In this document: positions 1-64,000 of the stretch, one piece after another
Position numbering within the stretch: position 1 is the stretch's first letter
Layout of the letters: every line of letters begins with the position of its first letter
Assembly: GCA_963704305.1 (NCBI GenBank)
Contig: OY969888.1
Location: 3,875,010-3,939,009, forward strand
Length of the DNA stretch: 64,000 bases
Source of the DNA: an uncultured Bacteroidota bacterium
Lineage (GTDB): Bacteria; Bacteroidota; Ignavibacteria; Kryptoniales; JAKASW01
Direction of reading: 5' to 3'
Notes under the pieces: generated by a model
The model's database searches: none
What the model was told of the DNA's origin: nothing
Seen by the model: the letters and a program-made list of their open reading frames with translations, nothing else
Position numbers and translations under genes: made by a program

Positions 1-1103
1 AGTTCGGCATACCTCTGTCTGATCTCGTCCGTAACGCGGCTCTCTGTTAAAATATTCTTGACGATGGCAGCGGCCCGCTGCGGCTTAAAATCGTGCTGCA
101 CGAGCTCTTCGACTATCTTCTTCTGCGCGACGATGTTTACAAGTGAGATCGAATTAAGCCTCACAAGGAGTCTTCCCAGAAAATAGGTCAGTGCGCTCGC
201 CTTGTAAACTACCAGCATCGGAAGATTGTGCAAGGCAGCTTCGAGCGTAGCTGTTCCGCTGGTCACGATACCGGCATCCGCAGAACTCATCAGCAATTCG
301 ACATTTCTCGTGAGACCTGCAGGCACACCCGATTCACGAACAATATCCAGATACACCGCATCGTCAATCCCCGGCGCACATCCGATGACAGCCTTCAAAT
401 CAACCTGTTCTCCTTTTAATTTTTCTTTCAACGCTGCAATGGATTTCATCATGGTCGGGAGAATTCGAATTATCTCCTGCAACCGACTTCCCGGCAACAA
501 GGCAAGGAGTTTCGATTGCCCGTTAGCAGAATACTTCGCGCGCAGTCCTCGTATCTCAGTTTCGCTCGGCGTCGCCATCTCGTCAAGCAAAGGATGACCG
601 ACAAAGTGTGCTTCAACTCCCTCCATCCTATACATCTCTTCTTCAAACTTGAAGATGGTCATCATAAGGTCGACGCAAAGCCGAATCTTCTTGACTCGCC
701 TTCTTCCCCACGCCCATATTTGAGGGCTAATGAAGTAAGCCACCTTAACGCCGTTCTTTCTTGCAAGCTCAGCAAAACGAAGATTGAAACCGGGATAATC
801 TACCAGAATGACCGCCGACATCTTCTTCGTCCTGATAGTCCGCAACAGGTCGCTTCTCACCTTCATCAAAAAAGGAAGCTTAGACACAATTTCTGAAAAA
901 CCCATCACAGACATTTCGTTAACATGATGGACCAGTTCAACTCCCGCCGCTTTCATCCTATCTCCGCCGATGCCGACTACACAAAGGTCGTCTTCCCCCG
1001 TGCCAGAATTTAGTCTGGAAGCTTTTCGCATGCTCTCAACCAAACGAGCAGCATGTTTGTCACCGGAAGTCTCGCCGGCAATTATAAGATAGTTCCTACT
1101 CAC
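1..1103 (-). CDS. lpxB: lipid-A-disaccharide synthase (C-terminus cut by window edge)
   Basis: Not in the ORF track because it runs off the window. My translation from GTG at 1103 reads VSRNYLIIAGETSGDKHAARLVESM...VILVDYPGFNLRFA...SGTATLEAAL, the typical LpxB (GT19) N-terminal and core motifs. The start forms a GTGA overlap with the upstream gene stop. Confidence 0.85.
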   Translation of the reverse strand, partial: MSRNYLIIAGETSGDKHAARLVESMRKASRLNSGTGEDDLCVVGIGGDRMKAAGVELVHHVNEMSVMGFSEIVSKLPFLMKVRSDLLRTIRTKKMSAVILVDYPGFNLRFAELARKNGVKVAYFISPQIWAWGRRRVKKIRLCVDLMMTIFKFEEEMYRMEGVEAHFVGHPLLDEMATPSETEIRGLRAKYSANGQSKLLALLPGSRLQEIIRILPTMMKSIAALKEKLKGEQVDLKAVIGCAPGIDDAVYLDIVRESGVPAGLTRNVELLMSSADAGIVTSGTATLEAALHNLPMLVVYKASALTYFLGRLLVRLNSISLVNIVAQKKIVEELVQHDFKPQRAAAIVKNILTESRVTDEIRQRYAE

Positions 1104-1699
1104 ACAATGCCCTTGAATATGAACATGACAAACAAAAGGACGGTCAATGAAGTCAAGGCGATCAGTGATGAACGCTCGGAGCGAATTGCTCTTGGAAAAT
1201 TTCTGGCGAGTTTACCGTGACCATCATACCTAGATAATCGAGGAGCAAACCGGCGAACATTTGACGAGTACTCCTTCCAATCCGGAAATGTTCCGGATAA
1301 ATATTCTTCTTCAATGCTCACGATAGCTTCGTACTGGAAAATGAAATATGCAAGCGCCACCAATTGCAGATAAGGCATGAGCGCATCCGACATTATGCCG
1401 ACACCGAGATATAACAATATGTTTCCCAGGTATAACGGGTTTCTCACATAGGCATAAGGCCCGCTCGTCACAAGTTGAGTTCCGCCTACTGTCCCGGTCG
1501 TCCGGGTCTCGCTTCCAGCATAAGACACTCCCCAGAACCTGATGAGCTCACCGATCAGTGCAACTAGAAAGCCGATTACCAGGGATGATATCGTCGGAGA
1601 GGCAAAGAGCAGCATCATGAGCAGGAACGGTATCGGAGTGTAACTCCTGTAGGTAAACAGGCGGTGCTTCCAGCCACTATTCGAAAATGTTTCCGTCAT
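1100..1699 (-). CDS. membrane methyltransferase, isoprenylcysteine carboxyl / phospholipid methyltransferase family
   Basis: 199 aa, multi-pass hydrophobic, with the C-terminal motif GPYAYVRNPLYLGNILLYLG typical of the ICMT/PEMT family. Overlaps both neighbouring genes, so it is operonic. Confidence 0.7.
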   Translation of the reverse strand: MTETFSNSGWKHRLFTYRSYTPIPFLLMMLLFASPTISSLVIGFLVALIGELIRFWGVSYAGSETRTTGTVGGTQLVTSGPYAYVRNPLYLGNILLYLGVGIMSDALMPYLQLVALAYFIFQYEAIVSIEEEYLSGTFPDWKEYSSNVRRFAPRLSRYDGHGKLARNFPRAIRSERSSLIALTSLTVLLFVMFIFKGIV

Positions 1700-2424
1700 T
1701 CCGCCAGATAAGCCTCCCTCCGCTTCAACTCGGCGCGATGACGCTTGCGGAAATTTCTTGCGTCAAATATCTTTTTGAATTTGACAAGCACCTCTCCAAA
1801 GTTGTCGAATGGAAAATACGTAATATTGCTCTCCTCGCAGTACTTCAACAGTTCGTCTTTCGCGAAGACAATGTCTGCATACTGGACCGCGCACCGATCG
1901 GAAAAACCATTGCCGATGTAAACTATCAAATCCTCGCTGCCAGTCATCGTCAAGATCTGATGACCTTTGCAGTTGGCACATTTGGAACAATCTGACTCAT
2001 ACGGAAACTCAATCTTGATACCATTCTGATCGAATTGTGCGCGATTGGAAAAGTAAGAGACATCTGGCAATCCATTCACGGCAAAGATTTTCTTAATGTA
2101 GAAATCAAGGCCATCGCTCAAAACGATTACGCCAACTCCATTCTCTTTGCAGAAAGAGAGGAAAGTTTTGAATGACGAATCGATCTCAAAACTCCCGACA
2201 TATGACAAGGCCTGCTCCTCACTCACCTTGACACGTTCAGCTTCTATCAACGTCAATTCGCTTCCAGATATTTCGCCGTTCTTCCACTTAGCAACGGCCC
2301 TGATGGCTTCTTCCTCGTCTCCAAATGTTCTGAAGAAAGCATTACCGACATCTTGTTTTGTTATGGTGCCATCGAAATCGACAAAGATTTTCGGAAACAG
2401 GTTCGTCATTGCTTCGAAACCCAA
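1696..2424 (-). CDS. HAD-IB phosphatase, MtnX-like
   Basis: Has the FVDFDGTIT nucleophile motif, a Cys-rich insert (CSKCANCKG) and YIGNGFSDRCAVQYADIVFAKD. The layout resembles B. subtilis MtnX-type HAD phosphatases. Confidence 0.65.
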   Translation of the reverse strand: MGFEAMTNLFPKIFVDFDGTITKQDVGNAFFRTFGDEEEAIRAVAKWKNGEISGSELTLIEAERVKVSEEQALSYVGSFEIDSSFKTFLSFCKENGVGVIVLSDGLDFYIKKIFAVNGLPDVSYFSNRAQFDQNGIKIEFPYESDCSKCANCKGHQILTMTGSEDLIVYIGNGFSDRCAVQYADIVFAKDELLKYCEESNITYFPFDNFGEVLVKFKKIFDARNFRKRHRAELKRREAYLAE

Positions 2425-5400
2425 TCGTCGACAAACCGGACCGCCACAACTTTTGACACTCCCTGTTCCTCCATCGTTACACCGTAAAGCGTGTCGGCGG
2501 CTTCCATGGTTCGTTTGTTGTGAGTGATCACGATGAACTGAGTGTCCGTCGAAAACTTCCTGAGCATCCTCACATAGTTATCGGTATTGTTATCGTCGAG
2601 AGGCCCATCCACCTCGTCGAGTATACAGAAAGGACTCGGCTTGACCAGGTAAATGGCAAAAAGAAGTGCGATTGCAGTCAGAGTTTTTTCTCCAGCTGAG
2701 AGCAAGTCGATTGACTGAGGGCGCTTTCCCGCAGGCTTCGCCATTATCTCAATCCTTGCTTCCAGCGGGTCGATATTCTGCTCGAGTCTAAGTTCGGCTT
2801 CTCCGCCGTCAAACAAGCTTTGGAAGGTTGCCTTAAAATTCTCGGAAATCTGATCAAACGTTTCCAGAAACTTCTGATGCGCGGTGTGATTGATCTCGTC
2901 AATTGTCGTTGTCAGAGTCTTCTCGGCCTCGAACAAATCTCCTCGTTGCGCCACGAGAAAATCCAATCGCTGCTTTTCTTCACGATATTCCGAGAACGCG
3001 ACAAGGTTTACCGGACCGAAAGACTCAACTCGTCCTCTGAGATAGTTTACTCGTTCACGCGCGGTGCCGGGATCGAAGTCGGCCGGTATTTTCATGGACT
3101 CGGCAGTCTGTTGCGAAATATCAAGATTAAATTCTTCCTGTGCCCGCTCGACAAGAGCTTTCGCGTGTGCATCGAGTTCACTGATCTTCAGGCTCACCTG
3201 ATGAACAGATTCTACAGCAGATTCATGGCTCGCGCGCGCATCCTGAAGTTTCTTTTCTTCTGCTTCCTCGGAGTCCTTCTTAGCAGACAACTTCGAGCTA
3301 AGCTCGCTAGTCTGACTATCCAGCGATTCGATCTCCGCTTTCACGTTGACCTTACGATCCTCAAGCTCACCCAGCCTTTGTTCGCATCCTTCAATCGACA
3401 CCTTGGTCGCCCGCTCTTCCTCTTCCGACCTGGATATCCCGTCGAGATTCGTGCGCATCTGTTCCTGTGACGATTCAATTTCCCTTTTAAGGAAGTTGAG
3501 CTTGTTCACACATTCTATGTGCTGAGCCTGCATCTCACGCAAACGTTCGTTCTTTTTCCTGTATTCTTCCTCAATCGATTTCAACTCATCCAGGGAAACC
3601 TGATATTCATTTTCGGACGTATTCTTCACCGAACTCAGCTCTGTCAGTAATGTTTCTATTGAATCGAGCTCGCTTTGAGCTTCGGACATCTCTGATTCTA
3701 ATCTCGAAACTCGAGTCTTTGTGTCGGCGATCTGCGACTGAATACTCTGCAGGTTGCGCTCGTTCTCCACGCTTGACTGTTCAATGCGTGCCAGCTGGAG
3801 TTCCAGATTTCTGAGAGTCTCGTTCCCGGATTTGATTGGGAGTAGATCCATCTCCGACTGAAGCGCCCCGACAAATTCTTCCAGCCGGGATAATTCTCTT
3901 GTTAGGTCCGAGTTCTCGTTTTTCAGTTCCTCCAGCTGCCTCAGCTTTCCTACCTTGCCGCCTTCAGTTCGGCGCGTGCTTCCGCCGCGGATTACTCCTC
4001 TACTTGAAAAGACATCGCCTGCAAAGCTTACACAGACCAGCGAAGGATCTTCATGCAATATGCTTTCCGCCTCAGAAAAATTGTCGACAACCGCGACATT
4101 CTCGAAGAAATATCTTCCGATCCCTTCGTGTTCCCTCGACATCTGCACGTGCTCAATTAGTCTCCTGTAATTCAGGCTGGCACGGCTCGGGAACGTCGGG
4201 GCGGCGATCCTGTCAACACAGACGAATGTTACTTTTCCCAAATCACGGCTCTTCAGGGCATCGATTGCACTCAACGCGGTGTGTTCGTCTGGCGCGACAA
4301 GAAAATTGGATGCCTCTCCGAGTATCGACTCCGCCGCAATCCTGTAATTCTGCTCGACATAAAATACATCGCTGAGAACTTCCAGTTTAGGCAGACCGCT
4401 GACTTCACCGCGCACGAGTACTTTTGCACCGTCCGGCAAGCCTTCGAGGTGTTCGACGAGCCCGTTAAGAAAATCTATCCTTGCTTCATTCGCCTGAAGA
4501 AGATTCCGAGTTTTTTGGGCTTCTAACTTTCTCTGCTCGATCTCAGCGAAAAGTCCCTCGCGATGCGTTTCCAGGTCGGTGAGCTTTGCTTTTTCTGATT
4601 CGATTTCTCTTGCAATCTTTTCCTTCTCTAACTTCGAAGTTTCTATTCGAGACAAAAGCCGCGCCTTATCGGCTTCCAGTTGATTCGTTCTGACCGAAAG
4701 CTCTTCGTTGTGGGACTGCACTCTTGCGAGTCTGGCGTGCGATCTTTCCCTTTCGTTCTGTTTGAGGGCAAGATCGTTCAAAACATGGATCAGATGCTCG
4801 TGGTTCAGATTTGATTTCTCGCGAGCTGCAAAGAACCTTTCCTCGAATTTGCTGAAGCTCTCCTGCTCCTCCGCGAGCGTACCTGACAGACTCTCCTCCT
4901 GACTTCCGGTCTCGAGTAGACTCAGTTTCAATTCATCGATCTGGGAAGCGAGCAATTCGTTCTTGCTCGTGAGATCTACTGCCCGCCTTTGCAGGGACAA
5001 AATGTTGTCACTGAGACCTCTCTTCCGCTCAACCAGCACAGCGATTTCTTCCTCAATGGAATGAAGATCATTCTGCTTGTCTGAACGTTGAAGTCTGAAT
5101 TTCGACAGACTTCTTTCCAGGTCTCCTATCTCGGAGCGCATTAATCGCAGAAGCTCCTCCTGGTGGGAGAGAACATTCAAAGAATCTGCTTTCGCACCTT
5201 CGTTCAACGAAAGACTTTCCTTCAGCGGTGCAACCTTAGCAAGTACTGATCCATACTCCGAGAACAGATACTGCCGTTCGAGGGAGCCAAGCTCATCAAC
5301 ATACTTCTTGTAAAGTTCAGCGCGCTTCGCCTGGCGCTCGAGCGAGCTTACCTTCTTCTCAATTTCCGAGATGAGATCGTTGACGCGGAGCAGATCACGC

Positions 5401-5954
5401 TGCACATCGTCAAGCTTGCCGAGTGCCGCTCTCCTCCTGGCTTTATATTTTGTAACGCCGGATGCCTCCTCGAACATTTTTCTGCGCTCATCAGTATTTT
5501 CTCGCAGTATGTCTTCCACCATTCTGAGTTCAATGACGGAATATGCCGTAGCAGCCATGCCGGAATCCATCAGCATATCCTGGATGTCTTTCAGACGACA
5601 CTGATTCCTGTTGATGAAGAATTCGCTCTCGCCTGACCGAAACACCCGACGAGTTATGCTTACTTCTGCATAATCCACGGGGAGGAGGTGCTTATCATTC
5701 TTTATGGTGATTGTGACCTCGGCCATTCCGAGCGGCTTGCGGTCCTTCGAACCGTTGAAGATAACGTTCTCCATCGAATCGCTCCTGAGCATACTGGAGC
5801 GCTGTTCACCGAGAACCCATCTGATTGAATCGAGCACATTGGTTTTCCCGCAACCGTTTGGTCCGACAACAGAAGTTATTCCGCCATTGAAGGTCATTTC
5901 GGTTTTCGTGGCAAAAGATTTGAAGCCAAGAAGCTCTAATTTTGAAAGAAACAT
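2406..5954 (-). CDS. smc: chromosome segregation protein SMC
   Basis: 1182 aa. Contains an N-terminal Walker A (GPNGCGKTN), long coiled coils, a hinge, the C-terminal signature LSAGEKTLTAIALLFA and Walker B FCILDEVD. Confidence 0.95.
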   Translation of the reverse strand: MFLSKLELLGFKSFATKTEMTFNGGITSVVGPNGCGKTNVLDSIRWVLGEQRSSMLRSDSMENVIFNGSKDRKPLGMAEVTITIKNDKHLLPVDYAEVSITRRVFRSGESEFFINRNQCRLKDIQDMLMDSGMAATAYSVIELRMVEDILRENTDERRKMFEEASGVTKYKARRRAALGKLDDVQRDLLRVNDLISEIEKKVSSLERQAKRAELYKKYVDELGSLERQYLFSEYGSVLAKVAPLKESLSLNEGAKADSLNVLSHQEELLRLMRSEIGDLERSLSKFRLQRSDKQNDLHSIEEEIAVLVERKRGLSDNILSLQRRAVDLTSKNELLASQIDELKLSLLETGSQEESLSGTLAEEQESFSKFEERFFAAREKSNLNHEHLIHVLNDLALKQNERERSHARLARVQSHNEELSVRTNQLEADKARLLSRIETSKLEKEKIAREIESEKAKLTDLETHREGLFAEIEQRKLEAQKTRNLLQANEARIDFLNGLVEHLEGLPDGAKVLVRGEVSGLPKLEVLSDVFYVEQNYRIAAESILGEASNFLVAPDEHTALSAIDALKSRDLGKVTFVCVDRIAAPTFPSRASLNYRRLIEHVQMSREHEGIGRYFFENVAVVDNFSEAESILHEDPSLVCVSFAGDVFSSRGVIRGGSTRRTEGGKVGKLRQLEELKNENSDLTRELSRLEEFVGALQSEMDLLPIKSGNETLRNLELQLARIEQSSVENERNLQSIQSQIADTKTRVSRLESEMSEAQSELDSIETLLTELSSVKNTSENEYQVSLDELKSIEEEYRKKNERLREMQAQHIECVNKLNFLKREIESSQEQMRTNLDGISRSEEEERATKVSIEGCEQRLGELEDRKVNVKAEIESLDSQTSELSSKLSAKKDSEEAEEKKLQDARASHESAVESVHQVSLKISELDAHAKALVERAQEEFNLDISQQTAESMKIPADFDPGTARERVNYLRGRVESFGPVNLVAFSEYREEKQRLDFLVAQRGDLFEAEKTLTTTIDEINHTAHQKFLETFDQISENFKATFQSLFDGGEAELRLEQNIDPLEARIEIMAKPAGKRPQSIDLLSAGEKTLTAIALLFAIYLVKPSPFCILDEVDGPLDDNNTDNYVRMLRKFSTDTQFIVITHNKRTMEAADTLYGVTMEEQGVSKVVAVRFVDDWVSKQ

Positions 5955-8474
5955 TTATGTGAACTTATTCTCGACGATGAATTTGTAGAAGAACTTTGTG
6001 TAGGGTATGACTCCGCCGGTTCCGTTGTAATAAAATGTGACGAGCAGGATGAGTCCGACCAGAATCAATGTACCGATGAGTCCGACCCTCACAGTCGGCA
6101 GATCGTAAATTACGCCTACGCCGTGGAACAGTCTAAACAAACTTAATAGTAGAAGCGCCGCGAGGATTATTGACGCCGCCCAGACAAACTTGGGGTCACC
6201 AAGCAATCTAAAAAGTATCATGTCAGCCAGAATCAAAACGGCCATCGGCAGCATGGACCATGTAGCGACGGTGAACGCACTTATCAGCTGCAACCTTATC
6301 TTCGCCGTGTAGGAAAGGAGTTTGATAACAAATGTAATGATGACAATCAGAACCATAAAAAAGATGGTGAATGCAAGTATAAACTCCGCGGGATGCCAGA
6401 TGAGGTAATCTATCTTGATCTTCAAGAAATCGCTCGGCACAAGCAATCCCAATAGCCTATCGAATACGTAGTCGTTGCGGTAAGCATAAAATAAACTAGA
6501 CAGGTAAATCGCGATCCCGGCAGACACGAGAAGCAATACTGTCGACGTTTGGAAAACCGAGATCATTCGCTGATCTCTCACATCAGCAAAGAAGTTATAC
6601 GGTCTGAAGATGGCGCGCGTCGCGCTCTCCCTGAACCACCTTCGGCTATAGTGAAGGTAAGTAATTAGAACAAGAAGGAGAGTGGACAGTATAACGTAAA
6701 TGATCGGAGGAGTCTCGACAAAATCTCCGATCGGGAGGGAAGGCAAGGTCTCGTCGTTGAACAGGGCTCGCACAGCTGCAAACGCAGGACGCTTCTCTCG
6801 CCAGTAACTTACCAGCCCGAAGGTGTACAGGTAAGGATGGCCATTGGGCATTAGATGAGGGACTGCACCCTGCCAATCGGCATAACTATTTACAGAAATC
6901 CCTGCCGCATTCCCGCTCTCGATAGCCTCGTATGCATCGACGAGAAACCGCGCCTGATGCTCAAGGGAGAGAGGGTCCGCATAACCGTTATGGTTGGCAA
7001 TCTGAGTCTGTGTACCGACAGACGAAACCCAGAACGAGAGGTTCGGATAAAGTTCCGAAATCCTGCTAAGGAATCCCTTCATCTTCCTCTCAGAATTAAA
7101 AGGCGTCAGGTCCAATCCTACAAAGTCTGCGTCCGTCGGAGAGCCGTCAGCTAATCCCGTCAATGGCGTGTAGTAGACAAGCTTGTCCGTTTCGCTGTGA
7201 ACAAGCTTAACTATCGATGAGATATATTCTCTTGTCGTACTGGACGCCGGGTCGATGTCGCTGCCGGCGGAAATGGCGACTACGGACGGATGGTAGCAGG
7301 TCTGTTGAATAACTTCGCTCAAATAACTCAACAAGGATCCCCTGTATTGGCTTGACCCTAACACCGAAGAGGGGGCGTCGACTAACGGAATCTCCTCAAA
7401 AGCCATCAGACCAAATCTGTCACATAGATCAAGAAAACGCTGGGACGGCGGATAATTTACAACTCGTATCGCATTTGCGCCGAGTGTCTTTATCACTGCT
7501 ATGTCTTTTTCAAGCTCAACCTCGTCAACTGCCGCATCCACTTTAGGATAATCGGCAACATAGTTGACGCTTTTCACAAAAATTTGTTGGCCGTTCAAAT
7601 AGAACTTTCCACCGGACAATTGGAAATTCCTGAAGCCTATATTCTCGGAATACTCATCTACGATAGATGATCCTTTATACAAATAGAAATCCAGCTCGTA
7701 CACATCCGGCTTGGCAGGTGACCACAGATTCGGGTTCTGAACCTGGAGCGAGAGATGGACCTTCGTGTTATGGTTCTGCGCAAGGCTAAAAACATTATCC
7801 GCGGACTTCGCTACAACTTTTCCGGACATTTTATCAACCAGCTCAGCGTGAGCAGTCAAAGAAACTGACGTTGCCGCCGAATCGATCCCGTATCGCGAGT
7901 AATCCGAAGCGTACACGATGATGTCGCTTTCAACATCAGCCGCGCTGTAATTTGAATTTGTCGTAATCTGAACGGAAGGATCATCGACGTAAATAGGTGG
8001 CTTCATTTCAAGGTAGACATTTCTGAACAGACCATCATAGCATTTCTGCTGGAAGGCAAGCTGTTTCAAGGGAATGGTAGAGATCGGGCTTGATTCATTA
8101 TTACTGATTATACGTATCAAGTTCTCGTTTCCCGGTTGCAGAAGTCTGTCAGGTATCCTCACATCAATTTGAGAGTATGCTCCATTATGAATTGCGACAT
8201 ACTCGTTGTTGATCCTTATCTCGGTGGATATTCCGCCGTTGCCTAATACGAGGCTGAAAATGTTCTTGTCTACAAAATCCGTTGGAATGAACACCCGTTT
8301 CTCAAACATAACCGTTCCGTCATAGTCAAATACCGACGGGACGTTAATTGACCGCCATGTCTTTCCGTTATCTGACGAGCACCGCCACTTACCGTCCAGG
8401 TCAATCCTGCTTCGCGTCGCCGTGAGCTGATCAATCTTAATTCCGGATTGTGCGAGACTCGGTCTGCGATCCAT
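5955..8474 (-). CDS. GH2-like (sugar-binding jelly-roll plus TIM-barrel) domain fused to a C-terminal multi-pass membrane domain; catalytic Glu residues apparently absent
   Basis: 839 aa. The N-terminal ~590 aa align by eye to the glycoside hydrolase family 2 architecture (IRVVNYPPSQRFLDLCDRFGLMAFEEIPL, CYHPSVVAISAGSD). From ~aa 590 there are at least 6 hydrophobic helices. No N-terminal signal peptide. The stop codon abuts the smc start codon. Confidence 0.65.
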   Translation of the reverse strand: MDRRPSLAQSGIKIDQLTATRSRIDLDGKWRCSSDNGKTWRSINVPSVFDYDGTVMFEKRVFIPTDFVDKNIFSLVLGNGGISTEIRINNEYVAIHNGAYSQIDVRIPDRLLQPGNENLIRIISNNESSPISTIPLKQLAFQQKCYDGLFRNVYLEMKPPIYVDDPSVQITTNSNYSAADVESDIIVYASDYSRYGIDSAATSVSLTAHAELVDKMSGKVVAKSADNVFSLAQNHNTKVHLSLQVQNPNLWSPAKPDVYELDFYLYKGSSIVDEYSENIGFRNFQLSGGKFYLNGQQIFVKSVNYVADYPKVDAAVDEVELEKDIAVIKTLGANAIRVVNYPPSQRFLDLCDRFGLMAFEEIPLVDAPSSVLGSSQYRGSLLSYLSEVIQQTCYHPSVVAISAGSDIDPASSTTREYISSIVKLVHSETDKLVYYTPLTGLADGSPTDADFVGLDLTPFNSERKMKGFLSRISELYPNLSFWVSSVGTQTQIANHNGYADPLSLEHQARFLVDAYEAIESGNAAGISVNSYADWQGAVPHLMPNGHPYLYTFGLVSYWREKRPAFAAVRALFNDETLPSLPIGDFVETPPIIYVILSTLLLVLITYLHYSRRWFRESATRAIFRPYNFFADVRDQRMISVFQTSTVLLLVSAGIAIYLSSLFYAYRNDYVFDRLLGLLVPSDFLKIKIDYLIWHPAEFILAFTIFFMVLIVIITFVIKLLSYTAKIRLQLISAFTVATWSMLPMAVLILADMILFRLLGDPKFVWAASIILAALLLLSLFRLFHGVGVIYDLPTVRVGLIGTLILVGLILLVTFYYNGTGGVIPYTKFFYKFIVENKFT

Positions 8475-8649
8475 TCTCGTCAGACTGGGCTGATAGACGA
8501 GAAGGGACGACAGAAATAAGGATTAAGCAGGACAGAACGACTGCTCTTGGAATGTTAAAAAGGGGCATTTATCGAGACTTGATTCCCATTGTTGATAAAT
8601 TTAACAAAACCGCGGGGGCAATGCAATTAACGAGTCTAGCACATCGCTG

Positions 8650-9528
8650 CTAACTTTTGTTTTTTAACAGGGTCAGGGATTTCCTCGTTGCAGTTTCGCC
8701 AGCCCTGATCATCTCATCCAGTTTATCGAAATTAGCCCAGTTGGTCCTCCCGACCTTCGGCCGAATAACAACATCCGATTCTGAAAGGAGGGCTCGATTG
8801 AAGTGGTAATTAGTTATCTCATTCGCGCGCAGGGCGACATCGAATGCAGTTGAGGGCTCTCCATCGCGCCTCAATTCCATCGACACATCGACCGCAATTA
8901 TTTTTCCGCTGAATGTCTTACGCGCAGCGGTGACCGGCACCGTGCTGGTTGTACTGCCGTCGATTAGAATTGATGTTCCGCTCTTGAGAGGCTCCACGAT
9001 TCCAGGAATCAAAGAACTTGCAATCACGGCAGTAAGCACCCGCCCATTCCTGAAAACAATTTCCCTTCCGCTAACAAGATCTGTTGAAACGCAGACAAAC
9101 GGTATCTTCAGATCTTTGAATTGAATATCCGGGATCAAAAAGCTGAGTGCGTCCTTCAGGATATCGTGTGTGAAGATACCCCTCTTTGATGCTGCCTTGA
9201 TGTAGATGAATTTCTGTCCCAGCCTGTCCAATATTTTCTTGGGTTCCTGGTAAGTGCTCGGATTTTCGGACAGGATGAAGAAAGTCTTTCCAAATTTCTC
9301 ATGGAACTGGCTCGCGAGGAATTTCCTGAACAGTTCCTCAACCTCCAGCGCATTCCCGCAGTGTGCAAACATCGCACCTACTATCGCACCCATGCTTGTT
9401 CCGACGATCCCTTTGATTCCGATCCTCTCTCTCTGGAGAACCTTCAAGACACCCACGTGAGCGAGGCCGCGCGCGCCGCCGCCGCCAAGTGCCAACACAA
9501 ACTCTGACTGTTTCTTTCTCAAGATCAT
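8650..9528 (-). CDS. patatin-like phospholipase
   Basis: Oxyanion motif GGGGARGLAHVGVL, nucleophile elbow GTSMGA, and a DGS-type catalytic Asp motif (LIDGSTT). Confidence 0.85.
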   Translation of the reverse strand: MILRKKQSEFVLALGGGGARGLAHVGVLKVLQRERIGIKGIVGTSMGAIVGAMFAHCGNALEVEELFRKFLASQFHEKFGKTFFILSENPSTYQEPKKILDRLGQKFIYIKAASKRGIFTHDILKDALSFLIPDIQFKDLKIPFVCVSTDLVSGREIVFRNGRVLTAVIASSLIPGIVEPLKSGTSILIDGSTTSTVPVTAARKTFSGKIIAVDVSMELRRDGEPSTAFDVALRANEITNYHFNRALLSESDVVIRPKVGRTNWANFDKLDEMIRAGETATRKSLTLLKNKS

Positions 9529-9633
9529 CGTTCGCCGCTGATCATTTCTTTTATTCTTCTACTCGGTTGAAACAAAAAAGTTGCTTTGAGATTGACAGGT
9601 ACGTTTTGGTCCCCGTCTTCCCTATTTGACGTT

Positions 9634-10605
9634 TCAGTTTACCCGCTCGACGACAAATTCTGTCAGACTCAGCAGGGCATCCTTTGCATCAGAGTCAGCA
9701 ATCTCCTCAAGCTCCGTTCTCGCATTCGAAACAAATTCCTCAGCCTTTTCTCTCGCTCTTGCAATTCCTCCGTAGCTCTCGGCAAACTCGATCACCTCTG
9801 CAATCTTCGAGCCGCTCTTTCCATCTTTCAAAAGTCGGAGTACCGATTTCGTCGTACGCTTCGGCGCACTCTCGAAAGCGTAGATCAGCGGCAGAGTAAC
9901 TTTTCTTTCGCGAATGTCGCCGCCAATTGGCTTTCCCAGGATTGCTTTCTTGCCTTCATAATCAAGCACGTCGTCACGAATCTGGAATGCCATCCCGAGG
10001 TGTTCTCCGAAATTCCTGAGATGACACACGATATTCTCGTCCTCGGTCGCACTCGCCGCACCCAGCTGGCAACAAGTGGATATCAACGAAGCTGTCTTGT
10101 CAGAAATTATTTTGAAATAAGTATTCTCGTCCATGTCGAGCGATCTGGATTTCTGAATTTGAAGAAGCTCACCCTCGCTCATCCTCTTCACCGCAACCGA
10201 ACTGATCTTCAGAAATTGAAATTCGTCGTTCAACAGCGAGACAAGGAGCCCGCGTGAAAGGAGATAATCCCCCATGAGCACGGCGACTTTGTTTTTCCAC
10301 GCAGCATTGATCGACGCTATCCCGCGGCGAATATCGGCGTTGTCAACCACGTCATCATGGATCAATGTTGCAGTATGCAGCAACTCCACCAGAGTCGCTG
10401 CTCTGTAAGTGCTCCGGTTAATTCCACCGGTCGCTTTAGCCGAAAGCAAAACGAGAATAGGCCGAATCTTCTTTCCCTTTTGACGAAGGAGATAACGTGC
10501 GATCGTATCCACCAGGCCAACACTGGAGCGAATCGCGGTCTTGAATTCGGTATTGAAGGTTTTTATCTCGTCCTTGATCGGAAGAGTTATGTCACTTAAA
10601 TCCAA
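9634..10605 (-). CDS. polyprenyl diphosphate synthase (octaprenyl/heptaprenyl type)
   Basis: Contains KGKKIRPILVLLSA, a first DDxxD motif (LIHDDVVDNADIRRG) and a second (FQIRDDVLDY). The track ORF extends to 10881 but that part overlaps tatC out of frame. A TTG at 10605 gives (M)DLSDITLPIKDEI, a typical N-terminus. The start is uncertain. Confidence 0.8.
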   Translation of the reverse strand: MDLSDITLPIKDEIKTFNTEFKTAIRSSVGLVDTIARYLLRQKGKKIRPILVLLSAKATGGINRSTYRAATLVELLHTATLIHDDVVDNADIRRGIASINAAWKNKVAVLMGDYLLSRGLLVSLLNDEFQFLKISSVAVKRMSEGELLQIQKSRSLDMDENTYFKIISDKTASLISTCCQLGAASATEDENIVCHLRNFGEHLGMAFQIRDDVLDYEGKKAILGKPIGGDIRERKVTLPLIYAFESAPKRTTKSVLRLLKDGKSGSKIAEVIEFAESYGGIARAREKAEEFVSNARTELEEIADSDAKDALLSLTEFVVERVN

Positions 10606-10622
10606 GAAACACCTGTAAACAT

Positions 10623-11405
10623 TTATGCAGCTGCTTCCTCCGTCTTGCGTTTGCTGGCGCGCGTAAACTGAACGACGAATATTGAGACCTCGTACAAAAG
10701 GTAAAGTGGAATTGCCACCATCACCTGGCTGGCAACATCTGGTCCGGGAGTTATCAAAGCGGCAACTAACAATATTAATATCACCGCATGCCGCCGATAC
10801 TTCCGCAGGAACTGAGGTTTGAGTATGCCAATCTTGGCAAGGAAATATGACAGCATCGGAAGCTCGAAAACTATAGCACAAGCTAAGATCATCCCGGTAA
10901 CGAAGGCAAAATAGGATTGAAGGTCGATAATATTTTCAATGTACGCGGAACCAAAGGCTGCAAAGAAACCGAGCGACCTGGGGATTAAGATGTAATAACC
11001 GAATGCTCCGCCGAAAAGAAAAAAGAGGGTCGTGAAAAAAACGATTGAGCTGATGTACTTACGCTCTTTAGGATACAATGCCGGTTCCACAAACTTCCAG
11101 AACTGGTATAGAGTGTTCGGAAGACTCAATATCAGGCCTGCAATGAAAACGATTTCCATATAGAACATCAGCTGGCCGTAGGGCTTGAGGTTCTGGATCT
11201 TCAACGGAGGGTTGCTATGGATTGCCGGGGCGAGAAGAAATTTATTCACAATGAAATCGGCAAAAAAGGCACAAGCTGCGGTTGCGATCGCGATCCCGAT
11301 AAGGGACCAGATGAGACGCATCCGCAACTCTTCGAGGTGATCCCAAAACGACATCTCCCTCTGGTCACCTTCCGGAAGCGCTGCATCACTAACACGTTCA
11401 CTCAT
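10623..11405 (-). CDS. tatC: twin-arginine translocase subunit TatC
   Basis: 260 aa with six hydrophobic segments and an N-terminal MSFWDHLEELRMRLIWSL motif typical of TatC. Confidence 0.9.
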   Translation of the reverse strand: MSERVSDAALPEGDQREMSFWDHLEELRMRLIWSLIGIAIATAACAFFADFIVNKFLLAPAIHSNPPLKIQNLKPYGQLMFYMEIVFIAGLILSLPNTLYQFWKFVEPALYPKERKYISSIVFFTTLFFLFGGAFGYYILIPRSLGFFAAFGSAYIENIIDLQSYFAFVTGMILACAIVFELPMLSYFLAKIGILKPQFLRKYRRHAVILILLVAALITPGPDVASQVMVAIPLYLLYEVSIFVVQFTRASKRKTEEAAA

Positions 11406-12727
11406 CAGCCAACAGCTGAATATCCCTTCGCAAAATCATACAAAGGAAACTTGCTACACAAATCGAGCACACCTTCTCGCACCTCTTCATAGACTTTTTC
11501 GTTTCCAACGTTCGTCACGGCGCGATCGATGAATTCTGCAATAACTACCATCTCACTTTCTTTGAAGCCACGCGTCGTAACCGCCGGGGTCCCAATCCTG
11601 ATTCCGCTTGTAATGAGCGGCGACTTGTCATCAAAAGGAACCATGTTCTTGTTCACCGTGATACCGCTGCGTTCGAGAGCTTTCTCGGCATCTTTTCCCG
11701 TCACATTCTTGTTCCTCAAATCGACGAGCATCAGATGGTTATCGGTCCCACCTGAAACAAGCTGGTATCCTCTCTTCGTCAACTCGGCAGCCAGCTTCTT
11801 TGCATTCTCGACAATTTGTCTTGTGTAAATCGTAAACGAAGGATCCAGAGCTTCGCCGAACGCAACTGCCTTGGCAGCGATGACATGCATCAGCGGACCG
11901 CCTTGAATGCCGGGCATGACGTTCGAATCGACTATTTCCGACATCATTTTTGTTCTTCCTGACTTCGCGGCAGTCTGTCCGAAGGGATTTTCATAATCCT
12001 TGCCGATTAAGATTAAACCTCCACGAGGTCCACGAAGTGTCTTGTGTGTGGTCGAAGTGACGATGTGGGAGTAAGGCAGAGGATCATTCAAAAGTTTTGT
12101 CGCGATCAAGCCGGCAGGATGTGCAATGTCGGCCATCAGGAACGATCCGACTTTATCGGCAATCTGTCTGAAGGACCTAAAATCAATATCGCGAGGATAT
12201 GCGCTCGCGCCAACGACAATCATTTTTGGTCTGTGCTGCACCGCAAGCTGTTCAACTTCATTCATGTCGATTCTGCCGGAATCTCTCGTTACTCCGTAGG
12301 GGATCACATTGAAAAGTCTGCCACTGAAGTTCACAGGCGATCCATGAGTCAGGTGTCCGCCATGAGATAGGTTCATTCCGAGAATCGTATCTCCGGGCTT
12401 GATGAACGAGAAATATGCAGCCATGTTTGCCTGACTGCCAGCGTGCGGTTGAACATTGGCATACTCGGCGCCAAATAATTTCTTCACTCTGTCCCGTGCG
12501 ACATTTTCTGCAACGTCAACGTATTCGCAGCCGCCGTAATATCTTTTTCCCGGATATCCTTCCGCGTATTTGTTAGTGAGTACTGTACCCAAGGCAGCGA
12601 TCACCGCCTTGCTCACAAAATTCTCGGACGCTATGAGTTCTATCGTGTTGTTTTGCCGACGGACTTCATCAGAGACGGCTTGGAAAACCTCGTTGTCAGT
12701 CTCTTTGAGAATCTCTAAAAAATCCAT
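11405..12727 (-). CDS. glyA: serine hydroxymethyltransferase
   Basis: Contains [28 protein letters not shown] and the PLP-lysine region [14 protein letters not shown]. Confidence 0.95.
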
Positions 12728-12892
12728 ACTACATACCTCTCAAGTTGACATTGAATCGACGTTCGCTGTGTCTGCCCATGTTCTATTATTATCTCTGTAT
12801 CCTAATTAATGATATTGTGTCGAAAGACAAATAGGAACTAGCTCTACTTCTCAAACGTGTATTCCGCTTCGCTAGCGATGGGCTCCGTCACT

Positions 12893-14185
12893 TCAATCTC
12901 CCACGGCTCGAACGAACCAACCTTCTCCCATCGTGATTGAAACGTACAACCTGAAGATTCGTTCATGCAGCAGGAAATCACTTGACAAACCGCGAATCCC
13001 ATATTGCGCCGAGATGTCAACGGTAGCTGAATAACTTACTGGGAATTCGATACCAGCGGTTACAAACGCCTCATCAAGCTGTTTTTCTTGACCGGATTTC
13101 GTTTGCACGGGAAACTCTGTCTTCTGATAATAAAACCCCGCACGCAAGATCCTTTTTTCAAACAGCGATGTGAAACTTCTGCCTTCAAGAGATTCGACAC
13201 CTGCGCCAATGAAGAGTGCATCTCTCAGAGAACCTGGCGCGGTAAAAGTGTCCTGGTATTTTGAGAAAGCCTCGTATCTCACGTCCAGCATCGCGATCAA
13301 ATTATCGTTGAAGCTTTTCGCTATTCCAATGCCATACTCTTGTGGAATAAGACCCGTCGCAGATTGTGAAAATGGAGAGTAAAGAGAATCCTCATAAAGA
13401 TTATCAAGCTCGGAGTTACCCTTTAGATGGTACGGCGTTCTGTAATAACCAGCGAAAGCGAAACCCTTCAAGAAATCTGCCTTTATGAACTTGTCGAGAC
13501 TGTCGAGCACAAACCCAAACGTTCCGCTCGAACCATGCATGTAGGTGCTGTTGTCTGAGTACGTGCTTGTGTAAGCCGTGTTATTGAAGTTTATCGTCCC
13601 TACTGATTCCAACCTGCCGAACGCATACTGGAACATTGCTCCGAGACTCAAACAGGAAACTGGGGAGAAACTCACTCCGACAAATCCTTCACCAAGACCA
13701 CCTGAACCTTTATTCAGATACCTTGCGCCTATAACATTGGTATCGATTGTCTGGTATCCGGCGTGCAAGGTGCTGGAGTCGATCAGTGTGCTGATTTCAT
13801 ATTCGTGAGAAGTCAGGGGAGCGAATCCCCCGGCGATTGAAAGGCCTAGGCTTCTATCCAGCGGAAGTGCGAACATCGCTCCTCCAAAAATTCCGTTTGC
13901 GTAGTAGGAAGACTGGATGCTCGTGTCGCGCGAACTTGTTCCCGAAAAATTATAGGTTGCGGTGAATTGTGCGTTCTGTAAACCGGTCCATGTTGCAGGA
14001 TTTATCGTGCTGAGGTAGCCGTTACCGATCAGCGCCAAACCTGCATTTCCCATTCCGCCTGACGAGCTGTTTGTGAGACCCGTGAACGCTCCAGCTCCTT
14101 TTGCAGAAAGCGGTGTTCCATCCTGTGCAAGACTCACACTCGTCAAGCCGAATAGAATTATACAAAATAAAACGGTGTTCTTCAT
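12893..14185 (-). CDS. putative outer-membrane beta-barrel protein, unknown family
   Basis: Signal peptide MKNTVLFCIILFGLTSVSLAQ. Rich in Gly, Ser, Tyr and aromatic alternation. ATGA overlap with the upstream lipoprotein gene. Confidence 0.45.
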   Translation of the reverse strand: MKNTVLFCIILFGLTSVSLAQDGTPLSAKGAGAFTGLTNSSSGGMGNAGLALIGNGYLSTINPATWTGLQNAQFTATYNFSGTSSRDTSIQSSYYANGIFGGAMFALPLDRSLGLSIAGGFAPLTSHEYEISTLIDSSTLHAGYQTIDTNVIGARYLNKGSGGLGEGFVGVSFSPVSCLSLGAMFQYAFGRLESVGTINFNNTAYTSTYSDNSTYMHGSSGTFGFVLDSLDKFIKADFLKGFAFAGYYRTPYHLKGNSELDNLYEDSLYSPFSQSATGLIPQEYGIGIAKSFNDNLIAMLDVRYEAFSKYQDTFTAPGSLRDALFIGAGVESLEGRSFTSLFEKRILRAGFYYQKTEFPVQTKSGQEKQLDEAFVTAGIEFPVSYSATVDISAQYGIRGLSSDFLLHERIFRLYVSITMGEGWFVRAVGD

Positions 14186-15357
14186 TTTCTCACCACAGGC
14201 GCATAGGTGATTGTCAGCCTCGGCCTCAACGAGTCCGCCGCACTTTCATTGTAGATGAACGACGTGCCAACATTGCTCGATTCATCATATCGCGTAATCA
14301 GGAAACCGTAGTTACCTCTGTTGAGCATTTGCTGAATAGCGATAGTAACATTGAAGGTGTACGCATTACCGACCTGAACACTTGTCATCGGATTTCCCGT
14401 ATACACACCATGTGTGGATGGATCGGACATGTAGTAAGCGAGCAAAGAATCGGGAGTATTACCCAGGTATTGTGCGTTCGACGTGTCGACGAAGAGTCTA
14501 AGCTGGGCAAAATTCACAACGGAATAATTCGGAATCCCAGTCAAATCAAAGAGCAGACTTTCTCTAAGCCCTGTTCCACTTTGCACAAACCTGTACTTTC
14601 CCTGCGGAGCGACAGTTGTGACTGTCGTGTGCGCCACGGAGGTTGAATAGCTTGATGAGGTGATCACAGTGTCCTGGACACCGTTGATATTATAAACGAT
14701 CTGCAAAACCGGTTCGTAGCCTGTTCCCGCCAGACTGGAATACACCGACAGGACACCGCTGACATTTTGAGCCTTGAGGATTAGACCATAGTTTCTCTTG
14801 TTCGTGTCAACAACGGCGTCAGCCCACTGCTGCACGAGATTGGTAGATATTCCAATAGTAATGAAGGTATCCTGAATTGCCTGTGACAGGATTACATTCT
14901 CTGTTTCGTGACCTCTTAGGGCAATACTATCCCATGTGGCCGTGGAATAATCCCAAGATGTGTCCATAGCATATCCGGCAAACTGCAAATTCTCAACGTT
15001 GTGTCCGTTCGGCTGGACAACAAAAGGAGCACGCTCAAGGAATATTGTGGCTGACTGAATATAGTTTGTATCCTGGTAGACAGTGTCCGGGATCCCGTAA
15101 AACTCAAGAAGCAGGTCGGCCTCAGTCCATGGTGCATTTCCGAAGGGAAGAACTGGGCCTGATCCGTTAGCAAGTCCGAAATTGATCTGAGAGCTCGTTA
15201 TCTTAACCGGATCCTTAATGGAATTGAAATACCGTGGAACAAGTGTACTGTCGTATGTGACAAGCCAGGAGCCAGTTTGACTTATCTTGTTCGTACACCC
15301 CACCAGTGCATAGGCGAAAGAGCCTATGAGAAAAGCAATCTTAAGTGTTTTCTTCAA
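14182..15357 (-). CDS. putative surface lipoprotein with two-fold internal repeat
   Basis: The longest ORF reaches 15405. A TTG at 15357 gives MKKTLKIAFLIGSFAYALVGC, a clean lipoprotein signal with lipobox Cys. Two half-repeats end in KRNYGLILKA and RGNYGFLITR. Confidence 0.5.
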   Translation of the reverse strand: MKKTLKIAFLIGSFAYALVGCTNKISQTGSWLVTYDSTLVPRYFNSIKDPVKITSSQINFGLANGSGPVLPFGNAPWTEADLLLEFYGIPDTVYQDTNYIQSATIFLERAPFVVQPNGHNVENLQFAGYAMDTSWDYSTATWDSIALRGHETENVILSQAIQDTFITIGISTNLVQQWADAVVDTNKRNYGLILKAQNVSGVLSVYSSLAGTGYEPVLQIVYNINGVQDTVITSSSYSTSVAHTTVTTVAPQGKYRFVQSGTGLRESLLFDLTGIPNYSVVNFAQLRLFVDTSNAQYLGNTPDSLLAYYMSDPSTHGVYTGNPMTSVQVGNAYTFNVTIAIQQMLNRGNYGFLITRYDESSNVGTSFIYNESAADSLRPRLTITYAPVVRK

Positions 15358-15913
15358 CTTTCTTCTTGACAAAATTAGCGATGGAATCGTAAAGGTTCTT
15401 AGCAAGATAATCTATTTTGATCCTGTCGTCAATGCACCGCTGATAGTCGAGTACGCCATAGCCCGTGAGAACGAGCGACGTGAACGCTCCGGCGTTTTCG
15501 CCGCATTTCACATCGCTCCATTTATCCCCGATCACAAAAGAAGACTCGAGATCGATATCAAACTCGTCTTTCGCGCGGAGCAGCATTCCTATGTCGGGTT
15601 TCCTGCACGTACAGTGTACCGGTCCACTATACGCAGGATGATGCGGACAATAGTAAATTGCATCCACCGTCGCTCCGCGCTCCCTGAGCATCTCAACTAG
15701 CCGGGCATTTACTTCATCCACCTGTTTCGTCGTCATAATTCCCTGGGCGACCCCGGATTGATTAGAGATCACAATCACTTTTAGCCCGAGCTCGTTTGCC
15801 AGGGCGATCGCCTCCGGTGAATCGAGTATAAACTCAAGCCTGTCAGGATCGGTGAGGTAATCTTTGTCGATGTTGATTGTCCCGTCACGATCGACGAAAA
15901 TCGCCCGCGTCAC
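15341..15913 (-). CDS. gmhB: D-glycero-D-manno-heptose 1,7-bisphosphate phosphatase
   Basis: HAD motif FVDRDGTIN, Zn-site pattern YCPHHP...CTCRKP, and GDKWSD. Confidence 0.85.
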   Translation of the reverse strand: MTRAIFVDRDGTINIDKDYLTDPDRLEFILDSPEAIALANELGLKVIVISNQSGVAQGIMTTKQVDEVNARLVEMLRERGATVDAIYYCPHHPAYSGPVHCTCRKPDIGMLLRAKDEFDIDLESSFVIGDKWSDVKCGENAGAFTSLVLTGYGVLDYQRCIDDRIKIDYLAKNLYDSIANFVKKKVEENT

Positions 15914-17394
15914 TTCTCGAGGATTTTCGCGTAAAGCTCGGTATACTGACGGGCTGAATTCGCCCAGGAGAAATCTTCCCCCATCGCGTTGCGCATAAGC
16001 TTCTGCCAGTTTTTCTGGTCTTCAAACACCGTCACGGCTCTGGCAATCGCCTTCAGCAATTCGCTGGATTTGTACTCCTCGAAGAAGAAACCCGTGCCGG
16101 TCCCCTTCAGTGTGTTGGCTTCTTTGACGGTATCCGCAAGACCACCCGTTTTCCTGACAATAGGAATGGTGCCGTACTTCAAACTATATAACTGGTTCAA
16201 TCCGCAAGGCTCATACTTGCTTGGCATCAGGAACATGTCGGATGCGCCTTCGATCAGGTGAGAAAGCTCGTCGTCGTAACTGAGCTCGAGGGCAAACTTC
16301 CCGGAATGTTTTTTCGCTAATGCCGACAGCTTTGTGTGGTAGTCTTTCTCACCCGTACCCAATAGAATAAACTGCACGTTCATCTTCATAAGTTCGGGCA
16401 ACGCATCGATTAACAGATCCACCCCTTTTTGTTCGACCAATCGCGTTATCATCCCGATAAGCGGGACTCGAGGCTCGAACTTCATATTGAATCTCTTCAG
16501 GAGGTACTTTTTATTCTCAACCTTCGCATCGAGGGTTTTCACACTGTACTTGAACGGAATGTACTGGTCGGTGTCCGGATTCCAAATTGAATAATCTATT
16601 CCGTTCACTATTCCCGTGAAAAATTTTTTCCTTTTCTTGAGAATACCTTCCATCCCGCAACCGTACTCAGGGCTGCTGGTGATCTCCTCAGCGTACGTCT
16701 CGCTGACCGTAGTTATGAAATCCGAGTAAACAATCCCGGTCTTCAGAAAACTGAACTTTCCGTAGAACTCGGCACCCTCGGTTGTAAACACGTCGGCAGG
16801 CAAACCTAATTTCTGGAATGTCTCCTTCGGAAAATTTCCCTGATATGAAACGTTGTGGATCGTGAACACAGTCTTAATCTTCTTGAAAAACGGATCGCGG
16901 CTGTAAATCTTCTTGAGATATACAGGTACAAGTCCGCTCTGCCAGTCATTGCAGTGAATAATGTGCGGCGCCCATCCGAGCCTCTTCAATATTTCAAAGA
17001 TCCCCCGTGAATAGAAAATAAATCGCTCATCGTTATCCGCATAATCCTTCTTTGATCTCGGATCCTGATAAATTCCCGGCCTTCCGAAGAACTCGGAACT
17101 GTCTATGAAATAAATCTGGACTTTTGTGCGCTCGCCAATAAGGAACGACGACTTCACATTCAGCTTTGCAATCTTTTTCCCGATCGGTATCTCGATATCT
17201 TTGAGCCTGATAATTTCATGAATCCGAAATTTCCTCTCGTTCACGAAGCCATATCGAGGTATCGCAAGCCTGACATCGTTCCCAACTTCTTTTAGCGCCT
17301 GCGGAAGTGCACTCGCAACATCCGCGAGTCCGCCGGTTTTTGCAAAAGGAAATACTTCGGAGGAGAGGAATAAAACATTGAAGGGCTGAGTCAT
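15910..17394 (-). CDS. glgA: glycogen (starch) synthase
   Basis: N-terminal SSEVFPFAKTGGLADV, plus the GT5/GT1 C-terminal region PSKYEPCGLNQLYSLKYGTIPIVRKTGGLADTV. Confidence 0.9.
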   Translation of the reverse strand: MTQPFNVLFLSSEVFPFAKTGGLADVASALPQALKEVGNDVRLAIPRYGFVNERKFRIHEIIRLKDIEIPIGKKIAKLNVKSSFLIGERTKVQIYFIDSSEFFGRPGIYQDPRSKKDYADNDERFIFYSRGIFEILKRLGWAPHIIHCNDWQSGLVPVYLKKIYSRDPFFKKIKTVFTIHNVSYQGNFPKETFQKLGLPADVFTTEGAEFYGKFSFLKTGIVYSDFITTVSETYAEEITSSPEYGCGMEGILKKRKKFFTGIVNGIDYSIWNPDTDQYIPFKYSVKTLDAKVENKKYLLKRFNMKFEPRVPLIGMITRLVEQKGVDLLIDALPELMKMNVQFILLGTGEKDYHTKLSALAKKHSGKFALELSYDDELSHLIEGASDMFLMPSKYEPCGLNQLYSLKYGTIPIVRKTGGLADTVKEANTLKGTGTGFFFEEYKSSELLKAIARAVTVFEDQKNWQKLMRNAMGEDFSWANSARQYTELYAKILEK

Positions 17395-17515
17395 TTCATA
17401 CCATGATTTGTTTATCTAAATTACCAAAAAATGGGGTCATAATCAATCGTGAAACTTCCACTGGATGTACCACCTTAGCTTGTTTCACTAACTCACGTGA
17501 AATATATTCAGTGAA

Positions 17516-18913
17516 ATGCAACTTCGTTTCATAGGTGCCGCGCGGACAGTCACCGGCTCAATGCATCTTCTGGAAATAAACGAGAAGAAAATTCTTCTCG
17601 AGTGCGGATTCTATCAGGGCAAAAGGTCAGAGAGCATAAGGATAAACAAGAATTTCGATTTCTTTCATCCCGCCCAGATCGACGCGCTCATCCTTTCCCA
17701 CGCGCATATCGATCATAGCGGCAATCTCCCGAACATTGTGAAACAAGGATACACCGGGCCGATCTACGCGACTCCAGCAACTCGCGACCTCGCTGGAATC
17801 ATGCTGGCCGACAGCGCGAAAATTCAGGAGCAGGATGCGGAGTTCCTAAACAGGAAGCTCGCTAAGAGAGGCGAGCCCCCGGTTCAACCCATCTACAATA
17901 CCGAGGACGCGTTGTCCGTAATGCCGCTGTTCGTCTCGATATCATACCACGGGGAAACTGAAGTGACGGATGGAGTCAGACTTACTTTTCTCGACGCCGG
18001 ACATATACTCGGCAGCGCACTCGTTCAATTGCGGATAGATGATGATGGTAAAGAAAAAATGATGCTCTTTACCGGGGACCTCGGACGAAAAGGACTGCCC
18101 ATTCTGAGAGATCCGGAAGTCGTCCATGATGCAGATTTTCTGATGATGGAAAGTACTTATGGCGGAAAACTCCACGATCCGATCGAGGGTATGGAAAGCA
18201 TGCTTGCTGATGTGATCCTGAGGACGATCAAACGTGGCGGCAAGGTAATCATTCCTGCCTTCAGCATCGAACGAACTCAGGAGATCGCCTACACGCTCCA
18301 TCGCCTGTTCGACAGCAAGAAACTTCCCCGGATCCCTGTTTTTGTGGACAGTCCGCTCTCAGTCAGTGCCACTGAGATTTTCCGACTCCATCCGGAGTGT
18401 TTTAATCTAAACGTCTTCAAAATGGTTCTGGATCACGACGACCCGTTCGGATTTGAATACATCAACTACATTCAATCCGTCGAAGATTCAAAAAGACTCA
18501 ATGAGATCCACGATCCGATCGTAATCATCTCAGCCTCGGGAATGTGCGAGAGCGGCCGGATACTTCACCATCTCGCCAACAATGTTAGCAATCCAAACAA
18601 CACAATTCTGATCGTGGGTTACCAGGCGCCCGATACTCTGGGAAGGCGAATTTCCGAGCATCAACCGGATCTCAGGATATTTGGCGATGAATACCAGTTG
18701 AAAGCCGAAGTCGTCGAAATGCATTCTTTTTCTGCACACGCGGACCATAATGATCTCATGAGCTTCGTAAATGGATTTGACAAGAAAAGACTGCAGGATA
18801 TCTTCTTGGTACACGGCGAGCCGGAGGAACAACAGGCGCTATTGCAGTCTATGAACCAATCCGGATACAAGAATATCTTTGCTCCAAAGAAAGGAGATGC
18901 GTTTGTAATTTGA
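17516..18913 (+). CDS. MBL-fold metallo-hydrolase, beta-CASP RNA-metabolising family
   Basis: HAHIDHSG motif, beta-CASP-like middle region, and C-terminal SAHADHNDL. Confidence 0.85.
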   Translation: MQLRFIGAARTVTGSMHLLEINEKKILLECGFYQGKRSESIRINKNFDFFHPAQIDALILSHAHIDHSGNLPNIVKQGYTGPIYATPATRDLAGIMLADSAKIQEQDAEFLNRKLAKRGEPPVQPIYNTEDALSVMPLFVSISYHGETEVTDGVRLTFLDAGHILGSALVQLRIDDDGKEKMMLFTGDLGRKGLPILRDPEVVHDADFLMMESTYGGKLHDPIEGMESMLADVILRTIKRGGKVIIPAFSIERTQEIAYTLHRLFDSKKLPRIPVFVDSPLSVSATEIFRLHPECFNLNVFKMVLDHDDPFGFEYINYIQSVEDSKRLNEIHDPIVIISASGMCESGRILHHLANNVSNPNNTILIVGYQAPDTLGRRISEHQPDLRIFGDEYQLKAEVVEMHSFSAHADHNDLMSFVNGFDKKRLQDIFLVHGEPEEQQALLQSMNQSGYKNIFAPKKGDAFVI

Positions 18914-19752
18914 AAAGGGTGTTAATCACCGGCGGAGCCGGGCTAGTAGGGAAATACATAGTAAAGGACCTCGCATCGCAATACGAAGTGGTCGTGGCGG
19001 ACAAAATCAAGCCCGACTTTGACATAAGTTTTCATCAGGTCGACGTTACGAACATCGAATCGCTGAAGACTATCAGCAAAAACTTCGATGTAATACTTCA
19101 TCTCGCTGGCATACCTCATCCGCTGAACGATCCTCCAGAGAGAGTTTTCTACGTAAACACTTTCGGCACTTACAACGTGATGCAGTTTGCGGCTGAGAAT
19201 GGTGTAAAGAAAGTACTTCTGGCGTCGAGCGAATCAACACTTGGTTTCGCGTTTGCAAAACGCCCGAGTGCACCTTTTTACTTCCCGATCGACGAGCAAC
19301 ATCCGCTCGCACCTCAGGAAAGCTACGGGCTGAGCAAATTGTGCGCGGAAGAAATCATGAAAAGTTTTTCTCGTGGGAATGGAATTCAGACGGTTGCGCT
19401 GCGCTTCCCGTGGATTTGGGTCGATGAGACCAAAGAAGTGGAAATGTACCGAAAGCTCGTGTCAGAATACAAGAACTGGTACAAGAATCTATGGGCCTGG
19501 GTAAGCGTACATGATGTCGCCCAAGCTTTCAGTAAGGCAATCGAATATGAGAACGAAGTATTCGATAGATTCTTCATTACAGCTGATGAAAACTGGACAG
19601 GACTCTCGTCGAGGAACTTGATCAAGGAGTTCTACAAGAGCACGCAAATAGTCCATCCAATCGAGGGTGCGGAAAGTCTGATCACGAGCAATCTTGCGAA
19701 GGTGGTCCTGAAGTACTCGCCCACGCAAAGAGTCTCTGACGTCCTCGGGTGA
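18910..19752 (+). CDS. NAD-dependent epimerase/dehydratase family protein
   Basis: Rossmann motif ITGGAGLVG and the SDR catalytic YxxxK (YGLSK). Its TTG start overlaps the upstream stop. Confidence 0.8.
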   Translation: MKRVLITGGAGLVGKYIVKDLASQYEVVVADKIKPDFDISFHQVDVTNIESLKTISKNFDVILHLAGIPHPLNDPPERVFYVNTFGTYNVMQFAAENGVKKVLLASSESTLGFAFAKRPSAPFYFPIDEQHPLAPQESYGLSKLCAEEIMKSFSRGNGIQTVALRFPWIWVDETKEVEMYRKLVSEYKNWYKNLWAWVSVHDVAQAFSKAIEYENEVFDRFFITADENWTGLSSRNLIKEFYKSTQIVHPIEGAESLITSNLAKVVLKYSPTQRVSDVLG

Positions 19753-20813
19753 AGCGGGTCATCATCGACACAGATGCGGGTGTCGACGACTCGCTCGCAA
19801 TCGTCTACGCCGCCACCTCCGGTAAGCTACAAATCGAAATGATAACTACCGTCGCAGGAAACGCTCCGGTCAATGAGGTAACTCAAAACGTAATGCTATT
19901 GAAAGAGCTTTTGCAGCTCGGCGTTCCTGTTTATTCCGGTGCTGACAAACCACTGAAGAAAGAATTGGTCACCGCAGCTGAGGTGCACGGCGAAGATGGC
20001 CTCGGAGGCTACCGAAGATCCCGGCAGATAACGAGAAAGAATTGGGAAACAAAGAATGCGGCTCAGAAAATCGTCGAGGCAGCGAGGAAATTTGGCCGGG
20101 AATTAAATATCATCTCTATTGGTCCGATGACAAACATTGCGAATGCAGTCGAGCTTGACACGAACGCCATGCGGGCTGTCGCAAGTGTAATTCAGATGGG
20201 CGGTGTGTTCTTCGGATATGGTAACACAACGACCTTTACGGAATTCAACATTTTCGTCGATCCCGACGCGGCAAACTTTGTTTTAAAAAATCATGTGAAG
20301 GTAAGATTCGTTCCACTGGACTTAACGGAACGACTTTTCCTCCCTCGAAAGTTAATCGCCTCCCTTTTTAAATCGTCAAGAAGCCTTGGGAAAGAACTGA
20401 AAGGGCTCCTCGAACAGTCGACACGCCACTACATCGATTATCACAAAAAGATTGAAAAGTTAGACGGCTGCTTCCTGCATGATCCTATTGCCGTCGCCGC
20501 GGCGATCAATCCGAAATGGTTCAAGTTCGTTGATTCATTCATCTCAATCGAAACAGATGGAAGACTTGCGACCGGCATGACATTGGCAGACTTCCGCCAC
20601 AATTTGTCGGGAACCGGATCCAGGAAAGGTATCAGCGGAAAATATCGTAACTCGAGAAAGGTGAACTCGCAGATCGCTGTCTCGTTCAGCTCCGAGAAAT
20701 TTCTAAGAGATTTTGCAGACAGAGTCTTCGGGACAAACATCTCGGCAAGTTTCATCCGAAAGCATTGCTTAAGAGATAGATTCTACCCAAGTTTCAGTAA
20801 TGCCATCAGGTGA
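19749..20813 (+). CDS. nucleoside hydrolase (IunH-like) with C-terminal extension
   Basis: N-terminal DTDAGVDD aspartate cluster, GPMTNIA, and an HDP motif (FLHDPIAV). Confidence 0.8.
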   Translation: MKRVIIDTDAGVDDSLAIVYAATSGKLQIEMITTVAGNAPVNEVTQNVMLLKELLQLGVPVYSGADKPLKKELVTAAEVHGEDGLGGYRRSRQITRKNWETKNAAQKIVEAARKFGRELNIISIGPMTNIANAVELDTNAMRAVASVIQMGGVFFGYGNTTTFTEFNIFVDPDAANFVLKNHVKVRFVPLDLTERLFLPRKLIASLFKSSRSLGKELKGLLEQSTRHYIDYHKKIEKLDGCFLHDPIAVAAAINPKWFKFVDSFISIETDGRLATGMTLADFRHNLSGTGSRKGISGKYRNSRKVNSQIAVSFSSEKFLRDFADRVFGTNISASFIRKHCLRDRFYPSFSNAIR

Positions 20814-21804
20814 GAAACTAGGATTTGCCAGTTCAGCTATTATTTTCATCTCGATCTTGACCTTGACAAACTCCGGTTGTCAGAAGCTCTCCTCTATTCC
20901 GACGGAGGAAGATAATTTCATCATCATACCACCCTCTAACCTGGGAAACGTTTACGCCCATGACGCATCAGTGCTGATTGCCTGGGACCAGGTGACTGCA
21001 GTCGGGTTCTCTTATTATAGAGTTTACTTCGGCACAAGCCGGTCGAAACTCGGCTTTGCAGGCGAGACGTTGGACTATTTCTTCTCCATTGACAGTCTTA
21101 GTTACGATTCTCTGTATTACTTTCAGATCTCTGCTGTGTATGCGAACGGAGTCGAAAGCGGCGGAAGCAATATTGATTCAGCCAAACCTGTGAATGCTTA
21201 CGCACCTTATACCCCGACTGGATTGGTTGTTCAAGGACACAATGACAACTCAGGAAAATTCATGTCGGCAATCTGGTCGGCGAATTTTGACGGGGATCTG
21301 GCCGGCTATGAAGTTTATCGGGACACATCAGAAGCTTTCCAACCTGACACGACCTCGTTCGTAAATCGCGTCGTTGTCCTGACGACAAACTCGTTTAAGG
21401 ACACAACAAACCTTGTCATTAACAGACAATATTATTACAAAGTTATCGCATTCGATTTCGCGCATTGGAGGAGTTCACCGTCTCAACCAGCTTCCGATGA
21501 GATTCTGGCGGAACCGGCACTCGTCTCGCCACCAAACGGCTCGACGATAAGCGCGACAAATAATCTCGTGTTCGCGTTCAATCAAGTTCAAGGAGCGTCC
21601 GGATACATTCTCTATATTTCCAGCTCCAGCAATGGAGGCGATATTTACACCACGACTGTCGCCGCAGATCAGGATTCAATTATGTATGCGGGTTCCTTTT
21701 TGAACCCTAACCAGCTTTATTACTGGCATGTTGCCGCAACAACCCTGGATCCGAATACTCCGAATTCCACCAGTGAAGTATTTAGCTTCGCGTTGACCCA
21801 ATGA
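20800..21804 (+). CDS. lipoprotein with fibronectin-type-III-like repeats
   Basis: Lipobox LTNSGC. Repeated FN3-like strands (YYRVYFGTS, YEVYRDTS, YYYKVIAFD). Confidence 0.5.
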   Translation: MPSGEKLGFASSAIIFISILTLTNSGCQKLSSIPTEEDNFIIIPPSNLGNVYAHDASVLIAWDQVTAVGFSYYRVYFGTSRSKLGFAGETLDYFFSIDSLSYDSLYYFQISAVYANGVESGGSNIDSAKPVNAYAPYTPTGLVVQGHNDNSGKFMSAIWSANFDGDLAGYEVYRDTSEAFQPDTTSFVNRVVVLTTNSFKDTTNLVINRQYYYKVIAFDFAHWRSSPSQPASDEILAEPALVSPPNGSTISATNNLVFAFNQVQGASGYILYISSSSNGGDIYTTTVAADQDSIMYAGSFLNPNQLYYWHVAATTLDPNTPNSTSEVFSFALTQ

Positions 21805-22565
21805 TTGAATTCATAGACGTGAGCAAAAGCTTCTCCGGGCAGCAAGCTCTCAACATGATCTCTTTCCGTGTCGAAGATGGAATTGCCTGTGGATACGTCG
21901 GACCGAATGGCGCCGGCAAAACTACCACCGCAAAAATCATAGTCGAGCTCGAGAAAGCTGACGCCGGCAAAGTCAATGTTTCTGCGGACATCTTCGGTAG
22001 AGACAGCGATGCACGCGACAATATTAGAAGTGCAATAGGATATGTGCCGGAATCTCCAAAACTCTATGAGACACTGACTCCATCCGAGATTATCACAATG
22101 GCAGCTCTCTTGAGAAAATTCGACAGAAGGAAGGCAATCGATAGGCTGAACGTGCTGTCAGAAATATTTCTGTTCAAAGATATGCTCAAAAGGCCGCTCC
22201 AAGGTTTGTCAAAAGGTACAAAACAAAAAGTTGTCATCGCGCTAGCATTGGTTTTCAGTCCGAGGATACTAATCCTCGACGAACCCACGGATGGATTGGA
22301 CGTGCAATCGGTTGTTTCGCTCAAGCGATTGATAAAAACCTTCACATCGCGTGGCGGCACTGTGTTCTACAGCTCGCATTTGCTCGACATTGTTGAAAGT
22401 ATTTGCGATAAAGTCTATTTCATTAACAAAGGAAAGATCGCAGGCGAATACGCGCAGAAGGATTTTGTCGACAAGAGAGGCTACTTAGAAAATGCTTTCA
22501 TCGAAAACATGGGCAATGCTAACGATCAGCAATTGATCGACTCATTCTTCGCAGATGCGACTTAG
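21801..22565 (+). CDS. ABC transporter ATP-binding protein (no adjacent permease)
   Basis: Walker A GPNGAGKTT, signature LSKGTKQKV, Walker B ILILDEPTDGLD, H-loop SSHLL. Confidence 0.9.
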   Translation: MIEFIDVSKSFSGQQALNMISFRVEDGIACGYVGPNGAGKTTTAKIIVELEKADAGKVNVSADIFGRDSDARDNIRSAIGYVPESPKLYETLTPSEIITMAALLRKFDRRKAIDRLNVLSEIFLFKDMLKRPLQGLSKGTKQKVVIALALVFSPRILILDEPTDGLDVQSVVSLKRLIKTFTSRGGTVFYSSHLLDIVESICDKVYFINKGKIAGEYAQKDFVDKRGYLENAFIENMGNANDQQLIDSFFADAT

Positions 22566-24438
22566 TCTTTTTCTTTTAGTGACTCTAATCGGCACATCAA
22601 GAGTCTTCTCTCAAATCCAGGATTCGAGCAGAACACCAAATCCCAATCCAATTCCGATCGCTTCGTTGCAATCAGGATTTGCACAGAACCTTAATACGTT
22701 AGACTGGAATGGAGTCGCTGCCGGGGACTGGTCAACGAGTAATTACTTGATTTCCGTCAACGAGAATTTCCATTCGGTGATGATAAAACAGCAACAGAAC
22801 CTGATTCGCGATGAACAGAATTTCGATGGTGATATCGCACGGTCAATTTTCGGAAACCTCTTCGCTTTCGGTGGAGTCCAGTCGAATTACGTCAGTGACA
22901 ACAGAGAAATTGGATTGAACTCCGTCGGCACTTCGAAAATCCTGGGAGGCCTGCTCCTCGATACGCCAAAGGATTCCCTATTCGGCGCAATTGGAAACAA
23001 GTGGGACCAGCAGGCCGGAGTCAACAACAGCGGCTTCATTTATTCTCTCTACGCTAACGATATCTGGCTTCCCGCCGAGGAAAGCAAACTCATCGATACG
23101 GTGACATGGCAGGAGGAACAAATTTCTCCGAGACGGAATTTCGATAAGTTGGCAAGCATTACTTATTACCAGAGTTTTTCCCCTCAGTCATCATTGAGGT
23201 TTGCCGGCTCCTACGGTTCGCAGCTCAGAGATTTCTACTTCCCTGCTGATTCTTCAGTCCAGACTACTTACGGTGTGAAGAATAATATACAGGATAGAAC
23301 TGACAACCAGGGTTCTTTCCTTGGAGAATTATCCGTCCCAATTTTGTTCTTCCAGTTAAACGCTCGCTCAAGCTATGGACAACGAGAGATACAATACACC
23401 TACCGTTACAAACCGACAAATGATCCGGCGAACAACTTATATGATACCAGAATCAAAGTGTCCGACTTCAACCTCTCAGGTCAGATGATCGCAGAGATAT
23501 TCGCTGACACACTCATCCTGAACATGGCACACACTGAAAGATCCGAGACGCATTCCGTCGTCAACCTTTCATCTCTCGGTCCATTCACGCAGCAACAAAT
23601 GTCGACTCAGTCGCAGCTCGATAATTTAGGGACGAGAAATGTCCTCTCCGGACAACTTTTCCTGCATTTTGGAAACACGACGGCGAATCTCACCGGCCTG
23701 GCGTCTCTTTTTCGATACGATACTCCGAGCGAACTGAATTACGATGACCGGGACGAGCTCACCAACACAATCGCGTTCGTGCTCAGCCATCCGTTCAGTC
23801 CATTTTTCCAGGCCGGCTTTGGAATCGAAGCAGACATGATCCACATCGTTTACATCGAATCCGAACGAAGCGCAAACAATAACAGGAATTTTATTTACAA
23901 ATTCTTCCCGATAATTGCTTATTCAAACCAGAGGATTTCTTCATTCAACAGGTTCGAAGTCCTCGCCAACTACACAGTCTACGACTTCGAGGCGTTCTCG
24001 CAGATTCACAGCTTCTCTTTCCGGCAGGCATCCTTTCTCGACTCGACAACAATAAGAATGACCTCCAGAATCTCCACATTCCTCCTTGCAAATATTAAAC
24101 TTTACACGAGAGGCGAACTTTATTGGTCGAGTTTCTCAGAATATCCGCTGAACTATTTTGTAGACGAGACTTTCTGGGTCTCCCTCTTCTTTACCACAAG
24201 TAATATTCGGTATGGCGTCGGCTATAAGTACCTGTCTCTGGCACAATACAACTATCTCACTGCGAAGGCCAGACAATTTGCGACTCAGCAAACCAACGCC
24301 GGGCCGACCGCAATTATTTCTTTGAGCTTGTCGCACCTGCAAATAAGGGTTGACGGCTGGTACCAGGTCTCCAGGCAAACATTGCAAAACCCGATCGTAT
24401 ATCCTAACTTCGAATTGACAGCACAGTATAATATTTGA
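22555..24438 (+). CDS. putative outer-membrane beta-barrel protein, unknown family
   Basis: Signal peptide MRLSLFLLVTLIGTSRVFSQ. 627 aa with alternating hydrophobic/aromatic strands and abundant Y, F, N, S. Confidence 0.45.
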   Translation: MRLSLFLLVTLIGTSRVFSQIQDSSRTPNPNPIPIASLQSGFAQNLNTLDWNGVAAGDWSTSNYLISVNENFHSVMIKQQQNLIRDEQNFDGDIARSIFGNLFAFGGVQSNYVSDNREIGLNSVGTSKILGGLLLDTPKDSLFGAIGNKWDQQAGVNNSGFIYSLYANDIWLPAEESKLIDTVTWQEEQISPRRNFDKLASITYYQSFSPQSSLRFAGSYGSQLRDFYFPADSSVQTTYGVKNNIQDRTDNQGSFLGELSVPILFFQLNARSSYGQREIQYTYRYKPTNDPANNLYDTRIKVSDFNLSGQMIAEIFADTLILNMAHTERSETHSVVNLSSLGPFTQQQMSTQSQLDNLGTRNVLSGQLFLHFGNTTANLTGLASLFRYDTPSELNYDDRDELTNTIAFVLSHPFSPFFQAGFGIEADMIHIVYIESERSANNNRNFIYKFFPIIAYSNQRISSFNRFEVLANYTVYDFEAFSQIHSFSFRQASFLDSTTIRMTSRISTFLLANIKLYTRGELYWSSFSEYPLNYFVDETFWVSLFFTTSNIRYGVGYKYLSLAQYNYLTAKARQFATQQTNAGPTAIISLSLSHLQIRVDGWYQVSRQTLQNPIVYPNFELTAQYNI

Positions 24439-24863
24439 TGCTCGAGTTGCACGAACACACGATTATCGACGGCAAGAATACCGTAGTCAAAGAGGCCGAA
24501 AAAAAACTCAAGAATATTTTCGGAAGACTTGACCTGTCTGAATCGGAGGAGCACAACTTACTAGTTGCCGCGAGCGAGGCTGTCAACAACGCAGTCTTGC
24601 ACGGCAACAAGAATGATCCTTCAAAGAGAGTCATGCTCGATGTCGATTGCAGCGACGACGAGATTACGGTGGCCGTTGAAGACGAAGGCCGCGGATTCAA
24701 TCCGGAAGAGTTACCCGATCCGTTATTGCCTGAAAACCTCCTCAAGCCAAGCGGCAGAGGAATTCATATTATGAAGTCACTTATGGATAGCGTCTCTTTT
24801 GAATTTACCCGGCAAGGAACGAAGGCAATAATGAAACTAAAAGTGGGGAAGAACAAAGCTTAA
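24435..24863 (+). CDS. anti-sigma regulatory factor / serine protein kinase (RsbW/SpoIIAB-like)
   Basis: 142 aa GHKL ATPase core: N-box EAVNNAVLHGN, DEGRGF, and GRGIHIMKSLMD. Confidence 0.75.
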   Translation: MMLELHEHTIIDGKNTVVKEAEKKLKNIFGRLDLSESEEHNLLVAASEAVNNAVLHGNKNDPSKRVMLDVDCSDDEITVAVEDEGRGFNPEELPDPLLPENLLKPSGRGIHIMKSLMDSVSFEFTRQGTKAIMKLKVGKNKA

Positions 24864-24868
24864 CTAGG

Positions 24869-24913
24869 AAAAATCAGCCTTGTCAAGGTCAACAGTTTTA
24901 AATCTTGGCAAGG
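24869..24913 (-). terminator. candidate hairpin terminator between the convergent mdh and kinase genes
   Basis: On the minus strand CCTTGCCAAG pairs with CTTGACAAGG (one mismatch) across a 15-nt loop. A TTTTT run follows 5 nt later. Confidence 0.35.
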
Positions 24914-24924
24914 TCGCGCGAACT

Positions 24925-25852
24925 TCAGTCGAACTTAACTTTCGCCATATTTGCCTTGACATCGTCAGCAGATTTCATGAGTTGCGCCTTCTCCGAATCT
25001 GTCAGCTTAATTTCAACAATCTGCTCAAGGCCTTTCTTCCCCAGCTTCACAGGCACACCTATAACGACATCGTTCATTCCGTACTCCCCTTTCAAATAGA
25101 CCGAGCAAGGAAGAATTCTCTTCTTATCCTTGACTATCGCTTCTACCATCTGCGCGACAGCTGCTGACGGAGCATAATAAGCGCTCCCCGTTTTTAACAA
25201 AGAGACAATCTCCGCTCCGCCATCGCGAGTTCGCTTGACAAGCTTTTCAATTTTGTCGGCGGGCATCATCTCACTCAGAGGGATTCCAGCAACTGATGTG
25301 TAGCGAACGAGAGGAACCATCGAGTCGCCGTGTCCGCCGAGAACAAAGGCCTGAACATCTTCGACTGAAACATTCAATTCGGAAGCAATGAATGTTCTAA
25401 ATCTTGCGGCGTCGAGGACACCTGCCATCCCAATTACTCGGTTTCTATCGAAATTGCTAATCTTCAAGGCAACATAAACCATAACGTCGAGAGGATTCGA
25501 TACGACGATAATTATGCTCTTCGGTGAACGAGGCGCAACTTCTCGCGTGACAGCTTTCAGAATATTTGCATTCGTTGCAAGGAGATCGTCGCGGCTCATC
25601 CCCGGTTTTCTTGCAATTCCGGCCGTGATCACAATGATATCGCTCTCGGCGGTCTCATCGTAGGCATTCGCGCCAACGAGTCGCACGTCGCTGCCAAGCA
25701 CGGGGGACGATTCGAGCATGTCGAGGCCCTTACCCTGAGGCAATCCTTCGATAATATCAGTTAGAACGACTTCGTTCGCGAGCTCCCTGGTCCACCAACC
25801 GTTGGGCAACGGTTGCGCCGACATTGCCGGCCCCAACCACTGTAATTTTCAT
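24925..25852 (-). pseudogene. mdh: malate dehydrogenase interrupted by an apparent 1-nt insertion near the N-terminus (or sequencing error)
   Basis: ATG at 25852 encodes [22 protein letters not shown] (Rossmann GxGxxG) and hits a stop 10 codons later. The rest ([23 protein letters not shown]...GGHGDSMVP) is in the +1 frame. Removing one G of the GGG run (ccc at 25785-25787) restores VDQELANEVV. Span is 928 nt, i.e. 3n+1. Confidence 0.85.
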
Positions 25853-25896
25853 TTGGAGTCCCTTTCTGAATTAATTGTTGCCCGATCTTCTAATCG

Positions 25897-26172
25897 CTAC
25901 GCGTGATCGCTCACGTGCGCGACGGGAACTATACTAACCCTCTTCCTTATTCTTCTATAAGTTTCGAATTTCACTACGCCGTCTTTCAATGCGAAGAGCG
26001 TATCATCCTTTGCGACGCCCACATTGTCTCCGGGAATGATTACCGTCCCTCTTTGTCGGACTATGATGCTCCCGGCCGTTACTTTTTCTCCTCCGAACCT
26101 CTTGACGCCAAGCCGTTGGGAATTGCTGTCGCGACCGTTTCGCGAACTGCCGCCGCCTTTCTTATGTGCCAT
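25897..26172 (-). CDS. rpmA: 50S ribosomal protein L27
   Basis: [24 protein letters not shown]...[11 protein letters not shown]. Confidence 0.97.
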
Positions 26173-26181
26173 GAAATACTC

Positions 26182-26535
26182 CTATTGTATCGCCGCCTGA
26201 TCAGTCGCAGACTTTTCGGGGCCGGATTGTTTTATGCTGTCGATGTGGATCGTCGTGAATTGTTCCCTGTGGCCTTTTTTCACTTTGAAATTCTTTTTTC
26301 TCTTCTTTCGGAAAACAAGAATCTTGTCTTTCCTGTCGTGGTTGACGACAGTCGCTTCGACAACAGCGCCGTCGACAAATGAACCGCCGACCTTCTTGGT
26401 CTTCTCATCCTCAAACAGCAGGACTTTGTCTAATTTGACCTTGTCGCCAACTTTTGCCCGAAGCTTTGGAACAACCAAGTTGATATTTTCGGTGACCTTA
26501 AATTGTTTTCCTGCTATCTCTACAACAGCTAACAT
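26182..26535 (-). CDS. rplU: 50S ribosomal protein L21
   Basis: MLAVVEIAGKQFKV...FRKKRKKNFKVKKGHRE, directly upstream of rpmA. Confidence 0.95.
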   Translation of the reverse strand: MLAVVEIAGKQFKVTENINLVVPKLRAKVGDKVKLDKVLLFEDEKTKKVGGSFVDGAVVEATVVNHDRKDKILVFRKKRKKNFKVKKGHREQFTTIHIDSIKQSGPEKSATDQAAIQ

Positions 26536-26556
26536 TATTCCTCCAAATTGGGTTAT

Positions 26557-26585
26557 AATTTAATGCAGTGGCTGCTAAACTTCAA
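26557..26585 (-). promoter_or_regulatory. candidate sigma70-type promoter for rplU-rpmA
   Basis: Minus strand reads TTGAAG, 17-nt spacer, TAAATT. A GGAGG Shine-Dalgarno and the ATG follow within about 20 nt. Confidence 0.3.
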
Positions 26586-26609
26586 TTACGAAATTGAATT
26601 TGCTAGAAT
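26581..26609 (+). promoter_or_regulatory. candidate sigma70-type promoter for tRNA-Ser
   Basis: Plus strand reads TTCAAT, 17-nt spacer, TAGAAT, about 74 nt upstream of the tRNA 5' end. Its -35 overlaps the divergent rplU -35. Confidence 0.25.
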
Positions 26610-26682
26610 GGAACTTCAGAGAGAACGGTTTTGGAAATGAAAGAAACAATCAATTATATTTCCAACGAGTTACTGACGATTT

Positions 26683-26775
26683 GGAGAGGTGGCCGAGTGG
26701 CTGAAGGCAACGGTTTGCTAAACCGTCATACTCTGTAAAGGGGTATCGAGGGTTCGAATCCCTCCCTCTCCGCCA
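26683..26775 (+). tRNA. tRNA-Ser (anticodon GCU), class II with long variable arm, CCA encoded
   Basis: Acceptor GGAGAGG/CCTCTCC. Anticodon stem ACGGT/ACCGT with loop TTGCTAA. Long variable arm, T-arm GAGGG-TTCGAAT-CCCTC, discriminator G, then CCA. Confidence 0.95.
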
Positions 26776-26813
26776 GACTGCGCATCGCGGACGATGCTTC
26801 GTCTGGCAGGCCA
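26761..26813 (+). repeat. direct repeat copy 1: tRNA-Ser 3' end plus downstream hairpin
   Basis: CCTCCCTCTCCGCCAGAC, 22 nt, GTCTGGCAGGCCA. GCCAGAC/GTCTGGC form a stem enclosing an inner GCATCG/CGATGC stem. Confidence 0.85.
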
Positions 26814-26831
26814 TCAGAGAAAGGGGCGGGC

Positions 26832-27083
26832 ATGGGATTTTGGTATGTATATTTCCTGAAAAGCGTTCACAGAGAATTTCTCTATGTCGGGTCAACGAAT
26901 GACATTGAGAGGAGAATCTCTGAACACATCAACGGGTTGGTTCAGTCTACAAAGGCATACAGACCACTTGAGTTAGTTGCCTACTTGGCGGTGAAGAATG
27001 AAAGGAAAGCGAGAGAACTGGAAAGATACTTCAAGGCAGGTTCTGGCAAAGCAATTCTAAGGAAACGAATTTTGGATGATTGA
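26832..27083 (+). CDS. small GIY-YIG nuclease-superfamily protein
   Basis: 83 aa: FWYVYFLKS...LYVGSTNDIERRISEH...ELERYFK, matching the GIY, YIG, Arg and Glu positions of the GIY-YIG fold. Confidence 0.85.
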   Translation: MGFWYVYFLKSVHREFLYVGSTNDIERRISEHINGLVQSTKAYRPLELVAYLAVKNERKARELERYFKAGSGKAILRKRILDD

Positions 27084-27133
27084 ATGAGCAAACGAATCCC
27101 CTGGCAGACAAAGCTTCGAAGAAGCGTAGTCTG

Positions 27134-27186
27134 CCTCCCTCTCCGCCAGACCACTTGTCGAGGGCGATACCCCGTCTGGCAGGCCA
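27134..27186 (+). repeat. direct repeat copy 2 (same 53-nt architecture as 26761-26813)
   Basis: CCTCCCTCTCCGCCAGAC, 22 nt, GTCTGGCAGGCCA. The 18-nt left arm and 13-nt right arm are identical to copy 1 and the central 22 nt differ. No tRNA body lies upstream of it. Confidence 0.85.
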
Positions 27187-27262
27187 ACGCAAAATGGGGG
27201 AAGGCTTCAAGACCAGAGAACATGCTTACGTTGGGGTGCATTGATCGAAAGGAGGCATCCAA

Positions 27263-27721
27263 TTGTTCTCAGACGAAGACATACGCTTGAGAATTGAAGA
27301 AGACTGGGTTAAGCGCAACCACAACGTAAGTTCAATTCAAACAATCGGCAATTCAAGAAAATTCGCGCAAGGTAACGGACAACTTTTCCTTATTATCGTG
27401 GCCAAGGAGGACTGGCAGGCATTCGATGAGAGCGTCTTTCACAAAGTGGAGTCCCATGACGGGAAGGCTTGGTTGGTCATCGGTAGGCTACAGAAGGGAA
27501 CAGGAAAAGTCGACGTTTATGAAGGAGATCTCCGCAAGTTGCTTGCTAAAAGATCGATCTTAGAATACTCCAAGAAAAAGGGACAATATACCTTGCATTT
27601 CCATAAACTGGGTAGCGACCGAAATAGAATAAAAATTAAGCGCGTTAACATAATTATTCCCAGAGCGGGCCAAATTGAAATCGTGACTCCCGGAAATCTC
27701 TTCGGCATATTGCCACCATAG
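27263..27721 (+). CDS. hypothetical protein, no family recognised
   Basis: 152-aa ORF with a TTG start 7 nt after an AAGGAGG Shine-Dalgarno. No motif I can assign. Confidence 0.5.
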   Translation: MFSDEDIRLRIEEDWVKRNHNVSSIQTIGNSRKFAQGNGQLFLIIVAKEDWQAFDESVFHKVESHDGKAWLVIGRLQKGTGKVDVYEGDLRKLLAKRSILEYSKKKGQYTLHFHKLGSDRNRIKIKRVNIIIPRAGQIEIVTPGNLFGILPP

Positions 27722-28054
27722 GTGCGTTTGAAGCCACTACTCTGTTACCATCCGAGCTAATTTATGATACTCAGTTGTGTCAATACTGATGCGACGATCT
27801 GATGACCTGCGCGATCGACCCTTTTCCACGACTGCCGAAGCGTCGCGACTTGTTCGTGCGCAGGAGTTGGATTCCCCACTCAATTTCACGTCGCCACGTT
27901 AAAATAGCCCCGGTTCACTTTAAGCTGAGAATTTGAATTGGTGGATTCAGGCAAATTCGGTCCCGGAAAATTAGCTTGAAAACATCCGGCATCACCCTGT
28001 TGAATCTCCTGTCAAGGATCAGAAGCAATAGCGAAACAAAAGGAGGATTTCGGC

Positions 28055-28240
28055 ATGAATGCTCTGTTCTACCTCGTAGGCGTCTTAGGAGTCGTGATCG
28101 TGATTGGCGGAGGATACATTTATGATCTGCTGAAGCGAATCTCGACTCAGCTTGAGGCAATCACTGAGGGAATACGCAAATTAGGTGATGAAATTGGTAG
28201 CTTCTATTTGCAGGGAAGGAGATCTCCACCTGAGCCCTGA
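28055..28240 (+). CDS. small single-pass membrane protein, hypothetical
   Basis: 61 aa. The ATG is preceded by AAAAGGAGG. N-terminal hydrophobic helix FYLVGVLGVVIVIGGGYIY, then an amphipathic tail. Confidence 0.4.
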   Translation: MNALFYLVGVLGVVIVIGGGYIYDLLKRISTQLEAITEGIRKLGDEIGSFYLQGRRSPPEP

Positions 28241-28504
28241 AACCGCATCAGGGATTCACACCTGAAGGCCGATTGTTCAGCGATAGTTCCCCTAAGTGAC
28301 TTACCGTATAATCGGTAAGACTTGATGAAAGAGCCAGACGTAAACTCAAGCACCACATGGAGCTATCTCCTATATCTGTCTGCGATCAGTCTGAATACTT
28401 TCTCGGATATTGCTTTCATCTTCTTCCTCCCAAACTTGTTCTGCGACAGTTGGACTGTCGCATTTGATTCCGATGCAGCAGTTCAACTGCTGCACAACAT
28501 GGAG

Positions 28505-28702
28505 TCATAGAGACTGGATAATTTCCTTGCTGCTTCGCAAAAGTTTGTTCACCACCGTTTGCGGATTTGCCTTTTTGCGCCTGGCGAGGTCTTGAATGAA
28601 CTGGAGAACATCGTCATCAAGGTAAACTGGAAATCTTAAACGAAGATCTGGCTGATAAAACTTTCCTCGCGTACCTTTAGAAAAATCATATTCGCGTTTC
28701 AT
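28505..28702 (-). CDS. putative antitoxin (BrnA-like) of the BrnT toxin
   Basis: 65 aa starting MKREYDFSKGTRGKFY, a motif common in small antitoxins. Its start overlaps the toxin stop, in the toxin-first order typical of brnT-brnA. Confidence 0.65.
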   Translation of the reverse strand: MKREYDFSKGTRGKFYQPDLRLRFPVYLDDDVLQFIQDLARRKKANPQTVVNKLLRSSKEIIQSL

Positions 28703-29001
28703 TATTTTTGCCTTCTAGAATATTGTTTGACCTCATTCTTAGTCGCTCTGCGTGCAGAGATGATTCGGATACTTGAACTCTCACTGTCAATCTCGCGGAA
28801 CGTGTGAATCACGACCAATGGAACTCCGTTTCGATCCTTCCCAATAGTAACCCATCGCTCTTCCTTTGAACTATGTTTGCCGTCATAGATAGATAACATA
28901 AATGGATCAAGAAAAATCTCAGCCGATCGCTCAAAAGAGACTCTGTGCTTCCTAAGGTTGTCCTCCGCCTTCCGCGGATCCCACTCAAAACAATATTCCA
29001 T
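28702..29001 (-). CDS. brnT: BrnT-family (DUF497) ribonuclease toxin
   Basis: FEWDPRKAEDNLRKHRVSFERSAEIFLDP...ERWVTIG...IRIISARRATKNEVKQY matches the BrnT/DUF497 pattern. Confidence 0.85.
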   Translation of the reverse strand: MEYCFEWDPRKAEDNLRKHRVSFERSAEIFLDPFMLSIYDGKHSSKEERWVTIGKDRNGVPLVVIHTFREIDSESSSIRIISARRATKNEVKQYSRRQK

Positions 29002-29157
29002 GGTTCGTGCTCAGACCTTACAAGAAGATACAGACCTTATGAGCGAAAATCCAAAACAATTTCGCATGACAGTCTTTCTGTAAACGAGGCATCCGGGTCC
29101 ATATTTATCGTCCGAAGAACCACGTTGGGAGAATCAATGCTCACCTTACGGTTATCA

Positions 29158-30102
29158 CTACATCCCGTGTCTCCGCTCGATGAGCTGAAATACTTTCTCG
29201 GATATTACTTTCATCTTCGGTCCGGCCTCACTCTCCGTGACCGGAGTGAAGCACGAGATGATGTATCTTGTTTTTCCGTTATCGACTATCCCGACATCGT
29301 TTGTCCAGTAACTCCACCATCCGGTCTTGTGATAGAACATTGCATTACGCGGAAGCCCTGCTGATATTTTCGTGGTGTCCAGCTGCCTTCCCAGGAGAAC
29401 TTTCAATTGCATGCTCACCCAAGGATTTACCAGCTGGTTACTGTATATCCGATACATGAAGTCGGCCGCGTGCAACGCACAGGTTTCAGTTCCTCTAATA
29501 GTTTTGTGCGCGGAATCTTCATATTCCCTGCTGAGAAATTTCCTCGTCACCTCGCTCCCATACCATCCGAACTGGTGCATCGTTTCATTGATGCTGTCTC
29601 TTGTCGCTACATCTATCAGACAATTTGCAGCCGAGTTGTCGCTTCTAGTGATCATCAAATCGAGAAGATAGTTAATCGTAACGGTATCTCCGGCATGAAG
29701 AATAGGCCGCGGATCCCAGTCGATCTGTCTCGAGAGATCAACTGGGTTAGGGAATTTTACTATGTATGGCGTGGTGAGATAATAATCTCCGTTGCTTATT
29801 TCCTTCAACACCTCCATCGCCACGTACATCTTGTAGACGCTGGCGGGATAAAGGAAACCATCGTAATGCACTCCGCCAAGAACCGGTTTGTCACCGCTCA
29901 AATCAACCACGGCAAAAGAAACTTGCTCCTTGCCGTCGGCGCCGACGTCAATTGTGCTGTCGAGTCCGACCGATTTGATAATTGTCAGGAGTGAATCCGA
30001 GAATTCGTTGTCGGTCGTGAAATATGCCGGTACTTTCACCTGCTGGGCAATGGCTGTAAATGTGACTTGTAGAAAAACAGTTAAGATCGCACTGAGCTTC
30101 AT
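29158..30102 (-). CDS. secreted serine hydrolase with class A beta-lactamase fold
   Basis: An internal ATG at 30102 gives the signal peptide MKLSAILTVFLQVTFTAIAQQ. Has the SxxK (ASVYK), SDN (RSDNSAAN) and KTG (HKTGWW) motifs. The track ORF extends to 30216 but that N-terminal extension looks spurious. Confidence 0.75.
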   Translation of the reverse strand: MKLSAILTVFLQVTFTAIAQQVKVPAYFTTDNEFSDSLLTIIKSVGLDSTIDVGADGKEQVSFAVVDLSGDKPVLGGVHYDGFLYPASVYKMYVAMEVLKEISNGDYYLTTPYIVKFPNPVDLSRQIDWDPRPILHAGDTVTINYLLDLMITRSDNSAANCLIDVATRDSINETMHQFGWYGSEVTRKFLSREYEDSAHKTIRGTETCALHAADFMYRIYSNQLVNPWVSMQLKVLLGRQLDTTKISAGLPRNAMFYHKTGWWSYWTNDVGIVDNGKTRYIISCFTPVTESEAGPKMKVISEKVFQLIERRHGM

Positions 30103-30402
30103 AGTATCTTTCGCTCTTAAGGTTATTATATGATCAAGAAAATGGAATAAAACTCCGTAACAACTACTTGTCTGGTAATTTGATGAGAAAAATAAATCGA
30201 TGCAATTGGGAAACAATTCAGCGGACGTGATCCGGCTAGTGGTCTGATGTGCTTGATTGTTGGAGTTAACAATAAAAAAAATGCAACGAGTAACCCGATA
30301 GCGCGACAGGGTTTCACAGCGACATCATTCTGAGATAGGAATTAATTCCGGTCGCCTTGATACGTCATTTTAGATAAGGTCGCTCACTTATGCAAAAGCA
30401 AG

Positions 30403-31665
30403 TTATTCCCTTTTACTCAGCACTCTGCTCTCATATTCCTGGATCGCCGGAATATACAAATGACCGATGGGAACGTTGTTGACCTCGCAATAATAGTCCC
30501 ATACGCTTGAGAATGGAAACGTCTTATATTCTTCGACGAGGGCTAACCGCTCAAAGTTCTGACCGTTGTTTTCATATTGGCGTAACAGATCCACAGGCGA
30601 AAGGAGCGCCATCAATACTGCCTTGAGCGCAGCGCGAGCGCCGATCACATATGCACCTATCCTGTTAATTGATGCATCGAAGAAATCCAGGCCGAGAGAG
30701 ACTTTGTTTAATTTGCCAGCCCAGACAATTTCCTGCATGAGCTCGACAACAGGATCGTTCATGACGACCACATGGTCGCTGTCCCATCGAACACTGCGCG
30801 TTATGTGAAACATCAGCTCGTCGATGTATTGAAACAATGACGACACCTTGTCCGCGCACGACTCGGTAGGATGAAAGTGACCTATGTCTACGCAGAGCAT
30901 GAGTTTGTTTACGATCGCATATCCTAAATAGAACTCGTGTGAACCGACCACATAAGCTTCGCTTCCGATGCCAAAGAGTTTGCTTTCGACCGAGTCGCGC
31001 ATGAATGTCGGATCGTACCGCTTCGCGAAGATTTTGTCAAGCGAATCGCGAAGAAGCTCCCTGTGATAATATCGATTCACAGTAATGTCCTTCGAACCGT
31101 CAGGTATCCAGAGGTTGTGGACTGTCCTCGATCCCAATTCTCTGCCAATGTACTCACTTATTTCTCGGCAGCGGATTGCATGTTCAATCCAGAATTCTCT
31201 TATCGATTTGTCTCTGTGCGCAAGTGTAAATCCATCTGACGCTTTCTCGTGAGAAAAGAAGGTCGAGTTGAAATCGATCCCGATTTTTTGCTGCATCGCC
31301 CAATCGACCCAGCTCTTGAAATGTTCGGGACAAATTTCATTGCGGTCAACCATTTTTCCGCCGAAGTCGCCGTAAATTGCGTGCATGTTTAACCGGTGCT
31401 TGCCGGGAAGGAGCGAGTAAACGAACTCGAGATCGCTGCGAAGCTCTTCGATGTTTCGTGCCCTGCCGGGATAACTCCCAGTAGCCTGAATGCCGCCGCC
31501 TTCGAGTACGGCACCGGGTTTTTCGAATCCGCAGACGTCGTCTGCCTGCCAGCAATGAAGAGATAATGAAACAGATTGCAATCTCTTCAATGCGTCATCG
31601 GTATTTACTCCGATTTCCGCGTATCTCTGCTTTGCCACTCCGTATAATCGCTCGATTTCAGTCAT
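30403..31665 (-). CDS. rhaA: L-rhamnose isomerase
   Basis: MTEIERLYGVAKQRYAEIGVNTDDALKRL...SLHCWQADDV...VDIGHFHPTE. The ATG at 31665 avoids an overlap with rhaB. The track ORF extends to 31749. Confidence 0.9.
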   Translation of the reverse strand: MTEIERLYGVAKQRYAEIGVNTDDALKRLQSVSLSLHCWQADDVCGFEKPGAVLEGGGIQATGSYPGRARNIEELRSDLEFVYSLLPGKHRLNMHAIYGDFGGKMVDRNEICPEHFKSWVDWAMQQKIGIDFNSTFFSHEKASDGFTLAHRDKSIREFWIEHAIRCREISEYIGRELGSRTVHNLWIPDGSKDITVNRYYHRELLRDSLDKIFAKRYDPTFMRDSVESKLFGIGSEAYVVGSHEFYLGYAIVNKLMLCVDIGHFHPTESCADKVSSLFQYIDELMFHITRSVRWDSDHVVVMNDPVVELMQEIVWAGKLNKVSLGLDFFDASINRIGAYVIGARAALKAVLMALLSPVDLLRQYENNGQNFERLALVEEYKTFPFSSVWDYYCEVNNVPIGHLYIPAIQEYESRVLSKRE

Positions 31666-31684
31666 GCCGACGTCTTTCCTCTCG

Positions 31685-33160
31685 TCAGTTGTCGTTGAAT
31701 CTCGTCTTCCGGAATACTGCGTTCCACCTGTCCGGATTTTTCGGCTCATAAAACTTCACCTGAAAGGAGTCCGACACAATTTTTCTTCCTTCGCGAAGCG
31801 ACTTTATTTTTCCTCTTGCGATGGCCTGGACAAGAATATTCCCGATAGCAGTTGCCTCGACCGGTCCGGCGATTACCGGAATCCCGCAGGCATCTGCAGT
31901 AAACTGATTTAGGATCTCGTTTTGCGAGCCCCCACCCACAATATGCAACCGCTTAATCGTCCTGCCGGTCATTTCATTGATGCTTCCGATAACTGATTTG
32001 TATTTGAGGGCAAGACTTTCCAGGATACATCTCACAAATTCGCCTTTGCTTGCCGGCACCGGCTGACCGGTTCGCCGGCAGAAATGTGCGATCGCTTCGG
32101 GCATGTCGGGCGGATTTAGAAAGGAAACATCGTCAGGATCGACAATCGATCTGAATTCTTCCGCATCGAGTGCCAACCTCGCAAGCTGATCGTAGGAAAA
32201 ATTCTCGCGATGCTCTTCCCAGCTTTTACGCGTCTGCTGAAGGAGCCAGAGTCCCATCACGTTCGACAGGAGCCTGATCGTGCCGAAGACTCCGCCCTCG
32301 TTCGTGAAATTATTCTTAAGAGATTGTCCGGTGATAACCGGTTCAGGCGTCTCGATTCCAATCAGCGACCATGTCCCGGAGCTAAGGTAAGCCCAGTTGG
32401 CCTGCTGTGCAGGGACCGCCGCTATCGCGCTCGCCGTGTCGTGGCAGCCGACGGCAACAACGTCGACATCTCCCAAGCCGACCGCGCTCCCAATCTCAGG
32501 AAGTAGTCTTCCGATCACCGTTCCCGGCATTACTATCGGAGCCATGATATCCTGCCGAATGCCGAGCGCTGAAAAGATTCTGTCGTCGAAGGATTTTGTC
32601 TTCACGTTCAGAAGCTGGGAAGTCGACGCAATTGTATATTCGCTCTTCTTTATTCCCGTAAGCATGAAGTTGAATAGATCGGGCATGAACAAAATCTTGT
32701 CGCAACAGCCGAGAAGATCTTCGTTAGACAACCTGGCGCTGTAAAGCTGGTAAATGGAATTGAGCTGCATGAACTGGATACCGGTAATTGAATAGATTTC
32801 ATCTTTAGGTATTATCCCGAATACCTGTTCCATGATGCCGTCCGTTCGAGAATCGCGGTAGCAATAAGGAAAGCTGAGTATCGCGTTGTTCTTGTCCACC
32901 AATCCGAAATCGACACCCCAGGTGTCTATCCCGATCGATTCAATATCGCGGTGACCCTTTTGAACGGCAATCCTCAGGCCGGTCTTTATTTCTTCAAACA
33001 ACGCGAGGACATCCCAATGCAGATGTCCGAGGATTTTAGTTTGCCTGTTCGGGAAGCGGTGAATCTCTTCGATAGAGATTTTCCCGCCGTCGAGAATGCC
33101 GACGACTGCTCTTCCGCTCTCGGCACCGAAATCAAATGCGAGATATTTCGAGATGCTCAT
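31685..33160 (-). CDS. rhaB: rhamnulokinase (FGGY family)
   Basis: N-terminal LAFDFGAESGRAVVG, FGGY C-terminal HIVGGGSQNEILNQFTADA, and a position next to rhaA. Confidence 0.9.
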   Translation of the reverse strand: MSISKYLAFDFGAESGRAVVGILDGGKISIEEIHRFPNRQTKILGHLHWDVLALFEEIKTGLRIAVQKGHRDIESIGIDTWGVDFGLVDKNNAILSFPYCYRDSRTDGIMEQVFGIIPKDEIYSITGIQFMQLNSIYQLYSARLSNEDLLGCCDKILFMPDLFNFMLTGIKKSEYTIASTSQLLNVKTKSFDDRIFSALGIRQDIMAPIVMPGTVIGRLLPEIGSAVGLGDVDVVAVGCHDTASAIAAVPAQQANWAYLSSGTWSLIGIETPEPVITGQSLKNNFTNEGGVFGTIRLLSNVMGLWLLQQTRKSWEEHRENFSYDQLARLALDAEEFRSIVDPDDVSFLNPPDMPEAIAHFCRRTGQPVPASKGEFVRCILESLALKYKSVIGSINEMTGRTIKRLHIVGGGSQNEILNQFTADACGIPVIAGPVEATAIGNILVQAIARGKIKSLREGRKIVSDSFQVKFYEPKNPDRWNAVFRKTRFNDN

Positions 33161-33249
33161 CTGAACTCTTCATGGAGTAAGTGTCAAAAGTCAGGCCGTA
33201 TTAGAGATTCTCCAACAGATCAAGTGAAAGTGTGCGACGTATTCCTTTT

Positions 33250-33930
33250 TTACTCTTCTATCTTCAGGACTACGAGTTTTCGCGGGCCATGTGCACCAAG
33301 CACCAGAACTTTCTCAATGTCAGCCGTTCGACTCGGCCCGGTGATGAAAACCATATTCTTCGTTTCCGCCGGATCCATTTTCTCGAACAGCTCAAATTGG
33401 TTGGCGACGATCTGGTTTTGAAAGACAACTGCAAAGGCATTGTCGCATAGAAAGTGAGGATAGGTTGTCCCGGTTTGCGCGTACGGAAAGACGAGCGAGC
33501 CGATGTCTGCTACCGCAAACGCAGGATGCACGACCGAAGCTTCCGTGATAGAATACTCTCTCTTGCGTCTTTCGTATGTCAGCACATCCGGCAATACGAT
33601 TTCCACGGCGCCGGATTTCTTTTGAATGATCTTGGCAACATCAGAACATATTTCTTCTTTGCTGATCCCTAAACGCCGGTACTTCGCCTCATTCAAAAAC
33701 TTCGACACAATCTCCGCAACTCCGTCGACGTTTTTTACAGAATAAAATTCTCCGGAGATCGCTATCAGTTCCTTTTCGAATTGAGACCAGAGCCCTGCTT
33801 TGTCCTTCGGCGTTATCGAATCAATTCCAATCTTGATCTTCCTCTCGATGCCGTCTTCGGCAGTACAGATCTCCGAAGGAGTTTTGAGGGCATCTTTTAT
33901 TCTGTTCAATATAGCTTCGCGGCTACTCAT
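33250..33930 (-). CDS. lutC: lactate utilisation protein C
   Basis: 226 aa starting MSSREAILNRIKDAL, LUD-domain-like, immediately downstream of lutB with a 4-nt overlap. Confidence 0.8.
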   Translation of the reverse strand: MSSREAILNRIKDALKTPSEICTAEDGIERKIKIGIDSITPKDKAGLWSQFEKELIAISGEFYSVKNVDGVAEIVSKFLNEAKYRRLGISKEEICSDVAKIIQKKSGAVEIVLPDVLTYERRKREYSITEASVVHPAFAVADIGSLVFPYAQTGTTYPHFLCDNAFAVVFQNQIVANQFELFEKMDPAETKNMVFITGPSRTADIEKVLVLGAHGPRKLVVLKIEE

Positions 33931-35327
33931 CGTACTGTGTCGTTCATTTCTTTGAACCGCTTTCTAAACCCTTTCGGATCGAATCGAGGAAACTCTCTTT
34001 GTTTGTAATATCCTGGAACCGGAAGGTGGACTTTCTTAGGCACGAGTCTCTGAAGCATTGCCGGTAACACGCTAGCGAACCGATACAACCCCGGTCGTGA
34101 AGCGAAAAAGGACCACAGCTTGAAACCGAACTTGTCCACCGGTTTTGCGTTGCCAGACTCGACCACACGGTTTCGAAGTGTGAGAAGATGGTTCGGCAAA
34201 TTTATCTTCACCGGGCAGACATCGTAACAGGCACCACACAAACTCGAAAGGAATGGAGAGTATCTTCCTTCCGATTCGCCGAGGTATTGTGGGATGAGCG
34301 TCGCGCCGATCGGACCCATGTAAACCCAGCCATAAGCATGTCCGCCTATCTGTTGATATACCGGGCAGACATTCAGACAGGCGCCGCAGCGGATACAAAA
34401 CAACGTCTCTCGCAGCTTAGGATCCCTGAGGACTTTTGTTCTTCCGTTATCAAGAAGGATTATGTGAACCTGCTCGGGGCCCTCGCCAATTTTTTCCCTG
34501 GTCGGTCCGCCGACAAAGTTAACGTAAGTTGATGACTTCTGTCCTGTCGCGCTCGCAGGAAGCAGTTTCAGAAAATACGGCAGCAACTTTACGTCAGGGA
34601 TAATCTTCTCCAGCCCCATGACGGCGACATGTATCTTCGGCAGACTCAGCGTATTGTGTGCGTTAGCCTCGTTCTCCACGATACAGAAGCTTCCCGATAA
34701 AGCAAACGCAAAGTTAACACCGGTTATTCCCATATCGGCTGAAAGAAATTTCTCGCGCAAAATCTTTCGTGCGATCTTCAGGAGCTCCACCGGCTCTTCG
34801 GTATACTCGACTCCAAGTGAGCGAGAAAAAAGCTTACCGATGTCCTTTCGGCTGAGATGCATCGCGGGAATTATCAGATGAGATGGAATCTGTTTGTTCA
34901 GCTGGACGATGTATTCGCCGAGGTCGGTCTCAAGTGCCTCGATTCCGTTCTGGGTGAGAAAATCATTTAAATGAATTTCTTCCGTGGTCAGCGATTTTGA
35001 TTTCACTACTTTTTTTACATCGTTCGCTTTAGCGATTCTAAGAATTATCGATCTGGCATCATCCGCATCTTCAGCCCAGTGGACTTTTATTCCATTTTTC
35101 GTGCAACTCTCTTCGAAGTGTTCGAGATAGATGTCAAGGTGCTCGACAACGTCTTTTTTTATCAAATGTGCTTTGGAGCGGAGCTCTTCCCAGTATGGAA
35201 TCTGATCAACTATTTTCTGCCGTGATTCTGTGGAGGAATCGGTCGCCTTGTCTACTGCCCGGCGCAAGTCCGTGTTCTGCAATGCATCATGGATCAGTTC
35301 TTTCGTCTGGAGCGGAGAAGTTTTCAT
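33927..35327 (-). CDS. lutB: lactate utilisation protein B (iron-sulfur)
   Basis: 466 aa with two ferredoxin-type clusters, CIRCGACLNVCP and LCGACYDVCP. Confidence 0.9.
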   Translation of the reverse strand: MKTSPLQTKELIHDALQNTDLRRAVDKATDSSTESRQKIVDQIPYWEELRSKAHLIKKDVVEHLDIYLEHFEESCTKNGIKVHWAEDADDARSIILRIAKANDVKKVVKSKSLTTEEIHLNDFLTQNGIEALETDLGEYIVQLNKQIPSHLIIPAMHLSRKDIGKLFSRSLGVEYTEEPVELLKIARKILREKFLSADMGITGVNFAFALSGSFCIVENEANAHNTLSLPKIHVAVMGLEKIIPDVKLLPYFLKLLPASATGQKSSTYVNFVGGPTREKIGEGPEQVHIILLDNGRTKVLRDPKLRETLFCIRCGACLNVCPVYQQIGGHAYGWVYMGPIGATLIPQYLGESEGRYSPFLSSLCGACYDVCPVKINLPNHLLTLRNRVVESGNAKPVDKFGFKLWSFFASRPGLYRFASVLPAMLQRLVPKKVHLPVPGYYKQREFPRFDPKGFRKRFKEMNDTVR

Positions 35328-35340
35328 CTATCGCCACGCA

Positions 35341-36084
35341 TTACAATCGTAAACTTTCCGCAAGCAGATCGGCGATGTGCATCGTCTTGGCATGCATCCT
35401 GTGTTTGCGCAGATAACCTTCAATGTTCATCAGGCAGCTCGAGTCGACACCGACGCAAAACTCCGCGCCGCTCTCTTCAACGTAGCGGCATTTGCGTTCG
35501 ACCATCGCGACCGACAGGTCTTCGAACTTATACGAGAACGTTCCACCAAACCCACAGCAGGTGTCTGGCTTCTCCATCTCGACGAACTCGATATCCTTGA
35601 TTCCGTTGATGAGCCGACGCGGCTGATCGTCAACACCGAGTACGCGAAGAGGATGACATGAATCATGGTACGTAACTCTGTGCCTGAATTCACCGCCGAC
35701 GTTTTCAATGTGCAACACATCGACTAAGAATTCGGAAAACTCGAACACTCTCCCCTCGAGCCGAGTCAATGCCGGCTTTAATTCGTCGCGTATATCGAGA
35801 TCGCGGTAGTATTCTTTCACAAACGAAACGCATGAGCCGGACGGTGCAACTACATACTCCTTGTCTTCAAACAATCGGATGAATTGCTCCGCTACAGGAA
35901 CGACTTCATTTCTGTAGCCTGAATTGAATGCCGGCTGGCCGCAGCAGGTCTGGTTCTCTACGTATTCCACTTCGACGCCGAGATGCCTGAGCACTTTCAC
36001 CATCGATATTCCGCTCTGCGGAAAGAGATGTTCGGTCAGACATGGAATGAAGAGAGCTACTTTCATCCTATTTCGGAGAGTCAC
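35341..36084 (-). CDS. lutA: lactate utilisation protein A ((Fe-S) oxidoreductase, CCG domains)
   Basis: 247 aa with duplicated CCG motifs, [13 protein letters not shown] and DTCCGFGG. Confidence 0.9.
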
Positions 36085-37893
36085 TGCTTATTGTAAAGTG
36101 GCCCGAAATTCTTGCAAGCTCTGAAGTCCGCGCCCTCGAGTTCTTCAGTTCCGAACGCGTTCCATGCGCTCGGCCTGTAAATCCTTTCCTGCGAAACGTT
36201 GTGCATGTTGACAGGTATCCTCAACATCGAAGCGAGCGTGATCAACTTGTCTCCGATATGTCCGTAGCTGATGGCACCGTGGTTCGCGCCCCAATTAGCC
36301 ATGACGGAATAAACATCCTTGAATGCGCCGCTTCCTGTGAGAATCGGAGCGAACCAGGTTGTGGGCCACGTCGGGTTCGTCCTGCGGTCCAGTATTCGAT
36401 TGACATCGCCGGGAAGGTCGACGGTATATCCTTCGGCGATCTGCAGGACAGGACCGAATCCCTTGACAAGATTCACTCGGCTCATCGTAACCGGCATTTC
36501 ACCTTCGGTGAGGAACTGTGAAGAGAAACCGCCGCCGCGGAAATATTCTCTTATCGCCGGGCACCATCGAGTCGCCTCCAAACATGCCGACACATCTTGC
36601 GAGGTGATTTCCCAGAACGGCTTCATTACCGGTTTACTCTTCGACCGCTGTTTGCCGGTTCCATCGAGAGTCGTGGAGCCGGAATTGATCAGATGAAGAA
36701 TTCCTCCGGCAGCTCTTCCCTTCAACGTTTTCCCACTCACTCTTTTCACCGCGGCGGGGCTCCAATATGTCCGGAACGTCTGAAAAAATCTGTGCGGTGT
36801 TTGTGAGAAGATGACCGAAGAGCATAGCAGTTCCGTTGAGACTGTCATTCTCGGTCGCCATGACGAACGGCTCCCGTATGCCGTTCCAGTCAAACGAAGA
36901 ATTAAGAATGGCTTCGAGGAAATCTCCGTTGGGGAAATGGTCGGTCCATTGCCGCTGTCCCTGGAATCCTGCGACGATCGCGTTATGACCGAGAGCTTCC
37001 TCACCGAAACCGAGTTCCACAAGTTTTGGATTGCCGACCATCAGATCACGCGCGATGATCGCCATCTTGACAACAGTTTCCCACTCATGTTCCTTTCGTT
37101 CACGAGAAGATTTTTCCGTGTTGAGGTCATCCCCTTCTTTGCAATGCTTCTTGGTCCATGCCAGCGCTTTATGATATTCTTCTTCATCGTAGATCTTTTC
37201 ATCGATGCGCCTGGCAAGCTCGGACATATCGACATATTCATTTCGCATTCCCAGGTAATCGTAGAAAAAATTGGAGTCAACAACCGAGCCCGCGATTCCC
37301 ATCGAGACGGAACCGATGGAGAGATAGGACTTCCCCTTCATTTCTGCGACAGCTAATCCGGCTTTCGCAAACCGGAGAAGTTTCTCCCTTACATCAACAG
37401 GAACTGTAGTGTCGTCCGCCTCCTGGACGTCTCTTCCATAAATACCGAACGTGGGCAAACCCTTTTGCGTGTATCCCGCAAGCGCCGCAGCAAGATACAC
37501 GGCGCCTGGGCGCTCCGTTCCGTTGAATCCCCACACTGCTTTCGGGACGAGCGGGTCGGAGTCCATCACTTCAGTTCCATAACACCAGCAAGGCGTCACT
37601 GTCAGCGAAACACCCACACCTTCGCGAGCAAAAAGCTCCGCGCATTCGGCAGCCTCGGCCGCCCGGCCTATTGTTGTCCGGGAAATGACACTTTCGACAG
37701 GCAATCCATTCGAATGGCGCAAGTTCTCGGTCAATAATTTCGCAGCCGCTCTCGCCATCGACATCGTCTGATTCTCGAGAGATTCCCGCACACCTTTCAT
37801 TCTTCCGTCAATGACAGGTCGAATACCTATCTTCGGCATGCTGCCGCGGAGCCGGTTCGTAGGTGGATTCATCTCAAAGACATCTTTGCTCAT
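36081..37893 (-). pseudogene. fucI: L-fucose isomerase split by an apparent 1-nt insertion (or sequencing error)
   Basis: Two overlapping track ORFs in different frames are together colinear with E. coli FucI. Frame A ends the homology at ...[11 protein letters not shown] and frame B resumes at [12 protein letters not shown]. The junction is GTT-C-CGG (extra C; gg at 36773-36774 on the plus strand). Span is 1813 nt, i.e. 3n+1. ATG at 37893 follows GGAG and the ackA stop. Confidence 0.9.
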
Positions 37894-37894
37894 C

Positions 37895-39109
37895 TCAGTC
37901 TCCTGACGTTTCTGACAATTGTAATTCTTCAATTACTTTTTTGGTTTCTCTCGCAACGACAAGCTCTTCGTTCGTCTCAAGAACAAGTGCCGAAATCTTC
38001 GAATCGGTTGCCGAAATAATCTGTTCGTTGCCGCGGTTCTTTATATTATCTAATTTCATTCCGAGGAATGCAAGCGACTTCAGCACATCTTCGCGCAGCT
38101 CGGAATCCCGTTGTCCTATCCCGCCGGTAAATGTGATTGCATCCAGGCCTTCCATGATCACGATGAATTCACCGATGTAGCGCTTTACATCGTAGATAAA
38201 CTTGTTGCGGGCAAGAAGCGCTCGCTTGTTTCCACCTCTGATTGCTTCTTTGATGTCCCGCATATCCGCAGATATTCCGGAGAGGCCGGCGAGACCGCCG
38301 TTCTTCGTACATTCCTTCAATGCATCGTCAAGGGATATGTTCTTCTTCTTCATGATGTAAGGAAACACAAATGGGTCGATGTCGCCGACACGCGTTCCCT
38401 GGATCAGTCCGGATTGCGGAGTAAATCCCATCGACGTGTCGACCGCCACGCCATTTTTGAATGCACACAGCGACGAAGAGCCTCCGAGATGACATGTGAT
38501 TACTTTATGATTGTCCCGTGGGAGACCAAGAATCTCGACGGTCTTGCCGGTGACGTAACGATGCGATGAGCCATGATAACCGTACTTGACGACGCCGCAT
38601 CTTTCGAACCACTCGTAAGGGGTTCCGTAAACTTTTGCATAATCCGGTGCGTTGATATGGAACCCAGGTTCAAAGACCCCCACTAACTTCGTATCGGGAA
38701 GGAGTTTTTTGAACATGTAGATGGCCGTCAGATATGGTGGGTTGTGCGCGGGAGCTAGGTCGCTGTAATCTTCCATTGCCTGCAAGACATCGTCGGTCAG
38801 CAGAACAGACCCATTCCTGTCTCCCGCCTGAATTGTCTTGAAGCCGATGCCGTCAATTTCATCAAGGCTCTCGAGAAGATCGAATTTCTTGTCGACAAGA
38901 ACCCGGAGAGCATGTTCAACGGCTTCACGATGCGAAGGGATATTCATCTCATCCGAAAATACTGTCTCTTCGCCGATCCGGTATGCGACAGCTGCCTTTT
39001 CACTGCCGACGCGTTCGGTATAACCGCGCGCTATCATCGTCTCGTCGGTCATATCGAGCAGCTGAAACTTAAAGCTGGTCGAACCGATATTGCAGACGAT
39101 GATCTTCAT
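37895..39109 (-). CDS. ackA: acetate/propionate-type acyl kinase
   Basis: [17 protein letters not shown]..., HLGGSSS, and [11 protein letters not shown]. Confidence 0.9.
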
Positions 39110-39157
39110 ATTCGTGTCGCGAGCTTAAGCCCGTGGCTGGATAAAATCATCCTCAAC

Positions 39158-39961
39158 CTAGTTGCTCTTGAGTTTCGCCAATACCTTTTCGGTGATTTCC
39201 CGGACATACTGCTCTGAGATCTCTTTCTTGCCGGAGCCGGATGAACTCATTGTCGTCGAAACAGGATGCTCATTACTCGGCATGGGTGTGGCGTCGCAGA
39301 CCGCTACACGTCCCTTGAGACCGTAGTTATCACGGAGCGCCATTAGTCTGTCTCTCTCGAATTCGGGCAAGACATTCAAATTCCCTAGTTGAATCGCATT
39401 CCACACAATATGAGCGGTATGATCGAGAGTTTCCATCCGATGATATGCCGTTAATAGATCAGGGCCAAGCGTGAGAGCTCCGTGGTTCTCCAGCAGAATC
39501 ACATCTGAGTTTTTGATGTGTTCTCTTATCGCATCAGGGATCTCCATGGTAGACGGCAAGCCGTATCTTGCAGTCGGGACTGCGCCGATCGTGAGCACGG
39601 CTTCAGGCAGCACACACTTATTCAGAGGTATTCCTGCGACGGCAAAGCTCGTCGCATATGGCGGATGTGCATGAACGACAGATTTTATGTCGGGGCGCTG
39701 CCTGTAGACCTCAAGATGCATCTTGAGCTCACTCGATGGTTTGTATTTCGGGTTCCCGGTAATGACGTTTCCATTTCTGTCAACCTTTATTATCATGTCA
39801 ATGGTCATGAAACCCTTGCTCACTCCGGTAGGCGTGGTGAGCACCTCTTTGTCGTTTAGCAAGACCGAAATGTTGCCATCATTTGCGGCAACATAACCTC
39901 GCATCCAAATTCTTTTTCCGATCTCGATAATTTCTTTCTTCAGTTCCCATTCCTGGTTCAT
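39158..39961 (-). CDS. class II aldolase (fuculose/rhamnulose-1-phosphate aldolase type) with C-terminal encapsulation-peptide-like extension
   Basis: Aldolase_II core with the His cluster VVHAHPPYAT. The ~45-aa C-terminal tail has a Ser/Gly linker followed by the amphipathic helix EISEQYVREITEKVLAKLK. Confidence 0.85.
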   Translation of the reverse strand: MNQEWELKKEIIEIGKRIWMRGYVAANDGNISVLLNDKEVLTTPTGVSKGFMTIDMIIKVDRNGNVITGNPKYKPSSELKMHLEVYRQRPDIKSVVHAHPPYATSFAVAGIPLNKCVLPEAVLTIGAVPTARYGLPSTMEIPDAIREHIKNSDVILLENHGALTLGPDLLTAYHRMETLDHTAHIVWNAIQLGNLNVLPEFERDRLMALRDNYGLKGRVAVCDATPMPSNEHPVSTTMSSSGSGKKEISEQYVREITEKVLAKLKSN

Positions 39962-39976
39962 CGCATAACTCCTGGT

Positions 39977-40546
39977 CTATATTAGTTCTCTTAATACTTC
40001 CTTATGCGGATTCTTGATTATCGCATAACCTGCAAGCATTCCATCTTGTTTAATATATTCGACGGCGGGCCTTGCTGCAGCTTCAAGTGCGTCGATGTCT
40101 CCGGTCATTACGACAAATCCTTTGCCGCCAACGGCCATCGCGACGTGGACTCGCAAGATCTCCAGCTCCGCCTCTTTGATAGCATAGTCGGCTGCTTTGA
40201 TTGCGGAGACGACGGAGAAAGTTTCAATCACCAATATCGCGTGGACTTCTTTGTCGGTGTTAATCTGCAGCGTGGTCGCGCCGGCGATCGCGGGAAAAAC
40301 GCGCGGATCTATGTTGGGGATGGCGGTCGCATTCACAACTGAAAACCCGCCGATTTCTTTCGCGACATTGATTGCCGTTTCAACATTCGCGGCATCACCG
40401 CGCACAATCATGAGATATTTTCCCGAACAAATTGTCCGAGCCACCATCTTCTCCACGTTCGCCGATTTCAAAACCTCGTCCTGCACCTGAAACCCTTTAT
40501 AAATACTGGCAAGCTCGATTATGCCAACCGCATTTCTAGTGTCCAT
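39977..40546 (-). CDS. BMC-T shell protein, tandem BMC domains, PduT-like
   Basis: 189 aa with two BMC repeats (AVGIIELASIYKG... and ILVIETFSVVSAIKAAD...). The motif ARTICSGKY (Cys40) aligns with the KTICPGKF Fe-S ligand region of PduT. Confidence 0.85.
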   Translation of the reverse strand: MDTRNAVGIIELASIYKGFQVQDEVLKSANVEKMVARTICSGKYLMIVRGDAANVETAINVAKEIGGFSVVNATAIPNIDPRVFPAIAGATTLQINTDKEVHAILVIETFSVVSAIKAADYAIKEAELEILRVHVAMAVGGKGFVVMTGDIDALEAAARPAVEYIKQDGMLAGYAIIKNPHKEVLRELI

Positions 40547-41844
40547 TAGTTCCTCTGGATGACTATTTCGTCTTTTGAAATTTCTCTCACGATCCCATCA
40601 ATGGAAGCGTGAATATTGCTCGATATTCTTCCAGTCGCTCTCCCGATCAGATCATATCTTTTCACCTGATCGCCCTGCTTGACGATGGCTACCGCAGGAG
40701 AGCCTAAATGCTGATTCAACGGCACCCGAACCGTAACGGGATTTATGTCCAACCTCTTCAGCGGACCTTCATCCTTGAACCTCAACACATCGAGTCTCTG
40801 CATGAGCTTCTGAGTTGGAACTCGGCGATAATCGTACATTGGATGAACCGATACCGGCCCTCCATTCCATTTTATGTTTTGCTCACGCAGTAACCGCTTC
40901 TCGATGACCGTCGCGCCCTTCGGATCCAAACCTTCCGGGCATGCATAAAGTGTGCACAGATTACATTCGCAGCAGGAGAAACTTCCCGGGTCGAGCATGG
41001 GAAAGTCCTCTCGGGTGAACATGCGGTTACGCATAGCGGTCTCCGGTCTTACCGGGTGACCTAACAAATATCTAGGGCAGAACTCCGTGCAGAAATTACA
41101 TTGATCGCATCCGGCCTTGGCTATTCGATCCACATCATGGTCTGTCTTGAATCTTTCGTACATGGTAACGCAGTAATGATCGGCAGGTAAAACGATGAGT
41201 GCTCCCGTGCGTTTCGAAACAACATTGTCGAGATTATACTCGAGTGCCCCCATCATCAAACCGCCCGATCGGACGACATAATCCTGCGTGGTGATGTTGA
41301 AATGAGACAGCACTTCAGAAAATGTAATCCCGACAGGAACCTTTATGGTGGCAGGTTCTTCAACTGCACCCGCGACCGAAATAAACTTGTCGACGACCGG
41401 TTTATTGATTCCGATATTATGAAGCGTCTCCACATTTTGAACGATGCATCCAACCGAAATCGGCAAATCACCCGGCTGGACAAGTCTACCCGTCGTCATG
41501 TAAATCAGCGTGATCTCATCTCCTGCCGGATAAACATCTTCAACCGGTACAATAGCGATGTCGTCGTTCACTTTCGAATTGAGAAGTTCAATTTCCTCCT
41601 GATGTTTTTCTTTTATGCCGATGATGCCAGAGCGTGCGCCGGTAATCTGCATGACGGCTTTGAGTCCTTTCAGAACTTCATCCGGATAATGCAAAAGCAT
41701 TTGCATGTCTTTATGAAGAAGAGGCTCACATTCGGCGGCATTCATTATCACGGTATCAGGATGGGAATCCAACTTGACGTGAGTCGGGAACCCGGCTCCT
41801 CCGGCACCGACAACGCCTAAACTCTCTATCTCAATCAATTCCAT
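40546..41844 (-). CDS. PduS/RnfC-like NAD(H)-binding Fe-S flavoprotein
   Basis: GAGGAGFPTHVKL nucleotide/flavin motif, and two 4Fe-4S motifs (CDQCNFCTEFCP and CCECNLCTLYACP). Confidence 0.8.
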   Translation of the reverse strand: MELIEIESLGVVGAGGAGFPTHVKLDSHPDTVIMNAAECEPLLHKDMQMLLHYPDEVLKGLKAVMQITGARSGIIGIKEKHQEEIELLNSKVNDDIAIVPVEDVYPAGDEITLIYMTTGRLVQPGDLPISVGCIVQNVETLHNIGINKPVVDKFISVAGAVEEPATIKVPVGITFSEVLSHFNITTQDYVVRSGGLMMGALEYNLDNVVSKRTGALIVLPADHYCVTMYERFKTDHDVDRIAKAGCDQCNFCTEFCPRYLLGHPVRPETAMRNRMFTREDFPMLDPGSFSCCECNLCTLYACPEGLDPKGATVIEKRLLREQNIKWNGGPVSVHPMYDYRRVPTQKLMQRLDVLRFKDEGPLKRLDINPVTVRVPLNQHLGSPAVAIVKQGDQVKRYDLIGRATGRISSNIHASIDGIVREISKDEIVIQRN

Positions 41845-41860
41845 GACATATCGTCGCTAA

Positions 41861-42139
41861 TTAATTATCCCGATAATCGATCGAATCGACAATTGCAATG
41901 ATGATGGTTCTTATCGGAGCAAGTTCGAGGTTGAACAATGTCTTTGCGACGCCCGGCGCCCCTCCGCAGACAACAGTATCACCAATCCCTGCTCCTACAG
42001 AATCTACGGCAACCCATTCGTCCCCTTTGGGTGTTCCATCAGGAAGAATCGGCTGCACGACAAAGAGGATCTTTCCCGCATATGCCTCATGCTTGGTAGA
42101 CGAGACCACTTTCTTTTCCACTCGCGCCAGGAACATCAC
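41861..42139 (-). CDS. BMC-P pentameric vertex protein (EutN/CcmL family), paralog 4
   Basis: 92 aa: MMFLARVEKKVVSSTKHEAYAGKILFVVQP...AVDSVGAGIGDTV...IIAIVDSI. Confidence 0.85.
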   Translation of the reverse strand: MMFLARVEKKVVSSTKHEAYAGKILFVVQPILPDGTPKGDEWVAVDSVGAGIGDTVVCGGAPGVAKTLFNLELAPIRTIIIAIVDSIDYRDN

Positions 42140-42399
42140 ACGACCTCATCCGCCAGAGCAACTACACTTGCGTTTACCGGAGCGAAGCCTGTGTCAAACG
42201 CTTGCGATGCATCGGTGCTTGTTACAAACACAATTCTCTCTCCTGAGGCGGCAATATTCTGCGGATCGGCGACAACGATCGGATTTCCGACTTTCTTACC
42301 GACAGAAGAAACAGGTTGCACGATGCATAACCTGCAACCGTCTAGCTCGTTTACTTTTCTCGAAGACCAGACGACACCTATGACAACGCCCAATTTCAT
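42136..42399 (-). CDS. BMC-P pentameric vertex protein (EutN/CcmL family), paralog 3
   Basis: 87 aa: MKLGVVIGVVWSSRKVNELDGCRLCIVQP...ASVVALADEV. Confidence 0.85.
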   Translation of the reverse strand: MKLGVVIGVVWSSRKVNELDGCRLCIVQPVSSVGKKVGNPIVVADPQNIAASGERIVFVTSTDASQAFDTGFAPVNASVVALADEVV

Positions 42400-42401
42400 G
42401 A

Positions 42402-42683
42402 TCAGCTTTTGACTCCGTACGTCATCTGGACATCATCTACGATCGCCATGATCACCGCATCAATGGGAGCATTTTTAGTTGCGGCGGTCATCCGAGCCGA
42501 CGAGCCATAAGAAAGGAGGACAAAACTCCCTTCGCCTGCCTGTACCGCATCCACGGCGACGTGATACGAGCTCAGCGGATTGCCTTCATGGTCAACCTCC
42601 TTACACAGGAGAAGTTTCTTCCCGTTCAGGTTTTCATCCTTCTGGGTCGATACGACTGTCCCAACAACTTTTGCGAAAATCAT
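42402..42683 (-). CDS. BMC-P pentameric vertex protein (EutN/CcmL family), paralog 2
   Basis: 93 aa: MIFAKVVGTVVSTQKDENLNGKKLLLCKEV...AVDAVQAGEGSFVLL...DAVIMAIVDDV. Confidence 0.85.
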   Translation of the reverse strand: MIFAKVVGTVVSTQKDENLNGKKLLLCKEVDHEGNPLSSYHVAVDAVQAGEGSFVLLSYGSSARMTAATKNAPIDAVIMAIVDDVQMTYGVKS

Positions 42684-42692
42684 TTTACCGGC

Positions 42693-42968
42693 CTATTTGT
42701 TAAATGATTTTTCCAATTCATCGACCGGACGAGGAATGACGAGCTGAGATACGACCTCGCCTACTTTCGATGCAGCATTCGCCGCCGCATCGATCGCCGA
42801 GCGAACTGCGGCGACATCGCCTTCAACTACAAACGACACGTAACCGCTGCCGACCTGTCGCCACTCGACCAACTCGACATTGGCCGATTTAACGGCCGCA
42901 TCCGCACCCTGTATTAGAGGGGCAAAGCCTTTCGTCTCGAGAATTCCGATTGCGTTTTTCACTGTCAT
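42693..42968 (-). CDS. BMC-H hexameric shell protein
   Basis: The ATG at 42968 is preceded by GAGGAG. Sequence [34 protein letters not shown]...GDVAAVRSAIDAA...VIPRP is the canonical PduA/EutM pattern. Confidence 0.9.
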   Translation of the reverse strand: MTVKNAIGILETKGFAPLIQGADAAVKSANVELVEWRQVGSGYVSFVVEGDVAAVRSAIDAAANAASKVGEVVSQLVIPRPVDELEKSFNK

Positions 42969-43002
42969 TTTATTTCTCCTCAATTCATTTAGAAAATCTC
43001 TG

Positions 43003-44430
43003 TTATGCGAACCTCAGTGCACCGTGTGTCATGACGCGGCGCTTGCGGACAAAATTCAGAGGCGTACAGATTCCTTCGCCGGTCGGAGTGGCGATCGTGT
43101 GTGAGAAATATCCTTCGCCAAGGTCGCCTCCGTTGCCGCGCAGAGTGCCTCCGTTGATCGTATGAACATCACAGTCCAGAACTCTGGTGTATCTTGTCGC
43201 GCGGACGATATCGTTAGTAAAAATGCTGGCGGTATGTTTGAACCTATGTTCCGCCTTCAAGCACGCCTGCAGTCCATCTTCAAAGTCCTTCACCCTGACG
43301 ACTGGAATGCACGACGTCATCTGCTCGGCGACGACCCAGGGGTGATTCCTCTCCGTTTCTCCGAACAACAACGGAACGTCATCGGATATTTCAAGACCTA
43401 TTGCCTTCGCCAGCACATCGGCATTGCGACCAGTGTAATCGCGTTTGATGAGCCAGTGCTTGCCGGAGAGCTCGAGAGCAATTTTGCCAAGCCTGTCCAT
43501 CTGCTCTCTACTCAACCTGACGTTGCCGGCTTTCGACATTTCATTCATGAAAGAATCAAAAACCGACTCAACTACGAAGATTTCTTTTTCAGCAATGCAC
43601 AAAATATTGTTATCAAAGCTGGCACTCTGCGTGATCTCAGTGGCGGCTAATTTCAAATCCGCAGTTTCATCGACCAGCACTGGAGGATTACCAGGTCCAG
43701 CTGCGATGACTTTCTTCGGATAGGTCATCGCCAAGTCAACTACCGCAGGCCCGCCGGTGACCGACAGAAGATCAACTTTCTCATGGCCGAATAAAGTTTT
43801 GACGGCATCGAGGGTTGGTTCCGCAACGCATGTGACGACATTCTTAGGTGCACTCGCATCAACCATGTATTGATTCGCAAGCTGAATGACACGCGAGCTC
43901 ACTTTCTTAGCAGACGGGTGCGGACTGAAAGCTATCGTGTTGCCGGCACAGAGTTGTATGATAATGTTGTTGATGATAGTCGGACCAGGATGTGTGCTCG
44001 GGGCTATATTGCCGATGACTCCAAACGGAACATACACATCAAGGGCAAGGCCGTTCTTTCCAGACCACGCTTTCGGCTGGAGATACTCGACGCCCGGGCT
44101 ATGCTTGGCGGCGTTGACGTATTTGGCAATCTTATGCTCGACGCGGCCCATCCCGGTTTCTTCGACTGTCATTGCCGCGAGCTCTTCTTTGTGATCCATC
44201 GCCATTTGCCTAACGGCATCTGTAATCTTCTTCCTGCACTCCATGCTCCGTTCCCTGAACGACTGGAATGCCTCATATGCCGCCTCGACTGCGTCATTCA
44301 TGTCTTCAAACACGCCCCAGTCACCTTTTTCGCTCTGCCTTGAAAGGTCGTGGCCATTACCGACTTGCGCCACTACTCTAGCGACTACGGTTCGTACAAC
44401 TTCGGTCAACTGTGCGTCGTCTATGTCCAC
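43003..44430 (-). CDS. CoA-acylating aldehyde dehydrogenase (PduP/EutE-like) with N-terminal encapsulation peptide
   Basis: Catalytic Cys context FDNNILCIAEKE. The N-terminal amphipathic helix AQLTEVVRTVVARVVAQV is followed by a linker before the ALDH core. Confidence 0.9.
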   Translation of the reverse strand: MDIDDAQLTEVVRTVVARVVAQVGNGHDLSRQSEKGDWGVFEDMNDAVEAAYEAFQSFRERSMECRKKITDAVRQMAMDHKEELAAMTVEETGMGRVEHKIAKYVNAAKHSPGVEYLQPKAWSGKNGLALDVYVPFGVIGNIAPSTHPGPTIINNIIIQLCAGNTIAFSPHPSAKKVSSRVIQLANQYMVDASAPKNVVTCVAEPTLDAVKTLFGHEKVDLLSVTGGPAVVDLAMTYPKKVIAAGPGNPPVLVDETADLKLAATEITQSASFDNNILCIAEKEIFVVESVFDSFMNEMSKAGNVRLSREQMDRLGKIALELSGKHWLIKRDYTGRNADVLAKAIGLEISDDVPLLFGETERNHPWVVAEQMTSCIPVVRVKDFEDGLQACLKAEHRFKHTASIFTNDIVRATRYTRVLDCDVHTINGGTLRGNGGDLGEGYFSHTIATPTGEGICTPLNFVRKRRVMTHGALRFA

Positions 44431-44446
44431 GTTACTCCTATGCCAT

Positions 44447-44755
44447 CTACTTTGTCAGTTTCTTTTCCAAGTTCAACGGCTCAATCGGGAACTTCGGAAG
44501 AAGTTTTTCGGACGGCCGTGGAATGACAACTTCGGCGGCGACATTTCCGACACTTGATGCTGCCTGTACGCCGGCTTCGACAGCCGCGTTAACCGCTGCA
44601 ACGTCTCCGCGAATGACGATGCCGACTCTTCCCCCACCAATCTTGATCCATTTTCCCAGTTTCACGTTGGCAGATTTCACCGCCGCATCAGCTCCTTGAA
44701 TTGCAGCAGTAAATCCGACAGTCTCAATGACTCCCAATGCGTCCACCATTTTCAC
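44447..44755 (-). CDS. BMC-H hexameric shell protein
   Basis: [33 protein letters not shown]...[14 protein letters not shown]...VIPRP. Confidence 0.9.
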
Positions 44756-45039
44756 TTCTCCTCTTTTTCGATGCCGATTAATGCGAATACTTCTTCGTGC
44801 GCCGACGGTATGATATTGGTGCTTACCAGCTCACCGACCTTGGCGGCTGCATCGGCACCCGCTTCAACTGACGAGCGTACTGCACCGACCTCTCCGCGGA
44901 CCAATGCCGTAACATACCCTCCACCAATCTCGACTCGCTTCACGAATTCCACATTCGCCGTCTTGAGCATAGCATCGATGGCATGGATCGCTCCGGCGTT
45001 ACCGCGCGTTTCTACAAAACCTAAAGCCACTCGCGACAT
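44752..45039 (-). CDS. BMC-H hexameric shell protein (divergent)
   Basis: [30 protein letters not shown]...[14 protein letters not shown]...IIPSAH. Confidence 0.85.
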
Positions 45040-45050
45040 TTTTTCTCCTT

Positions 45051-45368
45051 CTAGTTTGATTTATGACCGCTTCTAAGAATTAATCTTCTTTTCGAAATAA
45101 CATCTCTCGCCCCAGGGGTAATGACCGTTCCTTTCGGAAGGACAATTTCACGAACATTCGAATCGAGCGAGAGAAGATGATTCTCCGTAAGAACGGGGCT
45201 CCTGTAATTTTTCAAATCAATTATTTCACAGAGCTGCTTCGGGGCAGATGCAAGATTCGTCGACTTCTCCACTGCCGGAGATGAGCTCACTTTTATTCCA
45301 TGTTTCGAAAGCTCAGCAACCACTTCTTTGACTATAATTTCAATCAGCTTTTCGATTGGCACTTCCAC
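45051..45368 (-). CDS. small BMC-associated protein of unknown function with N-terminal encapsulation-peptide-like helix
   Basis: 105 aa. Has the N-terminal amphipathic helix PIEKLIEIIVKEVVAELSKHG, a Ser/Pro linker, then VLTENHLLSL...IVLPKGTVITPGARDVISKRRLIL. That second motif resembles a short domain I recall at the N-terminus of EutQ-type BMC accessory proteins (low certainty). Confidence 0.5.
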   Translation of the reverse strand: MEVPIEKLIEIIVKEVVAELSKHGIKVSSSPAVEKSTNLASAPKQLCEIIDLKNYRSPVLTENHLLSLDSNVREIVLPKGTVITPGARDVISKRRLILRSGHKSN

Positions 45369-45374
45369 GATGAA

Positions 45375-45674
45375 TCAGCCTCGAGTCGATTTCTTGTAGA
45401 CATTTTTTTTGCCCGAAGAGACCGCATCCACAATTCCAACTATAGTATTGTCAGTGCAGACATTCCTCGTCGTGCTCGTCAACCTTGCGGAGGAAGAAGA
45501 ACAAAGGAGAACGACATCTCCATCGCCCGAATTCACGGTGTCAATGCAGGCCGCAGTTTTCCCGGTATCCGTCAGCCTCTCATCGAGATACTGTACCACC
45601 AGAATTCTTAGGCCATCCACATTCCCTTCCTTCCGAGTCGACACTACTTTTCCGATTACCCTTCCTAGTTTCAT
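45375..45674 (-). CDS. BMC-P pentameric vertex protein (EutN/CcmL family), paralog 1
   Basis: 99 aa: MKLGRVIGKVVSTRKEGNVDGLRILVVQYL...DTVNSGDGDVVLL...IVGIVDAV. Confidence 0.85.
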   Translation of the reverse strand: MKLGRVIGKVVSTRKEGNVDGLRILVVQYLDERLTDTGKTAACIDTVNSGDGDVVLLCSSSSARLTSTTRNVCTDNTIVGIVDAVSSGKKNVYKKSTRG

Positions 45675-45678
45675 CGTC

Positions 45679-46431
45679 TCACATCTTTCCTATGAACTCG
45701 GCGTAAGCTTCTTCCCGGATGTTTGCGGCATTTGCATCGTCGGTATCCAAATGGATCTGCAATTTCCAATTATCGTTGGTCCTTATCAGCACATTTTCGA
45801 AAACGGCACTCTTCTCTCCTCCCAGTCGAACTTTACAACGGTCGCCATTTTTCAATCCGAACATCGACGCCTCTGCATTCGACATGTGAATATGCCTACT
45901 GGCGATGATGGCACACTTCTCACAGTAGATTGAGCCGTTCGGACCAACCAGCGTCAATGGCGCCGCCTCGTCGATCGAGCCGGAGTTCGCAACCGGCGGG
46001 TCGATGCCTAAGAAAATTGAATCGGTAAGTGACAACTCGACCTGATCGTATTTTCTCAGTGGCCCCAGTATTCGGACATTAGCGATGCTCCGAAGTTTCG
46101 GACCGACTATCGTCACCATATATTGTGTTGCAAACTCTCCTGGCTGGTACAACGGTCGCATCGGCTCAAACCTAGCTCCTTTACCGAACAGAGCATGGAA
46201 CGTCTCCGCAGTGAGATGTATGTGCCGATTGGAAACACCGACAGGTATCAAAGGATATTGGGAATTGGCTCCCTGGAGAGACGCTGTTGATCTTGGATCG
46301 GACCGAATAATGCTCTGAACTTCTTTGACGATGAACTCGACCAATTCCTCGTCAGAATAGCCTCGGTGTGTTCTGCATTCACACTCTTGCGCCTTATCCA
46401 AGAGCGTCTCTCCGTCAGTTTCTTGTTTCAT
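45679..46431 (-). CDS. pduL: phosphotransacylase PduL with N-terminal encapsulation peptide
   Basis: Duplicated PduL motifs, VGVSNRHIHL and IASRHIHMS. N-terminal extension contains the helix EELVEFIVKEVQSIIR. Confidence 0.9.
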   Translation of the reverse strand: MKQETDGETLLDKAQECECRTHRGYSDEELVEFIVKEVQSIIRSDPRSTASLQGANSQYPLIPVGVSNRHIHLTAETFHALFGKGARFEPMRPLYQPGEFATQYMVTIVGPKLRSIANVRILGPLRKYDQVELSLTDSIFLGIDPPVANSGSIDEAAPLTLVGPNGSIYCEKCAIIASRHIHMSNAEASMFGLKNGDRCKVRLGGEKSAVFENVLIRTNDNWKLQIHLDTDDANAANIREEAYAEFIGKM

Positions 46432-47201
46432 TTCGCGACCAGCACCTCCACTCCGGCTTTACGGAAATTTTCAATTTCTTTCTTCGGAGCCGACGAGTCA
46501 GTGATGATTCTAGAAATCTGGCTTATGTCTGCAAAAGCAGACAAGCCGGTCTGCCCGAATTTGGTGCCGTCGACCAATATGGTAACTTCTCCGACCCTGC
46601 TTATGATTGCTTTTTTCAATTCAACTTCGATCAAGTGCGCGTCGGTCAGACCCTTCTTCAATGAAATTCCCAAAGCCCCGAGAAACGCTTTACCAATTGT
46701 GAGATTGTTCAGGAAATCGCTTGCCGGAAGTCCGGTGATCGAACCCGACGCATGTCTCAGGTATCCTCCGGGCAGAAGGACGTTGATGTTCTGACAGCCC
46801 ATGAGCTCGATCGCGGTCCAGATACCGCATGGAATTACCGTCACGTCTCTCAACTCCTCACGCTTACGCAGAGCATGGGCTAATGCCAGCGCAGTAGTAC
46901 TTGAGTCGAGCAGGATAGAGTCGAGGGAATCCACAAATGTTGCCCCGAGTCTTCCGATCCTCTGTTTCTTCTGTGAGTTGAGACTCTTTCTTGTCTGGAA
47001 ATTGTACTCCTGTCTCGTGCGCTCTTCGACCAGCTGTGCGCCGCCATGCATCCTCGCTATCTTGCCGAGCTTGTCCAGACTATTCAGGTCGGCTCTTACC
47101 GTTACCTCCGTAACTTTCAGCAGGTTGCTCAGATCCTTGACTGTCATGGTCCCTTTAGCGGCCAACAACTCAAGTATTTTTTGATGTCGCATCTGCACCA
47201 T
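46428..47201 (-). CDS. DeoR-family transcriptional regulator
   Basis: N-terminal HTH (RHQKILELLAAKGTMTVKDLSNLLKVTEVTVRADL) plus a DeoR C-terminal sugar-phosphate sensor domain. It is the first gene of the BMC operon. Confidence 0.9.
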   Translation of the reverse strand: MVQMRHQKILELLAAKGTMTVKDLSNLLKVTEVTVRADLNSLDKLGKIARMHGGAQLVEERTRQEYNFQTRKSLNSQKKQRIGRLGATFVDSLDSILLDSSTTALALAHALRKREELRDVTVIPCGIWTAIELMGCQNINVLLPGGYLRHASGSITGLPASDFLNNLTIGKAFLGALGISLKKGLTDAHLIEVELKKAIISRVGEVTILVDGTKFGQTGLSAFADISQISRIITDSSAPKKEIENFRKAGVEVLVAK

Positions 47202-47228
47202 AAGACAATAGCTCTTAACTCGAAGCCA

Positions 47229-47280
47229 ATATAAAACCCCTTTCGTTTACTTGCAATATTCTTTCGACTTTTTTCGAAAA
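47229..47280 (-). promoter_or_regulatory. candidate promoter of the deoR-BMC operon with overlapping TTTCG(A) repeat operator
   Basis: Minus strand reads TTGCAA (47257-47252), 17-nt spacer, TATATT (47234-47229). The palindrome TTTCGA-N6-TCGAAA (47263-47280) lies just upstream, and further CTTTCG copies sit inside and around the spacer. Confidence 0.4.
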
Positions 47281-47510
47281 TATTTCTTTTATTTTTGTGA
47301 GCACGCGAAATTGAGCCATTTAGAAGGGTTGTGGATAAGAGGGATGCTTGCGTGAACCGGGAGTGGGCCTAATTGAAATCTTTCACCAATGTCTTTCGCC
47401 TCAGATACAATGTTCTGCCGTGCGACGTGACCCGGTATTACGATTATTTGCCGGTAAAGAAATGCAACAGAGACCAATTCCCCGAAATGTGAGAACCCTG
47501 TTCCCTGACC

Positions 47511-47744
47511 TTACCCAGCAGACGCTTTCTTGAATGGCCAATATCTAATGCAATATACCAGCCCTAAGATCAGGAGTATCGCCCCCCACCACAAATCGGG
47601 ATGCAACTCACTCAACGCGATTTGTCTTACAGTAGAATTGAACAAATAATATATTCCCGCTCCGATGATTAGCACTCCGTATGCAAACAACAATGCCCCG
47701 ATGAAGAACCATATTTCAATGCGTTCAGTCCTTTCCATGATCAC
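47511..47744 (-). CDS. small two-helix membrane protein downstream of the symporter
   Basis: 77 aa with two hydrophobic helices. Its start lies 3 nt after the symporter stop. Confidence 0.5.
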   Translation of the reverse strand: MIMERTERIEIWFFIGALLFAYGVLIIGAGIYYLFNSTVRQIALSELHPDLWWGAILLILGLVYCIRYWPFKKASAG

Positions 47745-47747
47745 CTC

Positions 47748-49586
47748 TCACCAGAATACAATGTTAACGGCAATAAGCACGACCAGCACGACTGCCGCCC
47801 AAAATTTCGGATGTTTGTACCACGGACAGGGTCCTTCATTCGGAATGCGGGTGAGCCCATAAACTAAGTCCTTCAGTTCCTCGTCAGATTTCGGCTTTGT
47901 AAATACGCTGACTAGAACTGTAACACCCATGCAAACTAGGAGTGACCAAAGTGCGCTATACATGTTCACCGCCATGTCTTTTGCCAGCGGTGAGGTAGCG
48001 ATGTACTGTACGTGCGCAGGGTTGAGCTGAGTCGGATCGAAATAGCCGGGAAAGACATGCACATAAATAAATTCGCCGACCGAGGTTAAGATCCCGGCAA
48101 GGAATCCCCAGAAACCTGCCGCAGGCGTCGCACGCTTCCACAACATCCCGAGTATCACGACCCCGAACAGCGGAATGATAAAGAACATGACGAGGACCTG
48201 AAGATAAATCAGAATGTTGCTAAACAATTTTGCGCCATAAGCTGTCATGATTGCGATGAAGACACCGATGATTGAACACCAGCGCCCCATTTTGACATAA
48301 TGTGCATCGCTTGCATTCTTGTTGATGAGAGGACGGTACACGTCATACGTCCACACAGTTGCAAATGCGCTAACATTTCCCGCCATGCCGGACATGAATC
48401 CTGCAATCATTCCGGTGATTCCCAACCCGAGAAGTCCGGGACTCAGGTAGCGTGCCATCATCAGAGGAAGCACTTCGTTGTAACTATGACCCCCTGTTGC
48501 TTGGGCAACGCTCTCCGGCACCAAAGTGATTCCAGATTTCTGCGTCAACACAGCTAATCCTAACAATCCGGGAACCGTTACGATAAGGGGAACCATCATC
48601 TTCAAGGCAGCCCCGATGAGTGTTCCATTTTGCGCTGTCCTCAGACTCTTCGCGGCCATGACACGCTGCACCTGTAGAAAATCCGTGCACCAGTAGCCGA
48701 ACGCGACTGCAAGTCCCAAACCGAATACCATCCCTGTCCAGTGCATTCCCATTGGGTTATTTGCTGGCGAGCCGAGATTAGCCCAGAGACTCGTAAAGTT
48801 CTCGCCCGGATGCTGGGCATTGATCGACGCGATCATTTTGCTCCAACCACCCGCCTCGATGATACCTAGGATTGGAATGAGCAGTGTGCCTAACCAAATC
48901 AGGAAGAACTGCATTACTTCGTTAAACACCGCTGAAAGCAATCCACCCAGCGCCACATAGACTGCAACAGTGATTGAAGAAATCCATATGCACAGGTCGA
49001 AATTCCATCCAAGAAGCATCTGCATGACCTTTGCCATCGCAAACATGTTCACACCGCAGACGAGGACAGTCATCAAAGTGAACGAGATACCTGCGAGAGA
49101 TCGGCTCGCTTCTCCGTAACGCAGTTTCAGATAGCCCGGCACCGAATGTGTCTTAGAGATATAATAGAATGGCATCATCACAACCGCGAGGAATAGGATT
49201 GCCGGAATAGCACCAATTAGATATGCATGTGCACCAAGCATTCCATACTGGTACGCCATCGCCGACCAGCCCATAGTTTCTAGCGAACTGAGGTTTGCCG
49301 AGATGAAGCTTAGACCGGCAATCCAGGCGGTCATTTTCCGACCAGCCATAAAGAACTCTTCGCCGGTGGCTGTGTATTTCTTGAGATAAAAACCGATCCC
49401 CAATACCACAACGAAATAAAGAAGGATGATGGTTAGGTCGACCGGCGTCAGTGAAAGGAGGTGGGATGAAATACCGGCGCGTGATTCTGCAAATGCAGGC
49501 TGCGCAAGGAATGAAAGCAATAGCGAGGCGATTGCCAGAGGTTTCAAAAGTCCCAGGTTTGTTTCCTTTGTTCCGTTCAAATTCAC
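47748..49586 (-). CDS. sodium:solute symporter family transporter (SGLT-like), candidate deoxyhexose importer
   Basis: 612 aa with about 14 hydrophobic helices and SSS-type motifs (GRKMTAWIAGLSFISANLSS). Lies directly upstream of the deoR-BMC operon on the same strand. Confidence 0.85.
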   Translation of the reverse strand: MNLNGTKETNLGLLKPLAIASLLLSFLAQPAFAESRAGISSHLLSLTPVDLTIILLYFVVVLGIGFYLKKYTATGEEFFMAGRKMTAWIAGLSFISANLSSLETMGWSAMAYQYGMLGAHAYLIGAIPAILFLAVVMMPFYYISKTHSVPGYLKLRYGEASRSLAGISFTLMTVLVCGVNMFAMAKVMQMLLGWNFDLCIWISSITVAVYVALGGLLSAVFNEVMQFFLIWLGTLLIPILGIIEAGGWSKMIASINAQHPGENFTSLWANLGSPANNPMGMHWTGMVFGLGLAVAFGYWCTDFLQVQRVMAAKSLRTAQNGTLIGAALKMMVPLIVTVPGLLGLAVLTQKSGITLVPESVAQATGGHSYNEVLPLMMARYLSPGLLGLGITGMIAGFMSGMAGNVSAFATVWTYDVYRPLINKNASDAHYVKMGRWCSIIGVFIAIMTAYGAKLFSNILIYLQVLVMFFIIPLFGVVILGMLWKRATPAAGFWGFLAGILTSVGEFIYVHVFPGYFDPTQLNPAHVQYIATSPLAKDMAVNMYSALWSLLVCMGVTVLVSVFTKPKSDEELKDLVYGLTRIPNEGPCPWYKHPKFWAAVVLVVLIAVNIVFW

Positions 49587-49705
49587 TGGTGTTCTACATG
49601 CCGATTTAGAAGTTAACCACCTTCCCCTTTTCCTTCCAACACTTTTGCGAGAAGAATTTCTTAGGATATTCGGGCATGATCAATCGGACCATTTACGACA
49701 TTGAG

Positions 49706-50389
49706 TTAACCTGACTCTGTCATCTTCGAGCTCTTCAAAAGCCATGTGCCGGCTGCGACTGCATTGACGGCAGAGAACACAACATCCGAAAGCCAGTGTG
49801 CATCGTAATATATTCTGGATAGCGATGTGAGCACGGCGATGACAATCCAGACCGATTTCCACAAAACGTTTTTTGAATAGCCCGCCATGATGATCGAGAG
49901 AGAGAAGACGACGGCCACGTCTCCCGATGGAAAAGAAAGATGCGCGTTGGGAGTAGTTATAAAAGGTGAGAACATTAGATGTCCGTGCCAGGCGTTTGGT
50001 CTCCACCTCCCAACAACCGATTTCAACGAAATCGTGATCAAGCCTGAATAAAGATACGATTGGACGATCATCAAGCCTTCCACTCTCGCCTTTTGTGAAT
50101 TCGAAATAAGTCCGACAACATAAAATCCCAGGAACAGATACAACGTGATAAATCCGGTGCCGAATATGTGCACGACACGGCACACTTCATCGTCAGCGGG
50201 AGCATGGATCGCAAAAAAAAGATAACGAACTGTCTCATCAAAATATGCTGCCACGACCAAAAGCAGAATGAAACCTGAGAACAGCAACCATTGCCGCCTT
50301 TTCCAGTGGAGCGGAAGTGAATAATACCTTCCCCACTCGACAAAGAGTTTCTTCAGATCTGCGAGTAGATATTCCTGAGATCGGCGCAT
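49706..50389 (-). CDS. PAP2-family lipid phosphatase
   Basis: Motifs KSVVGRWRP, SFPSGD and SRIYYDAHWLSDV. Confidence 0.8.
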   Translation of the reverse strand: MRRSQEYLLADLKKLFVEWGRYYSLPLHWKRRQWLLFSGFILLLVVAAYFDETVRYLFFAIHAPADDEVCRVVHIFGTGFITLYLFLGFYVVGLISNSQKARVEGLMIVQSYLYSGLITISLKSVVGRWRPNAWHGHLMFSPFITTPNAHLSFPSGDVAVVFSLSIIMAGYSKNVLWKSVWIVIAVLTSLSRIYYDAHWLSDVVFSAVNAVAAGTWLLKSSKMTESG

Positions 50390-50431
50390 TTGTCTACGAA
50401 AAAAAATCCAAGCTCTCGTTCATGATGCCGG

Positions 50432-50974
50432 CTAAAATAGAAATGGAACAAACATTTTCGTCTTCTTCATATAGTCAACATAACGAGCTTCAAACTTACT
50501 TATGTTAACAACCTCCTCAGCTCTTGCCGTTGCCACAAATGATACGACCGCGCCGACTATCAACATCGCACCAAAGAGGGATGGCAATTTGAAGAAAGCT
50601 CCAAAGGCCAGAAAAAGCAATGAGGAATAAAGCGGATGACGGATGTACCTATACACTCCGGTCTTCACAAGTCGTGCAGTCTCTTTAGTGTCAGCGTTTA
50701 GCTTGCCCGCGAACCTTAATGAGTAGAGGCCGCATGAGACCAAATAGACTGACGCAGCGAGAAGAATCCAAGAAAGGATCTGAGTCGGCGAAGATGGATT
50801 CTTGAACCAAGAGGGGGCGCTGGAGATGAGAAGAAGCAGGACGAATTCCAATCCGAAAAATCTATAGTAGCCATAACTGTAGCGGTCGCGTAACGAGTTT
50901 CTTGACAGGATAGCAATTGCGGCGGATGCCAAAAGGAATACTAAGAGATCGACGGACATTCTTCCATGACACAA
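50432..50974 (-). CDS. membrane methyltransferase, ICMT/PEMT family (second paralog in the window)
   Basis: 180 aa, hydrophobic, with VKTGVYRYIRHPLYSSLLFLAFG. Confidence 0.7.
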   Translation of the reverse strand: MCHGRMSVDLLVFLLASAAIAILSRNSLRDRYSYGYYRFFGLEFVLLLLISSAPSWFKNPSSPTQILSWILLAASVYLVSCGLYSLRFAGKLNADTKETARLVKTGVYRYIRHPLYSSLLFLAFGAFFKLPSLFGAMLIVGAVVSFVATARAEEVVNISKFEARYVDYMKKTKMFVPFLF

Positions 50975-51097
50975 TAAATGTCCTTAAATGTAAGATGCGA
51001 GAATACAGAAACAAATAGGAGGACGAGACCGTCCTCCTGTAGATGAAAAGCGATAATCAAGTGCCGGCCGTCTGCAGCGGCACAAATAAAACCGGGT

Positions 51098-52003
51098 TCA
51101 GTAAGTCCTGACCTTGATGGAAGATACGCCGGCTTCAACCGTTATGAGAATCTTCTTCTTTGAACTTTCGAAGTTCGACGTGCGGTAAGTGCTATCATCT
51201 AACTTCGAAAAGTTGGGAAACGACTTGCTCGAAAGTTGCGCATTATCCTCTATCTCACAGCCAGATGATGATGGAACATAGATTGTGATAGTGGATGCAC
51301 CGGCATTGATATTCAGGTGCGAAGTATCGGCCTTGTCGCCAAGTTTCACTTTTATGGAGGAAGCTCCGGCTTTCAGTCGGGCAGTGCGAACTATGTAAGG
51401 GGTCAAATCGAAATCGACCGAACACGCGCCAACGTCCATGCTTAATTCCCAGTCCGGCTTCGTATTCAATTTCATTTCAACATCATTCTTTGTATTGCCG
51501 AAGTGCCAATGATTTTCGCTGCCTTCAAATGAAAGATCCAGATTCTCGCTCGAACCATCTTTGTCAGCGTTCAAAGAATACGTTCCGACGTTTGATTCTG
51601 TGTGGGCATAGAAAAGATCTGAAGTTGAATCGGATAAAGAAAACGATCCAGCCCCGGCATTCAGTGACAACCTCGCGTGACGGATGTCTTTGTCCATGTC
51701 TTGAGAGAGTTCCTGAAGGTGTGCCGGCCGACCATCACGATGAAAAATGTTATGGAAATTTCCCCAACCAACAGAAGCGACCGAGAAAATCCACAACAGG
51801 ACCAACAGTGAAGTAATTGCGAATAGAACAGTCTTTAGCTTTGAATCAGAAACAAGCACTGATATCCCGGCAAAGACCAGAAGTATGGGCCAGAGCCTGA
51901 ACATAAAATGCCAGTTAAGTTCCAGTACATCGAAGTTCGATAAGAACAAGGCGATGCCAAGGATGACTATCAGCAGTCCTGCAAACAGTCTACTGACCTT
52001 CAT
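51098..52003 (-). CDS. LiaF-like membrane protein (N-terminal TM helices plus beta-rich C-terminal domain)
   Basis: N-terminal LFAGLLIVILGIALFLSNF...WPILLVFAGISVLV. The C-terminal half is repetitive beta-strand-like. Overlaps the pspC-domain gene stop. Confidence 0.55.
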   Translation of the reverse strand: MKVSRLFAGLLIVILGIALFLSNFDVLELNWHFMFRLWPILLVFAGISVLVSDSKLKTVLFAITSLLVLLWIFSVASVGWGNFHNIFHRDGRPAHLQELSQDMDKDIRHARLSLNAGAGSFSLSDSTSDLFYAHTESNVGTYSLNADKDGSSENLDLSFEGSENHWHFGNTKNDVEMKLNTKPDWELSMDVGACSVDFDLTPYIVRTARLKAGASSIKVKLGDKADTSHLNINAGASTITIYVPSSSGCEIEDNAQLSSKSFPNFSKLDDSTYRTSNFESSKKKILITVEAGVSSIKVRTY

Positions 52004-52448
52004 GACTTCTCTCCTTTTCTTCTTCTCTCCTGATCGAGTTCAGGATGAGTCCGGCGCCAATGGCCACGAGGATCAAAGGCCAGGTGTCGGAGAAACTGAA
52101 GTGAGGCAGATAATTATCAGCGAGGAAGAGGCCTCCGAGAACTATCAAGATCACGCCTCCCAGGACGCTCCCGCGTCTTTTTTGATACCTGTGTTCGAAG
52201 TTTTGATTTTTCTCTTGCATATCAGCAGCTCCTTCCTTTGTAGACGTAATCGGCTCAGTCAGAAAATGCTCTTTCGGTATGACAACCCATAGAATAATGT
52301 AGGCCAGCAAACCTGCAGCTCCTGCGAGGGTAGCCACCACGAAGACAACCCTGACAAAAACGGGATCGATATCGAAGTACTCGCCCAGTCCGCCAGCCAC
52401 CCCAGCAATGATCCGGTTCTTTCTAGATCGATAAAGTCTGCGTTCCAT
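51990..52448 (-). CDS. PspC-domain membrane protein
   Basis: LYRSRKNRIIAGVAGGLGEYFDIDPVFVRVVFVV is the PspC domain signature. Confidence 0.85.
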   Translation of the reverse strand: MERRLYRSRKNRIIAGVAGGLGEYFDIDPVFVRVVFVVATLAGAAGLLAYIILWVVIPKEHFLTEPITSTKEGAADMQEKNQNFEHRYQKRRGSVLGGVILIVLGGLFLADNYLPHFSFSDTWPLILVAIGAGLILNSIRREEEKERSHEGQ

Positions 52449-52550
52449 TTTCGTACTCCTTTCGAAATAGGCTACGACGGAAGCTCTAAAAAGTTACTCT
52501 ATTACGAAACTCTGGGCCACTGACTGGATCATGGTACAGCTCCCTGAAAT

Positions 52551-52589
52551 AAAAAAACCGACATCGCACATGAGCATGTACGATGTCGG
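52551..52589 (-). terminator. Rho-independent terminator of cspA
   Basis: Minus strand reads CCGACATCG, 14-nt loop, CGATGTCGG, then TTTTTTT, about 20 nt after the cspA stop. Confidence 0.75.
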
Positions 52590-52607
52590 CCCAAAGCTTT
52601 GGCGGCT

Positions 52608-52808
52608 TTAGATCTTCTTTACTTTGGCCGCTTGCAACCCTTTGGGGCCCTGTTCAACTTCGAACTGGACTTTGTCGCCCTCTTTCAAAGTCTTATAGCC
52701 TTCACCGACGATAGCTTTGAAATGAACGAATACGTCGTCTCCGCCTTCGCGAGAGATGAAGCCGTATCCCTTGGTTGCGTTGAACCACTTAACGGTTCCT
52801 TGCTCCAT
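52608..52808 (-). CDS. cspA: cold-shock protein (CspA family)
   Basis: [18 protein letters not shown]...DVFVHF contains the RNP1 and RNP2 motifs. Confidence 0.95.
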
Positions 52809-53421
52809 TGCTGGATCCTTTCAATAATGTTACTGAATATGTACCCGAGCCGTCGCGCCAGATGTTCTTGGCTTATACAGAATTGTCCCGATCTCTATCG
52901 GGATCCCGGCCGGTGGCCGGGACTGGCAAATCCGGACAAACGTCCGGAGATGACCTCTGCATATGATGCTACGCCTCGTGTAAAATCCGCAGCAACGGAG
53001 CCCACACATCTGCGTGTCGAAACACATCGATGAGCAGACACACGGGGAATTACATCTGCAGCTACAACCTATAAAAGCATGACTCCTGTTTCGACTCGCT
53101 ACAAGCGGGATCGAAACTGAATCACCTCTGCCGCCGAGTTGTCAACTAAATGCGGCTTGACGCCAGGGGCGCCACTTGGCGCAAACAGCCGAACAGAACT
53201 CACTTCCTGTGATGTTCGGCTTCCCGAACTTCCTGTTCGGGAAACGGTGTACTGTTATTTGCGCGTATATGATAGCCTTTCGAGAATTCAAATGCAAATG
53301 CTAAGTGATGAAATCATAAAGTGTTCCATTTGACCTCTCGGATACGAGCCGGGAATCATCTTACGCAACCGGAATGACGAAAGTAATCGAGGAGGTGAGT
53401 TTGGAAGCGTTAAGCGTTCAG

Positions 53422-55044
53422 TTACCTGCTTATTGATTCTTGTCCGAAATCTCTGAATTTGCCCGCGAGGTGACCCTCCAATTCCTCAAGCGTGAATGGT
53501 TTATGAAGAATTCCCATGCCTCCCTGACTGAGAATCTCCTGCACTTTTCCCTCGGCGCTATATCCGGTCGCAACCAGAATCGGGAGATCAGGTTTCAGTT
53601 TATGGATCTCAAAGAAAGTCTGATTCCCGTCCATGCCGGGCATTATCATGTCCAAGATGACTACATCGATTCTTTGATTCTGTTCGATGGCTCTTAGTGC
53701 CCGTTCCCCGTTTTCAACTGCGACGACATCAAAACCGAGAATTCTCAAAAACTCCGTGAGCAATTCTCTCACTTGAAGTTCATCGTCAACTACGAGACAC
53801 ACTTTGCCTTCGACAATTTTTCTGAACTCTCCGGTTTCCCGCTGATAATCTTCCGGTGCTTTTTCTAATGACGAAGGCAGATAGACTTCGAAAGTTGTTC
53901 CATTTCCAACGTCGCTGTAGACGGCAACATCGCCGCCATGGTTCTTCACGATTCCGTACACCACGGAAAGTCCGAGGCCGGTACCTTCCCCTTTCGGCTT
54001 GGTAGTGAAGAACGGCTCAAAGATGCGAGACAGGTTCTCTTTCGGAATTCCATGGCCGGTATCGGAGACTTCCACAACGACATAGTCTTTCCGGTCAAGA
54101 CTGAGGTTGAGCTGTGCGACGTTCTTGGCCAGCTGGAATCGAGTTGAGATTTTCAACTTGCCTCCATTGCGCATCGCATCTCGTGCATTGACCACAAGGT
54201 TCATTATCACTTGTGAGAGCTGCGATTCGTCTCCTTCCACTGGTGGGAGATCGCTATCGAGATTCAGCGATACCTCAACATTCTTCTCAATCATTTTTTT
54301 CGTCATCTCTGCCGTTTCAACACAAATGCTGTTGAGGTCGACGTTTTTCACCAACGTCTTCCCGGCCCGCGCGAATCCTAGGAGCTGCTTCGTTAGTTCG
54401 GCAGCCCGCCTTGCGGACTTCTCCACCGTCGACGCATAACTCGACAGCTTTTCATTCTGTTTCAATTCAAGCCTAAGGAGGCTCGCATATCCAAGCATGA
54501 CTCCCAACATGTTGTTGAAGTCATGTGCAACTCCACCAGCAAGAGTGCCTAGGCTTTCCATCTTCTGAGATTGTCTCAACTGTTCTTCAAGTTGACGCGT
54601 CTCGATCATCTTCATTTCGCGATCGTATTCCGAAGCAAGTCTCTGACGAATGATCCGCAATATGCTAGTCTGTGAACGGCTGATACTCTGCGCTCTCTTG
54701 CTGCCGAGCAAAATCACCCCCACGCGCTTCTTCGCGACTTCAATTTCAGAGGGATAAAAAAACTTCCAGGAATCAACACTCCTCCCGCTTTCTCCATAGA
54801 TCCCGGCAGAAGCAGGCAGAAATCTGCTGAGGAAAACGATGCCACTGCTGTCGTTAGCGAGTAGCTCAGTGATCCGTTCAACTTTTGCGGTATGTATAAC
54901 GACTTCGCCGGCCTTGACAACGTAAGCAGCACTTGAATCCTCCCGCTCATCGTAGTCTCCTATGTACACAAACTCGGCGTTAAAGACGTTCTGAAAGGAG
55001 CGAGGCATAATCTTCAAACAGCTCTCCACCCGATCGCTTGACAC
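53422..55044 (-). CDS. hybrid sensor histidine kinase / response regulator (GAF-like remnant, HisKA, HATPase_c, REC)
   Basis: H-box GGVAHDFNNML, N-box NLVVNARDAM, DTGHGI, GTGLGLS. The C-terminal REC domain has VVDDE...ILDMIMPGMDG...KPF. The start is uncertain (see findings). Confidence 0.85.
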   Translation of the reverse strand: MSSDRVESCLKIMPRSFQNVFNAEFVYIGDYDEREDSSAAYVVKAGEVVIHTAKVERITELLANDSSGIVFLSRFLPASAGIYGESGRSVDSWKFFYPSEIEVAKKRVGVILLGSKRAQSISRSQTSILRIIRQRLASEYDREMKMIETRQLEEQLRQSQKMESLGTLAGGVAHDFNNMLGVMLGYASLLRLELKQNEKLSSYASTVEKSARRAAELTKQLLGFARAGKTLVKNVDLNSICVETAEMTKKMIEKNVEVSLNLDSDLPPVEGDESQLSQVIMNLVVNARDAMRNGGKLKISTRFQLAKNVAQLNLSLDRKDYVVVEVSDTGHGIPKENLSRIFEPFFTTKPKGEGTGLGLSVVYGIVKNHGGDVAVYSDVGNGTTFEVYLPSSLEKAPEDYQRETGEFRKIVEGKVCLVVDDELQVRELLTEFLRILGFDVVAVENGERALRAIEQNQRIDVVILDMIMPGMDGNQTFFEIHKLKPDLPILVATGYSAEGKVQEILSQGGMGILHKPFTLEELEGHLAGKFRDFGQESISR

Positions 55045-57844
55045 CGACTTCGTACGCTTTCTCTAACCAATCGTTTGTGCGCACGATGTCTGAGACATCA
55101 TTCAGAAATAGAATCCGTTTGTCAGTTCCGTGGTCAATGCCAATTGCACTCGAAACGACATCAAAATAATGACATAGCCCATCTATCGTTGCAGTTACTC
55201 TTGAAGTTTTCCCTCCGTCTCCGACCAGAAGCACTTTGACGAGCGGTCCGAACGAACTTTCGTCGAAGAAATCGAAAATCTTCCTGCCAATCGACAGCCT
55301 GTTCTTCAAACCGAAGGTCAAGGAGAATCTCAAATTGGAGAACTCAATTTTTCCGCTGCCGTCGGTGATTACGATAACATCGCTGCTTGAGTCGGTTATT
55401 GTGCGATATCGCGACTCAGATTCTTTCAGCTCGGCAAGTATTCGTTCTTTCCTGATTGCAAGTGCCGCTTGATGGGCAATGCCTTCCAGAAAGTGCAGCT
55501 GCTCACGAGTAAATGCACCTTTCTTCTGGAAACTGTCCAGCGAAACAACTCCCAAGGCTTCATTATCAACAAGGAGAGGAGCTGCAATCGCTGATTTCGC
55601 CTTCCCAGCTTCTGGCAACTCAGACATGACACTGAGCGAAGGGTAAGAAGTAGCGTCTTCGATAATTGCCGGAGTGCATGTCGTAAAGACTCTTCCACCC
55701 CAACCCTCACCAGGGGCTATTGCAAATTTCTCCTTCATTTCTTTTGAATATCCGATTGAGGCTGTCACCCTTAATCTATTCTCCGTCTTGCTGTAGATAA
55801 GAACGACCCCGGCATCGGCTTCGGGAACAGCATCCCTCGCCGAGGTTATCAGCATCTCCAGAAGTTCGTCAAGGCTTCCGCTGTGCATTAACGAAGCGCT
55901 AATGTCGAGAAGCTTCTGCAGCTGCTGGGTTTTCAATTTCAAGTTTTCATCAGCGATTCGATCATCCGTCACGTCGCGTGCCACGCCGAGAAGTCCTGTG
56001 ACCTTACCATCTTCGAGGATCGTGGCAACGTTATATTCCGTGATGCCGATCTCTCCTGATTTTCTCAGAAACCTGAACTCATATCTGCTCGGGACATCGC
56101 CGCCGCTCATTCGCTTCGCATAGTAGCCATTGACCTTCGGCAAATCCTCGGGGTAAACCAGTATGTCAAATTCATGTCCCAGGACTTCCTCCGACTTGTA
56201 ACCCGTGATGTCTTCGAATTTCGGATTCACGTACAATATCAGCCGATCTGTTCCTATGAGCACAACAGGATCATTGACATTCTGAAGGACAAGGCGATAG
56301 AGACTCTCGCTTCGTGACAGGTCATCGTACAGACGCGAATTGTAGAGGGCCGTTGCCAGTTGCGACGTAAAAATCTCAAGTGCGTAAAGATCGGGTTCTT
56401 TGAACGGCACGTTCTTCAGGCGCGTCAGTGCAATCATTCCGAGAAGCTGTCCGCGATAAGTGATTGGAGCGGCCAACAAGTGTTCGAGCGCAGGTTTCTC
56501 AGAAGGATATATCGACAGCGGATTCAGATGAGCGTTGTTCTCCAAAACAGGCTTGACTTCTGCAGCCGCTCTTCCGATTAATCCTTTGCCTATTGGAACC
56601 TCGACAGCAATAAAGTCGGGCCTCTTTCTCTTTCTCAGGACTGCTTTTTCCTCGCGGAGAAGCTGTAGCCTTTCATCATAGAGAAATAGGCGAACTACAT
56701 CGGATGGAATCAGCTCGTCCAATTTCTTGTGAATAATATCGAACAGTTTTCCAAGCTCAAGATTTTCATGCAGCTGGAAGCTGGTTTCATGGATGGCCGC
56801 CAGTTTCTGGTTCTGAATTATCTGTTGCTTGACACTCTCGTTGTATTCAAAGAGGAGTGAACTTATGTGGACAATGGCATCGAACGCTTCGAGCTCCTCA
56901 TCGGTGAAACTTTCCCTGACATTTCCGACAAGCATTCCCCCGAGCAATTCATCTTTGTTGTAGAAAGGTGCGTTGTATATCGACTTGACCCCGGCGAATT
57001 TCTGAATCAGTCTGGCAGCTTGCGATGGCATCGTTGTTCCAAAGACATCGGCGAAATCGGTCCCTACCCATGGTTTTCTCTCAGCGGTGTATTGATCGAC
57101 GACGCAGTTCTGCGGTTCGAAGGGAAAGACAAATGAATCCAGCGAGATCCCGAAAAATTTCTGGGCCAACTTGACGAGTTTACCTTGCGGATAGATGCCG
57201 TGAACCGTGAAACCGTTTTCACGCTGCAAGAATCGCTGGAGACTTACAACTTTCATGTCAAGCTTCTTTACGACTTGCTCCGCCATCTCCTGCATGACAG
57301 AATGCAGATCGTTTGTTTCAACCATCTTACGGACGAGAGACGCAAGAATCTCGAGCTGGTATGACTTCAAAGTTGATTGATGTCTGGCATCTATCGCCTC
57401 CCGCACGAAGCTCGAATTAACGATGTTCTTCATCAGAATTCTTGGGAACATCTTCAAGACGACACCCGTCAGTGGAAAATAAGCGTCCGCTCCCATGCGT
57501 GTCGCTTCCGTATTTATTCTGTCAGCGAAGTCCCTTGAAATCAAAACGGTTGGAAGAAACGGGTCTACTTCCTTCGCGGTTTTCAGAAGCGCCGGCACAT
57601 CTCCTATGGAAAGGTCGTAGTCAACAATCAGAGCATGATATTTTCCTGAGATCAGCTTCTTGCTGAGTCCCACGGAGCTTGATAGAACCTCAACCGAAAA
57701 CCCCATCTTTGATGACTCCAGAATCCGGCTCAATTGCTCGCGAAGGTCCATCGAGTCTTCTAGGCAGGAGTATATTCGTTTCTTGAAATGAAGTCTCGGT
57801 CGTCGGCATAGCTGACTTCTATTATACGAAAAATCAGGATACAC
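54980..57844 (-). CDS. multi-domain sensor protein (REC-like, GAF, GAF, PAS, GAF, PAS) with no output domain of its own
   Basis: Domains read from sequence include the PAS core YRLVLQNVNDPVVLIGTDRLILYVNPKFEDITGY and GAF cores (IGKGLIGRAAAE...LLAAPI and GEGWGGRVF...AIAAPL). Ends 65 nt inside the next ORF, in a different frame. Confidence 0.75.
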   Translation of the reverse strand: MYPDFSYNRSQLCRRPRLHFKKRIYSCLEDSMDLREQLSRILESSKMGFSVEVLSSSVGLSKKLISGKYHALIVDYDLSIGDVPALLKTAKEVDPFLPTVLISRDFADRINTEATRMGADAYFPLTGVVLKMFPRILMKNIVNSSFVREAIDARHQSTLKSYQLEILASLVRKMVETNDLHSVMQEMAEQVVKKLDMKVVSLQRFLQRENGFTVHGIYPQGKLVKLAQKFFGISLDSFVFPFEPQNCVVDQYTAERKPWVGTDFADVFGTTMPSQAARLIQKFAGVKSIYNAPFYNKDELLGGMLVGNVRESFTDEELEAFDAIVHISSLLFEYNESVKQQIIQNQKLAAIHETSFQLHENLELGKLFDIIHKKLDELIPSDVVRLFLYDERLQLLREEKAVLRKRKRPDFIAVEVPIGKGLIGRAAAEVKPVLENNAHLNPLSIYPSEKPALEHLLAAPITYRGQLLGMIALTRLKNVPFKEPDLYALEIFTSQLATALYNSRLYDDLSRSESLYRLVLQNVNDPVVLIGTDRLILYVNPKFEDITGYKSEEVLGHEFDILVYPEDLPKVNGYYAKRMSGGDVPSRYEFRFLRKSGEIGITEYNVATILEDGKVTGLLGVARDVTDDRIADENLKLKTQQLQKLLDISASLMHSGSLDELLEMLITSARDAVPEADAGVVLIYSKTENRLRVTASIGYSKEMKEKFAIAPGEGWGGRVFTTCTPAIIEDATSYPSLSVMSELPEAGKAKSAIAAPLLVDNEALGVVSLDSFQKKGAFTREQLHFLEGIAHQAALAIRKERILAELKESESRYRTITDSSSDVIVITDGSGKIEFSNLRFSLTFGLKNRLSIGRKIFDFFDESSFGPLVKVLLVGDGGKTSRVTATIDGLCHYFDVVSSAIGIDHGTDKRILFLNDVSDIVRTNDWLEKAYEVGVKRSGGELFEDYASLLSERL

Positions 57845-58024
57845 CTCAAAACGTTTAGGTACAAAGGACGGATTGAGAACAATGATGACCAGGCAGGAGA
57901 AAAACCGATGATGACACTTTGAATGCGTGGGACGTTTAGTATGCCGTAGCTGATGAAAGTATTTCCCGACGGACGCACCCTGTCTTCCGCCAGATCAGTT
58001 CACCGGCATCTGACATTCCCTTAC

Positions 58025-58065
58025 AAAAAGACTCAGCTCAGCGGAAGAACAACTCCCTGCTGAGC
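58025..58065 (-). terminator. candidate terminator of rpoD
   Basis: Minus strand reads GCTCAGCAGG, 11-nt loop, CCGCTGAGC. A TTTTT run follows 7 nt later. Confidence 0.45.
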
Positions 58066-58072
58066 CGAGAAA

Positions 58073-58930
58073 CTAGCCCAGATAGGCTCTCAGAGCCTTA
58101 CTGCGAGTGGCATGGCGCAGTCGGCGAATCGCCTTCTCCTTGATTTGCCGAACGCGCTCTCGAGTTAGATTGAATTTTTCCCCGATTTCTTCGAGCGTCA
58201 ACGGATGCTCCCGTTCAATCCCAAAGTACAATCTTATGACTTCAGCTTCTCTGTCGGTCAACGATTTCAGGGCTCGCTCGACTTCGGCCCTTAACGATTC
58301 CTTCATCAGAGTATAGTCCGGAGGAAGCTGGTTGTCGTCAGCCATGACATCGAGGAGTTTGTTATCCTCTCCCTGCACAAACGGCTGGTCGACTGACAAA
58401 TGCCTGCCGGAGATTTGAAGAGTCTTGTCAACCTCGTAGAGACTCATGTCGAGTTGTTCCGCTATTTCCGATGGGCTCGGCTCGCGTTCGAATTCCTGCT
58501 CGAGTTCACTGAATTTCTTCCCGATCTTGTTCAAAGCGCCGACCCGGTTCAGCGGCAACCTGACAATTCTTGATTGCTCAGCGAGCGCCTGGAGAATGGA
58601 TTGTCTGATCCACCACACTGCATAGGAGATGAACTTGAATCCGCGAGTCGGATCAAAGCGCTTTGCTGCCTTGATTAATCCAAGATTACCTTCGTTTATC
58701 AGATCGCCGAGCGAGAGGCCCTGGTTTTGATATTGTTTCGCAACGCTTACAACAAACCTCAGATTCGCCTTGATTAACTTCTCGAGAGATTTCTGATCAT
58801 TCTCTCTTACTTTAATCGCCAGCTCAATTTCCTCTTCTGGAGTCAAGAGGTCGACTTTTCCAATCTCTTGGAGATATTTGTCGATCGTCTGGTTCTCGCG
58901 AGAAGGATATTGCTTACCGACTTTGATCAT
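58073..58930 (-). CDS. rpoD: RNA polymerase sigma-70 family factor, short RpoD type
   Basis: 285 aa with regions 1.2 to 4 recognisable: [29 protein letters not shown], and the region 4 [31 protein letters not shown]. Confidence 0.85.
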
Positions 58931-59257
58931 TTATTATTGTTCCTCATTAACTTTCATGGCCGCCGTCTCTCAGGTTTATTTCCCTGATGTTTCATCGCGC
59001 CGGTCGACCTCCAATTCAATATTAACAAAAATCTCCCGGCTTGGGCTCCCGAAGTTGCAATAAAAGCTCGGCGGTCGAACACAATCCCGGACTTCGCTGG
59101 AACTTCTTGAAATTGCGTGGTGCGCCAAGACCATGCGAAGCACGCTGCAAAGAGTGAGGACTTTCGTCTCCCTCTGTAGGATGTTTCCTGAACAACGCCG
59201 AGATCTTGGCTCGTGTCTTAAAATGTCTGCAACCACGGAAGCAAACGCTTTCAGATA

Positions 59258-59455
59258 CTAGGCGTATACTTCCTTTTCATTACACTTACAGAGCTTGACC
59301 AAACTCCTGTTGTATTTATAAGTTCCCTTCTGACTCTTCTCTGCCGAGATGACGAGAATGCTCTGTTTGATCTCCCCGCATTTTGGGCATTCAGTACCTT
59401 TTTTTCCCGCAAGTGCCTTTGCAGCTTTTTCAGCAAAACTTGACGTCTTTGCCAT
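59258..59455 (-). CDS. small zinc-ribbon-like protein, hypothetical
   Basis: 65 aa with CPKC...CKC cysteine pairs. An AGGAG Shine-Dalgarno lies 9 nt upstream of the ATG, which starts 17 nt after the upstream gene stop. Confidence 0.5.
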   Translation of the reverse strand: MAKTSSFAEKAAKALAGKKGTECPKCGEIKQSILVISAEKSQKGTYKYNRSLVKLCKCNEKEVYA

Positions 59456-59471
59456 TGACTCTTCTCCTCTA

Positions 59472-61160
59472 TTACAAAATTTTCAGGACATTGCCGCCGC
59501 TCGTGTGCGCACGTTGAAGAACCTTTTGCGCAGTAATTAGAAACTCGGACGGCTCGTTCTTCCCATCAATATTCAGTACAGCAACACTTATTGTTGCCAT
59601 GTAGTTTCTAGTTCCAATCGGATAAACTTTTGCAGCCAGGTTTTTTCTGAACTTCTCGCCCCACGCGAGGGCTTCGCTCTGAGAGAATCCTTCCAGTATG
59701 ATTCCGAAAGAATGAGCCGAAACCTTCCCGATCGCGTCGTAGGGTTTCAGCCAGCCCCGGACTGTCTCCGCAACATCCGTAAGTATATAATCAACTCCAT
59801 CAGTCGAGAACCGATTTCTTATGTCGTCGATTCTGTCCAGCCCTATTAACACCAGGGCGCTCTTGATTCCGAGGTCGGCCACCCTTCCCATCTCTTCCTC
59901 AAGCCTTTCAAGGAAGAATTTTTTGTTCAATGTTCCAGTGACCCTATCGAACACGACGAACTTGTCCAGAAGCTGATACACAGAGTTGACCTCCGCGACA
60001 AACGCCCCCAGGCTGACCAGTTGCTTTATGCCTTCGATCTCGAGGGAGGAAAACTTCGAGGGAACCAGACTTTCAACGGTGATTGCACCGAAGCAAGTGT
60101 TAAAGCCAGAGAATGGAATTGCCATGAACGATCCCTTTCCGGACGGCTCTCCCTGGCTGAATCTGTGTTCTTCAACTTTTGAAAGATCTTCCATGTAAAG
60201 CGCTCTGTTCTCCCTGATCACTTTCCCGGCAAGCGTGTCGTTCAGACTTACCCTGCATCCTTCATCTACGTATTCATTGCCGGAACGTTTCAATATCCGC
60301 GACACCGACCAGGAGTGCAGATCGTTCTGCGCGACCAATGCGACGAATTCAGCATCGACAGTGTCAGATATCGCTGTGGCCACAGTCGTGAGAATAGAGC
60401 TCAGGTCGCTCTTAGACATTAATTCACTCGTCAGCCACTTCAGTGAGTTGAAAGTTGTCTTGATAACGCTAAGGTCGTATTTGTCGGTAAGTGCGCGCAG
60501 GATCGCCGACAACAGACGGGTGAAGTTTCCGAGTAAAGGAACGGTTTCACGCCCGAAGCCTTCCTCTGCCAAGCTGTCAGCAACAAGGACTGCAATTACA
60601 TCGTCCCTATAAAATATCGGCACGCCTATCAGACTCTTCACGCCGCATGAGGTTCCGTAATATGGCACAACGTCAATCTCTGCCGCTGGGTTTATTTCGG
60701 AAATAATCTCCGGTTTACCGCTAATCGCTATCCTGCTGATCACGTCGTTTCCGATCGGAAGACGTTGTTCTTTCGTGAATGAACTCGAGTTAGTCAATTT
60801 GTCCGCGACAGCCAGAAGATTCCTTTCTCTGTTAACCCAAAACAACACGGTCGTATTTGCAAAGAGAACATCTTGTACCAATTGGAGAAGCTTGTGAAGA
60901 ATCGAATGAAACTCCGCCCTTGGCTCGGCAGGAATTTGCTCTTCCGGCTTGAAGTACAACGTGTCTATGATGTTGAACCGAGGTCCTTCCTTCCTAGGGG
61001 TGAACGTCCGTTGTGATTCAGCAACGGTCGAAGGTTGTGGCTGGCTCGCAATTTCTTTTTGCGCATGATCAACCTGCGGCTCTTCGTATTCCGCATAATA
61101 CTCCGAGCTGATATCATCAAAGACAAATCTCTTTACAGGTTTCTTCGGTTGATTGCTCAT
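59472..61160 (-). CDS. GAF-domain protein with degenerate GGDEF-like C-terminal domain
   Basis: Two GAF-like regions, then a GGDEF fold (DRVTGTLNKKFFLERLEEEM...LIGLDRIDDIRNRF...) in which the GGDEF signature reads SAHSF (nt 59706-59720). Confidence 0.7.
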   Translation of the reverse strand: MSNQPKKPVKRFVFDDISSEYYAEYEEPQVDHAQKEIASQPQPSTVAESQRTFTPRKEGPRFNIIDTLYFKPEEQIPAEPRAEFHSILHKLLQLVQDVLFANTTVLFWVNRERNLLAVADKLTNSSSFTKEQRLPIGNDVISRIAISGKPEIISEINPAAEIDVVPYYGTSCGVKSLIGVPIFYRDDVIAVLVADSLAEEGFGRETVPLLGNFTRLLSAILRALTDKYDLSVIKTTFNSLKWLTSELMSKSDLSSILTTVATAISDTVDAEFVALVAQNDLHSWSVSRILKRSGNEYVDEGCRVSLNDTLAGKVIRENRALYMEDLSKVEEHRFSQGEPSGKGSFMAIPFSGFNTCFGAITVESLVPSKFSSLEIEGIKQLVSLGAFVAEVNSVYQLLDKFVVFDRVTGTLNKKFFLERLEEEMGRVADLGIKSALVLIGLDRIDDIRNRFSTDGVDYILTDVAETVRGWLKPYDAIGKVSAHSFGIILEGFSQSEALAWGEKFRKNLAAKVYPIGTRNYMATISVAVLNIDGKNEPSEFLITAQKVLQRAHTSGGNVLKIL

Positions 61161-61326
61161 TGGTGAAATTCAGAAGAGGTTAATCGCACTTCTGTCCATT
61201 TTGCATATAATATAATAGAACTGCGGGTACATTTCCAACGCTGCTGACGTCAAAAATCCCTACGAACAATCAAAAGTAAATCTTTCAATTATTTGAAACA
61301 CAAAGAGTTATGATGTAAATTTTCGT

Positions 61327-62850
61327 ATGTCTATCAATTCATTCAATCCGACAACCGGAGAGTTAATTGGGAAAATTGAAACCACGTCTCTGTGCGACTT
61401 TCCAGGGATTGTCTCTCGTGCGCGCGAGGCACAATTGGTATGGATGCAAAAGCCTTTCCGCGAACGCGAAGTACTTGTCAGAGAGTTTGGAGACATCCTG
61501 CTCCGCAGAAAGAGAAATGTAGCAGAACTAGTTTCTCGCGAAAATGGAAAGCCTGTCGTTGAGGCTTATACGTCCGAAGTCATTCCCACGCTCGACATAA
61601 TCAAATACTTTTCAAGAAAAGGAGAACGAAAGCTTCGGCAGAGACGGGTGAAAATCGGCATCCCACTCATGAAGACGAAGAAAGCATTCGTTCGGTATGA
61701 ACCCTACGGAGTGGTCGGAATAATCTCGCCATGGAATTATCCTCTGTTGCTTCCGGTAGCTCAAATTGTTCCCGCCCTTCTGAGTGGGAACGCGGTCATT
61801 TTCAAGCCGTCCGAATATACACCATTCGTGGGAGAAATGATTGCGCAACTTTTATGGGAAGCAGGAGTCCCGCTGGAGGCATTCAACATCGTCCAGGGTG
61901 CAGGGGACGTCGGCGCAGCTTTGGTCTCATCTGGCGTGGACAAATTATTTTTCACAGGTAGCACCTCGACAGGTAAGAAAGTTTCAGAACTCGCGGGAAA
62001 AAATCTGACTCCGGTGTCTCTGGAACTTGGCGGCAAGGATGCGATGATCATTCTTGACGACGCGGATATCGAAGCAGCGACGAGCGGCGCGGTATGGGGA
62101 GCTTTCATGAACGCAGGACAGACCTGCGTTTCAGTTGAGCGTTGCTTCGTCCATGAAAAGATATACGATTCATTTCTCACAACCCTTCAGCGTAAGGTCA
62201 ATGCCCTCCGCGTCGCCGGAGCCACCGGCAATGACGTCGACGTAGGACCGATGATCCACAAGGCCCAGTTCGATATTGTGAAGCTACAGGTCGGTGACGC
62301 AGTCGACAGGGGAGGAAGAATTGTCGCCGGGGGCATTTTCTCGGAAAGCGGTGGAGTTTATTTCATACCTCCCACTATTCTGGTCAACGTTTCAGCGGAT
62401 TCTCTTTTGATGAACGAAGAGACTTTCGGACCAATTCTGCCTGTCCTAAAGTTCGACTCGGACGAGGAGGCGATACGGCTCGCTAATGCTTCGAGGTTCG
62501 GGCTATCCGACTCCGTCTGGACAGGGGACAAACGTCGCGGACTTGCTGTCGCTGAGAAACTTCAAGCGGGCGCGGCAGTGGTGAATGATGTGATCGGTTA
62601 TTATGGAATCAGCGACGGAGTGGTCGGTGGGGTGAAGGAAAGCGGCACGGGCCGCGTGCACGGAACGGAAGGGCTCTTCGAGATGGTCTATCCAAAATAT
62701 TACGAGATCGAGCGCGCCCGGCGGATGAAGAAGCTATGGTGGTACAGTTATGACGACAACTTGCTTTCCTTCTTCGAAACAGCGACCGACTTCCCTCTTT
62801 TCAAAATCAATCTTCAACAGAACCCGAGCATTATTAAGGCTTGTGCCTAA
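61327..62850 (+). CDS. NAD(P)-dependent aldehyde dehydrogenase
   Basis: SPWNYPL, FTGSTSTGKKV, LELGGKDA, and the catalytic Cys region NAGQTCVSVER. Confidence 0.9.
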   Translation: MSINSFNPTTGELIGKIETTSLCDFPGIVSRAREAQLVWMQKPFREREVLVREFGDILLRRKRNVAELVSRENGKPVVEAYTSEVIPTLDIIKYFSRKGERKLRQRRVKIGIPLMKTKKAFVRYEPYGVVGIISPWNYPLLLPVAQIVPALLSGNAVIFKPSEYTPFVGEMIAQLLWEAGVPLEAFNIVQGAGDVGAALVSSGVDKLFFTGSTSTGKKVSELAGKNLTPVSLELGGKDAMIILDDADIEAATSGAVWGAFMNAGQTCVSVERCFVHEKIYDSFLTTLQRKVNALRVAGATGNDVDVGPMIHKAQFDIVKLQVGDAVDRGGRIVAGGIFSESGGVYFIPPTILVNVSADSLLMNEETFGPILPVLKFDSDEEAIRLANASRFGLSDSVWTGDKRRGLAVAEKLQAGAAVVNDVIGYYGISDGVVGGVKESGTGRVHGTEGLFEMVYPKYYEIERARRMKKLWWYSYDDNLLSFFETATDFPLFKINLQQNPSIIKACA

Positions 62851-62871
62851 ATTTGTAAGGATAAAGAAAAT

Positions 62872-63576
62872 ATGAAACTTTACGCTCTTGCTTTCGGAGC
62901 TCATCCCGATGATGTGGAGATGAGTTGCGGAGGAACTCTCTCTCTGCTTTGCAGAACCGGAAAGCCCTTTGGAATCGTCGACCTCACGAAAGGTGAGATG
63001 GGAACACGGGGTGACGCCGTGATAAGGTCAAAGGAAGCCAAGGAGGCCGCCAAGATACTGGGTGCTGACGTGCGTGTCAATCTCGACATGCCCGACTCTA
63101 ACGTAGAGCTTAGCCGCAAGAATCTCCTGAAAGTTGTCGAGGTCATAAGAAGATATCAGCCTGAAATAGTATTTGCGCCTTTCAAAGAAGAGCGACATCC
63201 TGATCATATGAATGCTCACAAGCTCGTTAGTGATTCAGTCTTCTATTCCGGCTTGATGAAGTTGAAGACGGGGAAGTTTCCCCGACACCGGCCAAGGCGT
63301 GCTTATTATTACATGCAGCATAGGCAGTTTATTCCGACGCTCTATGTCGATATCTCGAACGACTTCGACACTAAACTCGCTGCCATCAAAGCTCACAAAT
63401 CACAGTTCTTCAATCCGTCAAGCAAAGATCCGGAGACAAGCCTCTCTACTCCGGAATTCCTGGAGTATCTTATCGGCCGAATGAAGTACCATGGCAGAAT
63501 GGCTGGCGTCAGATATGCTGAGCCTTTCTGGACCACAGAAGCGGTGACGATCCATGACTTCGACGCGATAGTCTAA
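62872..63576 (+). CDS. bshB1: PIG-L/LmbE-family deacetylase, BshB1-like
   Basis: AFGAHPDDVEMSCGGTL, HPDH, and a length of 234 aa typical of bacillithiol biosynthesis deacetylase. Confidence 0.75.
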   Translation: MKLYALAFGAHPDDVEMSCGGTLSLLCRTGKPFGIVDLTKGEMGTRGDAVIRSKEAKEAAKILGADVRVNLDMPDSNVELSRKNLLKVVEVIRRYQPEIVFAPFKEERHPDHMNAHKLVSDSVFYSGLMKLKTGKFPRHRPRRAYYYMQHRQFIPTLYVDISNDFDTKLAAIKAHKSQFFNPSSKDPETSLSTPEFLEYLIGRMKYHGRMAGVRYAEPFWTTEAVTIHDFDAIV

Positions 63577-63706
63577 GTTTCCAGCTAACCGCGCATATCA
63601 CTTGTCAAGGATAAATTCCGAAGAGGAAATCAGCCAACGAGTGATGTTGGACTCAATGCGATGTCGAATTCCAATCCGGCAGAAGTAGCCAGGGATTTAA
63701 GCTTGT

Positions 63707-64000
63707 TTAGCCGACACTTCGAATCCGTCCAAGGCTCTCGATGAGTGTACGTACCTCATCTTCCGTGTTATAGAAATGGGGCGAAACTCTTATCATTCCC
63801 TGGCGAACAGCCACCTTGATTTGTTTCTTCTCCAATTCCGCTCGGTAGACTTCAGCGTTTGATACCGGAATCGAAACAATTCCTGATCGCTCGTGACGAG
63901 GACTATTTACATAAGCGCGCAGTCCCAAAGTTCTGAGCTCAGAAATCAAGATGTCACTGAGATCAAGGACATGCTCTTCGATCGCGTCGATTCCCGCTTC
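63707..64000 (-). CDS. C-terminal part of a PLP-dependent aminotransferase class V-like protein (N-terminus outside the window)
   Basis: The frame stays open to the window edge. The tail IRVSPHFYNTEDEVRTLIESL is typical of class V aminotransferase/desulfurase-like enzymes. Confidence 0.5.
   Translation of the reverse strand, partial: EAGIDAIEEHVLDLSDILISELRTLGLRAYVNSPRHERSGIVSIPVSNAEVYRAELEKKQIKVAVRQGMIRVSPHFYNTEDEVRTLIESLGRIRSVG

Follow-up and report, generated by a model that had tools for sequence, protein, structure and literature searches.

Glycoside hydrolase family 2 (GH2) enzymes, such as E. coli LacZ and GUS and those of PDB entries 8dhe, 3cmg/5z1a, 3fn9, 6ncy and 4jkm, have the same three-domain fold as the protein described here, whose gene lies in a stretch of 64,000 nucleotides (hereafter the window, meaning the whole stretch that was analysed) from an uncultured Bacteroidota bacterium. 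Compared with these enzymes, the window protein is without the acid/base, the nucleophile, the His, the Tyr motif and the Trp, and adds a six-helix membrane domain at its C-terminus. 4F2hc/CD98hc, rBAT and Klotho are membrane-anchored proteins with glycosidase-fold ectodomains (GH13 or GH1) that have lost one or both catalytic residues, and they act as binding or chaperone subunits, not as enzymes. They differ from the window protein in being eukaryotic, in belonging to other GH families and in their single-pass anchors, and their sequences are unrelated to it.

PbgA/YejM (LapC) of Enterobacteria is a multi-pass inner-membrane protein with a periplasmic hydrolase fold that has no properly placed catalytic residues, and its function is to sense LPS and control the synthesis of lipid A (PMC7773988). 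By functional analogy, the window protein is alike in being a dead enzyme predicted to face the periplasm, in its multi-pass anchor and in its linkage to lipid A genes. The folds and their order differ: in PbgA/YejM an arylsulfatase-type fold is C-terminal to five helices, whereas in the window protein a GH2 fold is N-terminal to six. Homology to the membrane or arylsulfatase-like domain of YejM was not found in Pfam, NCBIfam and PDB searches, which returned GH2 and Yip1 only.

Yip1 domain proteins (eukaryotic YIPF, bacterial YknW) have a five-helix membrane domain in common with the window protein. In front of it both have a conserved segment, cytosolic in Yip1 proteins and predicted to be so in the window protein, whose last residues read hydrophobic-hydrophobic-x-Pro (PMC6682643). 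Among Yip1 proteins, YknW acts on a membrane transporter complex, the assembly of which it modulates (PMC4887032). The window protein departs from them in scoring below the Pfam threshold and in having, ahead of the domain, a further helix and an ectodomain of 590 residues. A literature search on Yip1 domains joined to glycoside hydrolases and on GH2 pseudoenzymes returned nothing relevant.

Three orthologs from Ca. Kryptonium (L022, L023 and L025; 34-35% identity to the window protein) have the same layout of signal peptide, GH2 module, helix and Yip1 domain, and share with the window the cytoplasmic RPYNFFADVRDQ motif and the smc-HAD-PEMT-lpxB neighbourhood. They keep RLxHYP, WGIGNE, ITEYG and FVW, whereas the window protein has none of these.

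Results

A GH2 fold without its active site

The gene, read in its corrected frame (Table 1), encodes an 870-aa inner-membrane protein whose ~590 N-terminal residues have the GH2 fold and no working GH2 active site. The product consists, in order, of a signal peptide, the GH2-like ectodomain, one membrane helix and a Yip1-like five-helix domain; such proteins are annotated in databases as 'beta-galactosidase' or 'GH2 TIM barrel-domain containing protein'. Pfam matches were obtained to Glyco_hydro_2_C, Glyco_hydro_2 and, weakly, Glyco_hydro_2_N, and none of the NCBIfam GH2 models came close to its cut-off for the window protein. Similarity to GH2 sequences in PDB reached E 1e-30 with the single protein and 1e-60 with the family profile. 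The AlphaFold model (mean pLDDT 85.8) found GH2 beta-glucuronidases and beta-galactosidases as its best PDB matches in Foldseek (~600 columns, E ~1e-40, TM 0.76 on target), and the jelly-roll, the Ig-like domain and the (beta/alpha)8 barrel follow one another in GH2 order.

Table 1. Features of the gene and its neighbours, by window position (nt).
Feature	Position	Strand	Remark
lpxB (lipid A disaccharide synthase)	1..1091	-	incomplete, crosses window end
PEMT/ICMT-like membrane methyltransferase	1100..1699	-	best NCBIfam match LmtA (lipid A methyltransferase), below cut-off
HAD-IB (MtnX-like) phosphatase	1696..2424	-	member of conserved gene string
smc	2406..5954	-	TIGR02168, 956 bits vs cut-off 567
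Corrected full gene	5955..8568	-	ATG 8568 to stop 5955-5957; 870 codons without the extra base at 8454
Five Yip1-like membrane helices	6015..6557	-	residues 640-820
Predicted cytoplasmic juxtamembrane loop RRWFRESATRAIFRPYNFFADVRDQRMIS	6558..6644	-	residues 611-639
Membrane helix 1	6645..6701	-	residues 592-610, predicted periplasm to cytoplasm
GH2 TIM-barrel domain, active site dismantled	6750..7628	-	residues 283-575
Family-specific conserved ectodomain motif NHNGYADPLSLEHQA	6951..6995	-	residues 494-508, loop and helix after strand 7
S485, at GH2 nucleophile Glu position	7020..7022	-	end of barrel strand 7
S405-D406, at GH2 Asn-Glu acid/base position	7257..7262	-	end of barrel strand 4
GH2 immunoglobulin-like domain	7629..7994	-	residues 161-282
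GH2 N-terminal jelly-roll (sugar-binding-type) domain	7995..8453	-	residues 8-160 (839-aa numbering)
Extra C, frame-shifting	8454	-	splits signal-peptide codons from 839-aa ORF
Sec-type signal peptide MPLFNIPRAVVLSCLILISVVPSRLSA (predicted)	8488..8568	-	27 codons; predicted cleavage before Gln28
Conserved 24-nt motif ATGGGAnTnnnnnCTCnATAnATG	8566..8589	-	true start codon at its end

The catalytic positions were located with phmmer and with the family profile against PDB chains. S405-D406 aligned under the Asn-Glu pair (LacZ E461; 'ANE' of 6xxw and 4jkm) and S485 under the nucleophile of 'SEFG'/'TEYG', and in the AlphaFold model both positions stand at the C-terminal ends of the corresponding barrel strands (398-407 and 481-486). 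The His of RxxHYP is replaced by N340, the tyrosine motif NRYYGWY is deleted and the Trp of VWNF is replaced by N529. None of the residues that mark an active GH2 enzyme, namely the acid/base Glu, the nucleophile Glu and the supporting His, Tyr and Trp, is present. A preliminary description had read both the GH2 layout and the absence of the two catalytic glutamates from an alignment by eye; Pfam, AlphaFold/Foldseek and phmmer agree on the layout, and the alignment to PDB GH2 chains upholds the substitutions, with no Glu at either position.

The canonical sugar pocket varies across the family. This speaks against conservation of binding at the old -1 subsite, and the role may be purely structural. 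The ectodomain does contain a motif of its own, NHNGYADPLSLEHQA, which ranks second in conservation among the 15-residue stretches of the protein.

The membrane domain and its cytoplasmic loop

Six hydrophobic helices were found between residues 592 and 820, which bears out the earlier proposal of a polytopic C-terminal domain with at least six; they comprise one extra helix and a distant five-helix Yip1 domain. For the domain of the window protein, Pfam Yip1 (PF04893) gave 24.1 bits against a gathering threshold of 28.6, and the model matched 6 of 11 family members (E up to 0.1; best 4e-9). The Yip1 match begins within loop 611-639. Five helices follow this loop in the models, and the distribution of Lys and Arg fits the reference topology with its cytosolic N-terminus and a short C-terminus on the outside (PMC6682643), although this is a prediction. 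When the membrane domain was modelled separately, its best PDB match in Foldseek was no better than E 0.7.

Loop 611-639 is the most conserved segment (mean conservation 0.70; elsewhere in the mature protein the domains have 0.31-0.44). The highest-conservation stretches are residues 620-634, predicted to be cytoplasmic, and then 494-508 in the ectodomain. Within the helices, Trp693, Pro695, Trp739, Pro743, Arg781 and Asp791 each have a weighted frequency of at least 0.90.

Reading frame, leader and topology

As assembled, nt 5955-8474 of the minus strand form an ORF of 839 aa, the product of which had no match in an exact look-up in the contig index. A contig from an independent assembly (P0270/L088, run ERR10755942) does not contain the extra C and encodes an 870-aa product with leader. 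Between this contig and the window, blastn found 0 mismatches and 1 gap over 3,998 columns, the remaining 3,997/3,997 bp being identical, and the same 1-nt gap at nt 8454 was seen when the window was aligned to four relatives. By comparison with the intact copy, the reading frame beyond nt 8454 is free of further lesions. The extra base lies outside any homopolymer run. A frameshift also splits fucI in the window. This points to consensus errors in the assembly, and the extra base at 8454 is most likely one of them.

The 839-aa ORF is without a signal peptide because of this single-base insertion. The preliminary statement that there is no signal peptide therefore holds for the ORF as assembled only; in the corrected frame, the ORF from ATG 8568, which in the window as assembled lies in a different frame, supplies a leader, MPLFNIPRAVVLSCLILISVVPSRLSA, followed by QSDENGSQTE. 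The corrected frame, and only this frame, shows an n/h/c layout (a positive n-region MPLFNIPR, a hydrophobic h-region AVVLSCLILISVV, and PSRLSA with its small residues before Q) with the features of a Sec/signal peptidase I substrate, and a cleavable Sec signal peptide is predicted to stand before the GH2-like module. The n/h/c layout, together with an Ala-Gln that recurs in orthologs, served to place the cleavage site, and the signal peptide and topology calls were made with simple heuristics, by which 156 of 168 orthologs begin with a hydrophobic signal sequence. A lipoprotein signal was also considered and rejected, as the Cys of VLSC is not kept in orthologs.

The start codon belongs to the motif ATGGGAnTnnnnnCTCnATAnATG, which was found in 12 close-clade loci. 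Sigma-70 promoter and terminator sites round the gene were no commoner than in shuffled sequence, and an Rfam scan found no RNA elements near the gene.

Across the family, the loop that follows membrane helix 1 has 7.1 Lys+Arg on average, in keeping with the positive-inside rule, and in eukaryotic Yip1 domains (YIPF proteins) the N-terminus lies in the cytosol (PMC6682643). Because the leader, the signal sequences of orthologs, the positive-inside loop and the Yip1 orientation agree, the GH2-like module is predicted to face the periplasm. The same four observations oppose the cytoplasmic placement proposed earlier, which had been derived from the ORF as assembled.

Distribution and loss of catalysis in the family

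The membrane-domain profile recovered 586 clusters at 50% identity, and among the best 150 of these most members are 820-890 aa long with the membrane domain at the C-terminus. A word-indexed search with the membrane-domain alignment added only seven fragments and no new architectures. The GH2-membrane architecture is present in 78 full-length GTDB species loci, so the fusion is conserved and not unique to the window assembly; the family ranges over Kryptonia and Ignavibacteria.

Among 238 distinct full-length members, neither catalytic Glu is present in 165, the nucleophile only in 37, the acid/base only in 33 and both in 3. In the first set of 168 sequences no member had both glutamates, and the three came with the added GTDB loci. 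All three are the Ca. Kryptonium orthologs, whose full catalytic set was confirmed by motif against PDB enzymes. Since they keep the five canonical active-site residues, the alignment indicates that the ancestor was an active enzyme with the same architecture. The counts (165 with neither, 70 with one and 3 with both) imply that catalysis was lost repeatedly: judged by these residues, some lineages lost the acid/base and others, separately, the nucleophile, and the clade of the window now has neither.

The dead domain is nonetheless under strong purifying selection. Against an 86%-identical ortholog, dN/dS was ~0.03-0.04, alike for the ectodomain, the TIM barrel and the membrane domain, values that are approximate because dS to this closest ortholog is near saturation (~2).

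Genomic context

The stop codon (TAA, 5955-5957) directly abuts the smc ATG at 5954, and smc, the HAD phosphatase, the ICMT-like methyltransferase and lpxB are all present downstream, as had been described; in relatives lpxB is followed by lpxK. The linkage to smc extends to related genomes: smc is directly downstream in 81 loci, with a median stop-to-ATG gap of 10 nt (<=50 nt in 76/81). The order GH2-Yip1, smc, HAD, PEMT and lpxB on one strand recurs in those GTDB species loci whose DNA reaches far enough, with the PEMT match missing at one of them, and the genes upstream vary outside the close clade. In a distant member (P0059, 27% identity), hrcA-grpE-dnaJ come after the gene in place of smc. 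Within a single lineage, genes can keep their order through inheritance, without any function in common.

Discussion

Taken whole, the reading we favour, and consider somewhat better than an even choice, is an exported, non-catalytic GH2 module on a Yip1-like anchor that is coupled to the cytoplasmic face and has a role in the envelope. The functional part of this reading draws on analogy and gene order. The conserved role would not need hydrolysis: the ectodomain would most likely bind, or merely scaffold, an envelope glycan or glycolipid, and the membrane domain would couple the state of the ectodomain to a partner on the conserved cytoplasmic side, a mode of action resembling that of PbgA/YejM and also of animal 4F2hc and Klotho. 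With an LmtA-like methyltransferase, lpxB and lpxK in the same string, a periplasm-facing envelope protein fits at least as well as chromosome segregation. The protein probably functions in envelope biology, and we rank a role in the envelope or lipid A as more likely than one in SMC function.

The preliminary description had instead envisaged a cytoplasmic, membrane-tethered dead GH2 fold that would serve as a module for binding and be coupled to SMC and chromosome segregation. The annotated ORF without leader, the stop abutting the smc ATG with tight linkage kept in the 81 loci, and the predicted cytoplasmic position of the most conserved part, which could contact a cytoplasmic partner, all speak for it; yet a 1-nt difference in the assembly accounts for the missing leader, signal peptides are found in most orthologs, and both the positive-inside rule and the Yip1 orientation (PMC6682643) put the GH2 module outside, which makes this arrangement very improbable. 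In a weaker variant, the cytoplasmic loop and not the GH2 fold could contact SMC. We regard it as just as improbable that the protein has stayed a glycosidase or transglycosylase and uses other catalytic residues. D406 would offer a carboxylate at the acid/base position, but the nearest relatives have Asn there and the residue varies over the family, and D406 was rejected as a substitute acid/base. Strong purifying selection on the domain, the motif at 494-508 adjoining the old active site and three orthologs that appear fully active by their residues would suit continued catalysis; against them, the clade of the window has lost His, Asn-Glu and the Tyr motif, as well as the nucleophile and Trp, the invariant carboxylates D324, D450 and D533 lie within motifs common to ordinary GH2 enzymes, and the family alignment revealed no new invariant acid pair.

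Two further alternatives concern the assembly. It is unlikely that the genome itself carries the frameshift, which would make its copy of the gene a pseudogene: the extra base is indeed not in a homopolymer run, and the 839-aa product stands in the database for a 4.5-Mb contig, but the other 3,997 bp are identical to the intact independent copy, the frame is otherwise without lesion, and the split fucI points to consensus errors. Nothing was found in favour of a chimeric join or assembly artefact behind the GH2-membrane fusion, and its recurrence in the 78 full-length GTDB loci, in the 586 clusters and in most of the best 150 matches refutes it to the point of leaving it virtually no probability.

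A bolder reading is that the protein is a GH2-fold transmembrane sensor or regulator, whose dead periplasmic domain would read the state of an envelope glycan or glycolipid and whose invariant Arg-rich cytoplasmic face, in the Yip1-like domain, would control co-expressed machinery in the cytoplasm, either the late lipid A enzymes or SMC. We put this forward as a doubtful possibility. If it were true, its lipid A branch would mean that a PbgA/YejM-like circuit was invented independently in Kryptonia and Ignavibacteria, and its SMC branch that envelope growth is tied to chromosome organisation.

As nt 8454 shows, one wrong base in an assembly is enough to turn a topology prediction round. When members of this family are counted as glycosidases, the capacity for sugar degradation predicted from Kryptonia and Ignavibacteria genomes comes out too high. 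The family is also one of few clues to the role of the prokaryotic Yip1 domain. Its apparently active, half-dead and fully dead orthologs make a clean natural series from enzyme to pseudoenzyme, and because one architecture and one genomic position are common to all three, the non-catalytic function is open to direct comparison.

Catalytic positions

The window protein (839 aa, encoded by ORF 5955..8474 on the minus strand) is a GH2 fold without the GH2 active site, joined to a Yip1-like membrane domain. Its AlphaFold model, computed with the family alignment as input (mean pLDDT 85.8), was matched by Foldseek to GH2 beta-glucuronidases and beta-galactosidases over ~600 columns (E about 1e-40). 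In clan GH-A enzymes, the two catalytic carboxylates sit on barrel strands 4 and 7. When all PDB chains were searched with phmmer, 'HPSVVAISAGSDIDP' of the window protein lay opposite 'HPSIYVWGLHNEVYQ' of 3fn9 and 'FWVSSVG' opposite its 'LMLTEYG'; the LacZ alignment stops one residue past the position equivalent to E461. A 32-member profile placed, at high posterior probability, the family 'g-s-n' under 'ANE' and 's-s-v-G' under 'SEFG'/'TEYG' of 6xxw, 4jkm and 8dhe. In the model, residues 405-406 form the C-terminal end of strand 398-407 (barrel strand 4), and residue 485 ends strand 481-486 (barrel strand 7). As a further active-site check, two GH2 enzyme fragments were added to the family alignment, which revealed that N340 replaces the His of RTSHYP, that N529 replaces the Trp of VWNF, and that there is a gap opposite the NRYYGWY tyrosine motif. 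Of 168 family members, 157 retain the structural Asp of FADF. Because of the phmmer, profile, model and Foldseek results, the by-eye alignment of both catalytic positions in the preliminary description is correct, and the additional losses reveal an active site dismantled further than was described there.

Features of the window, the window protein and related loci
Feature	Position	Strand	Remark
GH2 N-terminal domain	window protein		Pfam, weak match
GH2 Ig-like domain	residues 199-282		Pfam
GH2 TIM-barrel domain	residues 285-426		Pfam; covers first half of profile only
Yip1 domain	residues 622-813		Pfam, weak match
24-nt motif ATGGGAnTnnnnnCTCnATAnATG	8566-8589	-	ends in true start codon of GH2-Yip1 gene
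PEMT/ICMT-like membrane methyltransferase	1100-1699	-	best NCBIfam match LmtA, 62.6 bits, far below cut-off 325
430-aa protein	12893-14185	-	no Pfam match; resembles NCBIfam BamG beta-barrel-assembly family, 146.8 bits, cut-off 250
tRNA-Ser(GCT)	26683-26775	+	
L-fucose isomerase (fucI)	36081-37932	-	N1+N2 domains in 36634..37932, C domain in 36081..37022
HisKA-HATPase-receiver ORF	53422..55044	-	
Response regulator-PAS-GAF ORF	54980..57844	-	
Members with both glutamates	L022 8140-10593; L023 1925-4390; L025 2379-4847		Ca. Kryptonium/Kryptonia MAGs

Reading frame and membrane topology

The absence of a signal peptide, noted in the preliminary description, is an artefact of one extra base at nt 8454. 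Upstream of ATG 8474, a second ORF begins in another frame at ATG 8568 and reads MPLFNIPRAVVLSCLILISVVPSRLSAQSDENGSQTE; orthologs exceed the window ORF by ~30 aa and begin with a leader of the same sort. DNA alignment revealed one extra base in the window compared with four relatives. P0270, which clusters with the window protein at 90% identity and comes from an independent assembly of run ERR10755942, is intact at 870 aa, and its 3,997-bp contig aligns to the window with 0 mismatches and a single gap, the extra C (minus strand). After removal of this base, the gene extends from 8568 to 5955, for a product of 870 aa. Elsewhere in the window, fucI is also broken: its two ORFs overlap but lie in different frames, with the junction near 36700-36760, beside A4 runs. 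Because the relatives and the P0270 contig lack the base and fucI is split as well, the extra base is taken to be an error in the assembly consensus; alternatively, it may be a real, very recent mutation. The fucI split, the second frame-disrupting indel in the window, likewise suggests consensus errors.

The response regulator-PAS-GAF and HisKA-HATPase-receiver ORFs share 65 nt; a further indel may have split a single hybrid sensor kinase, or there may be two genes, one with a miscalled GTG start. After tRNA-Ser(GCT), ~2 kb is poor in long ORFs (region 26683-29000) and may be an integration site or some other non-coding DNA.

A hydrophobic stretch occurs in the first 50 residues of 156 of 168 full-length family members, and the remaining 12 resemble miscalled starts. 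In the models, residues 592-820 form six long hydrophobic helices. Loop 611-639, which follows the first of these and within which the Yip1 match starts, carries 7.1 Lys+Arg on average in the family, the later loops 3.0, 2.0, 0.3 and 0.5, and the C-terminal tail 1.7. In YIPF proteins, the segment preceding the first helix is cytosolic and the C-terminus luminal (PMC6682643). On the basis of the hydrophobic N-termini, the Lys+Arg distribution, the position of the Yip1 match and the YIPF orientation, the GH2-like module is predicted to be periplasmic and the Arg-rich loop cytoplasmic; the signal peptides of relatives, this loop and the YIPF orientation overturn the cytoplasmic placement proposed earlier for the module.

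Evolution and conservation

Neither glutamate is present in 165 of 238 distinct full-length members; 37 keep the nucleophile alone, 33 the acid/base alone and three both. These three (L022, L023 and L025) have RLxHYP, WGIGNE, ITEYG and FVW, comprising all five canonical GH2 active-site residues, and align residue-for-residue with active GH2 enzymes, e.g., 6ncy. Their membrane domain and neighbours (including smc) are as in the rest of the family, and a signal peptide is present in both of those whose N-terminus is complete. Judged from sequence, they are putatively active, natural equivalents of the dead window protein. Regaining five canonical residues is implausible, and therefore the ancestor was an active, membrane-anchored GH2 enzyme, predicted to face the periplasm. 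Some lineages retain only one glutamate and others only the other, from which it can be inferred that inactivation took two or more independent routes.

Against an 86%-identical ortholog, the ectodomain had a dN/dS of 0.037, the barrel 0.029 and the membrane domain 0.032 (approximate values, dS being near saturation). Because dN/dS is low, selection maintains the dead GH2-like domain. By conservation, residues 620-634 (RAIFRPYNFFADVRD) of the predicted cytoplasmic loop rank first among 15-residue stretches, and residues 494-508 (NHNGYADPLSLEHQA), past barrel strand 7, rank second; mean conservation is 0.70 for the loop versus 0.31-0.44 for the remaining domains of the mature protein. In the membrane domain, W693, P695, W739, P743, R781 and D791 each reach a weighted frequency of at least 0.90. 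The former sugar pocket is variable across the family. The 24-nt motif is kept in 12 close-clade loci, down to 66% protein identity, and could be a translation-initiation or regulatory element.

Many Ignavibacteria orthologs (L026, L037, L040, L042, L044 and others; match regions about 9001-11470) have WGIG-D-E at the acid/base site and Arg or Lys at the nucleophile position. Substrate-assisted hexosaminidases have an Asp-Glu pair and no enzyme nucleophile, an arrangement to which the strand-4 pair of these orthologs may correspond.

Gene neighbourhood and family

The GH2-Yip1 gene is tightly linked to smc and lipid A genes. Its TAA stop (5955-5957) is followed immediately by the ATG of a 1,182-aa SMC protein (956 bits on TIGR02168, cut-off 567), beyond which lie a HAD-IB phosphatase, the PEMT/ICMT-like methyltransferase and lpxB, which reaches past the window end. 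This one-strand order was found in all fetched loci with enough downstream DNA except L006, with lpxK next after lpxB where loci extend far enough. In the sampled relatives whose DNA extends far enough downstream, the PEMT/ICMT-like gene immediately precedes lpxB; L086, with an otherwise conserved string, has no match to it. LmtA is the Leptospira lipid A 1-phosphate O-methyltransferase, and the resemblance raises the possibility that this lineage methylates lipid A. Because smc, the LmtA-like gene, lpxB and lpxK keep one order, the conserved string combines smc with lipid A genes. Across 81 loci, the median gap from stop to smc start is 10 nt (0 or -1 in 23, 50 nt or less in 76). Upstream, SHMT, TatC, polyprenyl synthase and patatin are conserved in the >50%-identity clade only, and the distant member P0059 has hrcA-grpE-dnaJ downstream in place of smc.

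The membrane-domain profile, scored against 1.84 billion representative proteins, matched 586 clusters (50% identity), 534 of them with an E of 1e-10 or better; the best 150 are mostly 820-890 aa with a C-terminal membrane domain, and short ones look like fragments. In GTDB contigs (one genome per species), 547 stretches encode a relative, a number that may cover some ordinary GH2 genes too. The 80 top-scoring stretches all belong to the family and come from MAGs that carry the label Kryptoniota, Ignavibacteriota or Bacteroidota. The architecture is conserved across one bacterial lineage. Database names are 'beta-galactosidase' or 'GH2 TIM barrel-domain containing protein', and no NCBIfam model describes the family. 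Alignments, profile clusters and loci bear out the original observation of a dead, smc-adjacent GH2 fold fused to a membrane domain.

Proposed function

The conserved function of the GH2-Yip1 protein is probably non-catalytic and would involve both the periplasmic surface and the cytoplasmic face, which would suit a binding module, a scaffold or a sensor acting in envelope biology. The cytoplasmic face could possibly serve SMC function, for which gene order is the sole support. 4F2hc and Klotho carry dead glycosidase ectodomains in animals, to which the GH2-Yip1 ectodomain may be likened. PbgA/YejM, a monitor of LPS with a hydrolase-like domain in the periplasm that has no properly placed catalytic residues (PMC7773988), offers the closest working analogy; none of the three is homologous to the GH2-Yip1 protein. 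Pseudo-glycosidase ectodomains on membrane proteins are a known theme, and the GH2-Yip1 family is a variant of it.

Follow-up and report, generated by a model that had tools for sequence, protein, structure and literature searches.

The 64-kb window (the whole stretch of DNA analysed here) contains a single unit of a ∼373-bp cassette that specialises in the 3′ ends of tRNA-like genes. With a probability of roughly 0.6, this cassette is a selfish, homing-like element that depends on recombination but has no recombinase of its own, and that some lineages keep stably. The observed architecture of this unit is set out in Table 1.

Table 1. Features of the cassette and the adjoining tRNA gene in the window.
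Feature	Position	Strand	Basis
Promoter-like site TTGGAA-18-TATATT, 5′ of the tRNA	26631..26660	+	Consensus match only
tRNA-Ser(GCU), encoded CCA, intact target gene	26683..26775	+	ARAGORN; Rfam RF00005, 61 bits
Core copy 1: last 15 nt of the tRNA (T stem end, acceptor 3′ strand, GCCA) plus 3 nt	26761..26778	+	Exact 18-mer
Hairpin A: GCCAGAC-TGCG...CTTC-GTCTGGC plus trailing AGGCCA	26772..26813	+	DNA fold -13.6 kcal/mol, z = -4.3
GIY-YIG nuclease ORF, 83 aa, minimal Slx1/YhbQ-like domain	26832..27083	+	Pfam PF01541, E = 9.7e-16
Hairpin B: GGCAGAC-AAAG...CGTA-GTCTGCC, inverted (reverse-complement) form of the hairpin A motif	27103..27135	+	DNA fold -11.4 kcal/mol, z = -5.3
Core copy 2: exact duplicate of the tRNA 3′ end	27134..27151	+	Exact 18-mer; same feature in 41/67 loci
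Hairpin A′ (outer stem identical, inner part diverged, TRCG/CTTCG core lost) plus AGGCCA and 13 nt of repeat	27145..27199	+	Weaker DNA fold, -7.6 kcal/mol, z = -2.1

A repeat search identified a direct repeat of 66 nt (26761-26826 and 27134-27199; 77% identity; 373-bp spacing) that spans the last 15 nt of tRNA-Ser(GCU) together with a hairpin. The initial annotation had described a 53-nt duplication of the tRNA-Ser 3′ end plus hairpin at this spacing. The duplication itself was confirmed, but its length was too short, given that the repeat extends 13 nt beyond AGGCCA and nearly reaches the start of the ORF. The 18-mer CCTCCCTCTCCGCCAGAC at the head of the repeat was found at exactly two places in 64 kb, 26761 and 27134, compared with an expectation of 0.05, and GTCTGGCAGGCCA is found exact at 26801 and 27174. 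When a remnant of a second ORF was sought 3′ of the second repeat, no significant similarity was detected outside the 66-nt repeat, the alignment score being ∼2 sd above shuffles.

The 5′ arm of hairpin A begins at the tRNA discriminator/CCA. Two instances of GCCAGAC-N22-GTCTGGC are present (26772-26807 and 27145-27180), with none expected, and the outer stem GCCAGAC/GTCTGGC is the same at both sites, in agreement with the earlier statement that the arms are identical in the second copy. The accompanying statement that the 22-nt loop of this copy is unrelated did not hold: the two loops are equal in length and identical at 12 of 22 positions, so the second is a diverged copy without the TRCG/CTTCG core. 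Nor is the ORF the only content between the repeat copies, as had been proposed, because a third, inverted hairpin (hairpin B, GGCAGACAAAGCTTC-GAA-GAAGCGTAGTCTGCC) also lies there, adjoining core copy 2 and bearing the reverse complement of the hairpin A core motif.

Covariation was observed for both types of hairpin. In 57 of 63 loci, the start of the hairpin A motif coincides with the tRNA end, and covariation is evident in the outer stem of this motif (97.6% paired; 73 double-change cells compared with 16 in shuffles). B-type hairpins end 1-30 nt past the stop codon throughout the family and likewise covary (92.7% paired; 65 double-change cells compared with 16 in shuffles). These counts are somewhat inflated, given that the 3′ partners were selected for at least 5/6 complementarity. 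The suggestion that structure, not sequence, is maintained was therefore borne out for the outer stems but not in full, since a sequence core is conserved too, even though it is lost in the second copy in the window.

The hairpin motif is also closely confined. Its density was 2.15 per kb at no more than 350 nt from the ORFs, compared with 0.03 per kb elsewhere (2 matches in shuffled sequence), and both of the matches in the 64-kb window lie at the cassette. No REP/MITE-like dispersal was seen in the window or the flanks of the loci, whole genomes not having been scanned. An Rfam 15 scan of the window region and 11 related loci returned only tRNA, tmRNA and sub-threshold matches at chance level, which leaves the hairpins outside any known RNA family. 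The sub-threshold matches were to sX4 and to a plastid 3′UTR model, the latter antisense to the tRNA. Hairpins B and A do not generally pair with each other to form a single long stem, their inner parts being non-complementary in most loci.

The match of the ORF product to PF01541 scored 58.3 bits against a cut-off of 22.6, and the GIY-YIG catalytic residues (Y7, Y18, G20, R28, H32 and E64) were invariant in an alignment of 30 sequences. An AF2 model of the 83-aa protein (pLDDT 94.4) has the strand/helix order expected for the GIY-YIG fold. The best Foldseek matches were to UPF0213 and Slx1, followed by I-TevI and UvrC; comparison with 1zg2 gave E = 5e-7, and comparison with Slx1 gave a TM of 0.67-0.74 and an rmsd of 1.4-2.9 Å. 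The protein is without a C-terminal catalytic Asn and is a standalone domain with no further Pfam domain, nothing beyond the nuclease domain and a pair of C-terminal helices being present. It meets the criteria for the Slx1/UPF0213 (YhbQ-like) branch rather than the UvrC/I-TevI branch, as taken from PMC1564403; cleavage of a structure-specific kind is inferred. Searches of NCBIfam, PHROGs and PADLOC yielded just weak matches to generic GIY-YIG or homing-endonuclease entries, and no second GIY-YIG ORF was present in the 64-kb window.

The promoter-like site upstream of the tRNA is the only one before the tRNA-plus-ORF unit, none being found in the 56 nt that separate tRNA and ORF, and such matches were not more numerous than in shuffles. 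The region upstream of the tRNA aligns by eye with that of the related locus L086. An SD-like AAAGGGG lies 8 nt 5′ of the ORF, whose expression probably relies on transcripts that continue past the tRNA from its promoter.

The cassette arrangement is a family trait. Among the genomes of 185,579 species, 220 stretches were confirmed (269 pattern matches), distributed over many bacterial phyla. Of 72 informative loci, 59 were directly 3′ of tRNA-Ser (24 GCU, 17 GGA, 11 CGA and 7 UGA), six were 3′ of tmRNA, one each was 3′ of tRNA-Val, tRNA-Glu and tRNA-Pro, and four were nested or in tandem behind another GIY-YIG; the median gap between the end of the tRNA and the start of the ORF was 94 nt. Most loci have one layout: tRNA end, hairpin A, ORF, inverted hairpin B and a copy of the 3′ end of that same tRNA, often with a second hairpin A after the duplicated end. 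An exact copy, at least 10 nt long, of the 3′ end of the neighbouring tRNA was observed after the ORF in 41 of 67 loci, starting directly past the B arm. The duplicate matches whichever tRNA is upstream, including tRNA-Pro (L071), and L053 has a shorter, 8-nt copy of the tmRNA end. The duplication is not of constant length (8-169 nt), and about 40% of loci lack an exact copy of 10 nt or more. These loci include GIY-YIG paralogs beside tRNA genes with the same flanking duplication, a search for which the initial annotation had recommended.

Sites lacking the cassette were observed in related genomes, as had been anticipated for an insertion. Locus L086 contains an almost identical tRNA-Ser(GCU), a homologous upstream region and the same rplU-rpmA-mdh neighbourhood as the window, with no hairpin or ORF. 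It is the nearest empty site to the window, its tRNA being inverted relative to rplU. Relatives of the window genome at the species level were not found, L21 coming nearest at 82% identity, and there is accordingly no strictly orthologous empty site for the window itself. Two metagenome contigs are also empty, and the empty orthologous or near-identical sites comprise L086, L082, L083 and L101-L103. In a second clade, defined by TonB-receptor/PorV/NHL/tRNA-Ser/Poly_export synteny, the site is occupied in L093 and empty in L101-L103. Presence/absence polymorphism at a defined site is seen for L093 versus L101-L103 and for the window versus L086. In combination with the tRNA-adjacent paralogs and their flanking copies, these empty sites support the proposal that a GIY-YIG cassette inserted 3′ of the tRNA with duplication of its target.

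The loci also bear signs of gain and decay. Recent tandem duplications, with units of 97.6-100% nucleotide identity, were observed in L019, L033, L044, L050 and L055, and older ones are 79-83% identical. The ORF is pseudogenised in L020, L049, L063, L065 and L075, and solo A hairpins without an ORF stand at the tRNA-Ser genes of L023, L034, L051 and L071. In many cases, contigs break at the tRNA.

A homing-like cycle can be envisaged in which the nuclease activity, its substrate and the route of recombination are all inferred. Hairpin A base-pairs with the discriminator/CCA positions of the tRNA. The structure-specific nuclease would cut the hairpins, the end of the tRNA gene or somewhere nearby. 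Host recombination and repair might then exploit the short tRNA-end homology, and hairpin A where it is present, on both sides of the cassette, such that the cassette would be installed at unoccupied tRNA-Ser genes, whose isoacceptors have a common acceptor 3′ strand. Since the side of the cassette next to the tRNA carries the 3′ end of the gene, the tRNA stays intact. The same process may expand and collapse tandem units, leaving solo hairpins upon loss.

Several observations weigh against a selfish cassette. Recent transposition is not demonstrated, since no two near-identical cassettes turned up at different loci; when it was sought through the exact protein P0028, present in 25 contigs from many samples, all of these represented the same locus. 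Neither IMG/VR viral contigs nor PLSDB plasmids contained members of the family, which leaves it without an evident vector. A separate DNA-binding domain that could account for the choice of target is lacking in the protein, and the duplication is of variable length and lacks an exact copy in the loci noted above. Finally, dN/dS values within the family are 0.04-0.21 (dS saturated), from which the GIY-YIG gene is judged to be under strong purifying selection, a result that would fit a host function as well.

Such a function is the substance of a rival reading, in which the ORF is a domesticated host gene whose Slx1-like nuclease resides at tRNA-Ser/tmRNA loci, for example to resolve replication-transcription conflicts or branched DNA where tRNA genes are highly transcribed, or to process precursor RNA. 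The hairpins would then be processing or termination signals and the duplications by-products of unequal crossing-over. Besides the purifying selection, the fixed locus of P0028 and the lack of viral or plasmid relatives, this reading draws on the Cytophagales, in which protein clades track anticodon and conserved synteny, implying long vertical residence, and on the general view of prokaryotic Slx1-like proteins as vertically inherited repair proteins (PMC1564403). We nevertheless consider it unlikely. Relatives have empty orthologous sites; there are several targets, namely four tRNA-Ser isoacceptors, tmRNA and tRNA-Pro, -Val and -Glu; pseudogenes, solo hairpins and ORF-less arrays exist; and just 220 stretches were confirmed among so many species. 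Moreover, the duplicated tRNA end always begins at hairpin B, which a processing role does not predict.

The inverted, covarying hairpins that flank the gene, with their conserved mismatch core, could alternatively be the two ends of a true DNA transposon. The GIY-YIG protein would in that case be a hairpin-specific, transposase-like nuclease, by analogy with IS200/IS605 or REPtrons, and the copy of the tRNA end a target-site duplication produced by staggered cuts. Consistent with this, ORF-less [B-core-A] modules have been amplified in L054, hairpins lie inside the tRNA loops of pseudo-copies in L093 and L109, and the place of insertion is defined, always being the 3′ end of a tRNA-like gene. 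GIY-YIG enzymes, however, act on DNA by hydrolysis, and strand transfer is not a known activity of theirs. The duplication is not of fixed length, the hairpins are not dispersed through the flanks, and identical copies at different sites were not found. A true transposon is accordingly regarded as rather improbable.

The initial annotation had itself named a condition for its refutation, that the second repeat be what is left of a decayed second tRNA gene unrelated to the ORF. A tandem duplication arisen by chance, likewise unconnected with the ORF, is a further possibility of this kind. Partial tRNA-Ser pseudo-copies do occur at the related loci L021, L081 and L109. In the window, however, copying is limited to the last 15 nt of the tRNA, and it is hairpin B, not a tRNA, that precedes the copy; 41 of 67 independent loci have the same junction, matching the tRNA of each, with only the last 10-19 nt copied and the copy always starting right after the inverted hairpin. 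Both possibilities are contradicted by these data, and very little credence is left to them. Elements that integrate into tRNA genes are classically recognised by direct repeats of a tRNA 3′ end, yet a reading of the repeats as attL/attR of an integrase-driven island or prophage remnant can be dismissed almost entirely, since they are merely 373 bp apart, no integrase or transposase domain is present within ∼7 kb on either side (as reported earlier for the cassette itself), and the gene lists of related loci, where these were made, show no integrase-like gene beside the cassette.

No published description of a tRNA-end GIY-YIG cassette was found in the literature, subscription-only papers lying outside the search, and the family is apparently undescribed. 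If the selfish, homing-like reading is correct, a concrete genomic role would be available for part of the standalone Slx1/YhbQ-like GIY-YIG proteins, which form 2,149 clusters at 50% identity (E ≤ 1e-10) and are of unknown function. It would also reveal selfish behaviour in a GIY-YIG branch formerly thought to comprise purely vertical repair enzymes, and the cassettes would be among the smallest self-contained, recombinase-free units known to target tRNA genes. The covarying hairpins and short tRNA-end repeats offer clear, testable substrates for biochemistry, and the system could explain assembly breaks and arrays of pseudo-tRNAs at tRNA-Ser loci in Bacteroidota, Ignavibacteria and Kryptoniota.

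With regard to known systems, Slx1 and UPF0213/YhbQ (COG2827) provide the best sequence and fold matches to the cassette protein, and the C-terminal Asn of the UvrC lineage is absent from all of them. Slx1 cuts branched and stem-loop DNA and maintains the copy number of rDNA repeats (PMC1564403); by contrast, the cassette protein has neither a RING domain nor an Slx4 partner. In a 2006 survey, the prokaryotic Slx1-like members were treated as vertically inherited repair proteins without tRNA linkage, and selfish GIY-YIG genes were derived from the other lineage (PMC1564403). The islands and prophages that tyrosine integrases place at tRNA and tmRNA genes share with the cassette a 3′-end target, a gene that remains intact and a direct 3′-end repeat at the far side of the insert. 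They differ in that the cassette has no integrase, its insert is only ∼0.37 kb, and its repeat begins after the T loop and is variable in length.

In IS200/IS605 elements and REPtrons (RAYT genes with inverted REP hairpins), as in the cassette, one small nuclease gene lies between imperfect inverted hairpins with a conserved mismatch motif and covarying stems. The catalytic fold of the cassette, however, is GIY-YIG and not HUH/Y1, the GIY-YIG gene is the only ORF with no TnpA or RAYT present, the hairpins are local instead of dispersed genome-wide, and there is a target duplication. As a tentative extension, the cassettes might constitute an unrecognised class of minimal mobile element, the counterpart of these two groups, whose sole protein is a ∼80-aa Slx1-like GIY-YIG nuclease acting on hairpin-structured ends. 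Such elements would invade the 3′ ends of tRNA-Ser/tmRNA genes, with a sister subfamily entering at the 5′ end and in the loops, and would always preserve one intact gene copy through partial duplication of the target.

Presence/absence polymorphism at a defined site is shared with free-standing homing endonuclease genes, although the cassette nuclease is not joined to a sequence-reading DNA-binding domain. The closest analogue of the cassette is phage SegB, which T4/T6 encode within their tRNA gene cluster as a free-standing GIY-YIG homing endonuclease and whose homologs often lie within 1 kb of tRNAs (PMC13096335; PMC2330249). In that system, nuclease-initiated recombination through microhomology between tRNA end and gene end gives rise to tandem tRNA+segB units of 718 bp (PMC13096335; PMC2330249). 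Both are thus GIY-YIG nuclease genes among tRNA genes. SegB, however, is of the I-TevI/UvrC-type lineage and has a DNA-binding part, whereas the cassette encodes an 83-aa minimal domain of the Slx1/YhbQ-like type, belongs to a family found on bacterial chromosomes and not in viral contigs, and is specific for the tRNA-Ser/tmRNA 3′ end, with inverted covarying hairpins and a duplicated tRNA end as its boundaries.

Inspection of the tRNA-Ser(GCU) locus of the window revealed an 18-mer, the last 15 nt of the tRNA gene plus 3 bases, that occurs twice in 64 kb against 0.05 expected. Each occurrence carries the hairpin GCCAGAC-N22-GTCTGGC with identical stem arms, trailed by an exact copy of GTCTGGCAGGCCA. 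The direct repeat that holds these elements extends nearly up to the start of a GIY-YIG ORF, which sits between the two repeat copies. Given that the 18-mer, the hairpins and the repeat were all recovered around the ORF, the observation made in the initial annotation is real, and the locus is a local instance of a strong family-wide pattern. Three details of that annotation have to be amended, one being the extent of the repeat given above. The second hairpin loop, described there as unrelated, has the same length as the first and is identical to it at 12 of 22 positions, so that the second hairpin is a diverged copy of the first (hairpin A). The ORF, taken to be the sole content between the copies, shares this interval with an inverted hairpin (hairpin B; -11.4 kcal/mol, z = -5.3), the core of which, ACAAAG...CGTAGT, is the reverse-complement form of the hairpin A core, ACTGCG...CTTCGT. 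As had been stated, no integrase or transposase domain was detected within ~7 kb on either side of the cassette; a second GIY-YIG ORF was not found elsewhere in the window.

Coordinates of features at the cassette locus and related loci (window positions unless a locus handle is given)
Feature	Position	Support or remarks
tRNA-Ser(GCU), encoded CCA	26683-26775	ARAGORN and Rfam
CCTCCCTCTCCGCCAGAC (18-mer)	End of tRNA; exact again from 27134	
Hairpin GCCAGAC-N22-GTCTGGC	26772-26807 and 27145-27180	0 expected
Direct repeat, 66 nt	26761-26826 and 27134-27199	77% identity, 373-bp spacing (repeat search)
GIY-YIG ORF, 83 aa	26832-27083	Pfam GIY-YIG, E = 9.7e-16
Hairpin B, GGCAGACAAAGCTTC-GAA-GAAGCGTAGTCTGCC	27103-27135	Between ORF and second repeat copy, abutting the copy
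152-aa ORF	27263-27721	+ strand, directly after cassette
BrnT/BrnA-type toxin-antitoxin-like pair	28505-29001	- strand
RF02223/RF04351 sub-threshold matches	26672-26829; L071 2297-2439; L066 2831-2986	
Compared tRNA upstream regions	26536-26682; L086 2680-3000	
Pseudo-tRNA-Ser or 5'-fragment features	L109 3354-3960; L093 2239-2290	
Partial tRNA-Ser array	L081 2336-4000	
Terminator-bearing repeats	L010 2832-2900 and 3305-3380; L039 2854-2930 and 3347-3420	
Second-subfamily GIY-YIG loci	L004 ~2400-2924; L027 1540-1984; L045 1-561; L007 1393-2200; L021 2176-2860; L023 411-900	

The cassette is neighbored by mdh, rpmA, rplU, an unknown 152-aa ORF, a BrnT-family toxin ORF, a beta-lactamase-family protein and rhamnose genes. 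The 152-aa ORF had no match in Pfam, NCBIfam, PHROGs or PADLOC, and no counterpart was noticed beside cassettes at other loci. In the BrnT/BrnA-like pair, the 99-aa ORF matches PF04365 (BrnT_toxin, E = 1e-26), and the adjoining 65-aa ORF has no Pfam match. No Rfam family covers the cassette hairpins. The tRNA-Ser with its downstream hairpin gave full-length sub-threshold matches to RF02223 (Proteobacterial sRNA sX4; 30-32 bits versus a gathering score of 70), and RF04351, a plastid 3'UTR model, matches the tRNA on its antisense strand; the two results are probably artefacts of the models, caused by tRNA-Ser content.

With each GTDB species represented by one genome, 220 loci were recovered, and the tRNA context of the best 80 was called with ARAGORN. 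Eight were uninformative: their contigs stop ≤330 nt upstream, in several cases within the hairpin or tRNA end. Among the 72 informative loci of these best 80 of 220, target specificity was evident: 59 ORFs lie directly 3' of tRNA-Ser on the same strand (GCU 24, GGA 17, CGA 11 and UGA 7), six lie directly 3' of a tmRNA gene in a Chitinophagales/Sphingobacteriales clade, three follow tRNA-Val, Glu or Pro (Peribacteria, Saccharibacteria and Rickettsiales-labelled bins), and four lie behind another GIY-YIG gene that follows tRNA-Ser, or in tandem. The median gap from tRNA end to ORF start is 94 nt. The order common to the loci is tRNA end, hairpin A, ORF, hairpin B and an exact copy of the local tRNA 3' end, and the tmRNA (ssrA) clade (L053, L054, L060, L061, L064 and L073) has the same two hairpins. 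Hairpin A has the form G-C-xxx-(A/C)C-TRCG-[variable inner stem-loop]-CTTCG-(T/G)xxx-GC-AGGC, its 5' arm starting at the discriminator/CCA positions of the tRNA. Hairpin B, of the form xx(G/A)ACGAAG-[...]-CG(T/C)AGTCxx, often overlaps the last ORF codons, with the stop TAG frequently within CGTAGTC.

Hairpin motifs occur at 2.15/kb within 350 nt of the ORFs and at 0.03/kb in the remaining 340 kb of flanks, with 2 hits in shuffled sequence. The outer stems of both hairpins covary: that of A is 97.6% paired, with 73 double-change cells versus 16.3 in shuffles, and that of B is 92.7% paired, with 65 versus 16.1. The percentages are inflated because 3' stem partners were chosen for at least 5/6 complementarity, a filter passed by 57 of 63 tRNA-anchored loci; slid controls for A gave 21-43% pairing. 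A tRNA or tmRNA 3'-end copy of at least 10 nt directly follows the B arm at 41 of 67 loci. The copy corresponds to the local tRNA even where this is tRNA-Pro (L071, 43 nt), and a tmRNA-end copy is shorter (L053, 8 nt). In about half of the 41, unrelated DNA comes after the copy; in the rest, a second hairpin A produces exact repeats of 30-169 nt. The window is of the latter type, its right-hand copy older and diverged.

Empty sites were observed in relatives. Locus L086 shares the rplU-rpmA-mdh-HATPase neighborhood, an almost identical tRNA-Ser(GCU) and a recognizably homologous tRNA upstream region; there, hairpin and ORF are both missing, and the sequence between the tRNA and rplU is unrelated. 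This comparison is not strictly positional, since the tRNA and its upstream region are co-directional with rplU in L086 and divergent in the window and in L087, which is a local rearrangement. The site is also empty in two metagenome contigs that match the window tRNA exactly over 58 nt. A cleaner case is provided by a Bacteroidota clade in which the synteny TonB-receptor/PorV/NHL-protein/tRNA-Ser(GCU)/Poly_export is conserved: the site is occupied in L093, and unrelated DNA follows the tRNA in L101-L103 (three samples, NHL protein 78% identical). L109 (NHL protein 69% identical) lacks the ORF and has 2-3 pseudo-tRNA-Ser copies with a hairpin in each of the D, anticodon and T loops, the D-loop insert being A-type; in L093, a 17-nt fragment of the tRNA 5' end and, directly after it, an A-type hairpin lie upstream of the intact tRNA. 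These may be either self-inserting hairpins or scars of repeated break repair. The empty sites and the GIY-YIG paralogs flanked by tRNA-end copies, two checks that the initial annotation had suggested, support its proposal of a minimal, integrase-less cassette at a tRNA 3' end with target duplication; its mechanism and nuclease substrate are inferred.

There was also evidence of turnover. Full units stand in tandem at 97.6-100% nucleotide identity at five independent loci (L019, L033, L044, L050 and L055), and older tandem units, at 79-83%, at two. Five ORFs are interrupted or truncated. Solo A hairpins remain behind ORF-less tRNA-Ser genes in L023, L034, L051 and L071; other ORF-less tRNA-Ser genes have none. 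L054 contains four tandem ORF-less 62-nt modules (B, tmRNA-end-like core, A) that are absent from its close relative L061. Such decay products, with the empty sites and multiple targets, count against a domesticated host nuclease, an unlikely explanation that draws on the evidence for selection (dN/dS 0.04-0.21, dS often saturated) and stability. One exact protein occupies the same locus in 25 contigs, and in a neighbor-joining tree the Cytophagales clades follow anticodon and the conserved synteny tRNA-Ser(GCU)-ORF-tRNA-Arg-tRNA-Pro, a pattern that indicates long vertical residence; anticodons are mixed within Ignavibacteria and other Bacteroidota clades.

The closest cassette homolog (75% amino acid identity) is in L081, a Candidatus Kryptonia bin. 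Here, the GIY-YIG gene is separated from tRNA-Ser(GCU) by a partial tRNA-Ser array of ~1.5 kb with a period of ~240 nt, its copies having TCCGCC...GGCGGA hairpins in place of the anticodon and T arms, with B-type hairpins interspersed. Downstream sugar-catabolism genes resemble those of the window, which makes orthology of the two cassettes possible.

More than 100 close relatives of the window protein (57-77% identity) were found, mostly in Bacteroidota, Ignavibacteria and Kryptonia metagenome bins. A 30-sequence alignment shows no variation at Y7, Y18, G20, R28, H32 and E64 or in a C-terminal K-x-GSGKA motif. When 1.84 billion cluster representatives were searched with a profile, 2,149 clusters were recovered at E ≤ 1e-10, all small proteins. 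PDB profile matches were to UPF0213 BH0048 (1zg2, E = 5e-7) and Slx1 (E = 2.6e-4). The AF2 model (pLDDT 94.4) superposes best on Slx1 (TM 0.67-0.74, rmsd 1.4-2.9 Å) and UPF0213, and more poorly on I-TevI and UvrC. Matches and model together show the protein to be a minimal Slx1/YhbQ-like domain without a separate DNA-binding module; the nuclease substrate is inferred. Slx1 cuts branched and stem-loop DNA in a structure-specific manner and maintains the copy number of rDNA (PMC1564403). In the same 2006 phylogenomic survey, the Slx1-like proteins of prokaryotes were taken to be repair enzymes inherited vertically, the origin of selfish GIY-YIG genes was placed in the other (UvrC+) lineage, and no tRNA linkage was reported (PMC1564403).

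A more distant Slx1-like subfamily (35-53 bits versus the A1 profile) is also linked to tRNA-Ser, via other junctions. In L004, L027 and L045, an intact tRNA-Ser comes immediately after the ORF, and 1-3 copies of the first 17-29 nt of the tRNA come before the ORF; the copies bear GC-rich hairpins of a different kind (TCAGCCGGAGGCTGA, TCCGCC..GGCGGA). In L007, L021 and L023, the ORF is located immediately downstream of the tRNA and is followed by a T-arm-to-3'-end copy, the T loop of which is interrupted by similar GC-rich hairpins.

We rate the family as most likely a homing-endonuclease-like selfish cassette at tRNA genes. The nuclease would recognize a DNA structure (A/B hairpins or cruciforms, or the tRNA-gene end) and make a break, and host recombination would use the tRNA-end homology on both cassette sides (10-19 nt, longer where hairpin A is present). 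Outcomes could include copying or integration at another tRNA-Ser gene, tandem expansion or collapse, and excision leaving a solo hairpin A. If the event were of Campbell or SDSA type and ran via a fragment containing a gene end, one intact tRNA would always be left, an expectation matched at every locus seen. The acceptor 3' strand is common to tRNA-Ser isoacceptors (CCCTCTCCGC in L005 and L022, CTCTCCGC in L034) and would thus offer a small multi-copy target inside each genome. We assign this inferred mechanism, nuclease substrate included, a probability of ∼0.6. A true transposon that ends in hairpins and uses GIY-YIG as its nuclease could account for the inverted hairpins and ORF-less modules and is less likely still than a host nuclease: the duplication length is not fixed, and DNA joining is not known for GIY-YIG enzymes. 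A decayed second tRNA is scarcely credible, and integrase att sites even less so.

In the window, a promoter-like site lies ahead of the tRNA and none between tRNA and ORF, which suggests expression of the ORF by read-through. Two Ignavibacteria loci, L010 and L039, have an intrinsic terminator (stem and T-run) after hairpin A within the direct repeat (77 nt exact in L039) and, ahead of the ORF, an AT-rich stretch of ~100 nt; a promoter of its own, not read-through from the tRNA, probably drives the ORF at these loci. Expression modes thus vary between loci.

PHROGs and PADLOC gave only weak generic matches, and no prior description of the family was found in the full-text literature, subscription-only papers being outside the scope. 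It is a tentative suggestion at best that the family constitutes an altogether new class of GIY-YIG mobile element with hairpin ends. In behavior, the closest known counterpart is phage SegB, a GIY-YIG homing endonuclease embedded among tRNA genes, with homologs often within 1 kb of tRNAs, that drives tandem amplification of a 718-bp tRNA-Tyr+segB unit via tRNA-end/gene-end microhomology (PMC13096335). Unlike SegB, the cassette protein is Slx1-like and lacks a DNA-binding domain, and the family resides on bacterial chromosomes, with no relatives found in IMG/VR or plasmids. The cassette further differs in its target, the 3' end of tRNA-Ser and tmRNA genes, and in its boundaries, which consist of inverted covarying hairpins and a duplicated tRNA end.

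Follow-up and report, generated by a model that had tools for sequence, protein, structure and literature searches.

A PduS/PduT-type gene pair as the probable module for cofactor recycling in a bacterial microcompartment of the MIC4 type predicted to degrade L-fucose and L-rhamnose

How is NAD+ regenerated in a bacterial microcompartment (BMC) whose operon encodes an NADH-producing aldehyde dehydrogenase and a PduS/PduT-type pair, and neither an alcohol dehydrogenase nor a B12 enzyme? This question is raised by a 20-gene minus-strand operon for a sugar-degrading microcompartment, which houses both genes of the pair and lies within the window, i.e. the whole stretch of 64 kb of DNA that was analysed. 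A preliminary description had placed the pair at 39977-41844; these coordinates match two minus-strand ORFs exactly, and Pfam and an alignment with PduT agree with the assignment. In our view, the pair is probably an MNdh/BMC-T^SE module for the recycling of NAD+ in a MIC4-type microcompartment, which would degrade L-fucose as well as L-rhamnose.

The features of the operon and of its upstream neighbour are given in Table 1. The fucI gene is frameshifted by a +1 insertion near position 36774, seen as a 1-base gap in comparison with the intact orthologue of a related locus (L075), and E. coli FucI matches it in two frames in a tblastn search. Encapsulation-peptide-like helices were found on the aldehyde dehydrogenase, the phosphotransacylase and the aldolase, and none on MNdh or the kinase. 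In the aldehyde dehydrogenase, the N-terminus (LTEVVRTVVARVVAQV) forms such an amphipathic helix, the phosphotransacylase carries an N-terminal extension of approximately 60 aa resembling an encapsulation peptide, and the aldolase has a C-terminal extension of approximately 50 aa with an amphipathic helix at its end (tail EQYVREITEKVLAKL). The acetate-family kinase lacks any such extension and presumably resides in the cytoplasm. Where related loci extend over the position of the conserved 105-aa protein, essentially all of them encode it, whether or not they carry the MNdh pair. It resembles TIGR02536 ('eut_hyp') weakly, in the C-terminal half of that model and below the cutoff, and gave no match in Pfam and chance-level matches only in a sequence search of the PDB. 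Scans of the region 29000-48000 returned 21 sigma-70 promoter sites compared with 19.1 in shuffled sequence, using a consensus that may not suit this phylum, and 15 intrinsic terminators compared with 19.4; with no excess over shuffled sequence, they give no information on the operon boundaries.

Table 1. Annotated genes of the microcompartment operon and of the adjoining transporter gene, with predicted functions (window positions)
Feature	Position	Strand	Evidence
L-rhamnose isomerase	30403-31749	-	Pfam RhaA, E 9.9e-181
FGGY-family sugar kinase	31685-33160	-	Pfam FGGY_N/FGGY_C
lutA, lutB, lutC (Fe-S lactate-oxidising complex, lactate to pyruvate)	33250..36084	-	Pfam CCG; LUD_dom with Fer4 and LutB_C; LUD_dom
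L-fucose isomerase gene (fucI), two overlapping ORFs	36081..37932	-	Pfam Fucose_iso_N1/N2 and Fucose_iso_C on separate ORFs
Acetate/propionate-family kinase (ackA; lactyl-phosphate to lactate and ATP)	37895..39109	-	Pfam Acetate_kinase, E 1.8e-113; TIGR00016 above cutoff
Class II aldolase, signature enzyme (fuculose-/rhamnulose-1-phosphate)	39158..39961	-	Pfam Aldolase_II, E 8.9e-48, residues 10-186 of 267
PduT-type single-layer tandem BMC shell protein (BMC-T^SE), 189 aa	39977..40546	-	Two BMC domains (Pfam PF00936, E 7.3e-30)
PduS-type metabolosome NADH dehydrogenase (MNdh), Fe-S flavoprotein, 432 aa	40546..41844	-	Pfam Complex1_51K, Fer4_17, RnfC_N
BMC-P triplet, three consecutive pentamer genes	41861-42139, 42136-42399, 42402-42683	-	Pfam EutN_CcmL each
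BMC-H hexamer shell protein	42693..42983	-	Pfam BMC, E 2e-28
CoA-acylating aldehyde dehydrogenase, NADH producer	43003..44430	-	Pfam Aldedh; NCBIfam NF011927 549 bits, above cutoff
Two BMC-H hexamer genes	44447-44755, 44752-45039	-	Pfam BMC each
Conserved 105-aa protein	45051..45368	-	Encapsulation-peptide-like helix at N-terminus
Fourth BMC-P pentamer gene	45375..45674	-	Pfam EutN_CcmL, E 1.5e-23
PduL-type phosphotransacylase	45679..46431	-	Pfam PTAC, E 3.7e-67, residues 63-238; NF011652 above cutoff
DeoR-family transcriptional regulator, operon head	46428..47201	-	Pfam HTH_DeoR and DeoRC
Sodium:solute symporter-family transporter, upstream of the DeoR-family regulator	47748..49586	-	Pfam SSF, E 2.3e-49

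For the PduS-type protein, Pfam identified an FMN/NADH-binding domain (PF01512, Complex1_51K; E 3.6e-44, residues 6-144), a Fer4_17 dicluster domain (E 1.1e-11) and a C-terminal RnfC_N domain (E 1.1e-14, residues 369-427), as well as a weak SLBB match (PF10531) that spans residues 155-181 only and, with 19.9 bits, stays below the cutoff of 27. The GAGGAGFPT motif, said in the preliminary description to be kept, is found at residues 13-21. The same description had reported two CxxCxxCxxxCP motifs, which proved correct for the first (CDQCNFCTEFCP; C246/249/252/256); the second (CCECNLCTLYACP; C291/294/297/302) is one residue longer and reads CxxCxxCxxxxCP, with four residues in the last spacer. 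In an alignment with RnfC (7zc6_C; E 4.8e-48), residues 6-303 of MNdh pair with residues 127-415 and residues 369-427 with residues 33-84. On the evidence of this alignment, the barrel-sandwich domain of RnfC is circularly permuted to the C-terminus of MNdh. Across the 47 MNdh homologues compared, no variation is seen in GAGGAGFP, NAAECEP or any of the eight Fe-S cysteines; the Firmicute proteins of this set share 36-39% identity with that of the window.

Full-length alignments were obtained for the PduT-type protein with PduT of Citrobacter freundii (3pac; phmmer, E 1.7e-36) and with 3n79, and its identity to PduT is 36-38% over the full length. As proposed earlier, the cysteine of its TICSGKY motif falls on the cluster ligand of PduT: Cys40 lies opposite Cys38 of PduT in 'ktiCpgk'. 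In the AlphaFold2 model (pLDDT 83.4), Cys40 is located at the tip of a beta-hairpin formed by strands 33-40 and 43-50, and the top Foldseek match of this model is again 3pac (TM 0.83/0.85). Approximately 160 BMC-T homologues were compared. All 44 clade ORFs spanning the pore loop keep the pore cysteine within the motif CSGK, which is also present in 120/120 of the closest database homologues; CPGK was seen in five outgroup proteins from Firmicutes and Vibrio. Sutter and co-workers called CP(G/S)K universal for the BMC-T^SE pore (Sutter et al., 2024, PMC11626177). Of this motif, the window protein has Cys, Gly and Lys, which are invariant, and Ser in place of Pro. A pore 4Fe-4S cluster may be predicted for the CSGK variant, although the motif departs from the published one.

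The preliminary description had further stated that the locus lacks a B12 enzyme and an alcohol dehydrogenase. This holds for the 57 ORFs of the 64 kb window, among which Pfam detected no Fe-ADH, Zn-ADH, diol dehydratase, ethanolamine ammonia-lyase, adenosyltransferase or B12-binding family, and no PduCDE, reactivase or PduQ family either. No ferredoxin or flavodoxin gene is present in the operon. In all, 79 related loci were compared, approximately 65 of them of the MIC4 type, and the presence of the pair was scored in the 50 (window included) in which the relevant junction is covered; none of the 79 contains an EutB/EutC-like gene. Neighbouring genes were surveyed by phmmer with E. coli FucO and AdhP; in addition, 233 ORFs in the neighbourhood were left unassigned, and 30 of these were scanned with Pfam. 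An ADH-like gene was detected within 10 kb in three of 50 loci and in none of the other 47. All three also have the pair, so that an expected anticorrelation between the pair and an in-locus alcohol dehydrogenase was not seen in this clade. In the related loci L019, L020 and L029, a Zn-ADH gene adjoins rhaA, and the pair is present as well. The only NAD-dependent oxidoreductase nearby is an Ldh_1-family protein encoded at 24925-25836, approximately 3.3 kb beyond the operon. It was considered as an NAD+ recycler of the PVM kind and rejected, being a housekeeping malate dehydrogenase equivalog (445 bits with TIGR01763, whose cutoff is 352) that is encoded outside the operon and is absent from all 79 related loci.

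A comparison with catalogued microcompartments showed that the locus, judged by its gene content, is of the MIC4 type. MIC4 was catalogued in 2021 with 15 loci and no substrate given (Sutter et al., 2021, PMC8217296, Supplementary Data 2). Its description names a PduS/PduT pair with a conserved pore cysteine, and the type was classed as 'incomplete core' for want of an alcohol dehydrogenase (PMC8217296). MIC4 and the window share an aldehyde dehydrogenase with an encapsulation peptide, a PTAC, a pfam00596 aldolase, a pfam00871 acetate kinase and the lack of an ADH. By counts they also share the shell set: three BMC-H, four BMC-P (a triplet and a fourth gene) and one BMC-T with pore cysteine. 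Ca. KSB1 bacterium 4484_87 (L060), which the catalogue trees label MIC4 (main), has the gene order of the window, with 64% identity for the aldehyde dehydrogenase and 58% for MNdh, and the member Melioribacter roseus is represented in the related set by two MAG loci (L008 and L061). In contrast to the catalogue entry, the operon of the window and its relatives runs on into fucI, rhaA, a sugar kinase gene, fucosidase genes and lutABC. These flanking genes suggest deoxyhexoses as the likely substrate of MIC4.

A fucose/rhamnose microcompartment of Planctomycetes and Verrucomicrobia (PVM) was reportedly described by Erbilgin and co-workers in 2014. According to Axen 2014, that type has in common with the window the proposed chemistry and the enzyme set, namely a class II aldolase, a lactaldehyde-oxidising aldehyde dehydrogenase, a PduL-type PTAC, an acetate-family kinase, a DeoR regulator and a surplus of BMC-P over BMC-H genes. 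PVM loci also contain, as stated in Axen 2014, a lactate/malate-dehydrogenase-family gene proposed to recycle NAD+; no such gene is found in the window operon. Moreover, the MNdh pair of PVM is mostly encoded in satellite loci (18/20; PMC11626177), whereas that of the window lies within the main operon. An assignment to PVM was rejected in favour of MIC4, under which the catalogue files the orthologous loci, with an aldehyde dehydrogenase nearest to those of MUF2/MUF3 (PMC8217296). Compared with the Pdu systems of Salmonella and Citrobacter, the PduS/PduT proteins are homologous and the Cys ligand is conserved, but PduCDE, PduGH, PduO and PduQ genes are lacking, and substrate and pathway differ.

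The pair itself was renamed MNdh/BMC-T^SE in 2024 (Sutter et al., 2024, PNAS, PMC11626177). In that work, a model of NAD+ recycling was proposed and tested on a Clostridium botulinum GRM1 pair by activity assays and kinetics, EPR and voltammetry, and 361 loci were found with the pair and without alcohol dehydrogenase (PMC11626177). The window agrees with this system in the layout of MNdh, with a permuted RnfC domain and, of the four domains, a weak match only for SLBB, the adjacent genes, the co-occurring aldehyde dehydrogenase, the pore cysteine and, within 64 kb, the absence of a B12 enzyme and an alcohol dehydrogenase. It differs in having CSGK instead of CP(G/S)K and a four-residue spacer before the last Cys of the second Fe-S motif. 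The suggestion made from the sequence, that NADH is reoxidised by PduS with electrons leaving through the PduT cluster, equals the model of Sutter et al. (2024) and is supported by analogy with it, since the required sequence features are all present and are conserved among the MNdh and BMC-T homologues compared. The electron-export idea is sound and not original, the same model having been published in 2024 (PMC11626177).

Both genes are transmitted as a unit. The stop codon of the MNdh gene and the start codon of the BMC-T gene overlap by 1 nt (TAATG), gaps to the flanking genes measure 15-16 nt, and the aldehyde dehydrogenase gene lies 1.2 kb upstream of the MNdh gene. Both window ORFs are intact and show 58-78% identity to clade orthologues across several phyla. 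Among the 50 syntenic loci, 40 contain both genes, 10 neither and none only one; in 80% of loci, the pair is thus located inside the main operon. On a neighbour-joining tree of the aldehyde dehydrogenase, calculated without bootstrap, the pair is cleanly lost in at least three places. The pair-less loci look like secondary losses, with the pair apparently ancestral and repeatedly and cleanly lost. The ten loci without the pair have no in-locus alcohol dehydrogenase either, which implies that the pair is dispensable there or supplied from elsewhere. Melioribacter roseus has a second BMC locus, a satellite labelled FRAG1, which encodes the PduT-type protein MROS_2475 (Sutter et al., 2021 catalogue, PMC8217296).

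From these data, the following pathway can be proposed. An isomerase and a kinase would convert the sugars to fuculose- or rhamnulose-1-phosphate, from which the encapsulated class II aldolase would release L-lactaldehyde. The encapsulated acylating aldehyde dehydrogenase would then oxidise lactaldehyde to lactyl-CoA with reduction of NAD+ to NADH, the PduL-type phosphotransacylase would form lactyl-phosphate, the acetate-family kinase lactate and ATP, and LutABC pyruvate. NADH trapped in the lumen would be reoxidised via FMN and two 4Fe-4S clusters by the PduS-type flavoprotein, which would dock to the PduT-type trimer from the lumenal side. Electrons would pass to a 4Fe-4S cluster at the trimer pore, bound by Cys40 of all three subunits, and from there to a cytoplasmic acceptor. 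With electrons exported, reduction of lactaldehyde to 1,2-propanediol would not be needed, and the presence of ackA and lutABC in the operon of the pair fits lactate as the main product. For the oxidation of NADH, the binding of the cluster and the direction in which electrons flow, we rely on the literature on homologues; the lumenal location, the acceptor and the role as sole recycling route are inferred, as is the substrate, which is deduced from a gene neighbourhood whose fucI is frameshifted.

The last point is where another explanation has to be weighed, namely that NAD+ is mainly provided by an unlinked alcohol dehydrogenase or lactaldehyde reductase. The pair would then be redundant or serve as a second route under certain conditions; in Salmonella Pdu, both systems coexist. 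Sutter and co-workers counted 1,725 loci with both systems (Sutter 2024, PMC11626177), the three loci with Zn-ADH beside rhaA combine them too, the ten related loci function without a pair in cis, and the source genome was seen over 64 kb only. The lack of an ADH family among the 57 window ORFs scanned and of an ADH-like gene within 10 kb in 47 of the 50 related loci, and the 'incomplete core' status of MIC4 in the catalogue (PMC8217296), speak against this explanation, which we regard as unlikely. Still less probable is a lumenal sink, in which MNdh reduces O2 or another small acceptor inside the shell and the BMC-T protein is structural or its cluster serves as redox sensor or gate. The purified complex did use O2 in vitro, the site of O2 reduction not being resolved (PMC11626177), and many BMC-T proteins are purely structural (SPU1 and MIC7 descriptions, PMC8217296). 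Such a role is difficult to reconcile with the strict co-inheritance of the pair (no discordant case in 50 loci), the translational coupling of its genes and a pore cysteine that is invariant in every clade homologue spanning the pore loop; furthermore, EPR and voltammetry favour a linear path to the shell cluster (PMC11626177).

Historically, PduS of Salmonella and Citrobacter was regarded as reducing corrins (cited in Axen 2014), and in this classical role the pair would serve as a corrin reductase that supplies reduced cobalamin to a B12-dependent enzyme. Neither such an enzyme nor an adenosyltransferase or B12-binding domain was found in the window, the related loci are free of EutB/EutC-like genes, the pathway enzymes at the locus need no B12, and the fold has been argued to leave little room for cobalamin (Sutter 2024, PMC11626177), which makes this role hardly credible. 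We consider it just as improbable that the pair is a decaying remnant without current function at this locus. The repeated clean losses on the aldehyde dehydrogenase tree and the frameshift in fucI would be in line with decay, but the intact ORFs, their identity to clade orthologues, the invariance of all cofactor ligands and the retained translational coupling are not.

Returning to cofactor recycling by the pair, the observations can be joined in a wider reading that we put forward tentatively, as one that is possible and rather doubtful in its entirety. In MIC4 of Ignavibacteriota, Kryptoniota, Calditrichota and KSB1, the in-operon pair would be ancestral and the sole NAD+ recycler, and the organelle a fully oxidative, electron-exporting module that converts lactaldehyde to lactate and feeds LutABC and respiration. 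CSGK might tune the potential of the shell cluster or the acceptor specificity, and lineages that deleted the pair, Melioribacter and Rosettibacter among them, might borrow a copy from a separate, shell-only FRAG1 locus.

The locus type has been known since 2021, and the electron-export role of the pair in NAD+ recycling was proposed and tested in 2024; the window is an ordinary new example of both. The added value is modest and consists of comparative data on the poorly sampled MIC4 type, with approximately 65 loci compared with 15 catalogued. This comparison contributes the position of the pair inside the main operon in 80% of loci, the strict joint inheritance and loss of the two genes, the apparent ancestry of the pair, the CSGK pore motif and the likely substrate of MIC4. 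Lineages with and without the pair would constitute a natural experiment on a possible effect of this module on the propanediol-to-lactate ratio.

The genes for the PduS-type Fe-S flavoprotein and the PduT-type tandem shell protein sit midway along an operon of closely spaced minus-strand genes, and the interval 39977-41844 assigned to them in the preliminary description comprises exactly two adjacent minus-strand ORFs. In order of transcription, the operon encodes an SSF transporter and a DeoR regulator; a PduL-type phosphotransacylase, a BMC-P, a 105-aa unknown protein and two BMC-H; an acylating aldehyde dehydrogenase, a BMC-H and three BMC-P; the PduS- and PduT-like proteins; a class II aldolase and an acetate-family kinase; and finally fucI, lutA, lutB, lutC, an FGGY sugar kinase and rhaA. 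Four proteins have amphipathic helices resembling encapsulation peptides: the aldehyde dehydrogenase, phosphotransacylase and 105-aa protein at their N-termini, and the aldolase on its C-terminal tail (approximately 50 aa). The PduS-like protein and the kinase have none. The 105-aa protein is without Pfam or PDB match, shows a weak, below-cutoff match to TIGR02536 ('eut_hyp'), in the C-terminal half of that model, and keeps its position in essentially all related loci covering it, with or without the pair. Judged against intact orthologues in four related loci (L075, L010, L011 and L076), the L-fucose isomerase gene fucI is frameshifted, whether as a pseudogene or through misassembly, unlike rhaA and the sugar kinase gene, which are intact. 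A second assembly (L083) contains an identical BMC-T protein; there the aldolase is annotated as two genes (169 and 92 aa) rather than the single intact 267-aa ORF of the window, pointing to indel noise at the assembly level in data from this lineage.

Coordinates of the pair, its neighbours and features of related loci
Feature	Position	Strand	Remark
PduS-like MNdh, 432 aa	40546-41844	minus	Pfam domains
PduT-like BMC-T, 189 aa	39977-40546	minus	two BMC domains (Pfam)
105-aa protein	45051-45368	minus	
fucI	36081-37932	minus	two overlapping ORFs; single-base insertion near 36774
lutABC	33250-36084	minus	Fe-S lactate-oxidising complex
Class A beta-lactamase-family gene	29158-30216		operon end
Short ORFs only	26800-29100		~2.3 kb
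tRNA-Ser	26683-26775	plus	
Malate dehydrogenase	24925-25836		Ldh/Mdh family
L019 Zn-dependent ADH	2620-3726		upstream, beside rhaA
L020 Zn-dependent ADH	2596-3798		upstream, beside rhaA
L029 Zn-dependent ADH	2087-4429		upstream, beside rhaA; 781 aa
L029 URO-D family gene	18408-19460		downstream
L036 URO-D family gene	20352-21422		downstream
L047 extra ORF, 187 aa	8604		among BMC-P genes
L047 extra ORF, 261 aa	11956-12738		between BMC-T and aldolase
L083 (Logan ERR10755942 contig)	3586-4388		second assembly

The same gene order is present in Ca. KSB1 4484_87 (L060), which together with Melioribacter roseus is labelled MIC4, 'metabolosome with incomplete core', in the catalogue trees of Sutter et al. 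(2021; PMC8217296). Loci of that type encode an aldehyde dehydrogenase, a PTAC, an aldolase (pfam00596) and an acetate kinase (pfam00871); their shell proteins are as many as three BMC-H and a BMC-P triplet with one further BMC-P, and the type is known from Ignavibacteria, KSB1, Calditrichaeota and Bacteroidetes (PMC8217296). Electron shuttling across the shell by PduS/PduT homologues of B12-free compartments was suggested by Axen et al. (2014). Sutter et al. (2024; PMC11626177) introduced the names MNdh for PduS and BMC-T^SE for its partner, counted 361 loci with the pair and without alcohol dehydrogenase, and proposed electron export, which spares aldehyde from being lost as alcohol; their support for this mechanism came from a Clostridium botulinum pair, studied by activity assays, EPR, voltammetry and modelling. 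The preliminary description, which read the pair as an electron conduit for NAD+ recycling, is supported; it arrived independently at a model that had already been published, in a locus type whose PduS/PduT pair had been noted before.

The MNdh ORF combines a Complex1_51K FMN/NADH domain, a 4Fe-4S dicluster and a C-terminal RnfC barrel-sandwich (Pfam). It aligns with RnfC structures in two segments of permuted order, a hallmark of PduS-type proteins (Sutter et al., 2024; PMC11626177). GAGGAGFPT is present as described; of the two CxxCxxCxxxCP motifs reported, the first is exact and the second is one residue longer (CxxCxxCxxxxCP). Across 47 homologues (36-78% identity to the window protein) there is no variation in the glycine-rich motif, in NAAECEP or in any of the eight cluster cysteines, and a decaying remnant is an unlikely description of the pair. 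The MNdh stop codon overlaps the BMC-T start codon (TAATG). The BMC-T matches Citrobacter PduT over its full length (3pac, E 1.7e-36), and Cys40, the cysteine of TICSGKY, indeed stands opposite the cluster-ligand cysteine. In the AlphaFold2 model (42 sequences; pLDDT 83.4, pTM 0.79), whose best structural match is 3pac (TM 0.83/0.85), Cys40 is predicted at the tip of a beta-hairpin. Every BMC-T of the clade that spans the pore loop keeps this cysteine, and we consider a purely structural role of the protein improbable. The motif at residues 38-44 is (T/S)ICSGK(Y/F) in 44 ORFs from loci L001-L076 and in 120 of the 120 closest database homologues, whereas all five outgroup proteins from Firmicute and Vibrio loci have CPGK. 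As read from these alignments, CSGK is a small clade-specific departure from the CP(G/S)K motif called universal by Sutter et al. (2024; PMC11626177).

As the preliminary description stated, neither an iron- or zinc-type alcohol dehydrogenase nor a B12-related family was detected by Pfam among the 57 ORFs scanned in the 64 kb window, and a function of the pair as cobalamin reductase is unlikely. The sole Ldh/Mdh-family gene nearby belongs to the malate dehydrogenase equivalogs, and a beta-lactamase-family gene and tRNA-Ser lie between it and the operon; the short ORFs next to the tRNA, between the malate dehydrogenase and beta-lactamase-family genes, are without Pfam match. The main rival is that an unlinked alcohol dehydrogenase does most of the NAD+ recycling; our view spans the 64 kb window, which leaves room for such a gene, yet we regard this as rather unlikely. 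A scan with the aldehyde dehydrogenase, one genome per species, yielded 79 loci, the closest from a Candidatus Kryptoniota MAG (84%) and then Ignavibacteriales (~80%). Six-frame ORFs were annotated by phmmer with the window proteins and E. coli FucO, AdhP, EutB and EutC. Where the BMC-P-to-aldolase junction was covered (50 loci, window included), both genes of the pair were found in 40, neither in 10 and one alone in none. The anticorrelation with an in-locus alcohol dehydrogenase expected earlier was not seen: such genes were absent with or without the pair, and where an ADH-like gene did occur within 10 kb, in the three loci L019, L020 and L029, the pair was present as well. These zinc enzymes may be cytoplasmic lactaldehyde reductases; in the L029 ORF the ADH domains occupy the C-terminal half. 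That the method can detect alcohol dehydrogenases is shown by the FucO-like genes it found in distant loci of Firmicutes and Vibrio. Two loci, L029 and L036, have downstream genes of the URO-D (uroporphyrinogen decarboxylase/methyltransferase-like) family, and the two extra ORFs of L047 (KSB1) are without Pfam match.

The ten pair-less loci (L022, L024, L025, L026, L031, L053, L055, L057, L059 and L061), among them Melioribacter and Rosettibacter isolates, pass from BMC-P directly to the aldolase with only 0-200 bp left, and no alcohol dehydrogenase was found in them, including by Pfam in 30 unassigned neighbouring ORFs. On the aldehyde dehydrogenase tree (neighbour-joining, no bootstrap), the pair is present on all deep branches and pair-less loci occur in at least three places, suggesting secondary loss in at least three independent events. 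The 2021 catalogue assigns MROS_2475, a PduT-type protein of M. roseus, to a shell-only locus (FRAG1) distinct from the main one, and the pair is present in 24 of 57 FRAG1 loci (PMC8217296); lineages lacking it in cis may therefore be supplied in trans.

Most probably, the published electron-export model applies here to a deoxyhexose pathway. The aldolase would release lactaldehyde in the lumen, and the aldehyde dehydrogenase would convert it to lactyl-CoA and NADH. MNdh would dock on the BMC-T trimer and pass electrons from FMN via two clusters and the pore cluster to a cytoplasmic acceptor. The catalytic activity and the direction in which electrons move are borrowed from the homologues, while we infer the substrate, the location, the acceptor and that this is the only recycling route. 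The kinase step would yield lactate and ATP, and lactate would then pass to LutABC. In the window and many relatives, lutABC lies inside the microcompartment sugar operon, which points to lactate as an intended intermediate toward pyruvate.
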